NCBI GenBank assembly: GCA_043228905.1
Contig: JBHGNT010000005.1
Coordinates: 23,808,001-23,872,000 of the forward strand
Direction: 5' to 3'
Source of the DNA: Azolla caroliniana
Taxonomy: Eukaryota; Plantae; Polypodiophyta
DNA length: 64,000 bases
This document shows positions 1 to 64,000 of the stretch, in pieces. Under the pieces are notes generated by a model. The model saw only the letters and a program-made list of their open reading frames with translations, did not search any database and was not told where the DNA came from. The first letter of the stretch is position 1; every line of letters begins with the position of its first letter. The position numbers and the translations under genes are program-made.

Positions 1-2990
1 TATTGTCTTTGGTGACATGAATGCTCGTACAAGAAGTTTCCAACTTGATTCACAAGAATCTTTCATGCCACATATCTCAAGGATGCAAGAGGATATGCAA
101 ATGTATAACCGCTCTTCTAGCGATGAAAAAGATCCGGACCAATTTGGGAAGTTACTCCTACAAATGTGCAATAGTACTGGATTGCTTATTGCAAATGGTA
201 TTTCCTTATGGCCCAACACTAATGGTTTTACATGTAGAAAATACAACGGAAATAGTGTGATTGATTATGTGCTACTTTCCGAAGGTATTTTGGATCGTAT
301 ACATAAATTCTCACTTGGTGAATGGACACCGGAATCAGATCATAGGCCTTTATGTATTGATCTCAAATGTATGCATAGGTTTGATTGTGAGAAGGCTATT
401 GAAGATAATAAACAACCGCTCTTGAGCATGAACCTTAAGCGAGCACCCATGTATTCCAAGATGGTTGAGGATATGTTACAAATGACAAAGATACAACATG
501 GTGCCACACTAGAATGCAAATGGGAAGCTTTCAAGAAAGTCATTCTCTCATGTACAAACAAATGTTTTTCGACCAACCGCACATCTTGGAAATGCACCAA
601 GAAACTTAGGAAAAAATGGTTTGATAAAGAATGTCGTGAAGCTCGAAAGTGCCTTATGGTTTTGGATGTAGTTAAGGATAAAGAGAATTACCAAAAGCAT
701 TTGCATGAGTATAAAAGGCTTATTCAAAGAAAGAGAAGAATATGGGAAGTTACTCAACAATTTATCCAAATGCAAGAGAAAACACATGCACGTGCTAAAG
801 TTTGGGGAAATTTAAAGGGGAAACGTGTTGAGAGTTATGGTGACTTAACTCTTCACGACTTGTCTATGCATTGTAAGAATTTATATGAGTTATCACTTGT
901 TGGAAAGATTATGTGTTATGGTTCTCTTTCACATATGCCTCCCTTCTTTACAATTGAAGATATATGCATTGGACTTAAGAAATTGGCCTCGTGAAAGGCA
1001 AGCGATCTTCAATGTATAAAGGTTGAAATGCTCAAATGGATGGGAAAGGAAGCACATATATGGATAAACCATATGTTTAATGATGCATTGCAACATGGTA
1101 TGCCGTACGATTGGACTACAAATTGGATCAAACCTTTACATAAAGGTAGAGATATAAATAATGTAAACAACTATTGAACCATCATGGTTGACTCATTAAT
1201 GACAAAACTATTTGGATGTATAATGGAATCAAAGATAAGTGTATGGGCTGAAAAAAGTGGTGAGAGAGCTTATGGACAAGCTAGCTTTCGAAAACACCAT
1301 AGCACCATTGATCACCTTATCACCCTTCGATTATTAATGGAGGAAAGTCGCCTTAGAGGTAAAGGTTTATATTGTTGCTATGTAGACTTGAAGAAAGCTT
1401 TTGATATGGTACCTCGTGAGCATCTTTGGAGGTGCATGGAAGAACTTGAGGTGCCAAGTGAATATATGCTTGCAATTTCCCGAATTTATGAGAAGGTTAT
1501 ATGTTGTGTGCACATGAGAGATAAACTTTCAGATTTTTTCAAAAGCACTATTGGTGTTAAGCAAGGATGCCCACTCTCACCAACACTATTTGGTTTATTC
1601 ATTGATGAATCGGAAGAAATGGTTACCAAGTTTGCAAAGGAAGAATGTGTTGAAGAAGTTGCCATTGGGAATGTTGTGATTATGCTTTTGCTATATGCAG
1701 ATGATGTAGTGCTTTTTGCAAATACTTTAGGAGATGCACAAAAGCTTATGAAGGCATTGGAAAAAATTTGCATGCATACTAAATTAAGTGTCAATATCTC
1801 TAAAACAAAGATTATGCTTGTGAAGAGACAAAAAAGAGATAAACCATGCATTATGTACAACAATGAGCCACTTGAATGTGTGGAAAGCTTCAAATATGTT
1901 GGCCTTGAAGTTCCTTCAAATCATAGATGGAATGAATGTGCTACACGCCGCTTAGAGGTGGGTAAGCGAGCATACTATGCATTTGAGAACACATGCAATC
2001 TTGGAGATATTAAGTGTTGGGTCCTCAAGAAATATCTTTTCAACACTTTGGTGACACCGGTTCTTCTCTATGGGGTGGAAGTATGGGGCGGTAACATCCC
2101 TAAATCTATGTGGAAAGAGTTTGAAAATGTCCAAAAGCATTTTCTTACCAAGTTTCTACAAGTTAAGAAACAAACGCCCTACACCCTCCTCCTCCTTGAG
2201 ATGAGATCGCTTCCCATTGAGATCATGGACATGGAAAGGGTTGTTGAATACATGATTAAGGTTCAAAAAAGTCCCTCACATCGACTTCCTAGAATTGCGT
2301 GGGAAGCAAGCAAAAAGATCCAAAAGATGCTTAAAAGCAAAATTTTGTGTTCCGGTTGGATGCAAGATATAGAAAAATGGTTTGGTAGATGGGATGCGAG
2401 ACACTTGCTTCATGATGCATCATTATATTCCTCTGTAAATGAGGCATTTTTGCAACACCAATGTATCATGACATGGGACAAATGTGGAGGCTCACGCTTC
2501 ACACATTATACTACACATGTTGCACCTAACTACAGAACCATATTCTTTGCGGAACGGGGAAATCGTACACATCCATACATGTTAGAGCCCATATCGTTAT
2601 CTGCCATTTGAACCATTGCTTCCATGCGACTTAGCTCACATGCATCGCAATGTGAAACATGGCGTTGGGGCACAAATGATGAGAGTGGTCAGCTATGCAC
2701 ACTTTGCCCTAAACAAGTTCGCAAGTCTGAGTATCACACTTTGATACAATGCTCTGCCTTTGATCATATTCGACCATGCTTTCCACATCTCTTTGATCGA
2801 GCCCAATCTTTGCATGAATTCCTCTCACAACCACAATGTGCACTCTCGATTGCAACATTCGTTGGTAAAGCTCTTAAACATCGAGAGTCACTACTCACTT
2901 TCACACGTATCACGTGAAATGTAATATTTTTGGTCTCATAGGTCATATTTGACCTCCGAAGACGATAATATAATCTATCTATCTCTCTCT
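1..2990 (+). mobile_element. Degenerate non-LTR retrotransposon (RTE/RTEX-like LINE): APE endonuclease, RT and C-terminal Cys/His motif; 5' end lies outside the window
   Basis: EN motifs GDMNAR, VIDYVL and SDHRP (17..994). RT motifs DLKKAFD, GVKQGCPLSPTLF and LLYADD (1184..2611). C-terminal RLSSH...CTLC...H...C (2624..2917). Stops between segments; ends in a short (TAA)/(CTAT) repeat tail. Clade is inferred from motif style. Confidence 0.85.
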
Positions 2991-3005
2991 TCTATGTAGT
3001 CTCGC

Positions 3006-5526
3006 TTTTTTTGTTGGTAAAAGAACAGAGTTATATTAATCATATGTAAAAGCCACTTAGTTACAACACTTCTTAGTCTCATCTACCTATCATATGCCTA
3101 TGTACTATGTAGGAGGAGGGACATCTTGTAATGCTATTAAAAAACCTGAATAAGCATTTGAGGAAATGATCCCCACATGCTCTAACATCCAAAAATTCCA
3201 CATGAGAATACCTTTCAGCTTCTTTATATAGGATTTCACCCCATGTCTATTGTCAAACATGAAAGCATTACGCATATTCCAATTGTGTTGTAGACCCCAA
3301 TAACGTAAAAATTGGAACAATATCTCCATCTAATCATTTGATCCATTTTGAACATACTGAGAAAAAACCCATTACTGAGGTCTCAAACAACAACGGGTTT
3401 ATACTAGCCAAATGTCTGATAAGTACTTCCAAATGGTACACGCTATAGGACATTTAATGAACCTATGTGTACTATCCTCCAATGGAACGGTGCAAAAGAA
3501 ACAAGTGCCAGAACCTAGTCCTCGCCTCTTTAAGGACGAACCTAATGGGAGCCCACCAATCATGACTCTCCATATGAATACCTTTGCACGAAATGGTAGA
3601 TGGGAATGCCAACCACGTTGTAATATTTTCCACCACCTTACATCTAACTTATATACATTCCACACCTTCGTTGCTTTAGAAGATATCCAAGATAATGATG
3701 CCATCACATGATGATACAATATATTTGTAGTGACCTCTAACAAGCGCGTACCATCTTGTAACCGCCAATCTACCCAAGGTGCAAAATTCGTTTTCAATGG
3801 TAAATATCCTTGCAACAATGGTATATAATGTAATTTTTCCCAAATAAATCCATAATTTGGGGGAGAATACATAACCATCGCTTGGCATCTTCAAAATCCA
3901 ACAACCTTTGACATTCATTATCAACCACATCTTCCAAATGTACAATCCCTAATAGAAATAAACAATTGAATTCAGATCTCAACTTCTCTTTCGCATGCAA
4001 AAAAAACACTGAAAAAGAAACAAGCAATTCATTTTGTGATGAATAACAATATTCTCGATCACTTGATGGTCCCCATTCAAAAAGAGATAATGCCTCTTGC
4101 CACAATCTTACCAAATGTTGTCCACATATAGAATGTTGAATCTTTAGAGGAATACTTCCATTGAGTAGTGACCACGATGATGCTTGAATCTTTGTTTTCC
4201 CATGCACCAATCCTTCATGCTCAATAAAATATTGCATCATAGATATACATGGTTGATCTTGTTGACATATATCTCGTAATAATGCAAATCTACAAGCCAT
4301 CAAATGCTTTTCCAAATCCAATATTGCTGCACCACCTAACCTTTTAGGAGTAGCCAAATGGTCCCATGAAATCCATGTAATTCCCGTATTTTCTCCTTTC
4401 TGCCACAACATGAACCGAATAGGTTGTAACATGTTCTGTAATGTCTTCTTAGTCTAAGAAAGTAAAAGCAAAAAATATAATAACTTGGGTATCAAGATAC
4501 ATTGCACCACTTTGAGTTGTACATGAAAAGGCCATAATTGAGACTTCCAATACATAAATTTGTCCTTCAATATACTACCAATCCAATCCAATCAATCAAT
4601 TGAACATTTGTAACATCAACGGGTAATGGATAACCCAAATGTGGATAAATTGATCCTCGTGTAATCACTAACCCTCGCCATCCTAAACATTCCAAATCAC
4701 TCTCCGTACAAGAAATAAGGCGAGACTTCCTCCAATTTATATACAACTCTGAAGCCAATGCAAATTGATCCCAAACTTGCATACTCCTTTTAAGATTTTC
4801 TTTTGAGGCTTATAAAAACATAAAAAAATCATTAGCCAATGCTTGTGCAACTAATAGTCCACCAGAAGGAAGATGCAAACCCACAATATAACCACTGGCC
4901 ACAAGATTTGACAACATTACTAACAAAGGATGTGTAACAATAGCAAATAACAATGGGCTTAGTGGACATCCTTGCCGCACGCATCTAGTAATAAACACTT
5001 TCGGAGTGACTCCACCATTAAGCATCACACGCGAAGTTGCATTTAAACCTAGCAAAAAGATAAGTCGACACATACGAGGACCAAACCCCATATTATACAT
5101 CACACCTGAGAGGAAAGACCAATAAACATGATCATATGCTTTTTCCAAATCTAATTGCACCATAACCATTTCTTGATGTGAATGTCGAACATAATCGATA
5201 GCCATTTGAACATTCAAAACATTATGCAATATATTTCTACTTGTAATAAAACCATATTGAGATGGATGAATAAGTTGAGGTAAGAACTTCTTAAGTCTGT
5301 TGGATAATATCTTTGCAAACACTTTGTACAACCCTCCCATCAATGAAAAAGGTCTCCATTGATGAAATGACTCTGGAGATGGTACCTTTGGTATCAATTT
5401 GATTAAGCCGACCTTCCTGCTCTCATGCATGAAACCAAAATCCCAACATTGTTGAAACATTTGTGTGAATGGACTCTTAAGCATGCTAGCATACTTCTTA
5501 AAAACTCCATTTGTAACAGCATCCCA
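3006..5526 (-). mobile_element. 3' half of a degenerate L1/Tx1-like LINE (RT, zf-RVT-like C-terminus, A7 tail)
   Basis: ORFs 4810..5484 (WRPFSLMG, QYGF, LDLEKAYD, VRQGCPLSP), 4567..4782, 3794..4432 and 3399..3878 (KVFIWR, CFFC...H...C). T-run at 3006-3012. Begins abruptly at codons W-D-A-V-T-N. Confidence 0.9.
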
Positions 5527-8142
5527 GTTGTGCTAGAGTGGCAAACTCCACATTCGTTACTAGATGTACAATGTTTCCTAGGTTTTTCTAACTTCTACCG
5601 CAAGTTTATACAAGATTACTCGAAGATTATTTTACCTCTCACACAGCTTACGAAGAAGGGACGAGCATTTCTTTGGTCCAATGAAGCGGACATGGCTTTT
5701 AGGCATCTTAAGAAAGCCTTTACATCAGTTCCTATTCTAGCTCATGTGGATACAAACAAACTATTCATCATGGAGGCCGACGCATCAAATTTCGCCCTCG
5801 GTAGCATCCTTTCTAAACAAGGAGATAAAGAAGAGTTACATCCTGTGGCTTTCCATTGGCGCAAATTTGATGCCGCGGAAATCAACTACGAGATACATGA
5901 CAAGGAGTTATTGGCCATAGTGGATTCATTTGTGCAATGGCAGCACTTCTTAGAGGGCTCTCCACATCAGGTCATCGTCTTCAGTGATCACAAAAATGTT
6001 GCTTATTTCCAGAATGCTCGTGTATTAAATCGACGACAAGCTTGGTGAGCCCAATTCCTCATGCATTTTGACTTCAAAATCACATATCGACCCGGGAAGA
6101 AGCAAGGAAAAGCAGATGCACTATCACGGCATTCACATCTTGCACCTCATCTTGGTGATCTAGCATTTGATAATCAAAAGCAGGTAGTCTTGGGACCGAC
6201 ATGTTTGCACACAACGTGGATTTTTCACTCCACTAGATTCCCGGATTATCGATGCCATACGTGCTAACTTGAAGGCAGACACTTTTGCTCAAGCCATTCT
6301 AGTGCACATTGATACCTCTCGGGCATCTTGTTCCCAATCTCAACAACCAGGTATGGACTATCGACAATTCGAATATCATGATGGTTTATTGTTCTTTAAA
6401 AAGCTCGTATATGTTCCCGATTGCTCCTCTCGCCTTCAAATCGTCTAAAATTGTTACGACACCCATACAACGGGACATTTCGGTAGTACAAAGACATTGG
6501 ATCTAGTTCAACGATCTTTTTGGTGGCCCCATATGCGACGTTTTGTCAACGACTACATTCGGACCTGTGATGCTTGTTGCTGAGCAAAGATGACATCATC
6601 CATATGGCTTGTTGGAACCCTTACCGATTCCAAGCTGTGGCAATCTATTTGTCTTGATTGTATCACAGATTTTCCGGTCTCGAAGGGCTTCGATGCTATC
6701 TTAACCATCGTTGATCGATATACTAAGATGGCACATTTTGTGTTGTGTACTAAGGCCATCACTAGTGAGGAAACCGCCACCCTTGTCATGCGTGAGGTAT
6801 TTCGGCATCATGACCTCCCAAACAGTATCATTAGTGACCGACGACCTCAATTCGTCTCCAAATTTTGGAAGCATCTCTTCAAGATGCTCAAGGTCTCTTG
6901 TAACCTATCCTCTGGTTACCATCCCCAGAACGATGGGTAGGCGAAACGAACAAATCAAACGCTGGAACAATACCTTTAATGTTTTCTGAGTTATCAGGAG
7001 GACGATTGGGCTGATATTCTCCAGTTTGCGGAGTTTGCTTATAATTACGCTATTCAATCCTCGACTCGGGTCTCCCCATTTTATGCTTATACTGGTTCTC
7101 ATCCTCGCTGGTCTGTAATCGACACCCAGGAGCTACCTACCAATCCTTGTGCCGAGGATCATTTGGAGAGGCTACACAAGATCTAGATGGATCTCTCTAC
7201 TCATCTTCGTCATGCTCAACAAACAGAAGACTTATGCGGGTCGTCATCGGCTCCCCTTCTCTTTTGCCATCGGAGATCGAGTATGGCTCTTACGTCGTCA
7301 CATCAAGACTACTTGACCGTGCGACAAGTTAGATTATCGACGACTCGGTCCTTTCCGTATTACCGGTAAGGTTAATGATGTCACATTCTGCCTTGATCTT
7401 CCTCCGCATCTTCAGATACATCCGGTGTTCTATAGTTCTCTTCTTGAATCTTATAAAGCAAACACTATTCCTGATCGTGTTACACCCCCGCATGAGTTAG
7501 ACGCCGACCTGGAGTATGAAGTTGCTGCCGTCCTCGATTCCTAATTTGTTCGCAACAAACTTTATTATTTGGTCGATTGGCTTGGCTATAGTCCGAGCAA
7601 ACGTACTTGGGAACCGGTCCAACATGTCGCCAATGCTCAGAATCTTCTTGCTGATTTCCATCAACATTATCTGGACAAACCCGGTCCTCAATCAGTGCCA
7701 ACTCATTACACTCGTCCTCTTAAGGGGGGGATAGTGTCATGATATTGCAAGACTTGAACCCATGACCTTATGTTATGTTATACCATCTATTGTAATACGT
7801 AGGATATTATTTTCATTTAAGTTTTATTATAGGAAATTAATGTATATTCCAGATTTCTCTGGAACATTCTAGAAGCTTAAGGACTCCTCCTAAGAACACT
7901 ATAAAAGGAGGCACAAGGAATTATGTTGAACCAAATTGGTTCAACGCTAGTGTTAAGCCTCATAGCCATTTTGTACTTACTCTTCATATAATATATCATC
8001 TGTTATCATTATATCTCTCTCTCTCTGTCTCCTCTTCTCTCTCCCTCTCTCGAGAGTCTTACGCAGTCCCGTCCTCTTAGTACTAATGGTACTTCCCTTC
8101 TCTAGTACTAATTCTCTCTCTGTTTTAGTATTATTCTTGACA
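5527..8142 (+). mobile_element. 3' part of a Tcn1-like chromovirus (Ty3/Gypsy): RNase H, integrase, chromodomain, PPT and 3' LTR
   Basis: FLGFSNFYRKFI, EADASNFALG, NYEIHDKELLAI and integrase DCITD/ISDR motifs. Chromodomain-like YEVAAVLDS...DWLGY...TWEP at ~7513-7620. PPT AAGGGGGGGA. LTR TGTCA...TGACA at 7735-8142 with TATAAAA at ~7900. Confidence 0.9.
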
Positions 8143-8181
8143 ATGGCCATCTTATTTTGAATCACATCCCTATAGTGTAAA

Positions 8182-8321
8182 CTAGGGATTGGCAACGACT
8201 CAGCTCAAGCCTAAACCAGTTTAAAACTGCTTAGCGGCTCAACTTGACTTACATTTGAGCTTGGTTCGGCTTGGTTTGAGTATTGCCAAATCGGTTCAAA
8301 CCGGTTAAGCCGCTTTGAAAC
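8182..8321. mobile_element. MITE/DNA-transposon terminal fragment (TAGGG start, AAACCG/GGTTCGG subterminal motifs), partly duplicated at ~8615-8692
   Basis: TAGGGATTGGCAAC start. The block GGTTCGGCTTGG...CCAAATCGGTTCAAACCG..TAAGCCGC..GAAACTTGAGA occurs twice. No second TIR or TSD found. Confidence 0.4.
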
Positions 8322-8770
8322 TTGAGAGAGAGAGAGAGAGAGGGAGGGAAACTACATAGACGAGGAGAGAGAGAGAGAGAGAGAGGGAGGGAGACTACAC
8401 AGAGGAGAGAGAGAGAGTGTGTGTGTGTGTGTGTGAGGGAAACTACATAGATGAGGAGAGAGAGAGAGAGAGAGAGAAAGTGGGAGACTACACAGATGAG
8501 AGAGAGAGAGTGTGTGTGTGAGAGAGAGAGAGGGAGACTACACATACGAGGAGAGAGAGACTGAGAGAGAGACTAGATAAAGGATCACTCTCTCTCTCTC
8601 TCTCTCCTTGTTTGTGAAACGGTTTGAGGTTGGTTCGGCTTGGCTTGAGTCGTGCCAAATCGGTTCAAACCGATTAAGCCGCTTAGAAACTTGAGAGAGA
8701 GAGAGAGAGAGAGAGGGGGAAACTACATAAATGAGGAGGGAGAGAGAGAGAGAAGAGAAAGAGAAAAAAA
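8322..8770 (+). repeat. (GA)n/(GT)n microsatellite-rich tandem array with a recurring GGGARACTACAYA unit
   Basis: About six ACTACAYA units separated by GA/GT runs, seen directly. Confidence 0.9.
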
Positions 8771-11591
8771 ATGCAATGACATTCCAAGGATAGAGTTGAA
8801 ACATGTTTCTGATGTAACGTTGTCCTCCAAACTCCGTTTTTTATGATTTTTGGATTGTTGTGAACTAAGAGGGATTTCCAACGGTTATTTGTACGTCAAG
8901 TTTCGTTATCATTACGAGAAGCTACAAGAAAAATTGTCATCATCTCAGGTTAGTTCTCTCAATCTCTATTAGGATGGCTGACACAACAACAGAAAGTGAG
9001 TTTGTGTATTGATTCTATAGAACATGAGAAAACATCATATGCTGCTATTCTTGGTGAGAAAGATGTTATTGGAGATGATTATGATATTGACAGTCATCGT
9101 GATTTTATTAAGGCTTTGCTTTCTGATTTTATGGAAAAAAATGAGAAAGATGCTAAAGATTGTGTGGAGGAGGATGTTGTAGAGGTGGTGATGGACACCA
9201 ACTCTATGTTAGCAACTTTTGACAGGTTCTATGATCGTGGTGTTATTTTGTATTTCACTAGCAAACTTCCTTTAGTATCATGGATTAAGCAGTGGTTGAA
9301 TTCATTCATAATGCCTAATTGTGTTGAGGATGTGTATGTGGGTCCAAGAGGTTTTTATGATGTGGTTTTTCGATCTTTAGAACATGGTACGGCTTTGATG
9401 GCAAAAGTACAAATCTTTTTTGATAGAAGATTAGTGCATGTGATGGAATGGGTTCTAGTGGTGGATTATAAAGATTTATTAAAACAACAATGCCCAATCT
9501 GGGTGACAGTTGATTGTAGTAACTCATTCTTTTGGGATTTACTACTAGGATTGATGTCTCAAATTGGCAAAGTTTTGGTTGCTCCTCATATTAATTCATT
9601 GAACAAATGTAGATTTTGCATGTTATGGGATACAAGTTGTAAACTTCCAAGATGGTTGAGTATTGATACATCTCGATTTGGTCGATTTCGTTTTAAGCTT
9701 CAATGGGAAACTTTTGCAAGACATTATTTTAAATGTGGTAAATTGGGGCATTTTATGGCTGAATGCCAATATGATGGTGAACTATCCCCGAAAATAAGGA
9801 AGATGTTGAGAAGGGTATTGTCTCAATGGTTGATATGTTTAGGGATGAAGGAACATCTTGTGGGTTAGAGCGAGATCCTAAAGTTCATGGTCAGGTTAGA
9901 GGTGTTGGAGAGGAGAATGGAGTATGTATTAATGATGGCCCAGATGTTGAAGATGGAGAGTGGCATCAAGTGAAGCACAAGATAAAAGGGAAGGGTGTTG
10001 CCATACAAAGGGACATAAAAAATACTAATGGGAAGACATTACCAAAAGATAATTTGAGATTGAAGGAGGGGTTTAAGAAAAATCCTTGGCGAAAACAAGT
10101 ACGAAATCAGAGTTTGTCCAATCAATTACAATTCGATTCTTCAGGAAGGGTGGTACGACCTCAATTAAATCAAGGACTTCATTCTCGTGGAGCTAGACAA
10201 CAAAACCTTAATATTGGTGGGGGGGGATGTAGTACACATGAATCCTTATGCAGCACTTGAACAAGTAGTTAGTACATTCCTGAATACACTTGCTCATAAA
10301 GAGCAAGTTCTTACCAAAGGTGTTAAATGAAAGTGGTATCATGGAATGTGAGAGGGGCATCTTCTCCTCATAAGAAATATATATTATGGAAAACTTTATT
10401 TGATAAACAATGGGATGTTTTATGTTCAGTTGAACATAAATGTCATGATTTAGCAGGATCTGTGTTACATTTGCGTGGATATTCCGCATATTATGCAGGA
10501 CCATTATCACATCATTACTCATGGGTTGTCATGATTATTTGTGATTTGTTTTGTCCACATATAGTCTATAATGATCCATATGGACGTTTTTTGGTGATGG
10601 AAGTCAAGTATTTTGAGGATTTGATATGGTTGGTAGGAATCTATGCACCCAATAATGCTAATCAATGCATTGAGTTATGGCCTTCAATGTATCCACGACT
10701 ATTAATGGATCGTGTTGGTTTGTTAATGGGTGATTTTAATATGTGTGTTGATGCTTCACAATCCACTTCACGATTCTCATTGATGGATTCTCCTGAGCAA
10801 GCAATTTGGGACAAATTGGCATCGGAGGTTTTGAAGTTGGATGTATGGAATTGGTTGCATCAAGATGAGGTTGGATTTACATTCCAGTCTATGCAATATA
10901 AGGAAACATGGAGTAGGTTAGATAGAATGTATGTTATGCATGATGAGTCCTTTTTGCCAGAGATGCTTAATATGTCAATTATGCAAGAGGTTTTGACATC
11001 AGATCATTTTCCCATATGTTTTGAGTTTAATAAACATGGGGTAGACATGTACAAAATATTGCTTCGTCGAGTTCCTTTGAGATTCAATTCTTCTTTATTA
11101 TTACATTCCTTATTTGATGCCTATATGCAACAAATTTTTAGCATATTTTCGGAACAAGTTATTTCAAAGTTTGGCATGCAGAGCTTTTGGATGTTCAAGT
11201 TCAAGTATAAAACATTGTGAAGAATTTGTCTTGTCAAAGTTATCAACAAACAAGACTACGTCAATTAAAGGAGGGATTTATAGATAATCAATCACAATCT
11301 CATGTGTTTTTTCAAGGATTAAGACCAACTTATGCTCGTTCAAATGTTTTACAAATTAAGATAGGGAATGACATTGTTGTAGACCCAATCAAGGTTATTG
11401 AGTTATGTATTATTCCTTTTAAGAATTTGATTGGGCCAGAGATGATTATTAATGAGGATGTCTTAAAATCACGACAACCGTTTTATAATGTAATTGGGAG
11501 TGTCATGAATATTTGTCAAGAATTGGATGTTGATTTTGAAGAAGCTGAGGTGGAAAAGGTATTGTTACACCTTCCTAATGGTAAAAGCCCT
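8771..11591 (+). mobile_element. 5' half of an L1/Tx1-like LINE: ORF1 (zinc knuckle), ORF2 endonuclease and linker, ending at LPNGKSP
   Basis: ORF1 8996..9868 with FKCGKLGHFMAEC. ORF2 10327..11220 with VSWNVRG, IYAPN, GDFN, SRLDRMY and SDHFP. Breaks after codons K-S-P at 11591. Confidence 0.9.
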
Positions 11592-13130
11592 ATGGCACGT
11601 CATGTGGTTTGATGCACCGGAATCGACGTACCAGACCTCGTCCAACTTCGGGGTGATCTTCTTCATCGAGTTTGCTTCGTGTCTCGTCATGAAGATTGAC
11701 CCTTTTTTGGATCCTTCGGCGTATTGCGATCCTTGCCGATTTCCTTTGTCGGTCTGTCCGGAACCTGATCCGGACCCGGTTCTCTCCGAATCGGCGCGCA
11801 TTTTCCAGCACACGCTCTCCCTTTGGCCTTTCTTGCCACAGTACCAACATTCCACAATGGATTTCCCTTGCCGGTTCTCATCGCCTCGACACCCCTTGTT
11901 TCCGGAGGGTTCGGAATTGATGTCAGCATCACTTCGGTGCCTTCTTCCTTTGTCTTGTCGGCCGCCTCCATTGCACACCGACTTGCCTCGTCCGCCACGT
12001 CCACGAGGCCTATCTCCCTCTGTGTACAACATCTTGCTATCGGTGTGCGTGCTTGTTGACGCACCCGCGTGGTTCTCCTCTATAAGGAGCATCGACTGTA
12101 GGTCGAAAAAGGACGGTGTATTCTCCCGTGTACACACAAAAGTTCAGAATGCTCCGAACTTCGACGCCAGTCCCCCGAGACAGATCTGCACCATCTCGCC
12201 TTCCTCGACGTTCACATCGATAGAGGCTAAGGAGTCGCATATCTCTTTGATCCTCGAGGTGTAATTAGCCACTGATAGGTTGCGTTGTCGTAGGTTGCTC
12301 AGCTCCTGTCGGAGTTGAAGCTTCCAGGTTGTGGTGCTTGCGGCGAAAATCTTCTTCAAATTTCCCCAAGCATCCTTCGGCGTTTTCGCATCCCGATATA
12401 GCTCAAAAGCTATTCGCCCACACAAGACACGAAGCAGTAGAGAACTCTGCTTGCCGACTATTCCCAAGACGGGAAGTCTCCGTGTGTCGAATCGGGTGCT
12501 GTCTCATTTGCTTCGTCAACATAGCTCTAGTAACCGTGCCCGAGCATGTACGGGTGCATCCTGTAAGAACAAGACGGGTAGTTGTTTTTGTCGAGCTTCT
12601 TTGTTGGAAGCGAGCTAGCCATGCCTCTATCCATTTTGTTTTTCCTATTCTTTACGAAGGTTAGGTTTTCTTCTCAAGCTAAGGTCGGTTGCAGAGGTTC
12701 TCAACCCTCGCACTCTGATACCATGTAGAAAGAATAGCGTGTGGAAGCAATAGGAAACCGAACACAGAAACACAGGTTTAATGGAGAGCTTGAATATACA
12801 CAATACACAGGAAAGACAGACACAGAGAGAGAATGCACACAAAACTCAATTCAAAAAATAATACTCAATCTGTACATAGGATGTGCTTAGTGAGCACTTT
12901 TATTCAAGCCTTGACTATCGGGCTGACACAAGTACTGACAGTACTTGAATGCTCATAAATGAGCCTACTACACTGACTCCCAAAATTATTTCTTATGAGG
13001 AATACCATACTAACGGCCTTCCGGTTTACGCACCAATACGGCCACGTTATGCGTACTGTTTTACGCACCTAGTCTACGCACCGGGTTACACACTGTATTA
13101 CGCACTCAATGTTGAGGTTGTCACTCAACA
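11592..13130 (-). mobile_element. Truncated Ty1/Copia: 5' LTR (12724-13130), tRNA-iMet PBS, gag and start of protease
   Basis: PBS TGGTATCAGAG (12713-12723, minus strand). Gag UBN2-like AWGNLKKIFA...LRQEL; zinc knuckle CWYCGKKG; protease WYVDSGASNHMT. LTR TGTTG...TCTACA. Confidence 0.88.
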
Positions 13131-14357
13131 ATTTAGTACTGAAGATCTTCAATGTTTAGTTGTATAACTTGTATTAGTACTAACATTGTTCATTATATTG
13201 TACGTTTTGTGTCCACTTGACTAACGCTCTAGATAACCGAACAAATAGGCATGAAGGTCTTGGTTGTTTAGTGCTAACATTGTTCATTACCACATGAAAT
13301 ATTGACTGCATGTCCAGATGGTTCAATACTGTGCCGTCAAGTTCCTTTTTTGTCAATTCAGTACTAACATTACTGATTACAATGTATTCCTTGGTGATGA
13401 GTTGACTCAGTAATGATTATTTAGTACTAAAGGTCTTAAATATCCACTTGATTCAGTATTGATAATATTTGTAATATTGGACTCATGTTATAATATGTAC
13501 TAGATTATAATATGAATGTTGTAGTATCAAGCAACACCACACCAGGGAAGGTAATTGACCAACCAGCCCCCACGCTACTACGTATAGAGTCTTGCAAATT
13601 CCAAAGTCCACGGTTGTTCGTTAGTGATAACTAATAAAATTTATGATGAAGATGAATGTATCAGAAGGGCAATTGGAACAGTTGAAGATGTGTTGCTTTA
13701 AATAAATTCTCCTAGCTTAGCTTTCCCTGACTGTGTGAATGGTAATGCTAATTGCGTGTGATCTTCTAATATCTAAAATGATGGTATACTTCTAATTTCT
13801 TATGTTTCTATCAAAGAGCCTACGAAGAAGTGTAATGCTACAAGGAAATTGTATGGAAAGGGGAAGAAATGCAGACTTCATTGTAGTGGTGGGTCATACA
13901 AATTCTCACAAACTTTGAGAGTTGTAAAGTTAATGAATTAGACTAATACCGCGTACTTTTGTTTTTAGACAAAGAAGAAAAAATTAATGAAAATGGAGAT
14001 ACTAATTTAGGGCCAAAGCATGAAGAAGAATTTATCTCACTCCTACATACATGTTGGGAACCGTCTCATGTAATAGTTATTTTGACCATATCACCCTAGC
14101 GACAATAATGGGATTGGTGTATTACTATATAGAAAGTGTTGTGAAATCTTGGCATGATGAAGAGTCCCAACCTGAGACTCGCACCATCCCAATCAGGTCT
14201 TGCAACACATGACAAACATAATCATCTGCAAAGACTCATCTACAAAAGACTAGGATGAAGATGTAAGGGTAGGTAAACATTTATCCCTTAACCTTGTATG
14301 TTAATTGATATGGCTAGGTGCCTTCACTTTTTAAGAATGTGAATTGATATTGGGGAG

Positions 14358-14793
14358 TGTTCAGCAAGCAAGCTCAATGTGGGTTGGATCAGCTAAACAA
14401 GCCAAGAGCCGGACTAAATGAAGAGCTCGATCGGAAGAGCTCGATTCGATGAGCCGGACTGGAGAGAAGGACCGACATGCGAACCGGCATGCCATTGGAG
14501 GCATATGCTCCTAGAAAACCAGGTAGTTATGACTCTAGGAGTTAGTGTTAGTAGCTCATTATGAGCATTGAAGTACATGTCAGTAATTCCATCAATCCTT
14601 TTAAGGACTTGTAAAAAGTGTTCTTTAGGACATTTGTATATACATAGTGATATTTTTGGAATTTGAGTTGTGTGTGTTTTGCTCTCTATGTCTCTCTTGC
14701 GTGTACTCTATGTGTATCTTCAAGCTTCCATTAAACCCGCACATATTATCTGTTGATATACGGTGAAGTCAGTTACGTCTACGAGCTTCTACA
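14358..14793 (+). mobile_element. Solo LTR, Copia-type (related to LTRs at 12724-13130 and ~24696-25105)
   Basis: TGTTCAGCAAGCAAGCTCAA...CTTCTACA; shared CCATTAAACC block. No clear TSD. Confidence 0.6.
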
Positions 14794-14799
14794 TGTAAC

Positions 14800-17062
14800 T
14801 CTTCTCACATATCATGTGCCGAAAGGGATTTGGAATTTTTGGGATGGCAATGATACGTGGTGAAGAAAGGCTCTATTTTTCAACACTTGGGCTATCCATT
14901 ACGAATGAATGTTAGAAATTTTCAATTGATTGAATGTATGTCTAGTAAGTTGAGGGATAAGTTCATGTATTGGAAGTCAGAATCTTGGCCATTTCATGTA
15001 TGCTTGAAGGTTGTACCATGTATTATGGAACCCATGATATTATATTACTTGCCATTGTTGCCATGGACAAAGAAGGCTTTGCATTTTTTTTTTGCAACCT
15101 CTCTGATATTTGTTCTGGAGAAGAGGGATAAGATGGGAATCACTTGGGTTGCGTGAAATCATGTAGCAACCCGTAAGTGCTTGGGGGGGGTTGTAATATT
15201 GAACTTATCTATGCATACGATGGCTCATAGATTTTCATTATTACAAGACATGTGTTGAAACTCACCACCATGGATATCTATTGTTCAATATTTCATTGAG
15301 AACAAGGGTTTAACACATGGGAGAACAACGATTAAGGCTTCATGGTGGCAATTACTAAATGGATGTATTTCACTTAGGATTTTGGGCTCTTCATGTGTTC
15401 AACACTTGGTTACCTCATGGCAAGAAGCACTCTTGTTATGTGTATGGAAACCATCATCTAGTAGAGAGCATTGTAATTTTTTGCAAAAAGAGTTACTTGT
15501 GTCTTCTCGATTATTATGTTAGCCATGAAAGGACAAATTGCACTCTCAATTTAATCGTTGTTTCGTTTGGGTGTCAAAGTGATGAGAAATATGCGGAATA
15601 TCACTTGGTCACAACCGAGTGTTGAACACAAAAGAAATGGGAAAGGAGGAGAGTACATAGAAATATGACAGAAGATGTTTACATGGAAAACCCTAATAGG
15701 GAAAAACCACGGGAGTCCAAAGACTCCAAACTATCACTATGAAGAGAGAAAATACAAGGTAGAGGCAAAAAGGCAATGACCTCGTGCTCTCAATATTTGC
15801 CAAGCGGCGGTTACAATAGAGAGTGCTCGTAGCTACTATCACTCTCTCTCTCTCTCCCTGTCTCTATACAACAGTTACAACAATATGCAACGCACAAAAA
15901 ATACTTTCTATGTTTGTATACTAAAGTGATTGCCCTAAGTCATATTTATAGTTATATGAACTTAAGCCTATTTACAAATATAACCTCAATGGGCTTATTC
16001 AAGACATATTTACAAATCAGTCTTCACTTCCGGTTCTCACCGGGTCCACTGATCCGGTTTCCGGATCTCTTCTGGTTCTCACCGGGTCTTCTCCATTCAT
16101 AGTCGGATCCCATCCGGAGGGACTGATTTCCCAACACAAGGAGGTGGGATATATAGTTGAGGCTCCATCTCAAAGAATTTTGGAGTTTGTTGAAGCGCGA
16201 CCATTGTTACGCATCCTGCCTAATTATGGGTTTATTTGGCAACAACTACAATATATTGCATTGATGCAAGGTTCCTTACCTCAACAAACAGGGGAACAAC
16301 CATGGATTGATTGGTTTTTATGGGGTCAAACATCATTGTTACAAGTGACTCCTAATATTTTGTATCATTGCTCTATTGAGTCTCTTGGATGGCTATCATC
16401 TAAGGCTCAAGAAGAATCAAAAATACATAAATCTGATCATGGGTGGTGGCAGATCTTACAACGTAGTTGGCATTCTAAATTGCCACCTATAGCAAAGTTC
16501 TTAATTTGGAGAGTTTTGATTGGAGGATTGCCTTTGGGATTAGCTCCAAAGCATTGTGGACTCGCAACGGGTAATTGCTTTTTTTGCACTGTTGAAATGG
16601 AAGATAGTACTCATCGATTTATACAATGTCCGATTGCTTGTTAGATTTGGAGTTACTTTTCTCAAATTTGGCAAGTTTTATGACGGTGTTATTTGACACC
16701 TAGACATTGCGTGTTTGCAAAATTTACACACATTGACCCAAAATCGGAGATGGAGATTTCTAATTCTGAGATATTGGGGATTGTGTGATAATTGGAACAT
16801 GCACAATGTTGTTGTATTCGATGGTAGACATGGAGTGAAAGCATATCTACGAAAGTTGAAGGGAGTACTAATGTGGCAATTTTCTTTATTGGAGCAAGTG
16901 GAAATTCTTTCCTCAATGAAGTGTTCGTCTTGCATATTGGCAATTCAACATGTTCCACTACCCATGTAGTGTAGTTAGTAGGTGACCATACTCCATTGTC
17001 ACATCCATTGTAAGTAGTTTTTTTCACACACATTTATTAATATAATTGTGTGTTTTCACCAA
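14800..17062 (+). mobile_element. 3' fragment of a second copy of the same L1/Tx1-like family, interrupted by a solo LTR and ending in (GA)n
   Basis: ORFs 14857..15156, 16144..16644 and 16715..16969 are homologous to the minus-strand ORFs at 3105-4782 (HLGYPL, WPFH, PNYGFIW, EDSTHRFI.CPIAC). The 3' end TTAATATAA...TTTTCACCAA resembles 3013-3040. Confidence 0.85.
15580..16136 (-). mobile_element. Solo LTR (Copia-type family shared with 30969-31599)
   Basis: Minus strand reads TGTTGGG...CATCA. TSD CAAAG/CAAGG. Shares GTCCCTCCGGATGGG, GGTGAGAACCGG and TAGGGTTTTCCA motifs with the 30969 LTR. Confidence 0.85.
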
Positions 17063-17084
17063 GAGAGAGAGAGAGAGACTAACT

Positions 17085-17300
17085 CAAGGTTGTTGGCTTG
17101 AGATTCTTACTTGTACATTCCTCTTACTGTTAGTGATTTTCTAGGAGTCAGTGAACTCATATGGTTTTTCCCATTTAGGGTTTCCATGTTAAAATCATGT
17201 GTCTTTGTACCTTCATTTTCTGTCTACTCCTTTTCTATCATTTTGATCTTTGCACCCACATACGCACGTGTATCAACCGGTTGTGGCCGGTAGTATCCTC
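17085..17300 (+). mobile_element. Partial LTR remnant of the same Copia-type family
   Basis: TTTTTCCCATTTAGGGTTTCCATGTTAAA and CGGTTGTGGCCG match the U5 portion of 30969-31599. Confidence 0.5.
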
Positions 17301-19282
17301 GTCAGGTGCCACACAAGATATGGCATAAAACCGTTCAATAGTTGTACAATTCTCATTTGGATTACATTCAATGAATTTGAGACATTCACCATGCATTGGG
17401 TGAAAGGGACTAATATGATTTGATAGAAGGGACCATATGTGCATGCATTATCATGATCTTGACAACCAATGAATGGAGGGTCATTTAGAAAAGCACATCT
17501 CTGCACGAGGCCAAGGTATGGACCATCGATGGTAGGTTGGCGTTGTTCTTTATCATAGCTCAAGGGTGGTCGAGAGGAACATGTTCTTTTATCCCATCAA
17601 TTTACTTTTCTTTACTTTAATTTGGTCTATTGATTAGTAATAGAGTCGGTCTTCATTGTATACGTTAGAATTTAGTTCACTATATTTTTTTGAAAATTCA
17701 TGGGTATTTGGGGAACATAAAATTCCCCCTCCTTTTTGGGGGGTAATAAGTTTCATAAGGGGAAGAGTGTGTGTGAAAAAGGGGTTAAAAGAAGTATGAT
17801 AATGTAGACTTTACGCTAGACCCCTATGAGCATACATGTCTATTGCCAGGGTTCTTCCTCATCCATAATACTCTGCTTTCCCAATCTCGAGGAAGTTGGA
17901 GTAGAACAGGCGACATATAATTCAAAAGAACCATCGTTATCAGTACCGATGCCATACATGGATGTATGTATGGATGTTAGGGTACACATCATAGTAAAAA
18001 GACGTAGCTTCGCCACTATCTAGTTGGATTTCCATTGAATCATTACCAAATTAGATTTTCCACACCTATTTCTTTCAGAATAGCTAGCCAAGTCAGCCCT
18101 TGGGCCTATCTCTATAGGTTGGTTTTTCAGATCCCATCACTCCAGGCTCAGTTGATCTTGCATCTTGCTCAATAAATCATATCTTTGGTATCTCATTGCC
18201 TGCCTGCGGTTCATCGCTGAAGGCGTTTGTTTAACTGTCTATGCGGGGTCCATTGCTTCGCCTAGTCCTTGCACATGGAGCACTTGGTTGCACTCATTCC
18301 TTCTTCGCATGGTTTAATGCATGCAAGAAGTATACGTTCCGTAAAGGCAACGTTCCAAGAAAGAAGAGTGAGGCATGCGGCGCTGCCGACAAAAGGCGGC
18401 GATGCCTTCCAAGCCGAGTGAGAAAAATGACTCAGACAAGAAGGCTATGAATGAGCACCTGGACTCGCCACTACCGTACCTAGGGTTGTCCATTGTGATT
18501 ATGCCGAGGGTGTCTGCCGTAAGCCTAGCAAAAGAAGAAGATATTGTTGTGATCTGAGAGGCAAGCGTCGTAGTAGTTGGGGTATTGGTTCTTTCCTCCT
18601 TTTATTTTCCCAGTCGGTGCTCTCACCCTCGAAGAAGCATCGATCGGACGATCGCAAGGCGGCATTCTATTTATGGAATTTCCATCGGCGAGCGTGCGTG
18701 AGAGGGGTCTGGACGTCGTTTTCTTCCAACCAGAACCCCATTAATTATGACGTTCAACATCACAGTATGCTCAATTCATTGAGGTAGCTAGTCAAAGGCT
18801 ACTAGAATGCCGAATACAGAAACTACCCGAGCTAATGATAAAGCTAGGAAGAGTTTCTGTCCAAGTCTCATTGGTGAATCATAACAATGTCATAGAAATG
18901 ATGCGCAAACCCATATATATACGAACGGAAAGAAAATAACCTTTGTGCCAAACTAGATTGAGCCCCGAATTCCCTAGAAATTAGGAAGATCTAAAATGGA
19001 TGGCCAACCTCCTGGGAAAGGCGGTGTACATAGACTAGGAGAGTGAGGGCCAACCATGGTACTAGGAGCTTCACTGTAGAGGTTCAATCACACTTGGAAC
19101 AACGTAGGTTCACGTGAATGATGGTACCCATGATGGTCATTCAGTTCTTGTGTCCATCATGTAGGAAAATGAGCCTTCATGATGAAAAAGGGGTTGGCGG
19201 GTTTGAAGAACCACCTTGTAAGTGACCTTGGCAGCGCATTATAGTCTCTCTCGTGACCCTAACAGACACCCAATAGTTAGTT

Positions 19283-19507
19283 ACGCTAGAAGGTGCGAAA
19301 TTAATTGGAGTAGGAGCGGCTATCATTGCCTCAGTGGGAGCAGTAGGAGGTACTGGAAATGTATCTAGTCCTTTGACAACCTTTGTGGTGTGAAATCTCT
19401 TATTAGCCAAATAATCATTTGGTTATGTTACTCTAGGATTTGCCTTAACAGAAGTTATTGTCTCGTTTGCTTGGACGATGGCCTTCTCAAAATCATTCGT
19501 ATCTTGA
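19283..19507 (+). pseudogene. atp9: Mitochondrial ATP synthase subunit 9, unedited genomic form, intronless (NUMT)
   Basis: 75 codons colinear with MLEGAKLIGAGAATIA...GFALTE...MAF. ACG start; in-frame TGA and TAA at conserved Arg and Gln positions. Confidence 0.93.
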
Positions 19508-19576
19508 TAAAACAAAGAAGAACAAATAGTTGTACCTGCATACGGGATGGGGGGCTTGATGAATCCCCTATTTCCA

Positions 19577-19650
19577 GGGGAAATAGCTCAGTTGGTTAGA
19601 GTGCTGGTTTGTCACGCCAGAAGTTGTGGGTTCGAACCCTGTTTTCCCCA
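19577..19650 (+). tRNA. trnD: Mitochondrial-type tRNA-Asp(GUC), NUMT copy
   Basis: GGGGAAATAGCTCAGTTGGTTAGAG...TGTCA...GGTTCGAACCC...TTTTCCCC cloverleaf; native plant-mitochondrial type. Confidence 0.9.
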
Positions 19651-20422
19651 TTAGCATCATGCCAAGTTAGTTTTCTGAAGTCGGAGTTGATGATATTGAT
19701 GGAAAAGAAGCCCGACCACCCCTGCCCTTCGAGTAGAGCAAGTAGCAGAAAAACCAACCTTGTCAGTCTCTACCCTTTTTACACAGGCTATGCCTTTTCT
19801 CGTTTAGCTTAGTGTTGAAACATTAGTTTAGGTCATTTAGAGCCCATTCTGTGGCGGTTGGCTCATCCTTTGCCCCCCGTGTTGGCTTGGCTACTGCTTA
19901 AAGCCTTTATGCTTCCCTCAATTAATCGATTTGTGCAACTTTACCACCTTTCAATTCAATTTGATTCCAAAAGTCAGGTCACGTACTCTTATCTAAGCAG
20001 ACTTGGCATGGAAATCATGGATGGGGTTTTCGGCCACGAATGGGCAAGCCTTTGCAGTACCAGGTAGGCCTCCATGGGAGAGTGTGATGTACCAAGTCAA
20101 TCGTTTGAATCCAGAAAACCTTCCAGCTTGCTTGAGAATGGAATCTTTCAATTATCAGAACTCAAATGGAATGTGAAAGCCTGTCTAAGACGACAATGGA
20201 ATAGTTTGAAAATAGCCCACAAAAAGGCGAAGAAGGGTATTAATGGTTGGCATGAAGCAAATTAAGCGTTTGAATCAAAGGATAGTTACCTATATAACAT
20301 TCATTTATATATACTAATATACTGCCATCGCGATATGCCCGGCGAACCGGGTCAGAGTTGTTCTTTCTCGTTCAATTACCACATAGAAATGTATCAATTA
20401 GTAATAGTTATTTAATACATGT

Positions 20423-20495
20423 GGTTGTATAGCTCAGTTGGTAGAACATTGGGCTTTTAATCTAATGGTCGCAGGTTCAAGTCTTGCTACACCCA
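20423..20495 (+). tRNA. trnK: Mitochondrial-type tRNA-Lys(UUU), NUMT copy
   Basis: TAGCTCAGTTGGTAGA...CTTTTAA...GGTCGCAGGTTCAAGTC...TACACCCA. Confidence 0.9.
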
Positions 20496-20762
20496 GACTT
20501 GAGACTTATAATAATTACATGATTACAAAAGGAAGTGTACCTCAAAGATCACTCAGATTCGGCCCAGTTGTGTTGTTAAAGGGGCCACCTGTAAACGTGG
20601 CTAGGCTGTACAATTTAATTAAGTTGCCCCTTGCACTTACCTTATGCCTCGACATCATCCATTTGAAAGCGCGCTCGCGGAACCACTCGAGGAGGAGGGC
20701 AAAAGTTGGCTTGCTTTTCCGCCTGTAGTACCCTCTGATAGAGCTAAGATTGGAGCTGCCTC

Positions 20763-21084
20763 AGCCATCGATGGATGGTGTTCTTCGGCTTATTGTCACT
20801 CTGGATGGAGAAAATGTTGTTGATTGAGAACCAATATTGGGATATTTGCATAGGGGAATGGAAAAGATCGTCGAGAACCGAAAAATTGTACAATACCTTA
20901 CGTCACGAGGTGGGATTACCTAGCAACCATGTTTACGGAGGTAATGATTGTCAACACACCGGAAACATTGGCAAATATCTGAGTACCTGAAAGGGCTAGT
21001 TATATAGATGTGATAATGCTTGAACTAAGCCAAATAGCTTCTCACTTGTTGTGGCTTGGACCCTTCATTGCGGATATTGGTGCT
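20763..21084 (+). pseudogene. ndhH: Plastid ndhH 5' fragment with frameshifts and stops
   Basis: Translates as [36 protein letters not shown]...[13 protein letters not shown]...[26 protein letters not shown], which is the plastid NdhH rather than the mitochondrial Nad7 signature. Confidence 0.88.
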
Positions 21085-21090
21085 TAGCCT

Positions 21091-21162
21091 AGTAGAAAAA
21101 GGGACTCGAACCCTCAACTCCAACCTTGGCAAGGCTATAATCTACCATTAAGGTATTTCTGC
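21091..21162 (-). tRNA. trnG: Mitochondrial-type tRNA-Gly(GCC), degenerate NUMT copy
   Basis: Minus strand GCAGAAATACCTTAATGGTAGA...CCTTGCCAAGG...GAGGGTTCGAGTCCCT. Confidence 0.85.
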
Positions 21163-21804
21163 CAGCGGAACCAGAGCCGAGTGTGGTTCTTCCCCTGTAG
21201 AGAAAGCGATATAGCTTTCGGGGGAAGAACCGCAATGAAGACTTCATTGCAGTCTTCATTGCGGTTCCCTTGGAACTATTGACTTGAGACTTCGATGAAT
21301 GATCGATAGGTTCATGCCCGAAGAGATTCAAACTATCCCAAATTCGAAGTTTGGTGCTCGAGCTATAGGCACAAGTTGACCTGATAGACCGAACAAAGGC
21401 TAGTAAAATCTAACGCTTAGCTTAGAAGGTCGTAAGATTAGACCAGACTTTGCCAAGAAAATGAATGTAAAGCATTGAAAAAGCATTGCTTAGTGGTTGG
21501 CTTTGGCCACCTTTACGACCCAAAGACAAATCTTCGAGTTCCAACTTATTATCCTGCAATGTTACGGATTGACTGTTACTGGTGCTAGGTAAGGAGTTTC
21601 AGTTTTGGGCGTCACTTTCGAAATATCTCGAGTAATGGGTTCATGTGAGTGCATGAACAATCAAACTACTCTACTAGGTTGCTTCCCGACCGGTTTTGCA
21701 GCTTGCTCCCCTTCGGCGGTAACTTTTCAAGATATGACTTGGGTCAATGGTAAGGCTATTGACTCTTAATTTGGAGGTGCAAGGTTTAAATTCTTACTTG
21801 CACC

Positions 21805-22370
21805 TAACAATGGGCCCAGTTTCGGCTTAAACTGAACCGAACCGTTAAACCATGGTTTAAAGGTTTATAAGTTCCAAAATAATTAAATGGTTTGGGTTGG
21901 TTTTAATTAATAATAAACGGTTCAGTTTCAGTTCGGTTTAGTTTTGAAACTAAGGTTTATAGGTTTATAGGTTTTTCGGCTATCATTTTTTATCCATTAA
22001 ATGTTTATGTAATTTAATGGTTTAATTAATGTTTTACATTGGTTTAATTCACTTAACTTAATTGTTTATTTAATCTAATGGCTCAATTAATCTTATTTAT
22101 TTATTTATTTATTTTAACATAAATGCATTTTTAATTTTGTGTATTTTTATTGAATTAATTTTTTAATTAGCTTGGCTTAAATGTGGTTAGGTTTAAACTT
22201 TTTATTAAATGGTTCGGTTTGGTTTTAACTTTTCCCTAAACGGTTTTGGTTTAAATGGTTTAGTTTACATTTTTTTAATGGTTTGGTTTAAATGTTCGAA
22301 TGCTCATAAACGGTTTGGTTTGGTTTGGTTTTGAAGGCGCCGAAACTGAACCGAACAAGGCCCATTGCTA
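21805..22370. mobile_element. hAT-type MITE, 566 bp
   Basis: TIRs TAACAATGGGCC / GGCCCATTGCTA (1 mismatch). Perfect 8-bp TSD CTTGCACC (21797-21804 and 22371-22378). Many AACCG/CGGTT subterminal motifs and an AT-rich core. Confidence 0.92.
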
Positions 22371-22452
22371 CTTGCACCCCTTTGTATAGATTTTTTTTTA
22401 CTAGGCTTTAGTCTTGTATTTTTAAATGTTTGAGTGCATATTACACCCCTCC

Positions 22453-22640
22453 GTGAGCCGCGACCGTGCCCCGCACCACCGTTCGAACTGTGCGCGTCCC
22501 AATCGAGCCGTGCACACGTACGCTCGTTCCGACCCATGATCAATCCGTGCGCGTGCCCAATAGGTCTGTGAGCCGCGACCGTGCCCCGCACCACCGTCTG
22601 AACCGTGCACGTCCCAGCAGAACCGTACACGCGTACGTAA
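22453..22640 (+). repeat. GC-rich direct repeat (two copies ~115 bp apart) inside the LTR
   Basis: GTGAGCCGCGACCGTGCCCCGCACCACCGT at ~22453 and ~22568. Confidence 0.8.
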
Positions 22641-23715
22641 GCTCTTGAAGATATCAATCTTTTTGTACCACGATATTAAACTCATTTAAAATAGTTATTT
22701 CACTATTATTGTTTCATATTGTGTGAAGAACCACACTTGATTTTGTATGTTCCATGCGATTTTCACACTGTTGCTGAAAATCTTCACGACATCCACCCCC
22801 ACCAAATCGCACATCCTTCAGTACGTGCCAAGAGGAGAGAGTGTGAGATTTCGGCTATGGTGATCAGTATGATTCCTCCACGTCCTCGTTCACGTAGCTC
22901 AAGTTTACAGGTTCTGCCCTACTATCTTCATCGTTGAGGTGATTGAGGTCAAGACGCTCGTCTTGTCTTTTCTTGAAAATCTTTACTCTTTTTCCCGCAA
23001 TGGGTATGGCCACCGTCTAGCTCTGCAAGGTGGTATGTGGTATTATCATTGGCACTCATTACCACATATGGCCCAGACCATCTTCTTGCGAACTTTCTTG
23101 TTGTCATGTGTTGATTGTCAAGACTATTGTTGTAGACCAATACCCAATCTTCTTCTTCGATCGGCTTGGGTAGCAGTTGAGGTGTCTTCTCGAACCGAAT
23201 CTTGTTCTTCACTCGGGTTGCCTCCATCATCTTTCGCGCTTTTTCAAGATCTTCAGGCCTTCTTTAAAAGCTGCCTTATCCATGCCGCTAATAATTCTTC
23301 TTGGCTCATCTCGTTCTCCCATGGTATCGCTACCCATGAGGTGATCGTCCTTTTGATGGGCATTACCAGCTTCTGTCCATACATAAGCTCTGTTGGCATA
23401 TACCTTGTTGCCGAACTAAGTGTAGTTCTGTCGGCCCACAAGGCATAGGGCAATAGTCGTGGCTAGTTCCCGACTCGACCGTCGCATGCTCATACGATGG
23501 CTATCACTATTGGTCCATGCCCTTGCTTGATCTTCCCATTTGCTTCTGGATTGTAAGCAGTCGTGAGGGAGATATTCACTCCTAGTCGTTCGAAGAGCTT
23601 TGTTGCTTCGTGTGCATCAAACTCCCCTCGGTCAAGCACTATCTTTCCCACACATCCGTAATGGCAGACGACCTCTTCGATTAGAAATTTGCAAACACCT
23701 GACATCGTCTTTGTT

Positions 23716-23880
23716 TGCTCCTCGAATTCACCATGAAGGAACGTCGTCTTTACGTCCAACCGCTTGACCTCGAGGTCCATGCTTGCCGCAATGCTCAACA
23801 CAGTCCAGATGGATGCCATCTTTACTACGGGGCAAAGATCTCGTTGAAATCCACTCCGTTCTTCTGTTGGAAGCAAGTTT
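23716..23880 (-). mobile_element. Copia RT fragment
   Basis: PVVKMASIWTVLSIAASMDLEVKRLDVKTTFLHGEFEE, closely similar to the Copia RT at 60150-60280. Confidence 0.85.
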
Positions 23881-24695
23881 GGGGGAAGTATGCAAACACA
23901 TAGCCATTGAAATCAAAAATGTGAATTGGTGCAAATTTCCAACAGTAAATCTGAAATTTTCAACATTAATAAAAAATCAACTATTTAAAAAATAAAAAAC
24001 GCTAATAAGAAATCAACCGCTTAAGAAAATCAAAAACCTTGATAAGAAACCCTAATTAGAAATCAATCATTTAAGAAAATCAAAAACCCTAATATGATGT
24101 ATGAAATCAACCCTAATCAAAAAAATTGTCAGTCAGAAACACACCTGGTGCTACACCCGATCTTCGAGACATCCTTGTTTGGAATACCAATGACTTCGCC
24201 CTAATCGTTTTTTATAAAAGATGAATAGGCAACAAAGTAACAATTAGATCAGAAAGGGAAAAAAAAAGATTTTTTAATGTGTAACTGATACATACCTAGA
24301 TGAGGATCGAACTGTTGGTGTGTGGTAGCTCTGAAGGTGCAATATCGATATCAGAGTTTTTGTCCTATTGCGGGAGCTTCGTGTGCGTTCGTGCTCACAA
24401 TACTCCATCTATTTGGATTTCGAACTCAAACTCAAGATTAACAGGAATTTGGTGACATTCAAGTCCAGTTTAGATGAGGGCATTGTTCCCCAAGTTCCAC
24501 TATACCAGAAACCAAAGCTCAAATATTTTAGTATTCTCATAAATTAAATGACATGTATTTAACTAATAAAGCATAAAATTTCGTAAATGATCCTTATGAT
24601 TTGCCCACAATAAACTAGCTAAACAAATAGCTAAATAGCTATGGCCATTTTAGTAGCTAATTAGCTATAATAGTGTTTCCACTCTCATGCTTTTA

Positions 24696-25105
24696 CCTGG
24701 AAGCTAAGACAAAAATGGCTCAGTCGGATGATTCACAAAACATAGAGAGAGAAGGTTTAATGGAAAGCGTGAATACGCTGATGAGACTAAGTAGAGCAGA
24801 ACACGAGACGTCTATATTTAAAAAAAACACAAAAACACTCTACACATACAATTGTGCTTAAAGGCACTATTTATACAAGTCCTTAAGGACTGACTAAAGT
24901 ACTGACAAGTACTCTGATGCTTGTACTAAGCATCAGACGCAGACTCCCAAATATATACCTACGTACTAGGCTAGATTCGTAGGCCTCTAACGGCCTACCA
25001 GCTACGATCTGATCCAAATTACGATCCAACTCTCCGATCCGGCTTATGGTTCCGGATAATAATCTGGACTCTGATCCAGATCCAGTTGAGCTTGTCTGCT
25101 CAACA
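24696..25105 (-). mobile_element. Solo LTR, Copia-type (related to 12724-13130)
   Basis: Shares AGGTTTAATGGA, AGTACTGACA, GACTCCCAAA and TAACGGCCT blocks and the CTCAACA end with the 12724 LTR. Left edge approximate. Confidence 0.65.
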
Positions 25106-28100
25106 AAAAGTATCCCATCAACTCTTTTAACATGGAAACTACCTTATAACATAGTTATACATATTTACAACTCCTAGTCATTGATGGAAGCCATTGGCCG
25201 AAACAACCATCTAGGTGCTTGGTAGTTCCATTTAGGCCCTAATGATCTGACCATCATAGGAGAACTGCCCCATTGCAATAAAAACTTTGACCAAGCTCTT
25301 TCAGCTACATGTGATTCCCCCTAAATCAAATCATACCGTCCCCTCAGCCAAGATATTAGCTCGAACCAACTATTTAACAACACCTCACCGTTTGGGAGCT
25401 TGTGCTGTTGAAAAACAAACTTACAATGCCTAGTCCAAATGTGCCAGACCGTTAAGCAAGCTACCATCATCCATATCTCCTCAAAAAATTCAGAGTTTGT
25501 ACCAAGTCAAACTCCAACACATTGAAACACATTCCCACCTTGCACTATAAATCCATGACCATGGGGGTTTAACTGTTCCACCCCGCCTCCCCCTATTAAC
25601 TTCAACCCCCCTAAGGACCCCCATACAACTCTGCCATTCAAATTGCATGTTGCCACGATCCTGAGACTTCTACCCCAAATGCTAATCACCCTTGCGCAAT
25701 TCCAAAAACAGTCAAGAATCAATTCCAAAGAGTGACCACATATCTTTCAACCAGCCTTCCCACCACGACACCTCAGCCACTCCCCCCCCACAGGTACCGC
25801 CTTATGTCTAAGAAGCCACAACCAAAGCTTTATTTTTCCTGGCATATTGAACGCCCATAGTCTCATCCAAGACAACTTCAACAAGTCATCAAATATGCCT
25901 TTATCCCTCCAACTATTGCAATTTTGAGCAGCGCCCATTGATTTGGAGCCAACGATTTGCCTTCCTAGCTTAGTACTGTACTCAAAAAACCTTTCTTGTT
26001 TGTTCGTTCCTGGTTTTTGCCACCATACCTCTAGTGGATCCCACTCCAAATCACATAAGGGCTTGTTGTCAAATATCCAAAGTTTACAATCAATTTCCAA
26101 CTTCCCGGGGTCCAGGTTTACTTGCCACTTCTTACCTTCCAACACTTCCAACCACTGGCCATTGTCTGTCAAAGCACTTAGGTTGCCCCATAAACGATAC
26201 TCATTAGATGGCCACCTCCCACAAGTAATTTGTGCATTACCCTCACCTACAAACCACCCAAACCAGACCCCCTCTTCGTCATTCAACCTAGCTAGACCAT
26301 CAACAACCTTATCTATCAATTGGGTCACCTTTTCCAACCTACCAGTAAACAAAGTACTACTAGCCTAACCCTCCCACCTCTTCATTTTGAAAACCTCCCT
26401 ATCTCTTATGAAACTAACATTGTACCCTAACATCTGCCCCCATGGCAAATATTTTTTGTGGCCAAGCATCGTACCATCTTCGCTTCTAATCCTGGTGTTC
26501 CAAAACAACGATTGTTGGAGCTATTCCTCCATCGTTTTCGGCTACTTTAAGACCAACCCTTCTCTTAAACTCAACCAGGCCCTCATGATGGTGCGGGCCA
26601 CCCTGTCCTCCATGTTAGTCGGTTCTTTTAACTTTAGGCCTGGACTAAACAACCACCACTTCTTTGCCTTCCAAGGACCACCATTCCCTAGGCACCAAAG
26701 TTCATCTCTATCCCTAAGAAGCCACTTCCACAATTCTAGCCTGGGTTGTAGACTTCACACTAGGAGCTTACGGAGTAGAGTCTTACTTTGGTGAACCGTA
26801 TCCACCAGCCCAAGTCCACCCTAATTTTTACCTTAATCAAACAACTCCAGACCACTTTCGCTGACGTTTTCTCATGGTCTCTACCCAACCAAAGGAACCC
26901 TCTCACCATTGCCTTAATGTTTTTTAGCATAGTGGCATATGCATACCTTGAGTCTAACAAATCCTTGCATACATGTGGGACAACTAATCTCCTTATTCCT
27001 GCATCTAGTCTGTTTAAAAAGAAAGAGAATGCCTTTGAAATAAATAAAAAAAGGTAGGGGGCCAACGGGCACCCCTGCTTCACATACTTGCATAATGGAA
27101 TTGGTGGGCCCCGATGCCCTAACATCAACACCCTACTTAGGCTTCCTTTGTAAAGGGCCAACGTAGTTAATCTCCATTTTGAGGGTAATCCCAATCTCTA
27201 CATGACTTTGTCTAAAAAAGGTCATCATACTCTGTCATATGCCTTCTCGAAGTCAAGCATGAGACATGCAATATGTTGATTGGTTTTCTTTGCCATGGAA
27301 ATCGCCTCCCAAAAGTTCAACACATTATCAATTATACATCTCTATTCCATGAATCCTATTTGTCCAACATTAATTAGTGCATGCAAGTTGATTTTGACCC
27401 ACTTAGCCAGAATATTAGCAAAAATCTTATAGATTGTGTTGAGCAAGGTGATTGGTCTCCATTGCCTCACATCAATTATTATACCATGTACTTTAGGAAT
27501 TAGAAATATCAACCCCTCTTTAAAATGCTCCGGTAAACACCCAACATCCCATGCCTCATTTAGACCAGCAACCAAGTCAACCTTAATCACTTCCCAAAAT
27601 GTTTTAAAAAAATCTCTTGATAATCCGTAAACACTTGGACAATATGTTCTACATATACCCGCCAAAGAATTGGACACCTCTTTTCCAAGGGTGGCTTGGA
27701 CAAATTAACTTGTGGAACCTCTAAAATTCTTTGTCGCATTCCCGCATTCCCTCCAGTACAAGTTCTGCCCGTGAAGGTTGTTCGGGGATACTATAACTAG
27801 ATGAGAGTAGCCCACTATAGTGAGTTCTGACTGCCTCCATGATCTCCGATACATCCTCTGATAGTGAACCATCCTCCTTAATCAGCTAAGCATTTTAGCT
27901 ACCGTTTGTTCTCGGCTTTTTATACTTAAAAAATTGTTGGTTCACCTTATCCCCATTCGTGCTTCACCATGTTGTTGGATTCCTGAATAACATCTTGTTT
28001 CTAGACACAATCAACCGTTGTAGTGTTTCTTTCGTAGCCTCAAGACCTTCTCTAGACTAGTGACACTTGGATTTTTTCTGAAGCATTCTTTGGGCAGCCG

Positions 28101-30268
28101 TTATCGATCTTCTTAATCCCACCTCTCTTTCCTTAGACCCCACAATTCTATTTTTAGTCTCTTCATCCAAATACATTGAAGTTTCAATAATCTTTCCTCG
28201 AATTTTATCTGTTGGATTACTTTCCCCCATACTCCTTAATATCTTCCTTCCCACCTCTGCATCCTCAAGAAGTTTACTGCTGATCCTCAAGTTGCAGTCC
28301 TTTTTTTGCCTCCTATGATTGACTAGCGTAATCTTAACCAGCATATGATTAGAGTAAGCCAAACCTGCGATGATTTCAACATTGCATCCATATTTTTCTA
28401 GTTCTGAGCTTATGTATATTCTGTCTATGCGAGACATACAAAAGCCATTTATATTGCAACCTACTCTTGAGAAGCTTAGCGAGTTCCAAGGCTTTTTTAG
28501 TACATACCAAGCAACTTTCACTCCCATTCTACCCATCAACAAATCCTATGCAACTAACTCTGACCCCTGCACCATTGTATGCATGAACCCCACCTTGTCT
28601 TCTTTGTGCAAAGTCATGTTAAAATCCCCTACGAGGATCCACGCATCTGCAATTGGTAAGCCATCGGCCAATTGCCTCCAAAAAAGGGCCCGCATCGCTG
28701 ATGAATCGGGCGCATACACATTTATTATCCCAACGATACATTGATGCCATCTATCAATCACATAGATGACACGCCCCTCCACTATGGTGTCCTGACCCAC
28801 AACAATAATATCTAGATTATTCTTGATAGATGTACAAACACCCCCTTTTCTGCCATGCTCACCTTGAGCTAGGAACCAAAAAGTATGTCAATCCCCCGCA
28901 AGAGGATTGCCAGTACTCAAGATTTTGTTCGCACTCAAATGGTGCTCTTGTAAGAGCAAAATATCCATGATCCCCTTAAAACTTGGGGATTTGAACTCTT
29001 GACGAAAGTTCTTCCTCTCCATCATGCATTTGTTGCCGCCTGGACCTTGTATGTTCCACGTGATTAATTTCATGAAATGAATTGTGAAGTCTCCAAAGAT
29101 GTACATAGTCCCTCCCCACGAGTCCATGCCCAACCTCCCTACATGATCCTCTCCCATCCTAAAACCATGTCTTGCCTTGTAGCTTCTTTGATTTCCTCCT
29201 CACGGAAGTGTAACACCTCATCGAGGGAATCTACCGTCTCCTCTAGACATAGTAGTAGTTGTTTTTTAACACCTCCCATTGCATAACCAGTCCTTCATTG
29301 CTCTCCAATACTTCCACTTTTGCCAATGGAGTATGGGGAGCTCATGGCAGTTTCCTATCTGAGCATTGCACTTTTTAGCAAGACCTCAGGTGTACATGCT
29401 ACCACCTCTTCAACAATAGTTGTCCTTGGATCTTGTGCTATGTCCTCCTCTTCTTGCAACACGTCAAAACGATTTCTCAAATCTACATGAGAGGTATCCG
29501 TGTTTACTAACAGAAACTTAACTTAACCTTCTCCCTCCTTACGTTACTATTGATCTTCCTAGGGCATTCCTTAGCAATGTGACCTTTTTTTACAATAGAA
29601 ACATTGGTCAAGTAGTTCCTCATATTCCACTTCCACATCTATTAGTCTTGCCTCCAAATCATGCACCCTGATTATAGAGGAGAGTGTGGACAAACTTCGC
29701 ACAAGCACCCTAATCTTAGGGGAGTTTCTAATTCTGTCTACCATGGTTGCCTTTGAAAGACAGACTATGCCAATCTTCCCCAATCTTTTGCATCAAAGTA
29801 TATAATTGTCGTGGAAGATTAGGAAATACCAAAGAAATTACCATGGGGTTACTAATTTTCTTAGCCTCATCCATAACATTGAAATTAGCATGCCACTCCA
29901 AAAAAAAAAGAACCCTTCCATATTTGAGCTCTACACATTTCATATCAATAATTTGTGATATATCACTCCCCTCATGGGACCTTATCCATTAGAGCTACCT
30001 GTAACATGTCACGGACCATACCTCTATTGGGCCTACCACCAAGTAGCTTACAAATGAATGAACACTTCTTTAATCTTGTAATCTCTGCATTTCGGATTGT
30101 ACTTTCTTCTTCGGACAAGAAAACATCCAGTATCTCAAAACTCTCCATCATTTTCAATTCCTTATCAAGATCTCTTGTAAGGCTTGACCACATTCTTGTA
30201 GAAGATTTTCCACTTGCAATATGTACTCTATGGCCTCCATCTCCACAACAACCAGCCCTTGAGGCGAC
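25106..30268 (-). mobile_element. Degenerate L1/Tx1-like LINE of a second family (ORF1, EN, RT, C-terminus); 5' end cut by a Tcn1 insertion
   Basis: ORF1 with CFYCKKRSHC. EN MKLITWNIQG, LQEHH, NVYAP, VGDFN and SRIDRIY. RT WRPITLLNTIYKI and VKQGCPLAPYLF. C-terminal KIKLWLW. Confidence 0.9.
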
Positions 30269-33200
30269 TGTCATGAATTCGTGAAAACCCGGACTTCAAC
30301 CCAAGACTATGTCATGAAGACATGACCATTATGGCATCACCTGGACTTGAACCTCAAACCTTATAATCCATAGTTGAAAACCTCAACCATCAAGATAGGT
30401 TATTGTCATATGAAAAAATAAAAGCTACTTTCTATATTACATTGCTTATTGTAAAAACTCTAGATCATTCTAGAATGTTCTAGAATGTCCTAGAACATTC
30501 TAGAACATTATAGATATCTCTAAGCTATTCTATAGTAACCTATAAATAAGGGCATACATGTATCCTCAAATCAATTCGAATCAACACCGGTCTTAAACTC
30601 CAAGCCCACCTTGTTTCCAACTCATCCATGTAATCATTCTATTCAAATAAACCCACTCTTCTCTTATCTATCCATTCTCCTCTCTTCTTCTATTCTCTTA
30701 TACCTCCCTTCAATCGTTCAATCTCTTACTTTGTCTTGACAAATTGATTCGAATTTTTCTCCTTTTTACCCTCTTCCACAAACACTGGTGAGTACCCATG
30801 GCTACTAGCAACCCACAAGAATACCTTACCCTTGTTGCAAAAATGGAGAATCTCAAAAGCAAGTTTGTATCACTAGATCTAGAGAATCAATGATTGCTTG
30901 AAGATTTACATAAGGTTTCTGTAGAGAAGCAACAAATACAAGACGAGTTTACATGAAGGGTTCAACAATGTTAGGATTTCGGTCCCTCCGGATGGGATAT
31001 GAGTACCCGACAACAGAAGACTCGGTGAGAACCGGATGATGAGTACCCGGCAAGGAAGACCTGGTGAGAACCGGATGACGCAGGCCCGATGAGAACCTCT
31101 CACCGGATGAAGGGACATATATGTAAATATGTGTCTGTTAGCCCATTGTGGCTATATCTGTAAATAGCCCGAAAGTCATATTAGTATAAATATGACCTAG
31201 GGCAAATAGATGTAGTATCATTGTGTTGTCATTATTTTGTATAGTGTTATTGGTGTAACTGTTGTATAGAGCATAACAAAGAGAGAGAAAGAGAGAGAGC
31301 GATACAGAGTGTGTCTCTATTGTAACTGCTTGTTGGTGAAGATCGAGAGCAAGAGGTCATTGCCTCTATTTTCCTTTGTTGTATTCTCCTTACAGAGTGA
31401 TAGTTGGAGTTTGTGGACTCCCATGATTTTTCCCGTTTAGGGTTTTCCACGTAAACATACTGTGTACTCCCTCATATTGTTTGTGTGTATGTGCATTTAC
31501 CTTTTATTTGCCCAGTTCCTCTATGGTTGTGGTTCTCACGAAGTGATTGAAGTCTCGGTTGTGGCCGAGATATATTCCGCACACGCATATTTCCCATCAA
31601 ACAACTAGAGTCGGCAATAGTAGCTTTACAACAACTAAAAGTCGACGGTCAAGGAGTTATTAAGGAGCCCAAAATCAGCCTCCCAGCTAAATTCGATAGT
31701 TCGAGAGCACATTTTCGGGGTTTTATAAATCCAGTGTGATTGGTAATTCAGATGCATCCAACGCGTTATTCGACAAAATCATCTCGAGTCGGGTTAGTGG
31801 GCACTTTATTGACTAGCACGACATTGTCATGGTTTGCTCCATTGCTAGAAGCAAATTCTCCCCTACTCAACAACTTTGAAGAATTTATCAAAGAGTTTAA
31901 GGCTTGCTTCGGAGACACAGATAGTGTAAGAACGACAATCAACAAGATTCGCACACTGCGGCAAGGGGATCAACCAGCATCAACGTATGCAGCCAATTTT
32001 CATCTCATTGCAAGTGATATTCCTTGGGACGAACAAGCCCTAATGGAGTAGTTTCGTTCGGGCCTCCGTGGAGATGTAAACGATTTACTTCTTACCTTCC
32101 GTGAGGATTCAAAATCGCTTATAGAAGCTATTAGCCGAGCTGTAAAATGTAATAATTGGCTTTTTGAGCGTCGGTCTGAGTGACAACTGCAACAAACAAG
32201 ATCAAGATTTACGCCAACTTATGCATCAGTGACGACACAATTTCCAAGGCAACAATATAGCCTCGTCCCAACTCCACGGCAAGCACATAGCCCAACACCA
32301 ATGGAGATTGATATGACCCGGCGACGAGGACCTCTATCGGATGAAGAGAAACAACGTCATCGAGCAAATCGACTACGCTTATATTGTGGAGGTCTAGGAC
32401 ATATTGCCATTCACTATCCGCATAGACCAAGACGTCAGGTACATCACATTAACTATGATAATAGAAATGAGTCTAGCATTGTTGAAACTGTGCCAACTAG
32501 TGTTTCTAGTAATCCAACTCTATCCAATAAGTTTGAGGCCCTAAGCCAATTAGAGGAGGAATCAAACGAATAAGTCCGGCCAAAATCGGAGCCGTTTGGT
32601 TGGACAATCCTAGATCTATACAACCTAGTGTGGGTTCCATCTCTTCCAAGCATGTTAGTAGAGTTTTCTCAACCCAAGTACAAGTTAGGACACCAACTTG
32701 TCAACTTCATGTCCCAGCTCTATTAGATACCGGAGCCCATTCTTGTTTCATGGATAGAGATTCTGCCCGAAAACATTAAACACCACGCTTGCATAAACTT
32801 CCTTGCCCAATTTCCGTAGTAGTAATTGGGGGTCGTCCCATAGCTTCTGGAAAGATATTTGAGGAGTCTGAGCTGATACACATACTCTTAGATGGTTTAG
32901 GATGTGTAGTTTCCTTTAATATAATCTGTAGCCCTGAGCATCCAACAGTCCTTGGTTTGCCATGGTTCGAGCTACACAACCCAGTAATTGATTATAGAAG
33001 ACGAGAAATTAGGTGCCCTTCAAAAAGAAACATAGTAGTCAAAGGTCGAGCCCAGGATCCTCCCCTTGAAAAACATAGTGTTACCAATTCACCCTCTACC
33101 AAACATGTTCCTCTTCATCAGATATCAACCATCACCCTACAACAATTATGCCAAGAAGGAGCAAAAGAAGAGTTTTTCTTATTTTCCCTATTAGTTGCAC

Positions 33201-36101
33201 CTTCTAGTCATACTCAAGGGAAGTTGGCAAGCTACATTCCCAAAAAGTATCAAGAATATGTTGATGTCTTCGACAAAGTCAAAGCTAGTGTACTTCCAAA
33301 GCCTCGGCCATACGATTGTCCCATTGATCTACAGCCAGGAAAAGAGCCACCATGGGGTCTGATCTACGATCTGTCACCAACGGAGCTTGAGGTTCTTCGA
33401 ACATACATTGACAAGAATCTTTCAAGTGGAATTATTCGACATTCAAAGTCTCTAGTTGGTGCTCCTATCTTTTTCGTGAAGAAAAAGGATGACTCCCTTC
33501 ATTTGGTCGTGGATTATCATGGATTAAATAAAGTCACAATGAGAAATAGGTATGCTCTACCTTTAATTTCCAGTCTTTTAGAGCGCATTGGTGGGGCAAA
33601 GCATTTTACCGAGATTGATCTAAGCGGTGCATATAATCTTGTCCGTATTCAACCAAGAGATGAGTGGAAGACTGCATTTCGCACTCAGTATGGCCATTTC
33701 GAGTATACAGTCATGCCTTTTGGGCTCACAAATGCTCCCAATGTGTTTCAACATATGGAAAATGACATTTTCCGAGATTTTCTAGATAACTCTCTCATCA
33801 TCTATCTAGATGATCTATTGATTTACTCTAGAACACGGGCGGAGCATGATATACATGTGTGGAAGGTACTCCGACACTTAAGAGAGAATGGTCTTTATGC
33901 CAAACTGGAGAAGGGCAATTTTGATTGCAAAGAAGTTGAGTTCTTGGGTTATACCATTTCATCCAAAGGTATCTTCATGGATTTAGCGAAAGTTCAAACA
34001 ATATTGGAATGACATACTCCAAGTTTCGTCCGCGATGTCCAGTGTTTCCTTGGATTTGCCAACTTCTACCGCAAATTCATATGGAATTATTCGAAGATTG
34101 TATTGCCGCTCGCTCACTCAACTCACCAAGAGAAATCTAGCATTTGTTTGGACTCCTAAAGTAGACAAAGCCCTTACTCAGTTGAAAGAGGCATTCACAT
34201 CACCTCCTGTCTTAACTCATGTTGATCCAAAAAAGCCATTTATCATTGAGGCAGACACATCTGACTTTGCATTGGGGAGCATCCTATCACAGCCAGGTGA
34301 AGATGGGCAATTGCATCTAGTCACGTTTCATTCAAGAAAATTTAATGTTGCGGAGATCAACCACGAGGTGCATGACAAAGAGTTACTAATTATGGTCGAC
34401 TCTTTGCGCAATGGAGACATTTCTTGGAAGGCTTGCCTCATCAAATCATCATTTACAGTGACCACAAAAATCTTACATATTTTCAAACGGCCCAAGTGCT
34501 AAATAGCCCACAAGCTCGATGGGCACAATTTTTAACTCGTTTTTATTTCAAGATCATTTTCCGCCTAGGGAAACTACAAGGGCAAGCAGATGCTCTATCT
34601 TGACGCTCATATTTGGCACTTCGCCCTGGAGATCCAACTTTTGACAATCAAAGGCAAGTTCTCCTTGGTCCAGCAAAACTACAAGCAACCACAGTTTGTG
34701 CCACGCCACTGGATTCAAGTCTTCTTGATACTATTCGACAACAACTTCACTCTAATGATTTTTCTAAGGATGTCTTCACCCACCTTGGTCCAAATCATGC
34801 ATTTTGCTCCCATTGCCAGGGACATCTCGACGCTATAAGGAGTTCAAGTGGCACGATAACTTACTTTTCTACAAGAATCTCCTTTATGTCCCTGATGGAT
34901 CACCACGCCTTCGAGTGTTGGAGCACTATCATGATGCCCATATGGCCAGACACTTTGGTATTGCTCATGACCTCATATACAACAATTTGTTGAAGATTAC
35001 GTTCGCACATGTGACACATGTTGTCGAGCTAAAATGCCTAGGCATCATCCTTATGGGTTGTTACAACCATTGCGAACTCCGAGCAAGCCATGGCAGTCAA
35101 TTTCTATGGATTTCATTACAGATCTGCCACCTTCAGAGGGTTTTGATGCTATTTTAACCTTAGTGGATCGATTTACCAAGATGGCACATTTCTTGCCCTG
35201 CGTAAAAAGCATCAGTAGTCAAGAAACAACAAATATCACTATGTGTGAAGTATTTCGTCATCATGGTCTTCCAAACGACATAATTAGTGATCGTGGTCCG
35301 CAATTTATCTCTCACTTTTGGAAGCACCTATGTGACGGGCTCCGAATCTCTTGCAAACTCTCTTTAGCATATCATCCCAAAACTGATGGCCAAACAGAGC
35401 GCACAAATCAAACACTTGAGCAATATCTTCAATGTTTCATAAGTTATCAACAAGATGATTGGAGTCATATAATGCATCTTGCAGAGTTTGCATACAATAA
35501 CACCATACACTCTACTACCAAGGTCACACTTTTCTATGCCTATACTGGCAACCATCCTCGGTGGTGTCTCTTGGACATTCCAATGATCTCACCAAACCCT
35601 AGTGCGGAGCAACACCTCCACCAACTCCAACACCTCTAGTCTGAGTTGTCTTCACATCTTCAGAAAGCTCAAGCACAATATAAGGCCCACGCAGATGGAC
35701 ATCGTCTTCCATCTCCATTCAAGGTTGGGGATCGAGTATGGTTGTTACGCCATCACATTAAGACTACTTGACCGTGTGATAAGCTAGATTATAAACTCTT
35801 GGGTCCTTTTGTCATCACGAAGCGGATTAGTGATGCAACATTCCGTCTTGATCTTCCTGCAAATTTGCGGCTTCCTTCAGTCTTTCATAGCTCTCTTTTG
35901 GAACCTTGCCGCACCAGCTCGATTCCCAATTGTGTCGTGCCCCCACAGCCTCCTCTCCAACTTGCTGATGGCCCAGAGTACGAGGTAGCTGCCATTCTCG
36001 ATTCTAAGATTGTGCGCAATAAGTTGTATTATCTAGTGGATTGGCTAGGCTATACCCCGAGCGATCACACATGGGAACCCATCGATAATGTTTGTAATGC
36101 T
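30269..36101 (+). mobile_element. Tcn1-like chromovirus: 5' LTR (30269-30741), gag, PR, RT, RH, INT and chromodomain; 3' end lost at the Copia insertion
   Basis: LTR TGTCA...TGACA. Gag PTPMEID and LYCGGLGH; RT YLDD (32789..34012); RH EADTSDFALG; INT SMDFITD and TDGQTER; chromodomain EYEVAAILDSK...VDWLGY...TWEP. Confidence 0.93.
30969..31599 (+). mobile_element. Solo LTR (Copia-type) inserted in the Tcn1 gag
   Basis: TGTTAG...CATCA with perfect 5-bp TSD AACAA; TATAAAT at ~31185. Confidence 0.92.
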
Positions 36102-39100
36102 TGTTTGGAATATGTCCCTCCAGTGGGAGGAAGCGACTGTTCGGAAGGAGCCGACACTCGAAGAGTCGAAGGAACCAAATGTTCGGAAATAGTCAACAGT
36201 CAAAGAGTCGAAAACAAAGAGTCGATTGTTTAAACAGATTATCATTAATGTTATAGTAATAATAATAGTAATGATATGTAGCAGTGGCTACATTAGTAAA
36301 TAGTCATATGATGTATCAGAATATATACATCTAGGGCAAACAGACGCGGTGTGTGTGTAGAACAGATGTAGCACGAGAGCTTGAGGTATAGAGAGTGAGT
36401 GAGAGCGGCACCATAACAGTGTGTGTAACAGCAAACACCAAGATCCCTGTGTGGCTAATACACTCGAGGAAGTGTTGTAATCTCATTGTTGTATATCCAC
36501 TATACATAGTGAAGCTCTGTTCTTGTGGTTTTCTCCCGTTTTAGGGTTTTCCATGTTAAATCTTTGCGCACCATTGTTGTCCTGTTTTCTGGCATATCTG
36601 TGATTTGTATTTCAGCACAGTCCTCTTATTATGATTTGACCAAACAATTTCCCTACAAACTGGTATCAGAGGTTGGGGTGCAAGCATGGAAGGAGGTGTG
36701 AGCGGTTTCCCAGGTATGATAGTTCTAAACTCACAGAACTATGCAGATTGGAAGATAAAGATGGAAGACCTCCCCATCTTTGAAAGACTTGTACGAGCCA
36801 GTTGACAGAGCATATATACCCACAGGGGTATTGGAGTCGGATTGGAAACTTCTAAACAGAAAGGTAGTGGCCACCATCCGACAGTGCATTGACGTAAGTG
36901 TCCTTCAACATGTGGCGAACGACACAAATGCCCAAGAGATGTGGCAGAAGTTGTCAGGTCTGTATGAGAGGAAGAACGTGCTCAATAAAACCTCGTTGAT
37001 GAGAAAAATCGTAATGCTGAAATACAGAGACGGTGAGAGCATCGTTGAACACATCAGCACGTTCATGGGGTATGTAAATCAACTTGTTGCAACCAAGTTT
37101 CCCTTGGACGATGTAATGCACTTCCAAAAGGACTGTCGACACATGAGAAAAGACAAAGGTGTCGGAAACAATGTCGAACCCTGGGAGATTCCTGATGAGA
37201 AGAACACTTCTGCCATTGCTACGAGCAATGAAGAACTGTTGTTCATCTGTGAACAGACAAGTGCAAATCTTGCAAGTGAAGAATGCACTTGGGTGATCGA
37301 TTCTGGGGCATCGTTCCACATAACTCCATTGAGAGAGTATTTCTCGACTTACATAGCCGGAGATCACGGTTATGTGAAAATGGGTGATAGTGGAGAATGC
37401 AAGATAGCCGGAGTCGGAAGTGTCCGCTTGACGACGTTCACAGGGTGTTGACTGAATCAGAAGGATGTTCGACACGTCCCCGATATCAGATTGAATCTCA
37501 TATCGACTGGAAGGTTAGATGACGAAGGCTATAGTGGTAGCTTTTGGAATTGCAAGTGGAAGTTCTACCGAGGAAATCTTATAGTGGCTCGAGCATAGAA
37601 AGAAGGCACATTATATATGATGCATGCACGACTGTGCAAATTGGAAGTAAATGTGGCAGCTTACTCGGCAGGAGAAATATGGCATAAGAGGCTAGGCCAC
37701 ATGAGTGAGAAGGGAATGCACTTACTAGCAAACAAGAAACTTCTACCAAAAGTCAAGGGAGTGCACCTAGAGAAGTGTGCCAGTCACTGCTTAGTCGAAA
37801 AGTAGAATAGAGCAGCATTCCACACAAGACCACCAAGGAGAAGAGAAGTGTCACTTGAACTGGTACACACGGATGTGTGTTATGTGGATGCTCCATCGCA
37901 TTGAGGTGGGCAGTACTTTGTGACGTTCATTGACGACTATAGTCGGAAGACATGGGCCTTCGTACTGAAGTCGAAGGATCAAGTACTGTCATTTTTCAAC
38001 GAGTTCCAAGCTAGAGCTGAAGAGAGTCTGGTCGAAAGTTGAAGGCTATCCGAACCGACAACGGTGGCGAATATAGAGGGCAATTCGAGGAATACTGCAA
38101 GTGCCAAGGTATTCAGATCGAATACACAGTGCCAAAGACCCCAAAGTTAAACGGGCTTGCAGAGAGGATGAATCGAACAATCATGGAGAGGGTAAGGAGC
38201 GTGCTCTCTCATGCGAAACTGCCAAAATCCTATTGGGCTGAGGTGATGTACATGTTACCCGCAAGAATATACAGGGAGGCATAAGGATATGTGTAATGAT
38301 GTGGTTGATGTGTATGTGTAAAGTAAATAAGTGTGTGAGGATAAGTATGTGTATGGACACATGCACAATTATGTGCATGTGTACAAGAATGTGTAATGGT
38401 CTTATTTATAACGGTCATGTAACCGTTACATTTGATGTATTATATAAACCCCCTATGGGGTATGTAATGAGATAACCTTTTTCCCCCTCTTACAGTTGTG
38501 TCATTTTCTATTTGTCTTTCTCTCTAGCTCTCTCACTATAGTAACCCCCTTGGGAGGAAGGCTTCACCCCCCCACCCCACTTTTGGCACGCCTGAACGGC
38601 CGACCCTCCCTTGAGAAGAAGTCACTCCATCATTCTCCCTCTCCATCAGTAATCTCTATCTCTCCCTCTCTATGTGTATGTTAATGTATGTGTTGTGGTG
38701 TTGGGCTTAGATTCTCTGTATGGTGATCTATTTTAATTAAAGGTTCTTGGTGTGCGTTGGGATTTATAGATTTAGTAAGATGAGTATCTTGTTGCTCTTC
38801 CCCCTATCTCTTGTGTGTTGGTGATCTGTCATACTTCTTCTTTACAAATCAACTGCACTTTGATTTTCTCTACTGTCGGCCAAGCCTAGGAGGAAACTCA
38901 GACCACCACACCCACAATGCACGCAAACCTGGTTAGTACTCTCAAATTCATCATATTCCCATTCCCTTCTTCACCACAAGATCCTCTCACTCACTATCAG
39001 GCTCAAGAAGCTCCATCGGCTCCTCCTCCTCCTCCTACACATATGGACTTTCATCATCGTCGTCTTCTTCTTCTCTGCAAGGAAATGCATTGTCATTTCT

Positions 39101-40706
39101 CTCTTTGGAACCACTTTTCGTAGGTTCAAATCAGAACCACACTGTTTCTGTTGAGCAAACACGGACGCATCATCAGATCGATCAGACGCCATCTGATCCT
39201 TAGCGCTCCACTCCCTCCAAGCCTTCTTCAATATGGGTGATCCGGCCGTTGCGGCCGACCTTCAGAAGCTCGTACAGAAGCAGTCGATGGAGGACAAGAA
39301 ACAATGCGCATCGATCGTGCCCATACACCTTATACAGAACCAACGGTCGTACAGATGTGGCTATGGCGGGTATCTGAAAATGTTCAAGAATCCTCAGACA
39401 CTAAGGATGCGTCACAAGACGCACTACAGTGGCAATGGTGTCAACAACAACGACAAGAAGAACAATACAAGGCAATATGATGGATCTGAGCGATGGCGTG
39501 TGGGGGATGAAGAGAGGCGGTCGCGCTGATCCTGCGATAGTGGAGGTTCATCATTCTCTGGCAACAGCGTCGCCATCCCTAAAGGCGGGCCAGAACAAGA
39601 AGATACCATGGTCGTGCCCACTATGCAAGCGAGCGTTCAAGTGGCGTCGTACGAGCTTAGGCGGCATTTCGGACAGAATGACGGGCGCAAAGAAGGTCGC
39701 CAAGAGAAGACAGAAGCAAAGAAGATAGGAAAAGAAGAAGAAGAAGAAAACGAAAAGAAGGAGAAACGGATGAAGAAGAAGCTGAGTAATAAGCAGAGAA
39801 GAAAGAGAAAATGAAGAACAAGAAGAAAAAGATGCAGACACAAAGCAAGAAGAAAGAAAGAAGAAGTGGGAAAGACAAAGCAAGATGCAGACAGAAAGCA
39901 GAGAGGGAATCTTGAGGGCATCATCAGAATGTGAAGAAATGGAAGGGCATTCGACAAAATTTTAGAAAACAAAAGGGTATACATGAGGGAAATCATTGAT
40001 GTCACGACAAAATCAATTCCTTTAGCAAACTCTCTACACTCGTCTCTCTATGATATCAATTTGATGCAGAGATCCTAGGCAAAACCATCTGAGGCCTCAC
40101 ATCAAGCGCGAAGTTCTAGACGGAAGATGGGCAACAAGTGGGCGGCCATAGTAAAGTTTATCCCGAGCAAACAGCCACACGGCCAAGACGTGTGGCTGAG
40201 AGGCACGATCGAGAGAGTGGTCGAGAATACGGCCAACACGAGCAACCGAGAAGACGGCCGAGACGCATGGCCAAGAGTACAGCCGAGACGCATGGCCGAG
40301 AAGACGACCGTGATGCGCGGCCGAGACGCGCTGTCGCGTGGCGCGTGCCAAACGTCGGGATGTGCGCGTCACAAGCGCGGACAAGCACCGAGCCTCTATC
40401 CGCTAATGGTTATGGATGATGGGCGGCTGAAGTGATGCACTAATGTGGTTAGAGTGAGAGAGAGAGAAAAACAAAAATTGAGGAAGTTTTTAAGATAGAT
40501 AGATACATACATACATATCACCAATAAGATAACTAAGTTTGCTTATTATTAATTTTCGATTTAATATTGTTACCAACTAGGAACACGGTCTACGGTCAGT
40601 CCTTCGACCTAGACTTCCAAGTGACTGTGTGACAACGAATGGTAGCGTCTGTGCGTAATACTTAGTGGAATATTCCTCGTAACCTAGTAGGGTATAAGGG
40701 AGACGG

Positions 40707-41570
40707 TGTCGTAGTGTATTTCGTACACTACGTGAAAAAGTAAAAATAATATAACCGATTTAATTACATATAAATAAATAAAATGATATATCAAGATATT
40801 TATCACGTGCATAGGGCAGGATTCAAACCTTGTACCTCCACGTAGCCAAATCTCAAATTTACCATTATGCTACCTTATCTTTAGTGTTCTATAAATAGAT
40901 TTAATAACTATAAGTGCTTTATTTGCGCCTACCTTTATTAAAAGGTAAATCATGTATTTTTAGAGTGCGTGAATATTTTATAGAAAAACGCAAGCGACTA
41001 AAAAGTGACTCATGCACATCTAGCGTGCATGAGCACTATATTTAGCAAATAAAAGCAAGGATTAGAAAAGCATCACATGCACATTTAGTGTGCATGAACA
41101 TATTAGAAAAAAAAGCATGTAGCTATGCTTAGTCTCTCCCATCACTACATAAGGATGGGGAGCACAATGTAATAGGTGTGTGAAATATTTGGGAAATTGG
41201 ATATATTTCCTAAAACACCAATTAATAAAATATACTCGTGGGATTGACGAAGTTTAAGATAATCTATCTCTTTCAATCTAAATTCATATTCTTACATAAA
41301 TATTGATTAATGTAATACTTGTGGGATTCACAAGGTTTGATCTCTTTTCTCAATCTACTCTAATCTATTCTAAATTATTTCAATTTATTACTACGATTTA
41401 GATAAACTAAAACAATTATACTTGTGGGATTCACAAGTTTCTATATATCTTTCTTATAATCTATTCATATTCATAACTAGATTAGCCTCAAATTCTTCTT
41501 CCTCCTAGTCCAAAACCCCGGTGGTTCCCACCCGACTCACGCAAACGATCCGGAGCCGAAAGGCACGACA
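40707..41570 (+). mobile_element. Solo LTR (864 bp) related to the 48742-56007 family, inserted in the host element's 3' LTR
   Basis: TGTCGTAG...GCACGACA with perfect 4-bp TSD ACGG. Removing it restores a 450-bp LTR. Confidence 0.95.
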
Positions 41571-42034
41571 ACGGCTACAACCGAGCTCCTTTGACAATGG
41601 GCTAGCGCACACACCGTTACTTACTTCTATGCTCTCAAGTGTTACAGACACACAATAGATTAGCCGTAGCTACACACAGATATCAGAGAAGATAGAACTC
41701 TATTACGATACGTCTCTTACATTCCAAAATTACATGCTACCTCTATCAGAGGTTTTTTGCCCTTTATATACGCAGGGTCTTTTAGCCGTTCACGTTTCCC
41801 GCGTGAACCGTTACATGCATTACAATATTATACTATTCCGTATTCCTGCACTCTTGTCCGTTGGTTACAATTCTGGCGGACAGCACCTGGCACGCCTGTG
41901 GGACCATGCCATGGCACGTCGGACCCATGCCTTTAATCTTCTTCCAAAATGGCCCTGATGTTTAGCTTTGCTACGGTGTCCATGTCCGAGGACGGCGTAG
42001 GGCCGGTAGGTGCATCATGGTTTGGTTCCCCTGC

Positions 42035-44615
42035 TTAGTCGGGAGGGCTTCTCATGGTGTCGCAATCATCCTGTGTGGGCGGTCCGGGTTCTGTGGGCTC
42101 TTTTTGGGCTAGGGGGTTTGGCTCAACCGTCGGCGGGCTTGCGGTCGGTCGTGGCACCGTTTCATCCGTCACTTCTTTCGTGATGTCGGTCGTCGTTGTA
42201 CGCTCTAGGGAGTGGGGTTGCGGTTCCTCTTGGTCCACAACGTTCTCCGTGCGGTCGGCCGATAGTGTATGCTCCGATAGATGGGCTTCCTCTTGGCCAG
42301 TGGTTTCACTGTCTGGTAATGTGGGGGACTCCGCTCGCCGTTCTGCATTGTTCACCGTAGTTGTAATCTTTGGTGACCTGACCTGAGGTTCCTCTTCTTC
42401 GGCAGTATCCGGAATTGGTGTCGCGATGGATTCTTCGTTTGTTCGCGTGTTGTCGGCTTGCGTGATCTGGTGAAATAGATCCTCTTGACTTTCACCAAAA
42501 TCATCTAATAGTTGCACGAGTTCTTCGGAATGTTGGTCCGCTAGCGTGCGATAGTCCTGCGCTAGGTCCTCGCGTACTGTCGCAATGCTTTCCTCATTGA
42601 GTTTATAGAAACCTCGACCGTCTTTTCTCTGGCTCTCCCAGTTCGCTCGATACGCGTGCAATTCCGCCGCTTGTGCCGCCCACGCCATCCATCCTTTGTC
42701 TAGCGTCGTTTTCAATTGCGTTCTAAACCTCCCAATTCGTTTGTAGAAGGATACGCACGTTGTCTGTGATGGCCTGGCAACAGTTGCGTGCTTCTTCCAC
42801 ATACTTCTTGAGGTTTGGAATTTCTTGCTGACTAACTGTCGCCGCTTCTTCATACGTGCTCTTCATACCCGCCCACAGTTGGGATTCCTTCGCATGTAGT
42901 TCTTCTAGTTTTCCCATTTCATTGTTTAGGCGGATTTCGAGCTGATGCCTTCTTTCTTGTTCGCCCACCATCTGCTCTTCGAACCATGCTTTCGTTTTCT
43001 CCAATAAAACCCGGAGTCCCACGATTGCCGCCTCCGATTTTTTTGCTTCCTCCCGGAATTGGGCGTTTTCTTCTTTTGTCCGGCTGTGATGTGTTGTCTC
43101 CGCAACGAGTTTCTATTCAAGGGTTTTTACTGCCTTTCGGCCATTGGCCCAAATGTCCTTTTTCCTGTCTGAGGACTGGCAAAGTTCAGCGCGGAGGCGG
43201 TCAATTTCTGATTCCGCTAGTTGTACAACCCATTTTGCTTTTGAGGCAATGGCAGTCTGAGCCTCAATCTCTTCCTTCAAGGCTTCGATGGCGTTGTTTG
43301 GTGATGGAGCTGCTTGTTGCACCGTAGTCGCGTTATTTTCCAACTCCGCGATGCGTTTGTTGGCTTTTTGTAGCTTGGGTCAGTTTAACCTTCTTCCAAA
43401 CATTCTTATTTTTAATGGCCATCTCCTTGGCGCCCATGCTGACATTTGCCAGTTCCCTATGAACTTCGACTAGGGCCGCATTTAATGGGGGTAGTTCCAT
43501 CCCCATTTGGCGTATACCAGCGTTCCTCCGTCTGTCAACTCTGGCTAACTGGTCTTGATCGTTGCTCTCTGTCGTTTGTGTTAAGGCGCGCTCGATCATT
43601 TGGCGCTCCGCGTGCTCCTCGGCCATTCGTTGTGAGACCTTTATCTGTTGCGTTGCCAAGAATTCCATGAGCTCAAAAGAGGTTCCGAACTGCAATAGTG
43701 CGTTGAACTCATGGGCCATGTCCGGGATATCCGGATATGCCAAAACCTCACTTTCCGCCGTCAAGACGACTTTCCCTCGTTGTGACTGGGCCATAATGAT
43801 CGGTCGTGGCTCCCGGATTATTTCGAAGGTGGTGTTGGGCTCCGTAGCTGCGGAATTGTTGCCTACGGTCGTTGTCTCCACCATGGCGGGTAAGTCTTTA
43901 ACTAATCCTCGCCCATCTTTCCTGTCCATCCTCCGCCATTTCGGCCAGGGGCTTTCCTGCTGTGGTTCGGCGTCTGGCTCTGGTGCCACTTCCTTGGAGC
44001 ACACCGCCTGCTTTTTCGGCGTTGTCCGTGTGTCCGGCTGGGCGGGTTGGGGTTCATCCTCCCACTCTATGGTGGCTAACTCTGCTAACCTGTGCTTCGC
44101 AGATCGAGGCGGCGACGTGGGCCTACTGGGTTGACGTGCCGACTGGCCTCGAGGTGGGAATAGTACCGCCAGGTAATGTTGTATGATAGGTCTGAGCTTC
44201 TTGCCTCCTTGAAACGCTCGACCGTACGCACTTCAAAGGTATCAATAATGATACCTGCCTTCTGCTTGGGCATCCCATATGCGTTTACATGTACGCATCC
44301 GACCTCTAATAGGAACTTGGCAACTTCGCGGAAAAAGGGATCCGGGATCTCCTTCGTTCTATATGCCTTGGCGGAGGACAAATATGGACCAAAATATCTC
44401 TGCAGCGACTCTGCATGAGGGATTTTGAAATGCCTTTCACCTAGATATGACAGGTCCAACTTTTTCCGGATGGATGAGTTGGTGACTGTGTCGATATTGA
44501 GCTTTCTGGCAATGTCCAATGCATCCGGGTATGGAGGTGCCTCTACGATCATGATGTACCCATCCAGGCGTTTCTCCACGAGCCATCGACGTAAGGCGGT
44601 AGAGATTAATCTCGG
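42035..44615 (-). pseudogene. Frameshifted extra ORF downstream of integrase (globular N-terminal part, coiled-coil, Pro/Thr/Glu-rich tail); function unknown
   Basis: Consecutive same-strand ORF pieces 44085..44903 (distal part), 43333..44004, 43113..43343, 42723..43022 and 42035..42853, with heptad-like E/Q/K/L stretches. Confidence 0.7.
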
Positions 44616-47600
44616 CATAGTCAATTCCTTTTCCCGTGCGTTCCTATGTCGATCCACAAACGCTTTACGCCGCCGTTGTTCCTGCTCCAACACAGCCATG
44701 TTGTGTACGCGTGTTTCACCGAGTTCGAGTAGTTGGTGGAGCCGTACTTCCTCCGACTTGGCTTCCGATAGTCGGTCCCATACCTGAATCCGTAAACTGG
44801 GTATCTGAAACTCTACTAGCATAACGGCCTCCAGCCCAAACGCTAGTCGAAACGGTGTTGACTGTATGCTTGTTTTGTAGCTAGTTTTGTACGCCCATAA
44901 CACACTATGTAATTTGGTATCCCAGTTCGTTCTATTTTCATTGACGATTTTCTTTAATATGGTCTACAACGTCTTGTTGGTGGATTCCGCCAACCCATTC
45001 GCCTGTGGATAATATGGCGTACTTTTCTTGTGGACTACGGCGTAATGATATGTTAGTTCACGAACGACCATATTGAGAAAGTGGCTCCCCTGATCACTGA
45101 TAAGCTCAATCGGACAACCGAACCGACACCAGATGTGTTCGTAAAGGAATCTCGTTGTGACGGCCGTCGTATTCTCTCGTAGTGCCTTTGCTTCTACCCA
45201 CTTGGTGCAATAATCCGTCGCTACCAATATGTATTTATTGCTAGTATGGGCCGCCGTCGGTGTGAAGGGCCCCACAAAATCCAATCCCCACTTTTGGAAG
45301 GGATCTAACGGTAATACGGGCTGGTGTGGCATTCTTGCGCCCTCCGTGGGTTGGCCCATCCGTTGAGACAAATCGCACTTTCTGCAATACTCGTATGTGT
45401 CCTTCTATGTACTCGGCCACCATAGGCCTGCTTGCCATATTTTCCGGGTCGTAACATCACCCGCGTATTGTCCGCCTACCATGCCGCAGTGAGCCTCCCG
45501 TAAGACTGCTTCTTTCTCATCTTGCGTACACCGCGTCGCCAAATGCCATCACTACCTTTGTGATATAAGATTCCTTCTACCAAGCAGAAGTTATGGCTCC
45601 GGACGGCTAATCGTTTCTTCTCGTCCGTGCATAATTGTGGTGGAGGCAATCCCGTAGTCAAAAAGTATGTCCTTTCCATAAGCCACCAGTCCGGAAAGGT
45701 CGTTTCCGTTCTTCCTGCTAGTGTTGCTACCCGCAGAATGTCTGCGTCCGGAAAGTCGTCGTCGTCCTTTTGCACCGTTTCTCCATTATCGAATCTGCTC
45801 AAAAAATCTGCCACTACGTGTTGCGTACCCGGGCAGTGCTGAATTACAAAATCGAATTCTTGAAGCAGCAGCATCCATCGCGCCAATTTCCCTGTCAATG
45901 CTTGTTTCTCCACCAAATACAGCAGTGTCGAATGATACACGTGGAACGTGAATTTCCTCCCTAATAGATATTGCCAGAATTTATTGATGTTATAGATCAT
46001 CCCTAACGCCTCACGCTCCGTTGTGGAATAGTTACGCTCCGCTATTGATAATTTGCGACTAGCGTAGTACACTGGCCGGTACCAATTTGGTTCAGTGAGT
46101 TGCATTAGCGCACTTCCTATTGCTATGTTTGAGGCATCTACCAACACGTGGAATGGCTTCGCCCAAACTGGTGGTTGTACGACGGGTGCCTGCGTGAGCA
46201 TTATCTTGAGCGCCTCATAGGCCTTGTCTTCCGTTGCAGTCCATTGGAAGGGAGTCTGATGCACGGCGGCATGTAACGGCGTGGCGAAGTCCGCCAAGTA
46301 TCGTATCATCCGACTATGCCATCGTATTTGTCCTAAAAACCGGCTAAGTGATTTCATGTTTGTCGGAGTTTTGGCTTGAGTAATCGAGGAGATTTTGTTC
46401 AGATCGACCGCTATCCCTTCCTTGCTGACTATATGGCCTAGGAGAGCCCCGCTGGTCACGCCGAAGGCACATTTCGCGGGATTCAGGCTTAAGCGTGCAG
46501 TGCGACAACGTTCCAAGCACAACTGCAAATGCGTAAAATGGTCGGGTTTTATCCCATATACCGCAAAATCGTCTAAAAAAACTTGCATGAATGACAGAAT
46601 ATATTCCCCAAAGATCTCCGTGATTGTCCGTTGAAATGTCGCCGGCACCGTCTTTAGCCCAAACATCATGACGTCTGCCACATAGACTCCCCAGTCCGTG
46701 ACAAATGTCGTCTTCTCTTGGTCATCGGGATGCATGCGTACCTGGTTGTATCCACTGAATCCATCTAAAAAACTATACATGTCATGCCCTACGACGGCGT
46801 CCAGTACGCTATCGGTGAATGGTAAAGGGAATGCGTCTGTAATGGTTATGGCGTTTAATTTTCGGTAATCCACGCATACTCATATTTTGCCATTTTTCTT
46901 TGGAACGACTACTATCGGACTTAACCATGTGGCTTGTTTAACTGGCCGTATGAATCCCGCCTTTAGGACTTTGTCAATTTCTTCTTTTACGCGGGTCGCG
47001 TAGTTCGGGTTCATGCGGTAGCGACGTTGCTTGACCAGTTTTGCGTCGGTTGCTAAATTAATCTTATGTTGATAGAACTTTGGATCTAACCCCTTCATGT
47101 CCTCGTGAGCCTAGGCGAACACATCTTTATATTTCTTGAGTAGTTCGATCATTGCATCTCTCTGGTCCGGCCTTACTTCTTTTGCGATGGAGAGGAAACG
47201 GGGTTCTGACGTCATACCCACGTTTACTTCTTCCAGGGCTGAGGCGGTGAATCATCGTGAAATTTCCATTTCCCTCTCGAATGCTACCCGTGCTCTGCTT
47301 AGTTCTAATATTGACTCCAGGTTTGGTTCGTAAGCCTCATCGTGGAGAGTACTAGTCGTGGCATATTCTACCGCGGTTGCGATGACGTTGATTTCGAACA
47401 GCGGAATAATCCGAGGGTGCTCGTCTAGGTATGCCTCTAATTTTGCATCATCCACCCCAGCCAACATATTTATATCTTCCGCGTATAATGGTGTTATACC
47501 CTTGGATTGTGTCGCCCTTTCCTCCGTTGGTACACGAACCTTGGTGCGTCCGTGTTGAAAACTGATACACTTGTGTTGCCAGCTCTGCTTGATATTCGCT

Positions 47601-49527
47601 GCACGAAGCCACGGTCTGCCCAGCAGCACAGGGTACACCCCTGGGGCATCCAGGGCGAGGACTACCGCCGAGATGTCGAAGCAACGTACTTCCACGATAA
47701 TGCCTACCTTGCGTATCAACCCCAATGGTCGTACTAAGCCGGTATCTGCCATACGGAGCTAGAACGGGCAAGCCTCCCATTCTGAAATGCCTAACTGCTC
47801 GCATGTTTTCACGCTAATTACATTAACGCCCAAGCCACCATCGATTACGCATCCTGGGATTTCTTGACTGTGTAATATCAACGTAATAGCCGGGTTGTGG
47901 TGATCCACTATAGACGGTTCGTTGCTAATGTCCGTGAAATTCGTAGCGACACTCACCCCGGGTATGCCCGTCACCCGTTCTTCCATGGTCTGGCGGAAGC
48001 GTGGGACTAGTTGCAACAGCTTCTCCATGGATAACGTTATTTCGCAACCTGCCAGTGCTTGCCAAATGGGGTCCGGGGCCGGTCCTTCGTCCTCCACTAG
48101 CTCCATCGCGTTCGCGGATTCCTTCCGCATGCGTTCCGTATTTGTCGCAGTTGCTTTTTCAACCCATGCATGGGCTGTTCGTCGTATCTCATCTTGCGTG
48201 GCCCAATCAACCGTTTTTGTTTGTTGACGTGTTGTGACTTGCTGCACTTCTGTCGTAATCGTATTGACGACGAGCCCTTGCCCTTGCGTACTGGGCATTG
48301 TGTGGCATAATGTCCGGGCTACTGACAAACAAAACAATGGATGCTAGATTTGCCCTTCTCGGCCCCTGGTGGTGTGTGCCGATCCCTCGGTCTGGCTTTG
48401 TTTGTCGGAGCGTACGCAATGGTTGTTGTTGGTCCCGGCGTGGTTCTTGGTGTCGGTCATCATCCGAGCTTTCGTCATATCGTCGGTGGTCCTGATATTG
48501 CCGCTGCTTTCCACGAGGTCCATTGAAGCCGCCACATTTGTTTGTCGGCTGGTGATTCTCATAGCGCCGGCCCCCTTTAGTATATCTGGGGGGACCACGG
48601 TAGTCCTCATCCTCTGGCTCGTCTTCCTTGGAATCGTTGTGATTCCGGCAATTCCAGTAGTGCTAGTCATCACGTGGGTTGTGATCCATATACCGTGGTC
48701 GGTCTTCTTGCCTCCTTTGTTCAGTACGGCGTGGGGGACGCTGTCGTGCCTTTCGGCTCCGGATCGTTGCGTGAGTCGGGTGGGAACCACAGAGGTCTTG
48801 GACTAGGAGAAAGAAGTTCGTGAGATAGAGATTAATTATGAGTAAATAGCAAAGAGAAAGATAAGAAACTCGTGAATCACACGAGTATACTATATTAATT
48901 GGTACTTAGGATGTTAAGAGAGAAGTAGATGTATAAATCGTGAATCCCACGAATAATTTTTGTATTGATTAATACTTAATCCAAATAATCAACAACTCTT
49001 TACATATTTCTCTCCTCCTTATATAAGGAAAGAAGAGCTAAGCATGGCTTCATGCTTTTTTTTTACAAAAAGTGTTCATGTCCACTAAATGTGCATGTGA
49101 TGTTTTTTTCCTAAGTATAGGGCTCATGCACGCTAGATGTGCATGAGTTATTTTTAGTGTCTCGCGTTTTTCTTTTTCATATATTAAAAAAATACACGAT
49201 TTACCTTTTAATAAAGGTATGCATAAATAAAGGTCTTATACGTATTAAATCTATATTTAAAACACTTAAGATAAGTTAATGTAATGGTAAGGTTGGGGTT
49301 TGTCAACGTGGAGGTGCAGAGTTCGAATCACGCCCTGCGCAGTAGTGAATATTTCCTTTCTTTTTACATTTATGTCTCTTTCTTTTTACATTTGCCGGTA
49401 TGCCGTTTTCTTCCTTGCCGGTATGCCGTTTTCCTCCTTGCCGGTATGCCGTTTTCTTCCGGTTCTCACCGAGCACTCCATTCTCTATCCGGAGGGACAA
49501 AAATATAATTTCCACATAGTGTGCAAC

Positions 49528-52500
49528 CTACACTACGACACTCGCCCCCTCCAAACCCGCACATCCTCCGGTATGTGCCGAAGTTCTTGATTCTTCGTAT
49601 CCGTCTTCATCCGAAGCTTCCTCCGATTCTCCCCTTATGTCGACTATGAGTTGTAATCCACTTTCTTCGCTTCCCGCATCATTGTTGTCTTCGTCCGATT
49701 GCTCCTCGTTGTCGGCCTCGACTTGGATCACATAAGGTTTGTCGTCGGTCCGCTTCTTGAAAATCTTCACCCGCTTCCCGGCTATAGGCACTCGTAGTAT
49801 TGTTCCATCCAACTCGGACAGTCGGTACGTCCCGTTGTCGAAGACCTTCCGAACCTCGTACGGCCCGAACCACCTTTTCGTGAATTTCCGCATCGTTGTA
49901 TGTTGATGGTCCAAGCTACTATCATAGACGATCACCCAATCTCCTTCTTCAATCCTCCTCGGTCGTAGTCGGTGCTTTGTGTCGAACCGGCTTTTGTTCC
50001 GGAACCGTGCTTCTTGTTGTCGGCGTGACGCTTCCGCTACATCTTTCGGTCTTCCCTCCAGTTGTCGTATCCGGACCGCTAGTAGTTCTTCCCGGCTCAT
50101 CTCTTCCTTCCACGGTAGTATTGTCCATGTCGCGATTGCGGTTTCCGTTGGCATTACCGGTGCTTGTCCGGTCATGAGTTCTGCCGGCATGTAACTGGTC
50201 ACGGAGCTATGCGTCGTCCGATCCGCCCATAGTGCATACGGAAGCATTTGTGGCCAATCCTTCACCCTTCCGTCGCATGCCTTCGCAAGTGCTTTCACGA
50301 TCGGACTATGTCCTCGTTCGATCTTCCCGTTGGCCTCCGGATTGTAGGCCGTTGTCAACGTTAACCGAACTCCATGTTTGGCGAAGAATCCCCTAGCTTT
50401 TTCCGAGTCGAGTTCTCCCCGGTCCGCAATCACTTGTCCTACGCAGCCGTACCTACAAAACACTTCTTCCAAAAGAAATTGGCACACCGCGGCACACGTT
50501 TTCCTCCGAAGCGCTCGACCTTCAACTTGGTTTGTGAGATCTTCTCGAGCTAACACCAAGTATTTCTTTTGTCCAATCCCGGTCGGCATAGCTACAATGT
50601 CGACCATCCATTTGAAGTTGATTGTCGGTGAGAATGTCGGATGCAGCTCATCTCGGTGTCGGACCCCGGAGTAGACTTGACATTTCTCGCAGCTTTCTGT
50701 GAACTCCGCGACATCTTTATACATGTTCTTCCACCAATATCTTTGCTTGATTTTCACAAAAGTTGCCCATGTTCCTCGATGTCCAGCCCAATCGGATTCG
50801 TGGAACTCGGACATTATCCGGTTTCGTTGCTCTTTCGTCCCGACTACTCGAAGTGGTATCCCATCCGGTCTTTTCGGCGTCCTCCATATTAACCCGTTTT
50901 CCAAGAAGAACTTTTGGACTTGCCTCTTCTTCCTTCGGATCTCGGCTCTCCTTTCTTTATCATTGGTTGAATCCTCGACCTCTTGTAGCATCTTCCCGAT
51001 CATCAAGGTTTCCCCCTCGTATTCTTCTTCCCGGAATTCTCGGATCACGTTCACTCGGCATATGTGTTCTGACGTGAAGTAGTCTTCGGAAACTTCTTCA
51101 TTATCTGATTCGGTTATGTCGTCTTCAAACCGCGCCCTCGATAACATGTCCGCTACCGCGTTGTCCTTCCCCGAGATGTGTCGAACCTCCGGATTAAGTG
51201 ACTTGGCATATGCAATCCACCTTAGCATAGCCACATCCGGTATCGTACAACACCGCATCATCCCGAGTATCGGAAGACAATCCGTTTCGATCACCACTTC
51301 AGCTCCGATCAAATAATCCCGATCCGATTTTATCGCCGACACGACTCCCCACAATTCTCTTTTGACTTGTGCATATCCGCGTTGCCTTTCGTTGAGGACC
51401 TTTGCTCCAAATCGGATCGGATACCGCGAACCATCCGAGTCGGCTTGATTGATGACCCACCCGATACCGATTGGACTTGTATCAACCGTTACTATGATTG
51501 GCCGCTCGTAGCTTGGCTTCTTAAGTGATTCCGCCCTCCATAGTGTCCTCTTGAGCTTCCTCATGGCTTTAGTGTGTTCCGGTTTCCACTCGAATTTCTT
51601 ACCTTTCCGCAACAAGTGATAGAGCGGGTCCGCTATATGTGCATAGTGCGGAATCCATATGTGATAGAATGCACACGCACCCAGAAACCTTCGGACTTCC
51701 GATGTTGACTCACATACTTCCTTCATAGCTTGAATCGCATCGATCTTTGTTGGTGACGGTCTTCGGCCGTAGGGTCCACATAGATGTCCGACCACCAATA
51801 TTTCTTCTTGCCCGAATGCCGATTTCTCCCCGGAAAGTGTTAGGTGCACATCTTCTAGTTTTCGCAACACTTTCTCGCAATCATGAATATGGTCGACCAC
51901 GAACTTTCGGCATCCCCGATCATCCATAGTCTCATCTTTTTCTTCCACCGCGCATCCTTTCATCGGAATGTCATCTAGAAACGGCATCGTTATCTCCGGG
52001 ATGCAATCTCGAAGCACCTTGTTCATCGCGTTCATCATATGTGCAACCGAGTTTGTCGCTCCTTGTGGTAGTGTGCACATTCGAACTAGTCCTATCGGTG
52101 TCCGCATGGTAGTGATGTCTCGGCTCTCCACGGCTAGTTGGAATTGATCATACCCCGAGTATAGGTCCCCGATGGAGTATATCGCACGTCCGGCAAAAGC
52201 TTCCGCGAATTCGTCCACTATCGGACCGACTCCCGAGTTCCGGATCGTGACCTTGTTCACCGGTTGCAAGTCTTGGATGAATCGGAGTGACCCATTCTTC
52301 TTCGGAACCGTAAACCATCGATTTGAGTACGGAGCACTTGATGGCTCTAGAATCCCCATCGCCACCTTCTCCTTGAGCAAGTCGATGACTTTCGGAATAT
52401 GCGCCCGTGGCACCGGAATCGGCTTCAGGTTCCACGGTACATGGTCAATCGTAAAGATCACCATCGGCTCCACTATTTTCGGATCGACGCACCCTATCTC

Positions 52501-53139
52501 CCTTGATGTAAATGCAAACGCTTTGCCGTGTTGCTCCAACATCTCGCGAAACCGTTCTTCTTCTTTCTGTAATAGGAACCCACCTCCACCGATCCGAAGT
52601 TTCTTCCGGGTCTCATCCGTGAAGGCATGTCCGATATCCACGGATTTCCGAAGTGTCGGATCTCCCGAGACTTGTTTCTTCTTTTGTTCGCTATCGGCGG
52701 GTAGTGGTCCCGCGGCCGGTTTCACCTTCTTCTCCACGGTCTTGTATTTCGTACTTACCATTGCTTCTTCTTTGCGGAGCGCATCCGGCCCCATTTTCGC
52801 AACGATCTCGTACATCTCGACCGATTCCACCGGGACTACCCGGTTCCCTTGGCTTTTATCTTCCGCAAGCTCTTCAAGCCGTTGTAGTGTATTCCCATAG
52901 AACACTTCCTCGATCACTCCCACGATTTCTTCGTCTTCTTTTATTATTGATGCCGACCGTAACTTATCCTCCACTTGTCGGTATTGTTTCTTCATTCCTC
53001 CGGTTACGGCCGTGTACGTAGATGCCCCATCCGGGCCGATTCGTACTTGTTTTGCTCCGAGAGTTTTCTTCCTGTGTGGGGTATCAGGGCTTCTCGGACT
53101 ATCACTTCCCCACTCCGCAACAGTCCGCTTTAAAAATCC
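49528..53139 (-). CDS. pol: RT-RNase H-integrase, probably entered by -1 frameshift (ORF track ATG at 52995)
   Basis: DLYSGYDQ, LPQGATNS, FLDD, VDTSPIGIG, HHCC zinc finger, VDIV/ADRG/NGKIER. The -1 frame is open from the gag stop to the pol ATG; the stop codon lies inside the 3' LTR. Confidence 0.95.
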   Translation of the reverse strand, partial: GFLKRTVAEWGSDSPRSPDTPHRKKTLGAKQVRIGPDGASTYTAVTGGMKKQYRQVEDKLRSASIIKEDEEIVGVIEEVFYGNTLQRLEELAEDKSQGNRVVPVESVEMYEIVAKMGPDALRKEEAMVSTKYKTVEKKVKPAAGPLPADSEQKKKQVSGDPTLRKSVDIGHAFTDETRKKLRIGGGGFLLQKEEERFREMLEQHGKAFAFTSREIGCVDPKIVEPMVIFTIDHVPWNLKPIPVPRAHIPKVIDLLKEKVAMGILEPSSAPYSNRWFTVPKKNGSLRFIQDLQPVNKVTIRNSGVGPIVDEFAEAFAGRAIYSIGDLYSGYDQFQLAVESRDITTMRTPIGLVRMCTLPQGATNSVAHMMNAMNKVLRDCIPEITMPFLDDIPMKGCAVEEKDETMDDRGCRKFVVDHIHDCEKVLRKLEDVHLTLSGEKSAFGQEEILVVGHLCGPYGRRPSPTKIDAIQAMKEVCESTSEVRRFLGACAFYHIWIPHYAHIADPLYHLLRKGKKFEWKPEHTKAMRKLKRTLWRAESLKKPSYERPIIVTVDTSPIGIGWVINQADSDGSRYPIRFGAKVLNERQRGYAQVKRELWGVVSAIKSDRDYLIGAEVVIETDCLPILGMMRCCTIPDVAMLRWIAYAKSLNPEVRHISGKDNAVADMLSRARFEDDITESDNEEVSEDYFTSEHICRVNVIREFREEEYEGETLMIGKMLQEVEDSTNDKERRAEIRRKKRQVQKFFLENGLIWRTPKRPDGIPLRVVGTKEQRNRIMSEFHESDWAGHRGTWATFVKIKQRYWWKNMYKDVAEFTESCEKCQVYSGVRHRDELHPTFSPTINFKWMVDIVAMPTGIGQKKYLVLAREDLTNQVEGRALRRKTCAAVCQFLLEEVFCRYGCVGQVIADRGELDSEKARGFFAKHGVRLTLTTAYNPEANGKIERGHSPIVKALAKACDGRVKDWPQMLPYALWADRTTHSSVTSYMPAELMTGQAPVMPTETAIATWTILPWKEEMSREELLAVRIRQLEGRPKDVAEASRRQQEARFRNKSRFDTKHRLRPRRIEEGDWVIVYDSSLDHQHTTMRKFTKRWFGPYEVRKVFDNGTYRLSELDGTILRVPIAGKRVKIFKKRTDDKPYVIQVEADNEEQSDEDNNDAGSEESGLQLIVDIRGESEEASDEDGYEESRTSAHTGGCAGLEGASVVV

Positions 53140-55190
53140 ATTCTCACTTGGGACAAGAGTTCCCTCTTGTTCCTTTCGTGATTTGCCGGCACCGTTAGGA
53201 ATTGGACGGATCTCCCTCCGTTTTGGCTCCGAATTCGCGCAAAAGCCGCACCACTATCGAGCACCTTCGTCTCCATCCGTGAAGCCGTGATAAAGGGTTG
53301 GCCGAGGATGACAGAATGTGAAACCTCATCCTGCACAAAGAAATTTTGGTCAATTTCGACATCCCCGATCTTTACCGTCACATCCGGACAAGCCGCAAAT
53401 AGGTCTTCTGTCGTTTTCGTGGCTGCCCGAATCTTCCATCCATGGTTGGTGTTTATAGGCCACTTCCCCTTTCGGTAGAACTCCTTGGACATCAAGTTGA
53501 TCTCCGATCCGTGATCAATCAATGCTAGCACAGGTTCTTTGATGTTGCCGATTCGGACCGGAGTCTCCGTAGTTGCACGTGCCCAGTGTGGCCTTGTATA
53601 GTGGGAGTTCGGAATTTCGCCTTCCACTTCGGTGTCGTTCATTGAAACGGTATTTGCATTGACCCTTGGAGCATTTTCCTCCGTACTTTGTCTCTTCCTT
53701 TTCACGAGATCCACGAGAAGATCATGAAACTCCTTCTTCGCTATTCCGAGTAGTTCCCGCAGCGGAAAATCTACCCGGCTATCCAAGATTCTTTCCTCGA
53801 ACACTCTTTTCAAGTCGGTTTGTTGTTCTATGTCCGAGGCGAGCTTGAATGCCGGAGTCGCCTTTTCTTTTCCCTTACCTCCGGAGTTCCAGCTTTCCGG
53901 TATCTTCGATGGTCCGGCCGCATCCTCCGTGCGCCGTCGTTTCTCGTCCACATACACCTCATGTAATTGACACAGGGCGTATATGCTATTCTTATCGACA
54001 GGGCATTCCCATCCCGTAGCTTCCCGGACGCCTTCCGCGGTGTTTCGGATATCGTTGGAGTCGGTTTTCTCGGTGTTTCTTAGCACCTCCGGCCAGAAAG
54101 ACGCCTTCGCTCCCGTTGACTCCCCGACACATATTCCCGCGGTTGTCGCATAGTTGCTTCTTGCCGCTAACTCCTCCTCGAGCACCTTCTTCATGCCGCC
54201 TTTCCGGAAGTTCGGTCGGAGTGGCTTCCGAGAGTCCATCGAATGAATCCGGTTTCCCTCGTAGTAGATGAGATCCCGTCGTAGCGCCTCCTTATGGTCG
54301 TCGCAATCCCTCCAATCGTGTTCGGCGCTATCGCACCATATGCACCGTCGATCCGTATATTTGGAGCTTGTGGGGCGGTCATCCGACTTCTTCACGACCG
54401 CGATCTTTAGATTCTCCATCTCCTTCAGCAGCTGCTCCACCGTAGACGCGTCGACTCCCTTCTCGGCCGTAATCTCCCGAGCCCTCGGTTGATGGTCTTC
54501 CAGTCCCGTTCTCGGTTTCGGAATCGGTTCCGAAACCCTCTTTTCTTCGTTGGCAAGCCATTGCCCCCTCTTCGTGTACCGCGCGACGATATCCCGCACG
54601 CTTTCCCATGTTTCGGTGAGGCCGCTTTCGGTGGTCGTGTCCTCAAGAAGCACTCCGAGATCTTTCCGGTCCCGGACGTCCACAGCTCGCAAAAACATGA
54701 TGACTTTGTCCGGCGCAAGAATAGTTTGATCTCTCGCGGACAGCCTCCCGAACCGACTTTCGAATGTCGAAAACACTTCGAGGACCTTCAACCCCTTACC
54801 TGACGTTTCCACCCAATCCTCGAATCCCCTCCGCGTTGCCTTGGAGGAGTCCTCGATGGCAAACGTGGTCTTTAACGCCTCTTCGAATGCTTCCCACGTC
54901 GGATTTTGTTGTTGCAACCCGTGGATACTCCCTTGAAGCCCGTCGGTCGCCACCCGGTTAAAGGATGTCACCTGCAGTCCTTCCGAAGCCCGGCACCGGA
55001 GCATCTCCGCCTTGTAGTCCTGCAAATATCGCGACACATCCTTACCATTAAATTGCCCGTTGCGTTGCACGAGCCGCTCTACTGATGCCGAAATCTCCGA
55101 CATCGTGCGTTGTTCTTGAAGCATCCGTTCGAACATCGCCATCATATTGTTAGCTTGTTGAGCCTCCATCTCCTTGCCACCCGTCTTCAC
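53130..55190 (-). CDS. gag: Gag-protease polyprotein (first ATG at 55169)
   Basis: 686-aa ORF. Zinc knuckle CIWCDSAEHDWRDC; aspartic protease LIDHGSEINLM and VILGQPF. Confidence 0.93.
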   Translation of the reverse strand: MKTGGKEMEAQQANNMMAMFERMLQEQRTMSEISASVERLVQRNGQFNGKDVSRYLQDYKAEMLRCRASEGLQVTSFNRVATDGLQGSIHGLQQQNPTWEAFEEALKTTFAIEDSSKATRRGFEDWVETSGKGLKVLEVFSTFESRFGRLSARDQTILAPDKVIMFLRAVDVRDRKDLGVLLEDTTTESGLTETWESVRDIVARYTKRGQWLANEEKRVSEPIPKPRTGLEDHQPRAREITAEKGVDASTVEQLLKEMENLKIAVVKKSDDRPTSSKYTDRRCIWCDSAEHDWRDCDDHKEALRRDLIYYEGNRIHSMDSRKPLRPNFRKGGMKKVLEEELAARSNYATTAGICVGESTGAKASFWPEVLRNTEKTDSNDIRNTAEGVREATGWECPVDKNSIYALCQLHEVYVDEKRRRTEDAAGPSKIPESWNSGGKGKEKATPAFKLASDIEQQTDLKRVFEERILDSRVDFPLRELLGIAKKEFHDLLVDLVKRKRQSTEENAPRVNANTVSMNDTEVEGEIPNSHYTRPHWARATTETPVRIGNIKEPVLALIDHGSEINLMSKEFYRKGKWPINTNHGWKIRAATKTTEDLFAACPDVTVKIGDVEIDQNFFVQDEVSHSVILGQPFITASRMETKVLDSGAAFARIRSQNGGRSVQFLTVPANHERNKRELLSQVRMDF

Positions 55191-55203
55191 GTCGGGTTCA
55201 CCA
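55186..55203 (-). promoter_or_regulatory. Primer binding site, tRNA-Trp(CCA)
   Basis: Complementary to the plant cytosolic tRNA-Trp 3' end TTCACGTCGGGTTCA-CCA (recalled consensus). Confidence 0.85.
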
Positions 55204-57486
55204 ACTTGTGTCGTGCCTTTCGGCTCCGGATCGTTGCGTGAGTCGGGTGGGAACCACAGAGGTCTTGGACTAGGAGAAAGAAGTTCGTGAGATAGAGATT
55301 AATTATGAGTAAATAGCAAAGAGAAAGATAAGAAACTCGTGAATCACACGAGTATACTATATTAATTGGTACTTAGGATGTTAAGAGAGAAGTAGATGTA
55401 TAAATCGTGAATCCCACGAATAATTTTTGTATTGATTAATACTTAATCCAAATAATCAACAACTCTTTACATATTTCTCTCCTCCTTATATAAGGAAAGA
55501 AGAGCTAAGCATGGCTTCATGCTTTTTTTTTACAAAAAGTGTTCATGTCCACTAAATGTGCATGTGATGTTTTTTTCCTAAGTATAGGGCTCATGCACGC
55601 TAGATGTGCATGAGTTATTTTTAGTGTCTCGTGTTTTTCTTTTTCATATATTAAAAAAATACACGATTTACCTTTTAATAAAGGTATGCATAAATAAAGG
55701 TCTTATACGTATTAAATCTATATTTAAAACACTTAAGATAAGTTAATGTAATGGTAAGGTTGGGGTTTGTCAACGTGGAGGTGCAGAGTTCGAATCACGC
55801 CCTGCGCAGTAGTGAATATTTCCTTTCTTTTTACATTTATGTCTCTTTCTTTTTACATTTGCCGGTATGCCGTTTTCTTCCTTGCCGGTATGCCGTTTTC
55901 CTCCTTGCCGGTATGCCGTTTTCTTCCGGTTCTCACCGAGCACTCCATTCTCTATCCGGAGGGACAAAAATATAATTTCCACATAGTGTGCAACCTACAC
56001 TACGACAACGCTATGTGTCCATGTTGTGTACTGTGGGAGCGGCTCTGTTCAATATATTGTATTCGCACTGCTCGACTGTGTGAGCCTTCGAGTGACAGAT
56101 TGGGCAGTGGATTCGCATGTTGCACTCCAGTGCAAAATGCCCCGAATTCAAGCAAATTGTGCACTGGATTGCTTGACGAAAATGTTGTTCCTCGTCCTGA
56201 GGTAACGCTTGTCGTAATGAGGACATAGAAAACCTTTCCTCTACGTTGTCCAGCTCGAGTTGTAACGCTCTATCGATGACCATATCGGTTGTTTCCCCTT
56301 TCACGCTATTGTTGTTGAGCGTTGTCCGTATGGGTCGGCGTAATGCCGCCAGAAATGTCTCCCGTGCCTCGTCCTTCGCGAGGCCCCGTTCTAGTTTCCC
56401 CCGTAAATTTTGGAAACGTAAGCTGAAATCCATGATCGTCTCGGTCGGCAGCTGCTTAATTGTGTAGAAATGTCCGAGGATTTCGCGTTGTGAAACCCTC
56501 CGATGGAAGAACCGCAAAAAGGTGGACTGCAGTTGGTCGAAGGTCGTGATTGCTGGCAGATCCATCTGTGAATGCCAGAACGTCGCCCGCGCATCCAATG
56601 TTAACCCGAACTCCGTCATTTTGGACTGGTGCGCTACCGCCTCAGAAAGGCTCTGTGCCATGTGGTTTGCATTCCAGACATTGAGGAACAGACAAATGTG
56701 GGTTGCGGTGTCGGTTTCGCTGTTAAAGCGGGGATAGGCAAAGGCCATGCTGGGGGCTATGGCGGGCAGGGAAAGAGCACAGTGTTGTTGTGGTGAGCAT
56801 GCTTCCCGCGTATTGTCGAGGTATTTGGAGAGCGGGAAATCACCTTTGTGGTCCCGACAGGTAGTGTTGAGGTCGTTGAGGCGAGGCTTCTACCGTGCGC
56901 GTTCCTCTGCCTGGCGTGTGATGGACCTTGTGATCGGCCGGTCTGGTCGTGTTGGTTTTCTGGAGTGTCTGCAGCTAAACATCCATTCGTCGTTGTTCTT
57001 CTATGAGAAGACACAGATCACCAAGCGTGCCAAAAGTGTTACCAACTAGAAACACGGTCTACGGTCAGTCCTTTGACCTAGACTTCCAAGTGACTGTGTG
57101 ACAACGAATGGTAGCGTCTGTGCGTAATACTTGGTGGGATATTCCCCATAACCTAGCGACGTATAAGGGAGACGGTTACAACCAAGCTCCTTTGACAGTG
57201 GGCTAGGGCACACACCGTTACTTACTCCTACGCTCTTAGGTGTTACAAACACATAGTAGATTAGCTGTAGTTACACACAGATATCAGAGAAGATAGAACT
57301 CTATTACGATACGCCTCTTACATTCCAAAATTACACGCTACCTCTATTAGAGGCTTTTTGCCCTTTATATACGCAAGGTCTTTTAGCCGTTCATGCTTCC
57401 CGCGTGAACCGTTACATGCGTTACAATATTATACTATTCCGTATTCCTGCGCTCTTGTCCATCGATTACAATTCCGGAGGACAACA

Positions 57487-58379
57487 AATACATAGATTGA
57501 TTCATCCATTGATTGATCCCCCCCCCCATTACACAAGCCTTACGAGGGTTTTTATAGGTTTATCTATCCTTCTAACATGCACAAAACCATGGGCTTGAAC
57601 CCATGGTTTTCGGGCACAAGTTTTCCTTGTGGCATGCACAAAAGCATAGGCTAAAACCATGGTTTTGTGTACAAGGTTTTGTATGTTTTTTTCCTATGGA
57701 ATACTAAATATGAGAAGGAAATATACAAAATCTAACGCAATTAGTAGTAGCTTTAGTGGTAAGATAATTTCTTCCTATCTTAGAAGTGCAAGGTTCAAAT
57801 CTTACTTGCACCCTTTTATATGCACTTGAATGTCATTAGACCCTAGGCTAATTTTCATATTTATAATCATGTGTGTGGAGCCACACTATTTCACAATTTC
57901 TCCCATTGGACACAGAACATCACGACATCCACCCCCACCAAACCGCACATCCTCCGGCATGTGCGAAGAAGAAAAGAGTGATGTGGTAGAGTCAAAAGGT
58001 GGTTTGTCTTTGATTTCCTCCTTCCTTATGCGTCGTCCTTTGTCCTCCATTTTGAGTACATGCATTCCTTCCACCCGATCAACCATATCATTCAATCACC
58101 TTTCGCATTTCCATGACCACTTGTCGTAGCCCCTTTTGCTCCTCCTGAGCATAACTCTTCACGCATCGTACATGTGCCGCCTTCATCTCGACCATCTCCT
58201 TGGTCATCAAACTTCCTTGGATCGTCTTTTCTCAAGGTTTAAATTTTGCTTGCACCCTTCTATATGCACTTGAATGTCATCAGACCCTAGGCTAATTTTC
58301 ATATTTATAATCATGTGTATAATGTGTGTGGAGCCACACTATTTCACAATTTCTCCCATTGGACACAGAACATCACGAC
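57487..58379 (-). mobile_element. Degenerate LTR, PPT and short internal remnant related to the tRNA-Trp family, with a partial duplication (57790-57927 repeated at 58235-58379)
   Basis: CACGACA-TCCACCCCCACCAAACCGCACATCCTCCGG matches the LTR/PPT junctions at 22785 and 49534. The LTR probably continues left of 40568 (to ~40000). Confidence 0.65.
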
Positions 58380-60899
58380 TGCACGACCGAGAGTATGGCC
58401 AAGATGTGCGCCCGAGAGCACGGCCTAAAAGCGCAACCGAGAGAAGGGCCGAGTGCCGAGTGCGAAGACAGCCAAAGAAAAGACGAAGAAGTAGAGTACG
58501 AAGAAGAAAAGAAAGAGGAAAGAGAAGAGGGGTAGAGAGGAGAATTTCACAAGCTCAAGGGTATCCATTAAAATCTCAAAAATTTGAGGGTAAAAACAAA
58601 AATGTCTAAAACCAAGGGGTACAAATCATGAAATTTCGAAAACACAACACACATGATGAAAGAAAGAATACATAAACACACAACATGATTTCATGACCCA
58701 TGCCACGTTGAACTAGTTGATTAGTGTATGATCCAATCACGACTTCTCTTGACCGAACAAGAAGGTTCGAGTCAAGCAAAGCTTCGATCGAAGCTATCAA
58801 TCGTAGAGCAGTGATCCGGTCAAGGGATTTCCGACCGTTGAGATGACCGATGGAGTTCCGGTTGAGAAGAGTTACCATGGCGAGTGGGTTCACCGTGCAA
58901 TGCACTGTCCCACAAGCGTGCCATGTGTTACCCGTAAGAATATACGGGGAGGCATAAGGGTATGTGTAATGATGTGGTTGATGTGTATGTGTAAAGTAAA
59001 TGAGTGTGTGAGGATGAGTATGTGTATGGACACATGCACAATTATGTGCATGTGTACAAGAATGTGTAACGGTCTTATTATATAAACCCCCTATGGGGTA
59101 TGTAATGGGATAACCTTTTTTCCCCTCTCACATTTGTGTCATTTTCTATTTGTCTTTCTCTCTAGCTCTCTCACTATCGTAACCCCCTTGGGAAGGGGGT
59201 GAAGCCATTCTAACCTTCACCCCCCCACCACAACAACAGTACACAGTTGTTTATCTGATCAACAGGTCTCCCTCAGTATCATTAAAGGGTGATGTTCCAC
59301 AGAGAGTGTGGACAGGGAAGGATGTCTCCTAACAACACCTGAGGGTGTCCCGATGTTTGGTGTATATGCATGTACCAAAGGATCAGAGGTCAAAGCTTGA
59401 CAGTAAGTTGAAAGCATGCATATTCATGGGATACTCGGAAGATGAGTTCGGCTATAGGCTATGGGACCTAGTCGACAAGAAGGTAGTGAGAAGTCAGGAT
59501 GTAGTCTTTCTTGAAGATAAGACAATTGAAGACTAGAAGCAACAGAAGTCGAAACCGACTCCCTGGTCAACCCCGACTACCATCGACCTAAGGCCAAGTG
59601 AATGAGCATCGTCAACTGTTCGGAGACGGCCAGTCAGCACAGCCGAATCTGAGTCGGTCGACTCGGAGAGACCGACTGACTATGAGTCAGAGTCGGCAAT
59701 GCTGCCAAGGTCAATTGAAGAGTATGAGTTGTAGTCGTCCAAGCTGGAGATGCCAATTGATGTGCAGGAACCCGAGCGGAGAGAAGAGTTGGTAGAGACA
59801 TCCGAAAGAGAGCCAACAACAAGTGGGAGAAGATACTCACTCAGAGAAAGGAAAGCACCGACTACATATGCCAGTCAATACATCCTCTTGACTGATGAAG
59901 GTGAACCAGAGTGCTATGAAGAAGCCATTGCCGACGAGCACAGAGAAAAATGGCTGAGCGTGATGCAAGATGAGATGGAATCCTTGCACGAGAACTACAC
60001 CTACGACCTGGTAGAGTTGCCGAAAGGTAAGAGAGCACTAAGGAATAAATGGGTCTACAAGGTGAAGACTGGAGAAGCCGACAGTGAGCCCAGGTATAAA
60101 GCCCGCATAGTGGTGAAGGGTTTTCAACAGAAAAAGGGCGTCGACTTTGACGAAATATTCGCACCAGTCGTGAGGATGACATCCATTCGAACTGTTCTGA
60201 GCATAGCGGCCAGTATGGATCTGGAGATCGAATAGTTGGATGTCAAAACCGCATTTCTGCACGGGGAGCTAGAAGAAGAAACCTATATGCAGCAACCCGA
60301 AGGCTTTGAGGAGAAAGGGAAAGAGAATCTGGTGTGTCGACTGAAGAAAAGCTTGTACGATCTAAAACAAGCTCCACGCTAATGGTACAAGAAGTTCGAG
60401 TCTTTCATGATAGAACACCGTTTCCAGAAAACACGGGTTGATCATTGTGTGTTCGTCAAGAGGTACGAAGAAGGAGACTTCTTGACTCTCTTGTTATATG
60501 TTGATGACATGTTGATAGTCGGTCAAGATACAAGGAAGATTGGAAGCTTGAAGAAAGCTCTCGGCAAATTGTTTGCCATGAAAGACATTGGACCAGCTAA
60601 ACAGATCTTAGGAATGCATATAGTTCGAGACAGAACTCAAAAGGTGCTCTGATTGTCACAACAAAAGTATGTGACAAAGATCCTAGAAAGATTCAACATG
60701 TCGGACGCAAAGCCAGTCGATTCGGTGTTGCCGACAAACTGCAGGTTGAATGCGAAGCAGTGCCCGAAAGGGGAGAAGGAGAAGGCCGAGATGAGGAAGA
60801 TACCATATGTGTTGACCGTCGGCAGTCTAATGTATGCTATGGTCTATACTAGACCAGACATAGCATTTGTTGTGGGAGCAGTAAGCCAATTTGGTCAAG

Positions 60900-62800
60900 G
60901 AAAGCATTGTCCTTTGGAAAAAGCATCCAACAACAATCTATTTAACACATGACATTCTATAAAAATGTACAAATGAGCGAAAAACAAATTTGGCTTTTAA
61001 ACTTACCATTTAGTGAAGGAAATATTTCCACACGATCAAAGGATTTCTTCTACTTTCAGAAAGTATGGAGTAAAATTTTCTCCCTTTTTTGGAAAAAAAA
61101 GATTCTCCTAAGATGAAATCTCTTAAGAAAAAACATGGTCTACTTAAATAACACACGAGGTTCTATTATGTTCTATTCCATAACCATTCAATGTTATTGT
61201 CAAATAAAAAAACATTTTCACCTTAAACGGTTCACTTTTGAAAAATTCTTCATAATAGATTCAATAGTAATATTATTTTTTATGAATCCATACACTAAAA
61301 TTCATCGTTCTTCTTCTTCTTTTCCAAAAAAGAAGTTCATTGTTCTTTTTAATGACGAACATCTAGATAAGTTTTATCTAACTCTTATTATATATGCATT
61401 AAATAAAAGCCAAAGTAAACTTGCTAGCTTGGTACATAGAGTATGTAAACAATGAAGATGTGAGAAGCACGATCTTTTTCTAACTTCACTATCATCTCAT
61501 TAAAAAATACATCCAACAACCCTAGAAAGAAAGTCCAAATGTTCAAAACAAAAAATGGCCCATGTGCTCAAGATGTTGAAAATAAGGGAATATTGAATCA
61601 TGCATGACAAAAATGTATCAGTATAGAAAATTCATCGTTGTCATCTTCATATTAAACATAAACACAATTATCAAAGCATCAATCCTAGAGTAATAACATG
61701 TATTCCATTTTTCTAACATGTAATGTGCGAACTATGTTACCACGATCGTATACTTTTATAGGTAAACAATCAATGCTTAGATGGAGGCCATGAAATTATT
61801 AATCGTTTTCTTGCTACTTATGATTCAACATAAGCCTTTCTTTGTTGCTCAATCTTGTATCGAATTAATTCATAGTTCATGTGTTTTTTCTCATTCCTCT
61901 CATAAGATTATTGTATTCTTTGTATACTTAAAGATTGATTAATACCATAATAGTCAAGGCAATATGCTCTCTTAATATCTTAACTTTATTTATGCCAATT
62001 TGCTTAGTGCCAAGATAATTCCTAAAAGCTCAAAGAAGCATAAGAACCTCCAATTTTCTAACCTACAAGAGGGTACACGATGGAATAACCATGAGTATGA
62101 CCTCTACAAGGAGTAGTAACTCTTAACGAGTTAAGATGAGTGCATAAGAGGAATGCCTCTTTGAGACCCCATAACAAATACAAATATAACTCAGACGATG
62201 TGGTTGATGGCTTCCTCTAGAATATGTTCTAAGGTTCTTTTTCGTATAGAATGTGCCTTGCCTAAATGATTATGTCACCTGCACAATTAATGCTCACATA
62301 TTGCTTACATTTGTGGAATCGTCACTACTTGCTAATACCTAACATATTTTGTTTCAAATGAAGCAATTACCCTCATTGTTGAATGTGGACCAATGTTTAT
62401 GAATTTAAGAAACACAAAATTGGCTACCACATGTAGCAATAACGTTAATCATAACCTCTTGAAAATTTACCTTCACTTTCCAATAAGCTCCTTGTCCTCC
62501 TAAGCCTAGACTTGAAAAGCATAAGTTTTACGCCATTTTCTCTACAATAAGCTACTCTTCTTCATAAGTCTTGTGTCGTTTGCATTGGAAGAATGTTTTG
62601 TGACTTTAGAGATTATGTTGGATGATATTTTCTCTATTCCACGGACAAGACTCCTACGTTGTGTGCCATTCAATGTCAAACTTGTATGTATGCTCTTTGA
62701 AACCGTGATTGGTTTTTGGTTAATAGAGTGGCAAGTTCAAGTTTCTTCTTGTGAATTCATAATGAAATCCATCAAGGAGGTCACACTATTCTCCAATTGA
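60900..62800 (-). pseudogene. Possible highly degraded hAT transposase remnant
   Basis: Minus strand at ~62285-62326 reads SDDSTNVSN..ALIV (DESTD-like); VMGSQRGI at ~62150-62175. Otherwise AT-rich and riddled with stops. Confidence 0.35.
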
Positions 62801-62997
62801 GTAGCAAAAAACCCATGATCAAATATATGCTTCAAATCATGTAGAAGAACTGAAAATATATTATTTGTGTCAATGCATAATAAAATTGATCATCAATACA
62901 TTGAATCTTGAAGAAAACCTAGAGAATTCCCTAAGGCTGAGCTAGAGGAGAGAAGGACAAAAAACAAAAGGTGACCATTGATGGACAGCATTTGTAA

Positions 62998-63582
62998 TTA
63001 AATCCAGAGGTAGGTTTCATAAAGGGTTACGAGTATGGCCGTGGTGGCAGTAGGTGTCCGGGAGTAGACACGACCGATGGTATACCCGAAAGTGTTACGG
63101 AAGTCTCCGGTACCCCCAGTGATAGCATACTCCCAAGGCTGGCCACTCGTAAAGTCGGCCTCGCCTTGTGTCGTGAATGTGCCTTCGAGGCCAATGTTGT
63201 TCTTAGACTTGGGGGTGCGCTTAAAGGTGGGGTCGGAGTAGTGTACCACGGTCCTAGCCACAAAGTACGTCGCAGGTAAAGTGTTGGAGGCTACAGTCGA
63301 GGTCCCGCGGATGAAGCCAATGGATGGAGAAGTCGCATTGGGTGTTGCGGTGATGGGGTACGCGTACACGACCCCAAGCCCGACCCCCGTCCGTGTCCCG
63401 TTCACGGCCGCCACACTCGCATTCACATTCACGAACTCGTTCACTCCAAATTGTTGATGCGAGTAGTAACGTAGGACGATCTGGTGCCGTCTCTTCGCCG
63501 AGGTGGCACCCGTAGGAACCACCACCAATACCAACAAGAGTAGAGAAACCATAGCTAAAACTAGGGGAGCCTTGTTTGCCAT
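62998..63582 (-). CDS. Dirigent-like secreted protein (194 aa, intronless)
   Basis: Hydrophobic signal peptide, LRYYSHQ, beta-rich core, EYAITGGTGDFRNTFGY dirigent motif, N-glycosylation sequons, GC-rich codons. TATTTAAG ~65 bp upstream. Confidence 0.88.
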   Translation of the reverse strand: MANKAPLVLAMVSLLLLVLVVVPTGATSAKRRHQIVLRYYSHQQFGVNEFVNVNASVAAVNGTRTGVGLGVVYAYPITATPNATSPSIGFIRGTSTVASNTLPATYFVARTVVHYSDPTFKRTPKSKNNIGLEGTFTTQGEADFTSGQPWEYAITGGTGDFRNTFGYTIGRVYSRTPTATTAILVTLYETYLWI

Positions 63583-63904
63583 TAGTGCTGAGCTTGAATT
63601 TTTTACTTAGGAAATGGGATTGCTACTTCCTTGGCCTTCAATCTTCTTAAATAAGGGGGTTTTTGGGCGATTCTTTAACTTGATAGATGGATAGAACGTG
63701 CAAGAACGTGGTTGCATGCGGCCTTACTTTCAAGTAATAGCCTAGATCGAGATTACATTTAAATTTGTCAAAGCTCTCTTTGCAACCTTAGGCCCAAATT
63801 ATATTACTAGGATTTTCAATGCCATCCTTTCATAAAAAATTTCCTTTTACAACAGAAAATCATGTAACATTAGAATATTGGGGATAGCTCCATTACCACA
63901 TGGT

Positions 63905-63907
<3 letters not shown>

Positions 63908-63936
<29 letters not shown>
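63908..63936. repeat. (TA)n microsatellite
   Basis: Direct observation. Confidence 0.95.
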
Positions 63937-63941
<5 letters not shown>

Positions 63942-64000
63942 TCACTTTTTCAAAGTGTACCCAACCTTTCATTCTATAAATATTGTGAACAAATCAGTAA

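Follow-up and report, generated by a model that had tools for sequence, protein, structure and literature searches.

A copy of the 3' end of tRNA-Arg stands at the PPT position of E1, an LTR retrotransposon in the window (the whole 64-kb stretch of DNA that was analysed). The copy, GTCCCACAGGCGTGCCA, is 17 nt long, ends in CCA (41888-41904, minus strand) and is separated from the first TG of the 3' LTR by a spacer of two nucleotides, GG in sense (41886-41887, minus strand). On the minus strand the junction reads ...GGCATGGTCCCACAGGCGTGCCA-GG-TGCTGTCC, or in a longer form ...TTTTGGAAGAAGATTAAAGGCATGGGTCCGACGTGCCATGGCATGGTCCCACAGGCGTGCCA-GG-TGCTGTCCGCC.... The final 20 nt ahead of the 3' LTR have a purine fraction of 0.55 and a longest purine run of 3. 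An earlier reading of this DNA from its letters (hereafter the sequence-only reading) had described both a sense-strand CCA-GG-TG without an adjacent purine tract and a tRNA-Arg 3'-end copy in place of the PPT. Both descriptions were borne out, the latter by all 14 junctions collected here, each with a 2-nt spacer, and by sister lineages that have PPTs. With up to three mismatches allowed, the 17-mer occurs twice in the whole 64-kb window, against 0.13 occurrences expected by chance, and both sites, one in E1 and one in a second element, E2, adjoin the inner edge of a 3' LTR.

E1 is a tRNA-Arg-primed Ty3/gypsy LTR retrotransposon. The region 40568-57486 had been taken for a single element; instead it is a composite of E1 (about 8.8 kb), a nested Phygy-type element (48742-56007) and a solo LTR (40707-41570). 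All E1 features lie on the minus strand. The 3' LTR (40568-41885) is interrupted by the solo LTR, and the 5' LTR, whose start had been placed at 57040 and is corrected here to 57037, covers 57037-57486. The two LTRs are direct, have TG..CA ends, are 92% identical and are flanked by the TSD AATAT/AATAC. An Arg-type PBS after CTTT had also been read correctly: the spacer CTTT and the tRNA-Arg-type PBS TGGCACGCTTGGTG occupy 57019-57036, and the PBS matches the complement of the tRNA-Arg 3' end ..CACCAGGCGTGCCA at 13 of 14 positions. This PBS type, CTTT-TGGCACGCC.., recurs in many plant contigs. Pfam matches give the gene order gag - RT - RNase H - integrase of the Ty3/gypsy type, with Retrotrans_gag at 56011-56748 (split by the nested element), RVT_1 and RT_RNaseH in an ORF fragment at 45476-46873 and the integrase core rve in another at 44964-45371. 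The tRNA-Arg PBS and 5-bp TSD fit the criteria for TatIII/Ogre/Retand (PMC6317226, supplement 5); a search for the additional archaeal-type RNase H (aRH) gave no Pfam RNase_H match in any ORF of the degraded E1 copy. No homologues of the 3' ORFs of E1 (42035-44004) were found in L001 or L002, the two related elements described below. E1 is an old, broken and heavily disrupted copy. The motif of the third catalytic Asp of RNase H (within 45476-46873, minus strand) is HVYH in E1 and HVDH in all relatives, and the RNase H of this copy is probably dead.

The conservation of the block reaches well past the 17-mer. In an alignment of twelve E1-type junctions (alignment A1) the block reads GTGGG-TYCRN-C, followed by a 3-4-bp hairpin, CTG and TCCCAC-AGGCGTGCCA, and the flanks are not conserved. 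The upstream part in E1 (41905-41931, minus strand) consists of ATGGG-TCCGA, which corresponds to the 5' strand of the T-stem and the start of the T-loop (tRNA positions 49-58), and then the inserted hairpin GTGC-CATG-GCAT. The 3' part of tRNA-Arg, GGGTTCGA(A/G)TCCCACC(A/G)GGCGTGCCA, was taken from bacterial genes and from a tRNA-Arg(UCU) copy in contig L129. Against this sequence the block comprises positions 49-58 and 60-76 (T-stem, TTCGA, 3' strand and CCA) without C66, and position 59 is replaced by an insertion of about 13 nt directly after A58. RT normally stops at m1A58 of a tRNA. The caveat that the 17-mer is one nucleotide shorter than the tRNA was correct, since real tRNA-Arg ends in TCCCAC-C-(A/G)GGCGTGCCA. 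The tRNA-Arg identity of the block was assigned from bacterial tRNA-Arg genes, plant PBSs and the L129 retro-copy rather than from host genes.

We examined the folding of the block on alignment A1. The T-stem is paired in 92% of cells on the stated structure, a figure that is uninformative because the stem is invariant. The inserted hairpin covaries, one pair occurring as UA in five rows, GC in four and CG in one; its covariation score is 0.145, compared with 0.060 for shuffles (0 of 500 reached 0.145) and 0.04-0.09 for slid partners, and the pair counts are lowered by several rows that are misaligned by one base. Single-sequence folds of the block were not more stable than shuffles (z -1.1 to +0.4), and no acceptor 5' strand is conserved in the E1-type junctions. 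RNAalifold on A1 preferred another 6-bp hairpin (CTGT/ACAG), which lacks covariation and was kept only as an alternative. A complete tRNA fold at the E1 junction was rejected, as the interval 41700-42200 gave no Rfam match (E up to 10) and ARAGORN reported none. In L001 and L002 the T-arm mimic is not evident and other local hairpins are present. Based on this comparison, the block is best described as a partial tRNA-Arg mimic, with a predicted T-arm that has an expanded loop and a free 10-nt 3' strand ending in CCA.

A different fold, a minihelix with the stem GGCAUG/CGUGCC, had been drawn for the 50 nt at this site by the sequence-only reading. That fold is indeed the MFE structure of the E1 copy, but its stability does not exceed that of shuffled sequence (z = -0.74), and it is not conserved. 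Furthermore, it leans partly on bases private to E1, as most copies differ at 41905, 41906 and 41929. Because the comparison supports a T-arm mimic, an inserted hairpin and a free 3' strand, the T-arm-plus-hairpin model replaces the minihelix. Directly upstream of the block, about 45 nt ahead of the E1 3' LTR, lies a purine-rich stretch, GGAAGAAGATTAAAGG (41932-41947, minus strand), which may be a displaced remnant of an earlier PPT; the position of this stretch is not conserved in the relatives.

The loss of the PPT is confined to one clade. In a tree of RT sequences (quick IQ-TREE search, with SH-aLRT as the only support measure), E1 groups with L001 (protein P0009), L002 (P0022) and nine further proteins with an SH-aLRT of 99. 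No canonical purine tract adjoins the 3' LTR in E1 or in any of 12 related junctions. Purine runs within the final 20 nt of these 13 junctions do not exceed 3, compared with runs of 5-10 in PPT-bearing elements, a set made up of PPT-type relatives and the nested gypsy of the same window. A neighbouring element from Riccia, L007, has a normal PPT, ...GAAAAAGGTGATAA, followed by TGTTAG. The more distant L004 and L005 likewise have normal PPTs, AAAAAAGGGGTAA and GGAGTGGGGCTA, each followed by TG, together with tRNA-Asp-type PBSs. No LTR pair was detectable in L003 or L006, and L008 and L009 were left out as too short to reach the 3' LTR. Since sister and distant lineages have a PPT and the E1 clade has the block, we conclude that the tRNA-like block replaced the PPT within a single clade. 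The sequence-only reading had pointed to RNase H as a place where changes might be found; the RNase H domain of the E1 clade, compared with that of PPT-bearing relatives, shows no clade-specific change. The only fixed clade difference in the comparison lies outside RNase H, at E1 residue 186, which is His in 12 of 12 clade members and Tyr in 16 of 17 outgroup RTs. As a separate observation, the LTRs of L004 are 3.8 kb long (3935-7771 and 13741-17577) and 99.3% identical, and each contains a 692-aa ORF with no Pfam match.

The closest named relatives of the E1 RT are from liverworts and ferns. L001, from a different ENA assembly, is a complete element with the TSD TGTAG, an RT 57% identical to that of E1, the 3' junction GGTCCACCAGGTGTGCCA-AG-TGTTGGG and the PBS CT-TGGCGACTCTATTAGGG. 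L002, from a third assembly, also has an RT 57% identical to that of E1, and its junction reads ...GAGCCCAGCCGGGCGTGCCA-GG-TGTTGATCG. Genomic copies were collected by aligning Logan contigs from four runs (three of organism A, one of organism B) to 41580-42600. Between 2,500 and 4,000 contigs matched per run, in two organisms and several studies; the depth figures apply to single contigs and were not taken as copy numbers. There is no majority difference anywhere in the 17-mer. Within the block region majority differences occur only at 41905, 41906 and 41929, outside the 17-mer, and the majority bases at 41905 and 41906 convert the small-hairpin G-U of E1 to G-C. The block-bearing family has transposed massively with the block in place.

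A metagenome scan with the pattern TCCCAC-N(0-1)-AGGCGTGCCA returned three classes of match. The first comprises bacterial tRNA-Arg genes, which ARAGORN confirmed, and the second many plant 5' PBSs that read CTTT-TGGCACGCCTGGTGGGA. The third consists of ten eukaryotic contigs that have the 16-mer lacking C66, next to it NG and after that an LTR-like TGT... These ten contigs add at least five further kinds of LTR start. All come from one ENA series (ERZ1034375 to ERZ1034385) and do not represent independent species; they probably derive from one host. Additionally, the contigs were picked by the exact 16-mer, so that the invariance of their 3' strand is by construction and evidence comes only from the parts left free by the selection, namely the conserved upstream GTGGGTYCR and the hairpin. 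CCA and the LTR are 2 nt apart, with G as the second spacer base, in 14 of 14 junctions (E1, E2, L001, L002 and the ten contigs), and these junctions cover at least seven different LTR starts. Support across species comes from L001, L002 and the run of organism B. Together, the distribution of these sequences indicates that the block is a feature of the whole family and not a one-off.

One further contig, L129, carries at 1568-2154 an E1-type junction block followed by GG and an LTR about 490 bp long. After ATT comes the complement of an entire tRNA-Arg(UCU), which includes CCA and was identified by ARAGORN (2079-2154). Here a read-through copy of the complete primer acts as the PBS, in an apparent tandem or shared-LTR arrangement.

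The second element in the window, E2 (38253-59238, plus strand), hosts E1 and has a perfect TSD, GTACA. Its LTRs are 327 and 313 bp long (5' LTR 38253-38579, 3' LTR 58926-59238, plus strand) and its internal DNA amounts to about 3.4 kb, in which no long ORFs were found; E2 is non-coding. The spacer CTTT and the PBS TGGCACGCCTG are located at 38580-38594 (plus strand), and 11 nt of the PBS are complementary to tRNA-Arg positions 66-76. Directly ahead of the 3' LTR, the tRNA-like block (58868-58925, plus strand) reads GTGGGTTCAC-CGTGCAATGCAC-TG-TCCCACAAGCGTGCCA followed by TG, and the junction as read is ...GTGGGTTCACCGTGCAATGCACTGTCCCACAAGCGTGCCA-TG-TGTTACCC, the same architecture as in E1. E2 is itself inserted in a copia-type integrase reading frame, which brings the nesting to four levels. 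Its interior also contains a direct repeat at a spacing of 444 nt (57789-57926 and 58233-58379).

The CCA end of the block most likely serves as the 3'-OH of the plus-strand primer, supplied by either the genomic mimic or a second tRNA-Arg, as indicated jointly by the constant 2-nt offset, the lack of a PPT and the family's success. In retroviruses the integrase trims two bases from each end. The 2-nt spacing found in 14 of 14 junctions is thus the spacing expected between the end of a plus-strand primer and the TG that is left after integrase trimming. The sequences show the anatomy of the block, its conservation, its fixed spacing, its confinement to one clade and the lack of a PPT; that the plus strand would start at the block, and which molecule would give the 3'-OH, is inferred. 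Sequence alone cannot separate a mimic acting in cis from a second tRNA-Arg.

The reading that we prefer, and hold tentatively, is that the partial tRNA-Arg mimic does the job of the PPT, with refolded genomic RNA as the plus-strand primer. Minus-strand DNA would first be copied across the block, and the T-arm-like part of the genomic RNA would then refold off the minus-strand DNA. About 10 nt, AGGCGUGCCA, would remain annealed to the DNA and resemble a primer tRNA on an 11-nt PBS. The RT/RNase H of the element would cut some 10-11 bp from the base of the fold, after CCA, and RT would extend the RNA from the A of CCA, 2 nt upstream of the TG of the LTR. The primer RNA might later be removed by the same activity that removes the tRNA primer, and the integrase would finally trim the 2 nt. 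In such a scheme one RNase H 'ruler' could both make and remove the primer. Ty3 RT is known to direct RNase H cuts to a point about 10-12 bp away from a distortion that it senses in the hybrid, and similar sugar-pucker switches occur at PPT/U3 and tRNA/DNA junctions (PMC5371799). The 10 nt from the T-stem to the CCA end of the block match this distance. Furthermore, since the PBS of E2 is complementary to exactly 11 nt of the tRNA, the T-arm of the primer tRNA probably stays folded in this family. We know of no reason why a mixed, GC-rich RNA should resist RNase H, which counts against the preferred reading.

Of the three mechanisms put forward by the sequence-only reading, priming by a second tRNA and priming by a genome-encoded mimic stay viable, and pairing of the block with the PBS is disfavoured. 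If host tRNA-Arg primed both strands, which we consider possible but unlikely, a second tRNA would anneal to the minus-strand DNA at the block once RNase H had cleared the RNA, and the block on this strand would be a second PBS, CA-CC-TGGCACGCCTGTGGGAC. The upstream DNA sequence TCGAACCCAC could also base-pair with positions 49-58 of the tRNA, the inserted hairpin looping out across from position 58/59. In favour of this reading the element is symmetrical, with LTR-CA, a short spacer and TGGCACGC on both strands, and 11 contiguous base pairs could form with tRNA-Arg positions 66-76, as at the PBS of E2 itself. The motif of L002 contains CCGGGCGTGCCA, which is identical to the last 12 nt of the tRNA-Arg(UCU) copy in L129, and the motif of L001 is independent of L001's own PBS. 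Priming by a second tRNA would also explain the origin of the block, because such priming yields exactly a tRNA fused in sense orientation to the beginning of U3, and the insertion is located where m1A58 normally stops RT. However, the most successful families lack C66 and hence are not identical to the tRNA, and two different tRNAs would be needed in L001. Moreover, we neither know of nor found in the open full-text literature any precedent for tRNA priming on a DNA template in retroelements. The hairpin provides a further argument, in that the sense-strand G-U pairs of E1, L129 and L031 become A-C mismatches in DNA and L123 shows the opposite; with three cases against one, this asymmetry weakly favours a structure formed by the RNA strand.

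A role in minus-strand synthesis appears improbable. The block would either circularise the RNA by pairing with the 5' PBS or bind the freed 5' acceptor strand of the primer tRNA. In the latter case it would be similar to the 3' half of the bipartite PBS of Ty3 and bring the genome ends together for initiation and first-strand transfer; plus-strand priming would be left to another signal. About 11 bp are possible between the PBS and the block of E1 and of E2, the PBS of L129 is the complement of a whole tRNA, and in Ty3, which belongs to the same superfamily, the primer tRNA connects the 5' PBS with the 3' end (PMC5371799). Ty3 has a PPT too, however, and a minus-strand role leaves both the lack of a PPT and the constant 2 nt between block and LTR unexplained. 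Circularisation or Ty3-like bridging would be possible in E1, E2 and L129 but would hardly work in L001, which disfavours circularisation as a general function: L001 keeps the block while its PBS, TGGCGACTC..., is of another tRNA-Arg type, which is not complementary to the block and does not have the same acceptor stem. This PBS shares only about 5 bases with the complement of the L001 motif, and differs by transitions only from what we take to be the 3' end of tRNA-Arg(ACG). It is more doubtful still that the block is a neutral fossil, an ancestral retro-copied tRNA fragment with plus strands starting in it or at weak nearby purines, so that no tRNA-like property is needed. Fold energies that are not significant, whole-tRNA read-through copies in the family (L129) and purine-rich stretches 45-90 nt upstream in some members would all fit a fossil. 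Nevertheless, the block is kept across families whose LTRs and flanks have diverged completely, its hairpin covaries and its 2-nt offset is fixed, whereas the upstream purines are not conserved in position and, if used for priming, would add 45-90 nt to the DNA end. The age of the E1 copy (LTRs 92% identical) and its heavy disruption might have suggested a one-off rearrangement or an assembly artefact, but this has a negligible chance of being right: the data refute it, as the same junction occurs in E2, L001, L002, the ten metagenome contigs and, across several runs and studies, thousands of Logan contigs. Snap-back priming by the minus strand's own 3' end was also rejected, as it would yield hairpin DNA without one LTR and the L001 PBS is mismatched.

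Several features of the E1 clade resemble systems already described. PPT-primed synthesis in retroviruses, Ty3 and HIV-1 starts at the same site, directly upstream of U3 and a fixed 2 nt before TG, and its primer is leftover genomic RNA on minus-strand DNA, as it also would be in our preferred reading. In contrast to PPT-primed elements, the E1 clade has no purine tract (longest run 3) and has a CCA-ending copy of the 3' part of a tRNA. The block also resembles a tRNA-primed PBS, as its opposite strand presents LTR-CA, a short spacer and TGGCACGCC..., of the same tRNA-Arg type as at the 5' end. Unlike an ordinary PBS, it faces inward from the 3' LTR, and a tRNA would anneal there to DNA and prime the plus strand.

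The bipartite PBS of Ty3 and CYC5/CYC3 of Ty1 similarly offer a tRNA-related sequence near the 3' end by which the two genome ends could be joined. The 3' segment of Ty3 complements the T and D arms of the tRNA and coexists with a PPT, whereas the E1-clade block has the sense of the tRNA, replaces the PPT and in L001 does not match the PBS. For E1 and E2, pairing of the block with the 5' acceptor strand of tRNA-Arg is conceivable; the PBS of L001 is of another tRNA type. Self-priming of Tf1/Sushi is comparable in that an element-encoded RNA complementary to the PBS may become a primer after an RNase H cut. In Tf1 this segment consists of the first 11 transcribed nucleotides and primes the minus strand; the complement of the E1 PBS is found instead next to U3, at the 3' limit of the internal region, and not in R/U5. 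A precedent for an RNase H leftover without purine bias is the plus-strand primer of hepadnaviruses, although that primer is the capped 5' end of the pregenome, needs translocation and has no similarity to tRNA. Finally, the 3' tRNA-like structures of plant RNA viruses and the Mauriceville retroplasmid likewise use a CCA-ending mimic to mark the start of synthesis. These mimics stand at the 3' terminus of the RNA and mark where copying of the template starts, whereas the E1 block is internal, partial and without a cloverleaf, and would be a primer or a primer site.

The sequence-only reading knew of no description of this arrangement, and we found no tRNA-like element in the place of the PPT in the open full-text literature or in the lineage survey PMC6317226. 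The synthesis of plus strands from a PPT is regarded as a universal trait of retroviruses and LTR retrotransposons, and annotation tools depend on it; PPT-based annotation will mis-score elements of the E1 clade. A high-copy clade with a CCA-ending tRNA mimic at the PPT position suggests that the plus-strand step can be solved in another way. The clade is therefore a natural system for studying how RT/RNase H selects and removes primers. Plus-strand priming would be tied in this clade to the recognition of tRNA, an idea not far from the 'genomic tag' view of tRNA-like ends. If both strands were indeed primed by tRNA, the clade would represent an LTR retroelement wholly without a PPT and without RNase H-resistant priming.

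The gypsy element nested in E1 (48742-56007, minus strand) is apparently very young. It interrupts the E1 gag, its two 799-bp LTRs are 100% identical and its TSD is GCGT. Its PBS is TGGTGAACCCGAC, and it has a normal PPT, GGAGGGGGCGAG, with the TG of the LTR directly after it. Intact ORFs of 686 and 1155 aa contain DUF4100, protease, RT, RNase H and integrase. The solo LTR inside the E1 3' LTR (40707-41570, plus strand, TSD ACGG) belongs to the same family, with 81-92% similarity, and lies in the opposite orientation, so that three LTR copies of this family fall within 16 kb of the window. Phygy elements are defined by a 4-bp NCGN TSD and a tRNA-Trp PBS (PMC6317226, supplement 5). By the TSDs GCGT and ACGG and the PBS TGGTGAACCCGAC, whose tRNA-Trp label comes from the table in that supplement together with the sequence-only reading, the nested gypsy and the solo LTR are Phygy-type. 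Three to four tandem 23-nt repeats, TTGCCGGTATGCCGTTTTCTTCC, are present inside the Phygy-type LTRs (49369-49483 and 55836-55950). Elsewhere in the window, three tRNA genes (Asp-GTC, Lys-TTT and Gly-GCC) are clustered within 1.6 kb at 19577-21163.
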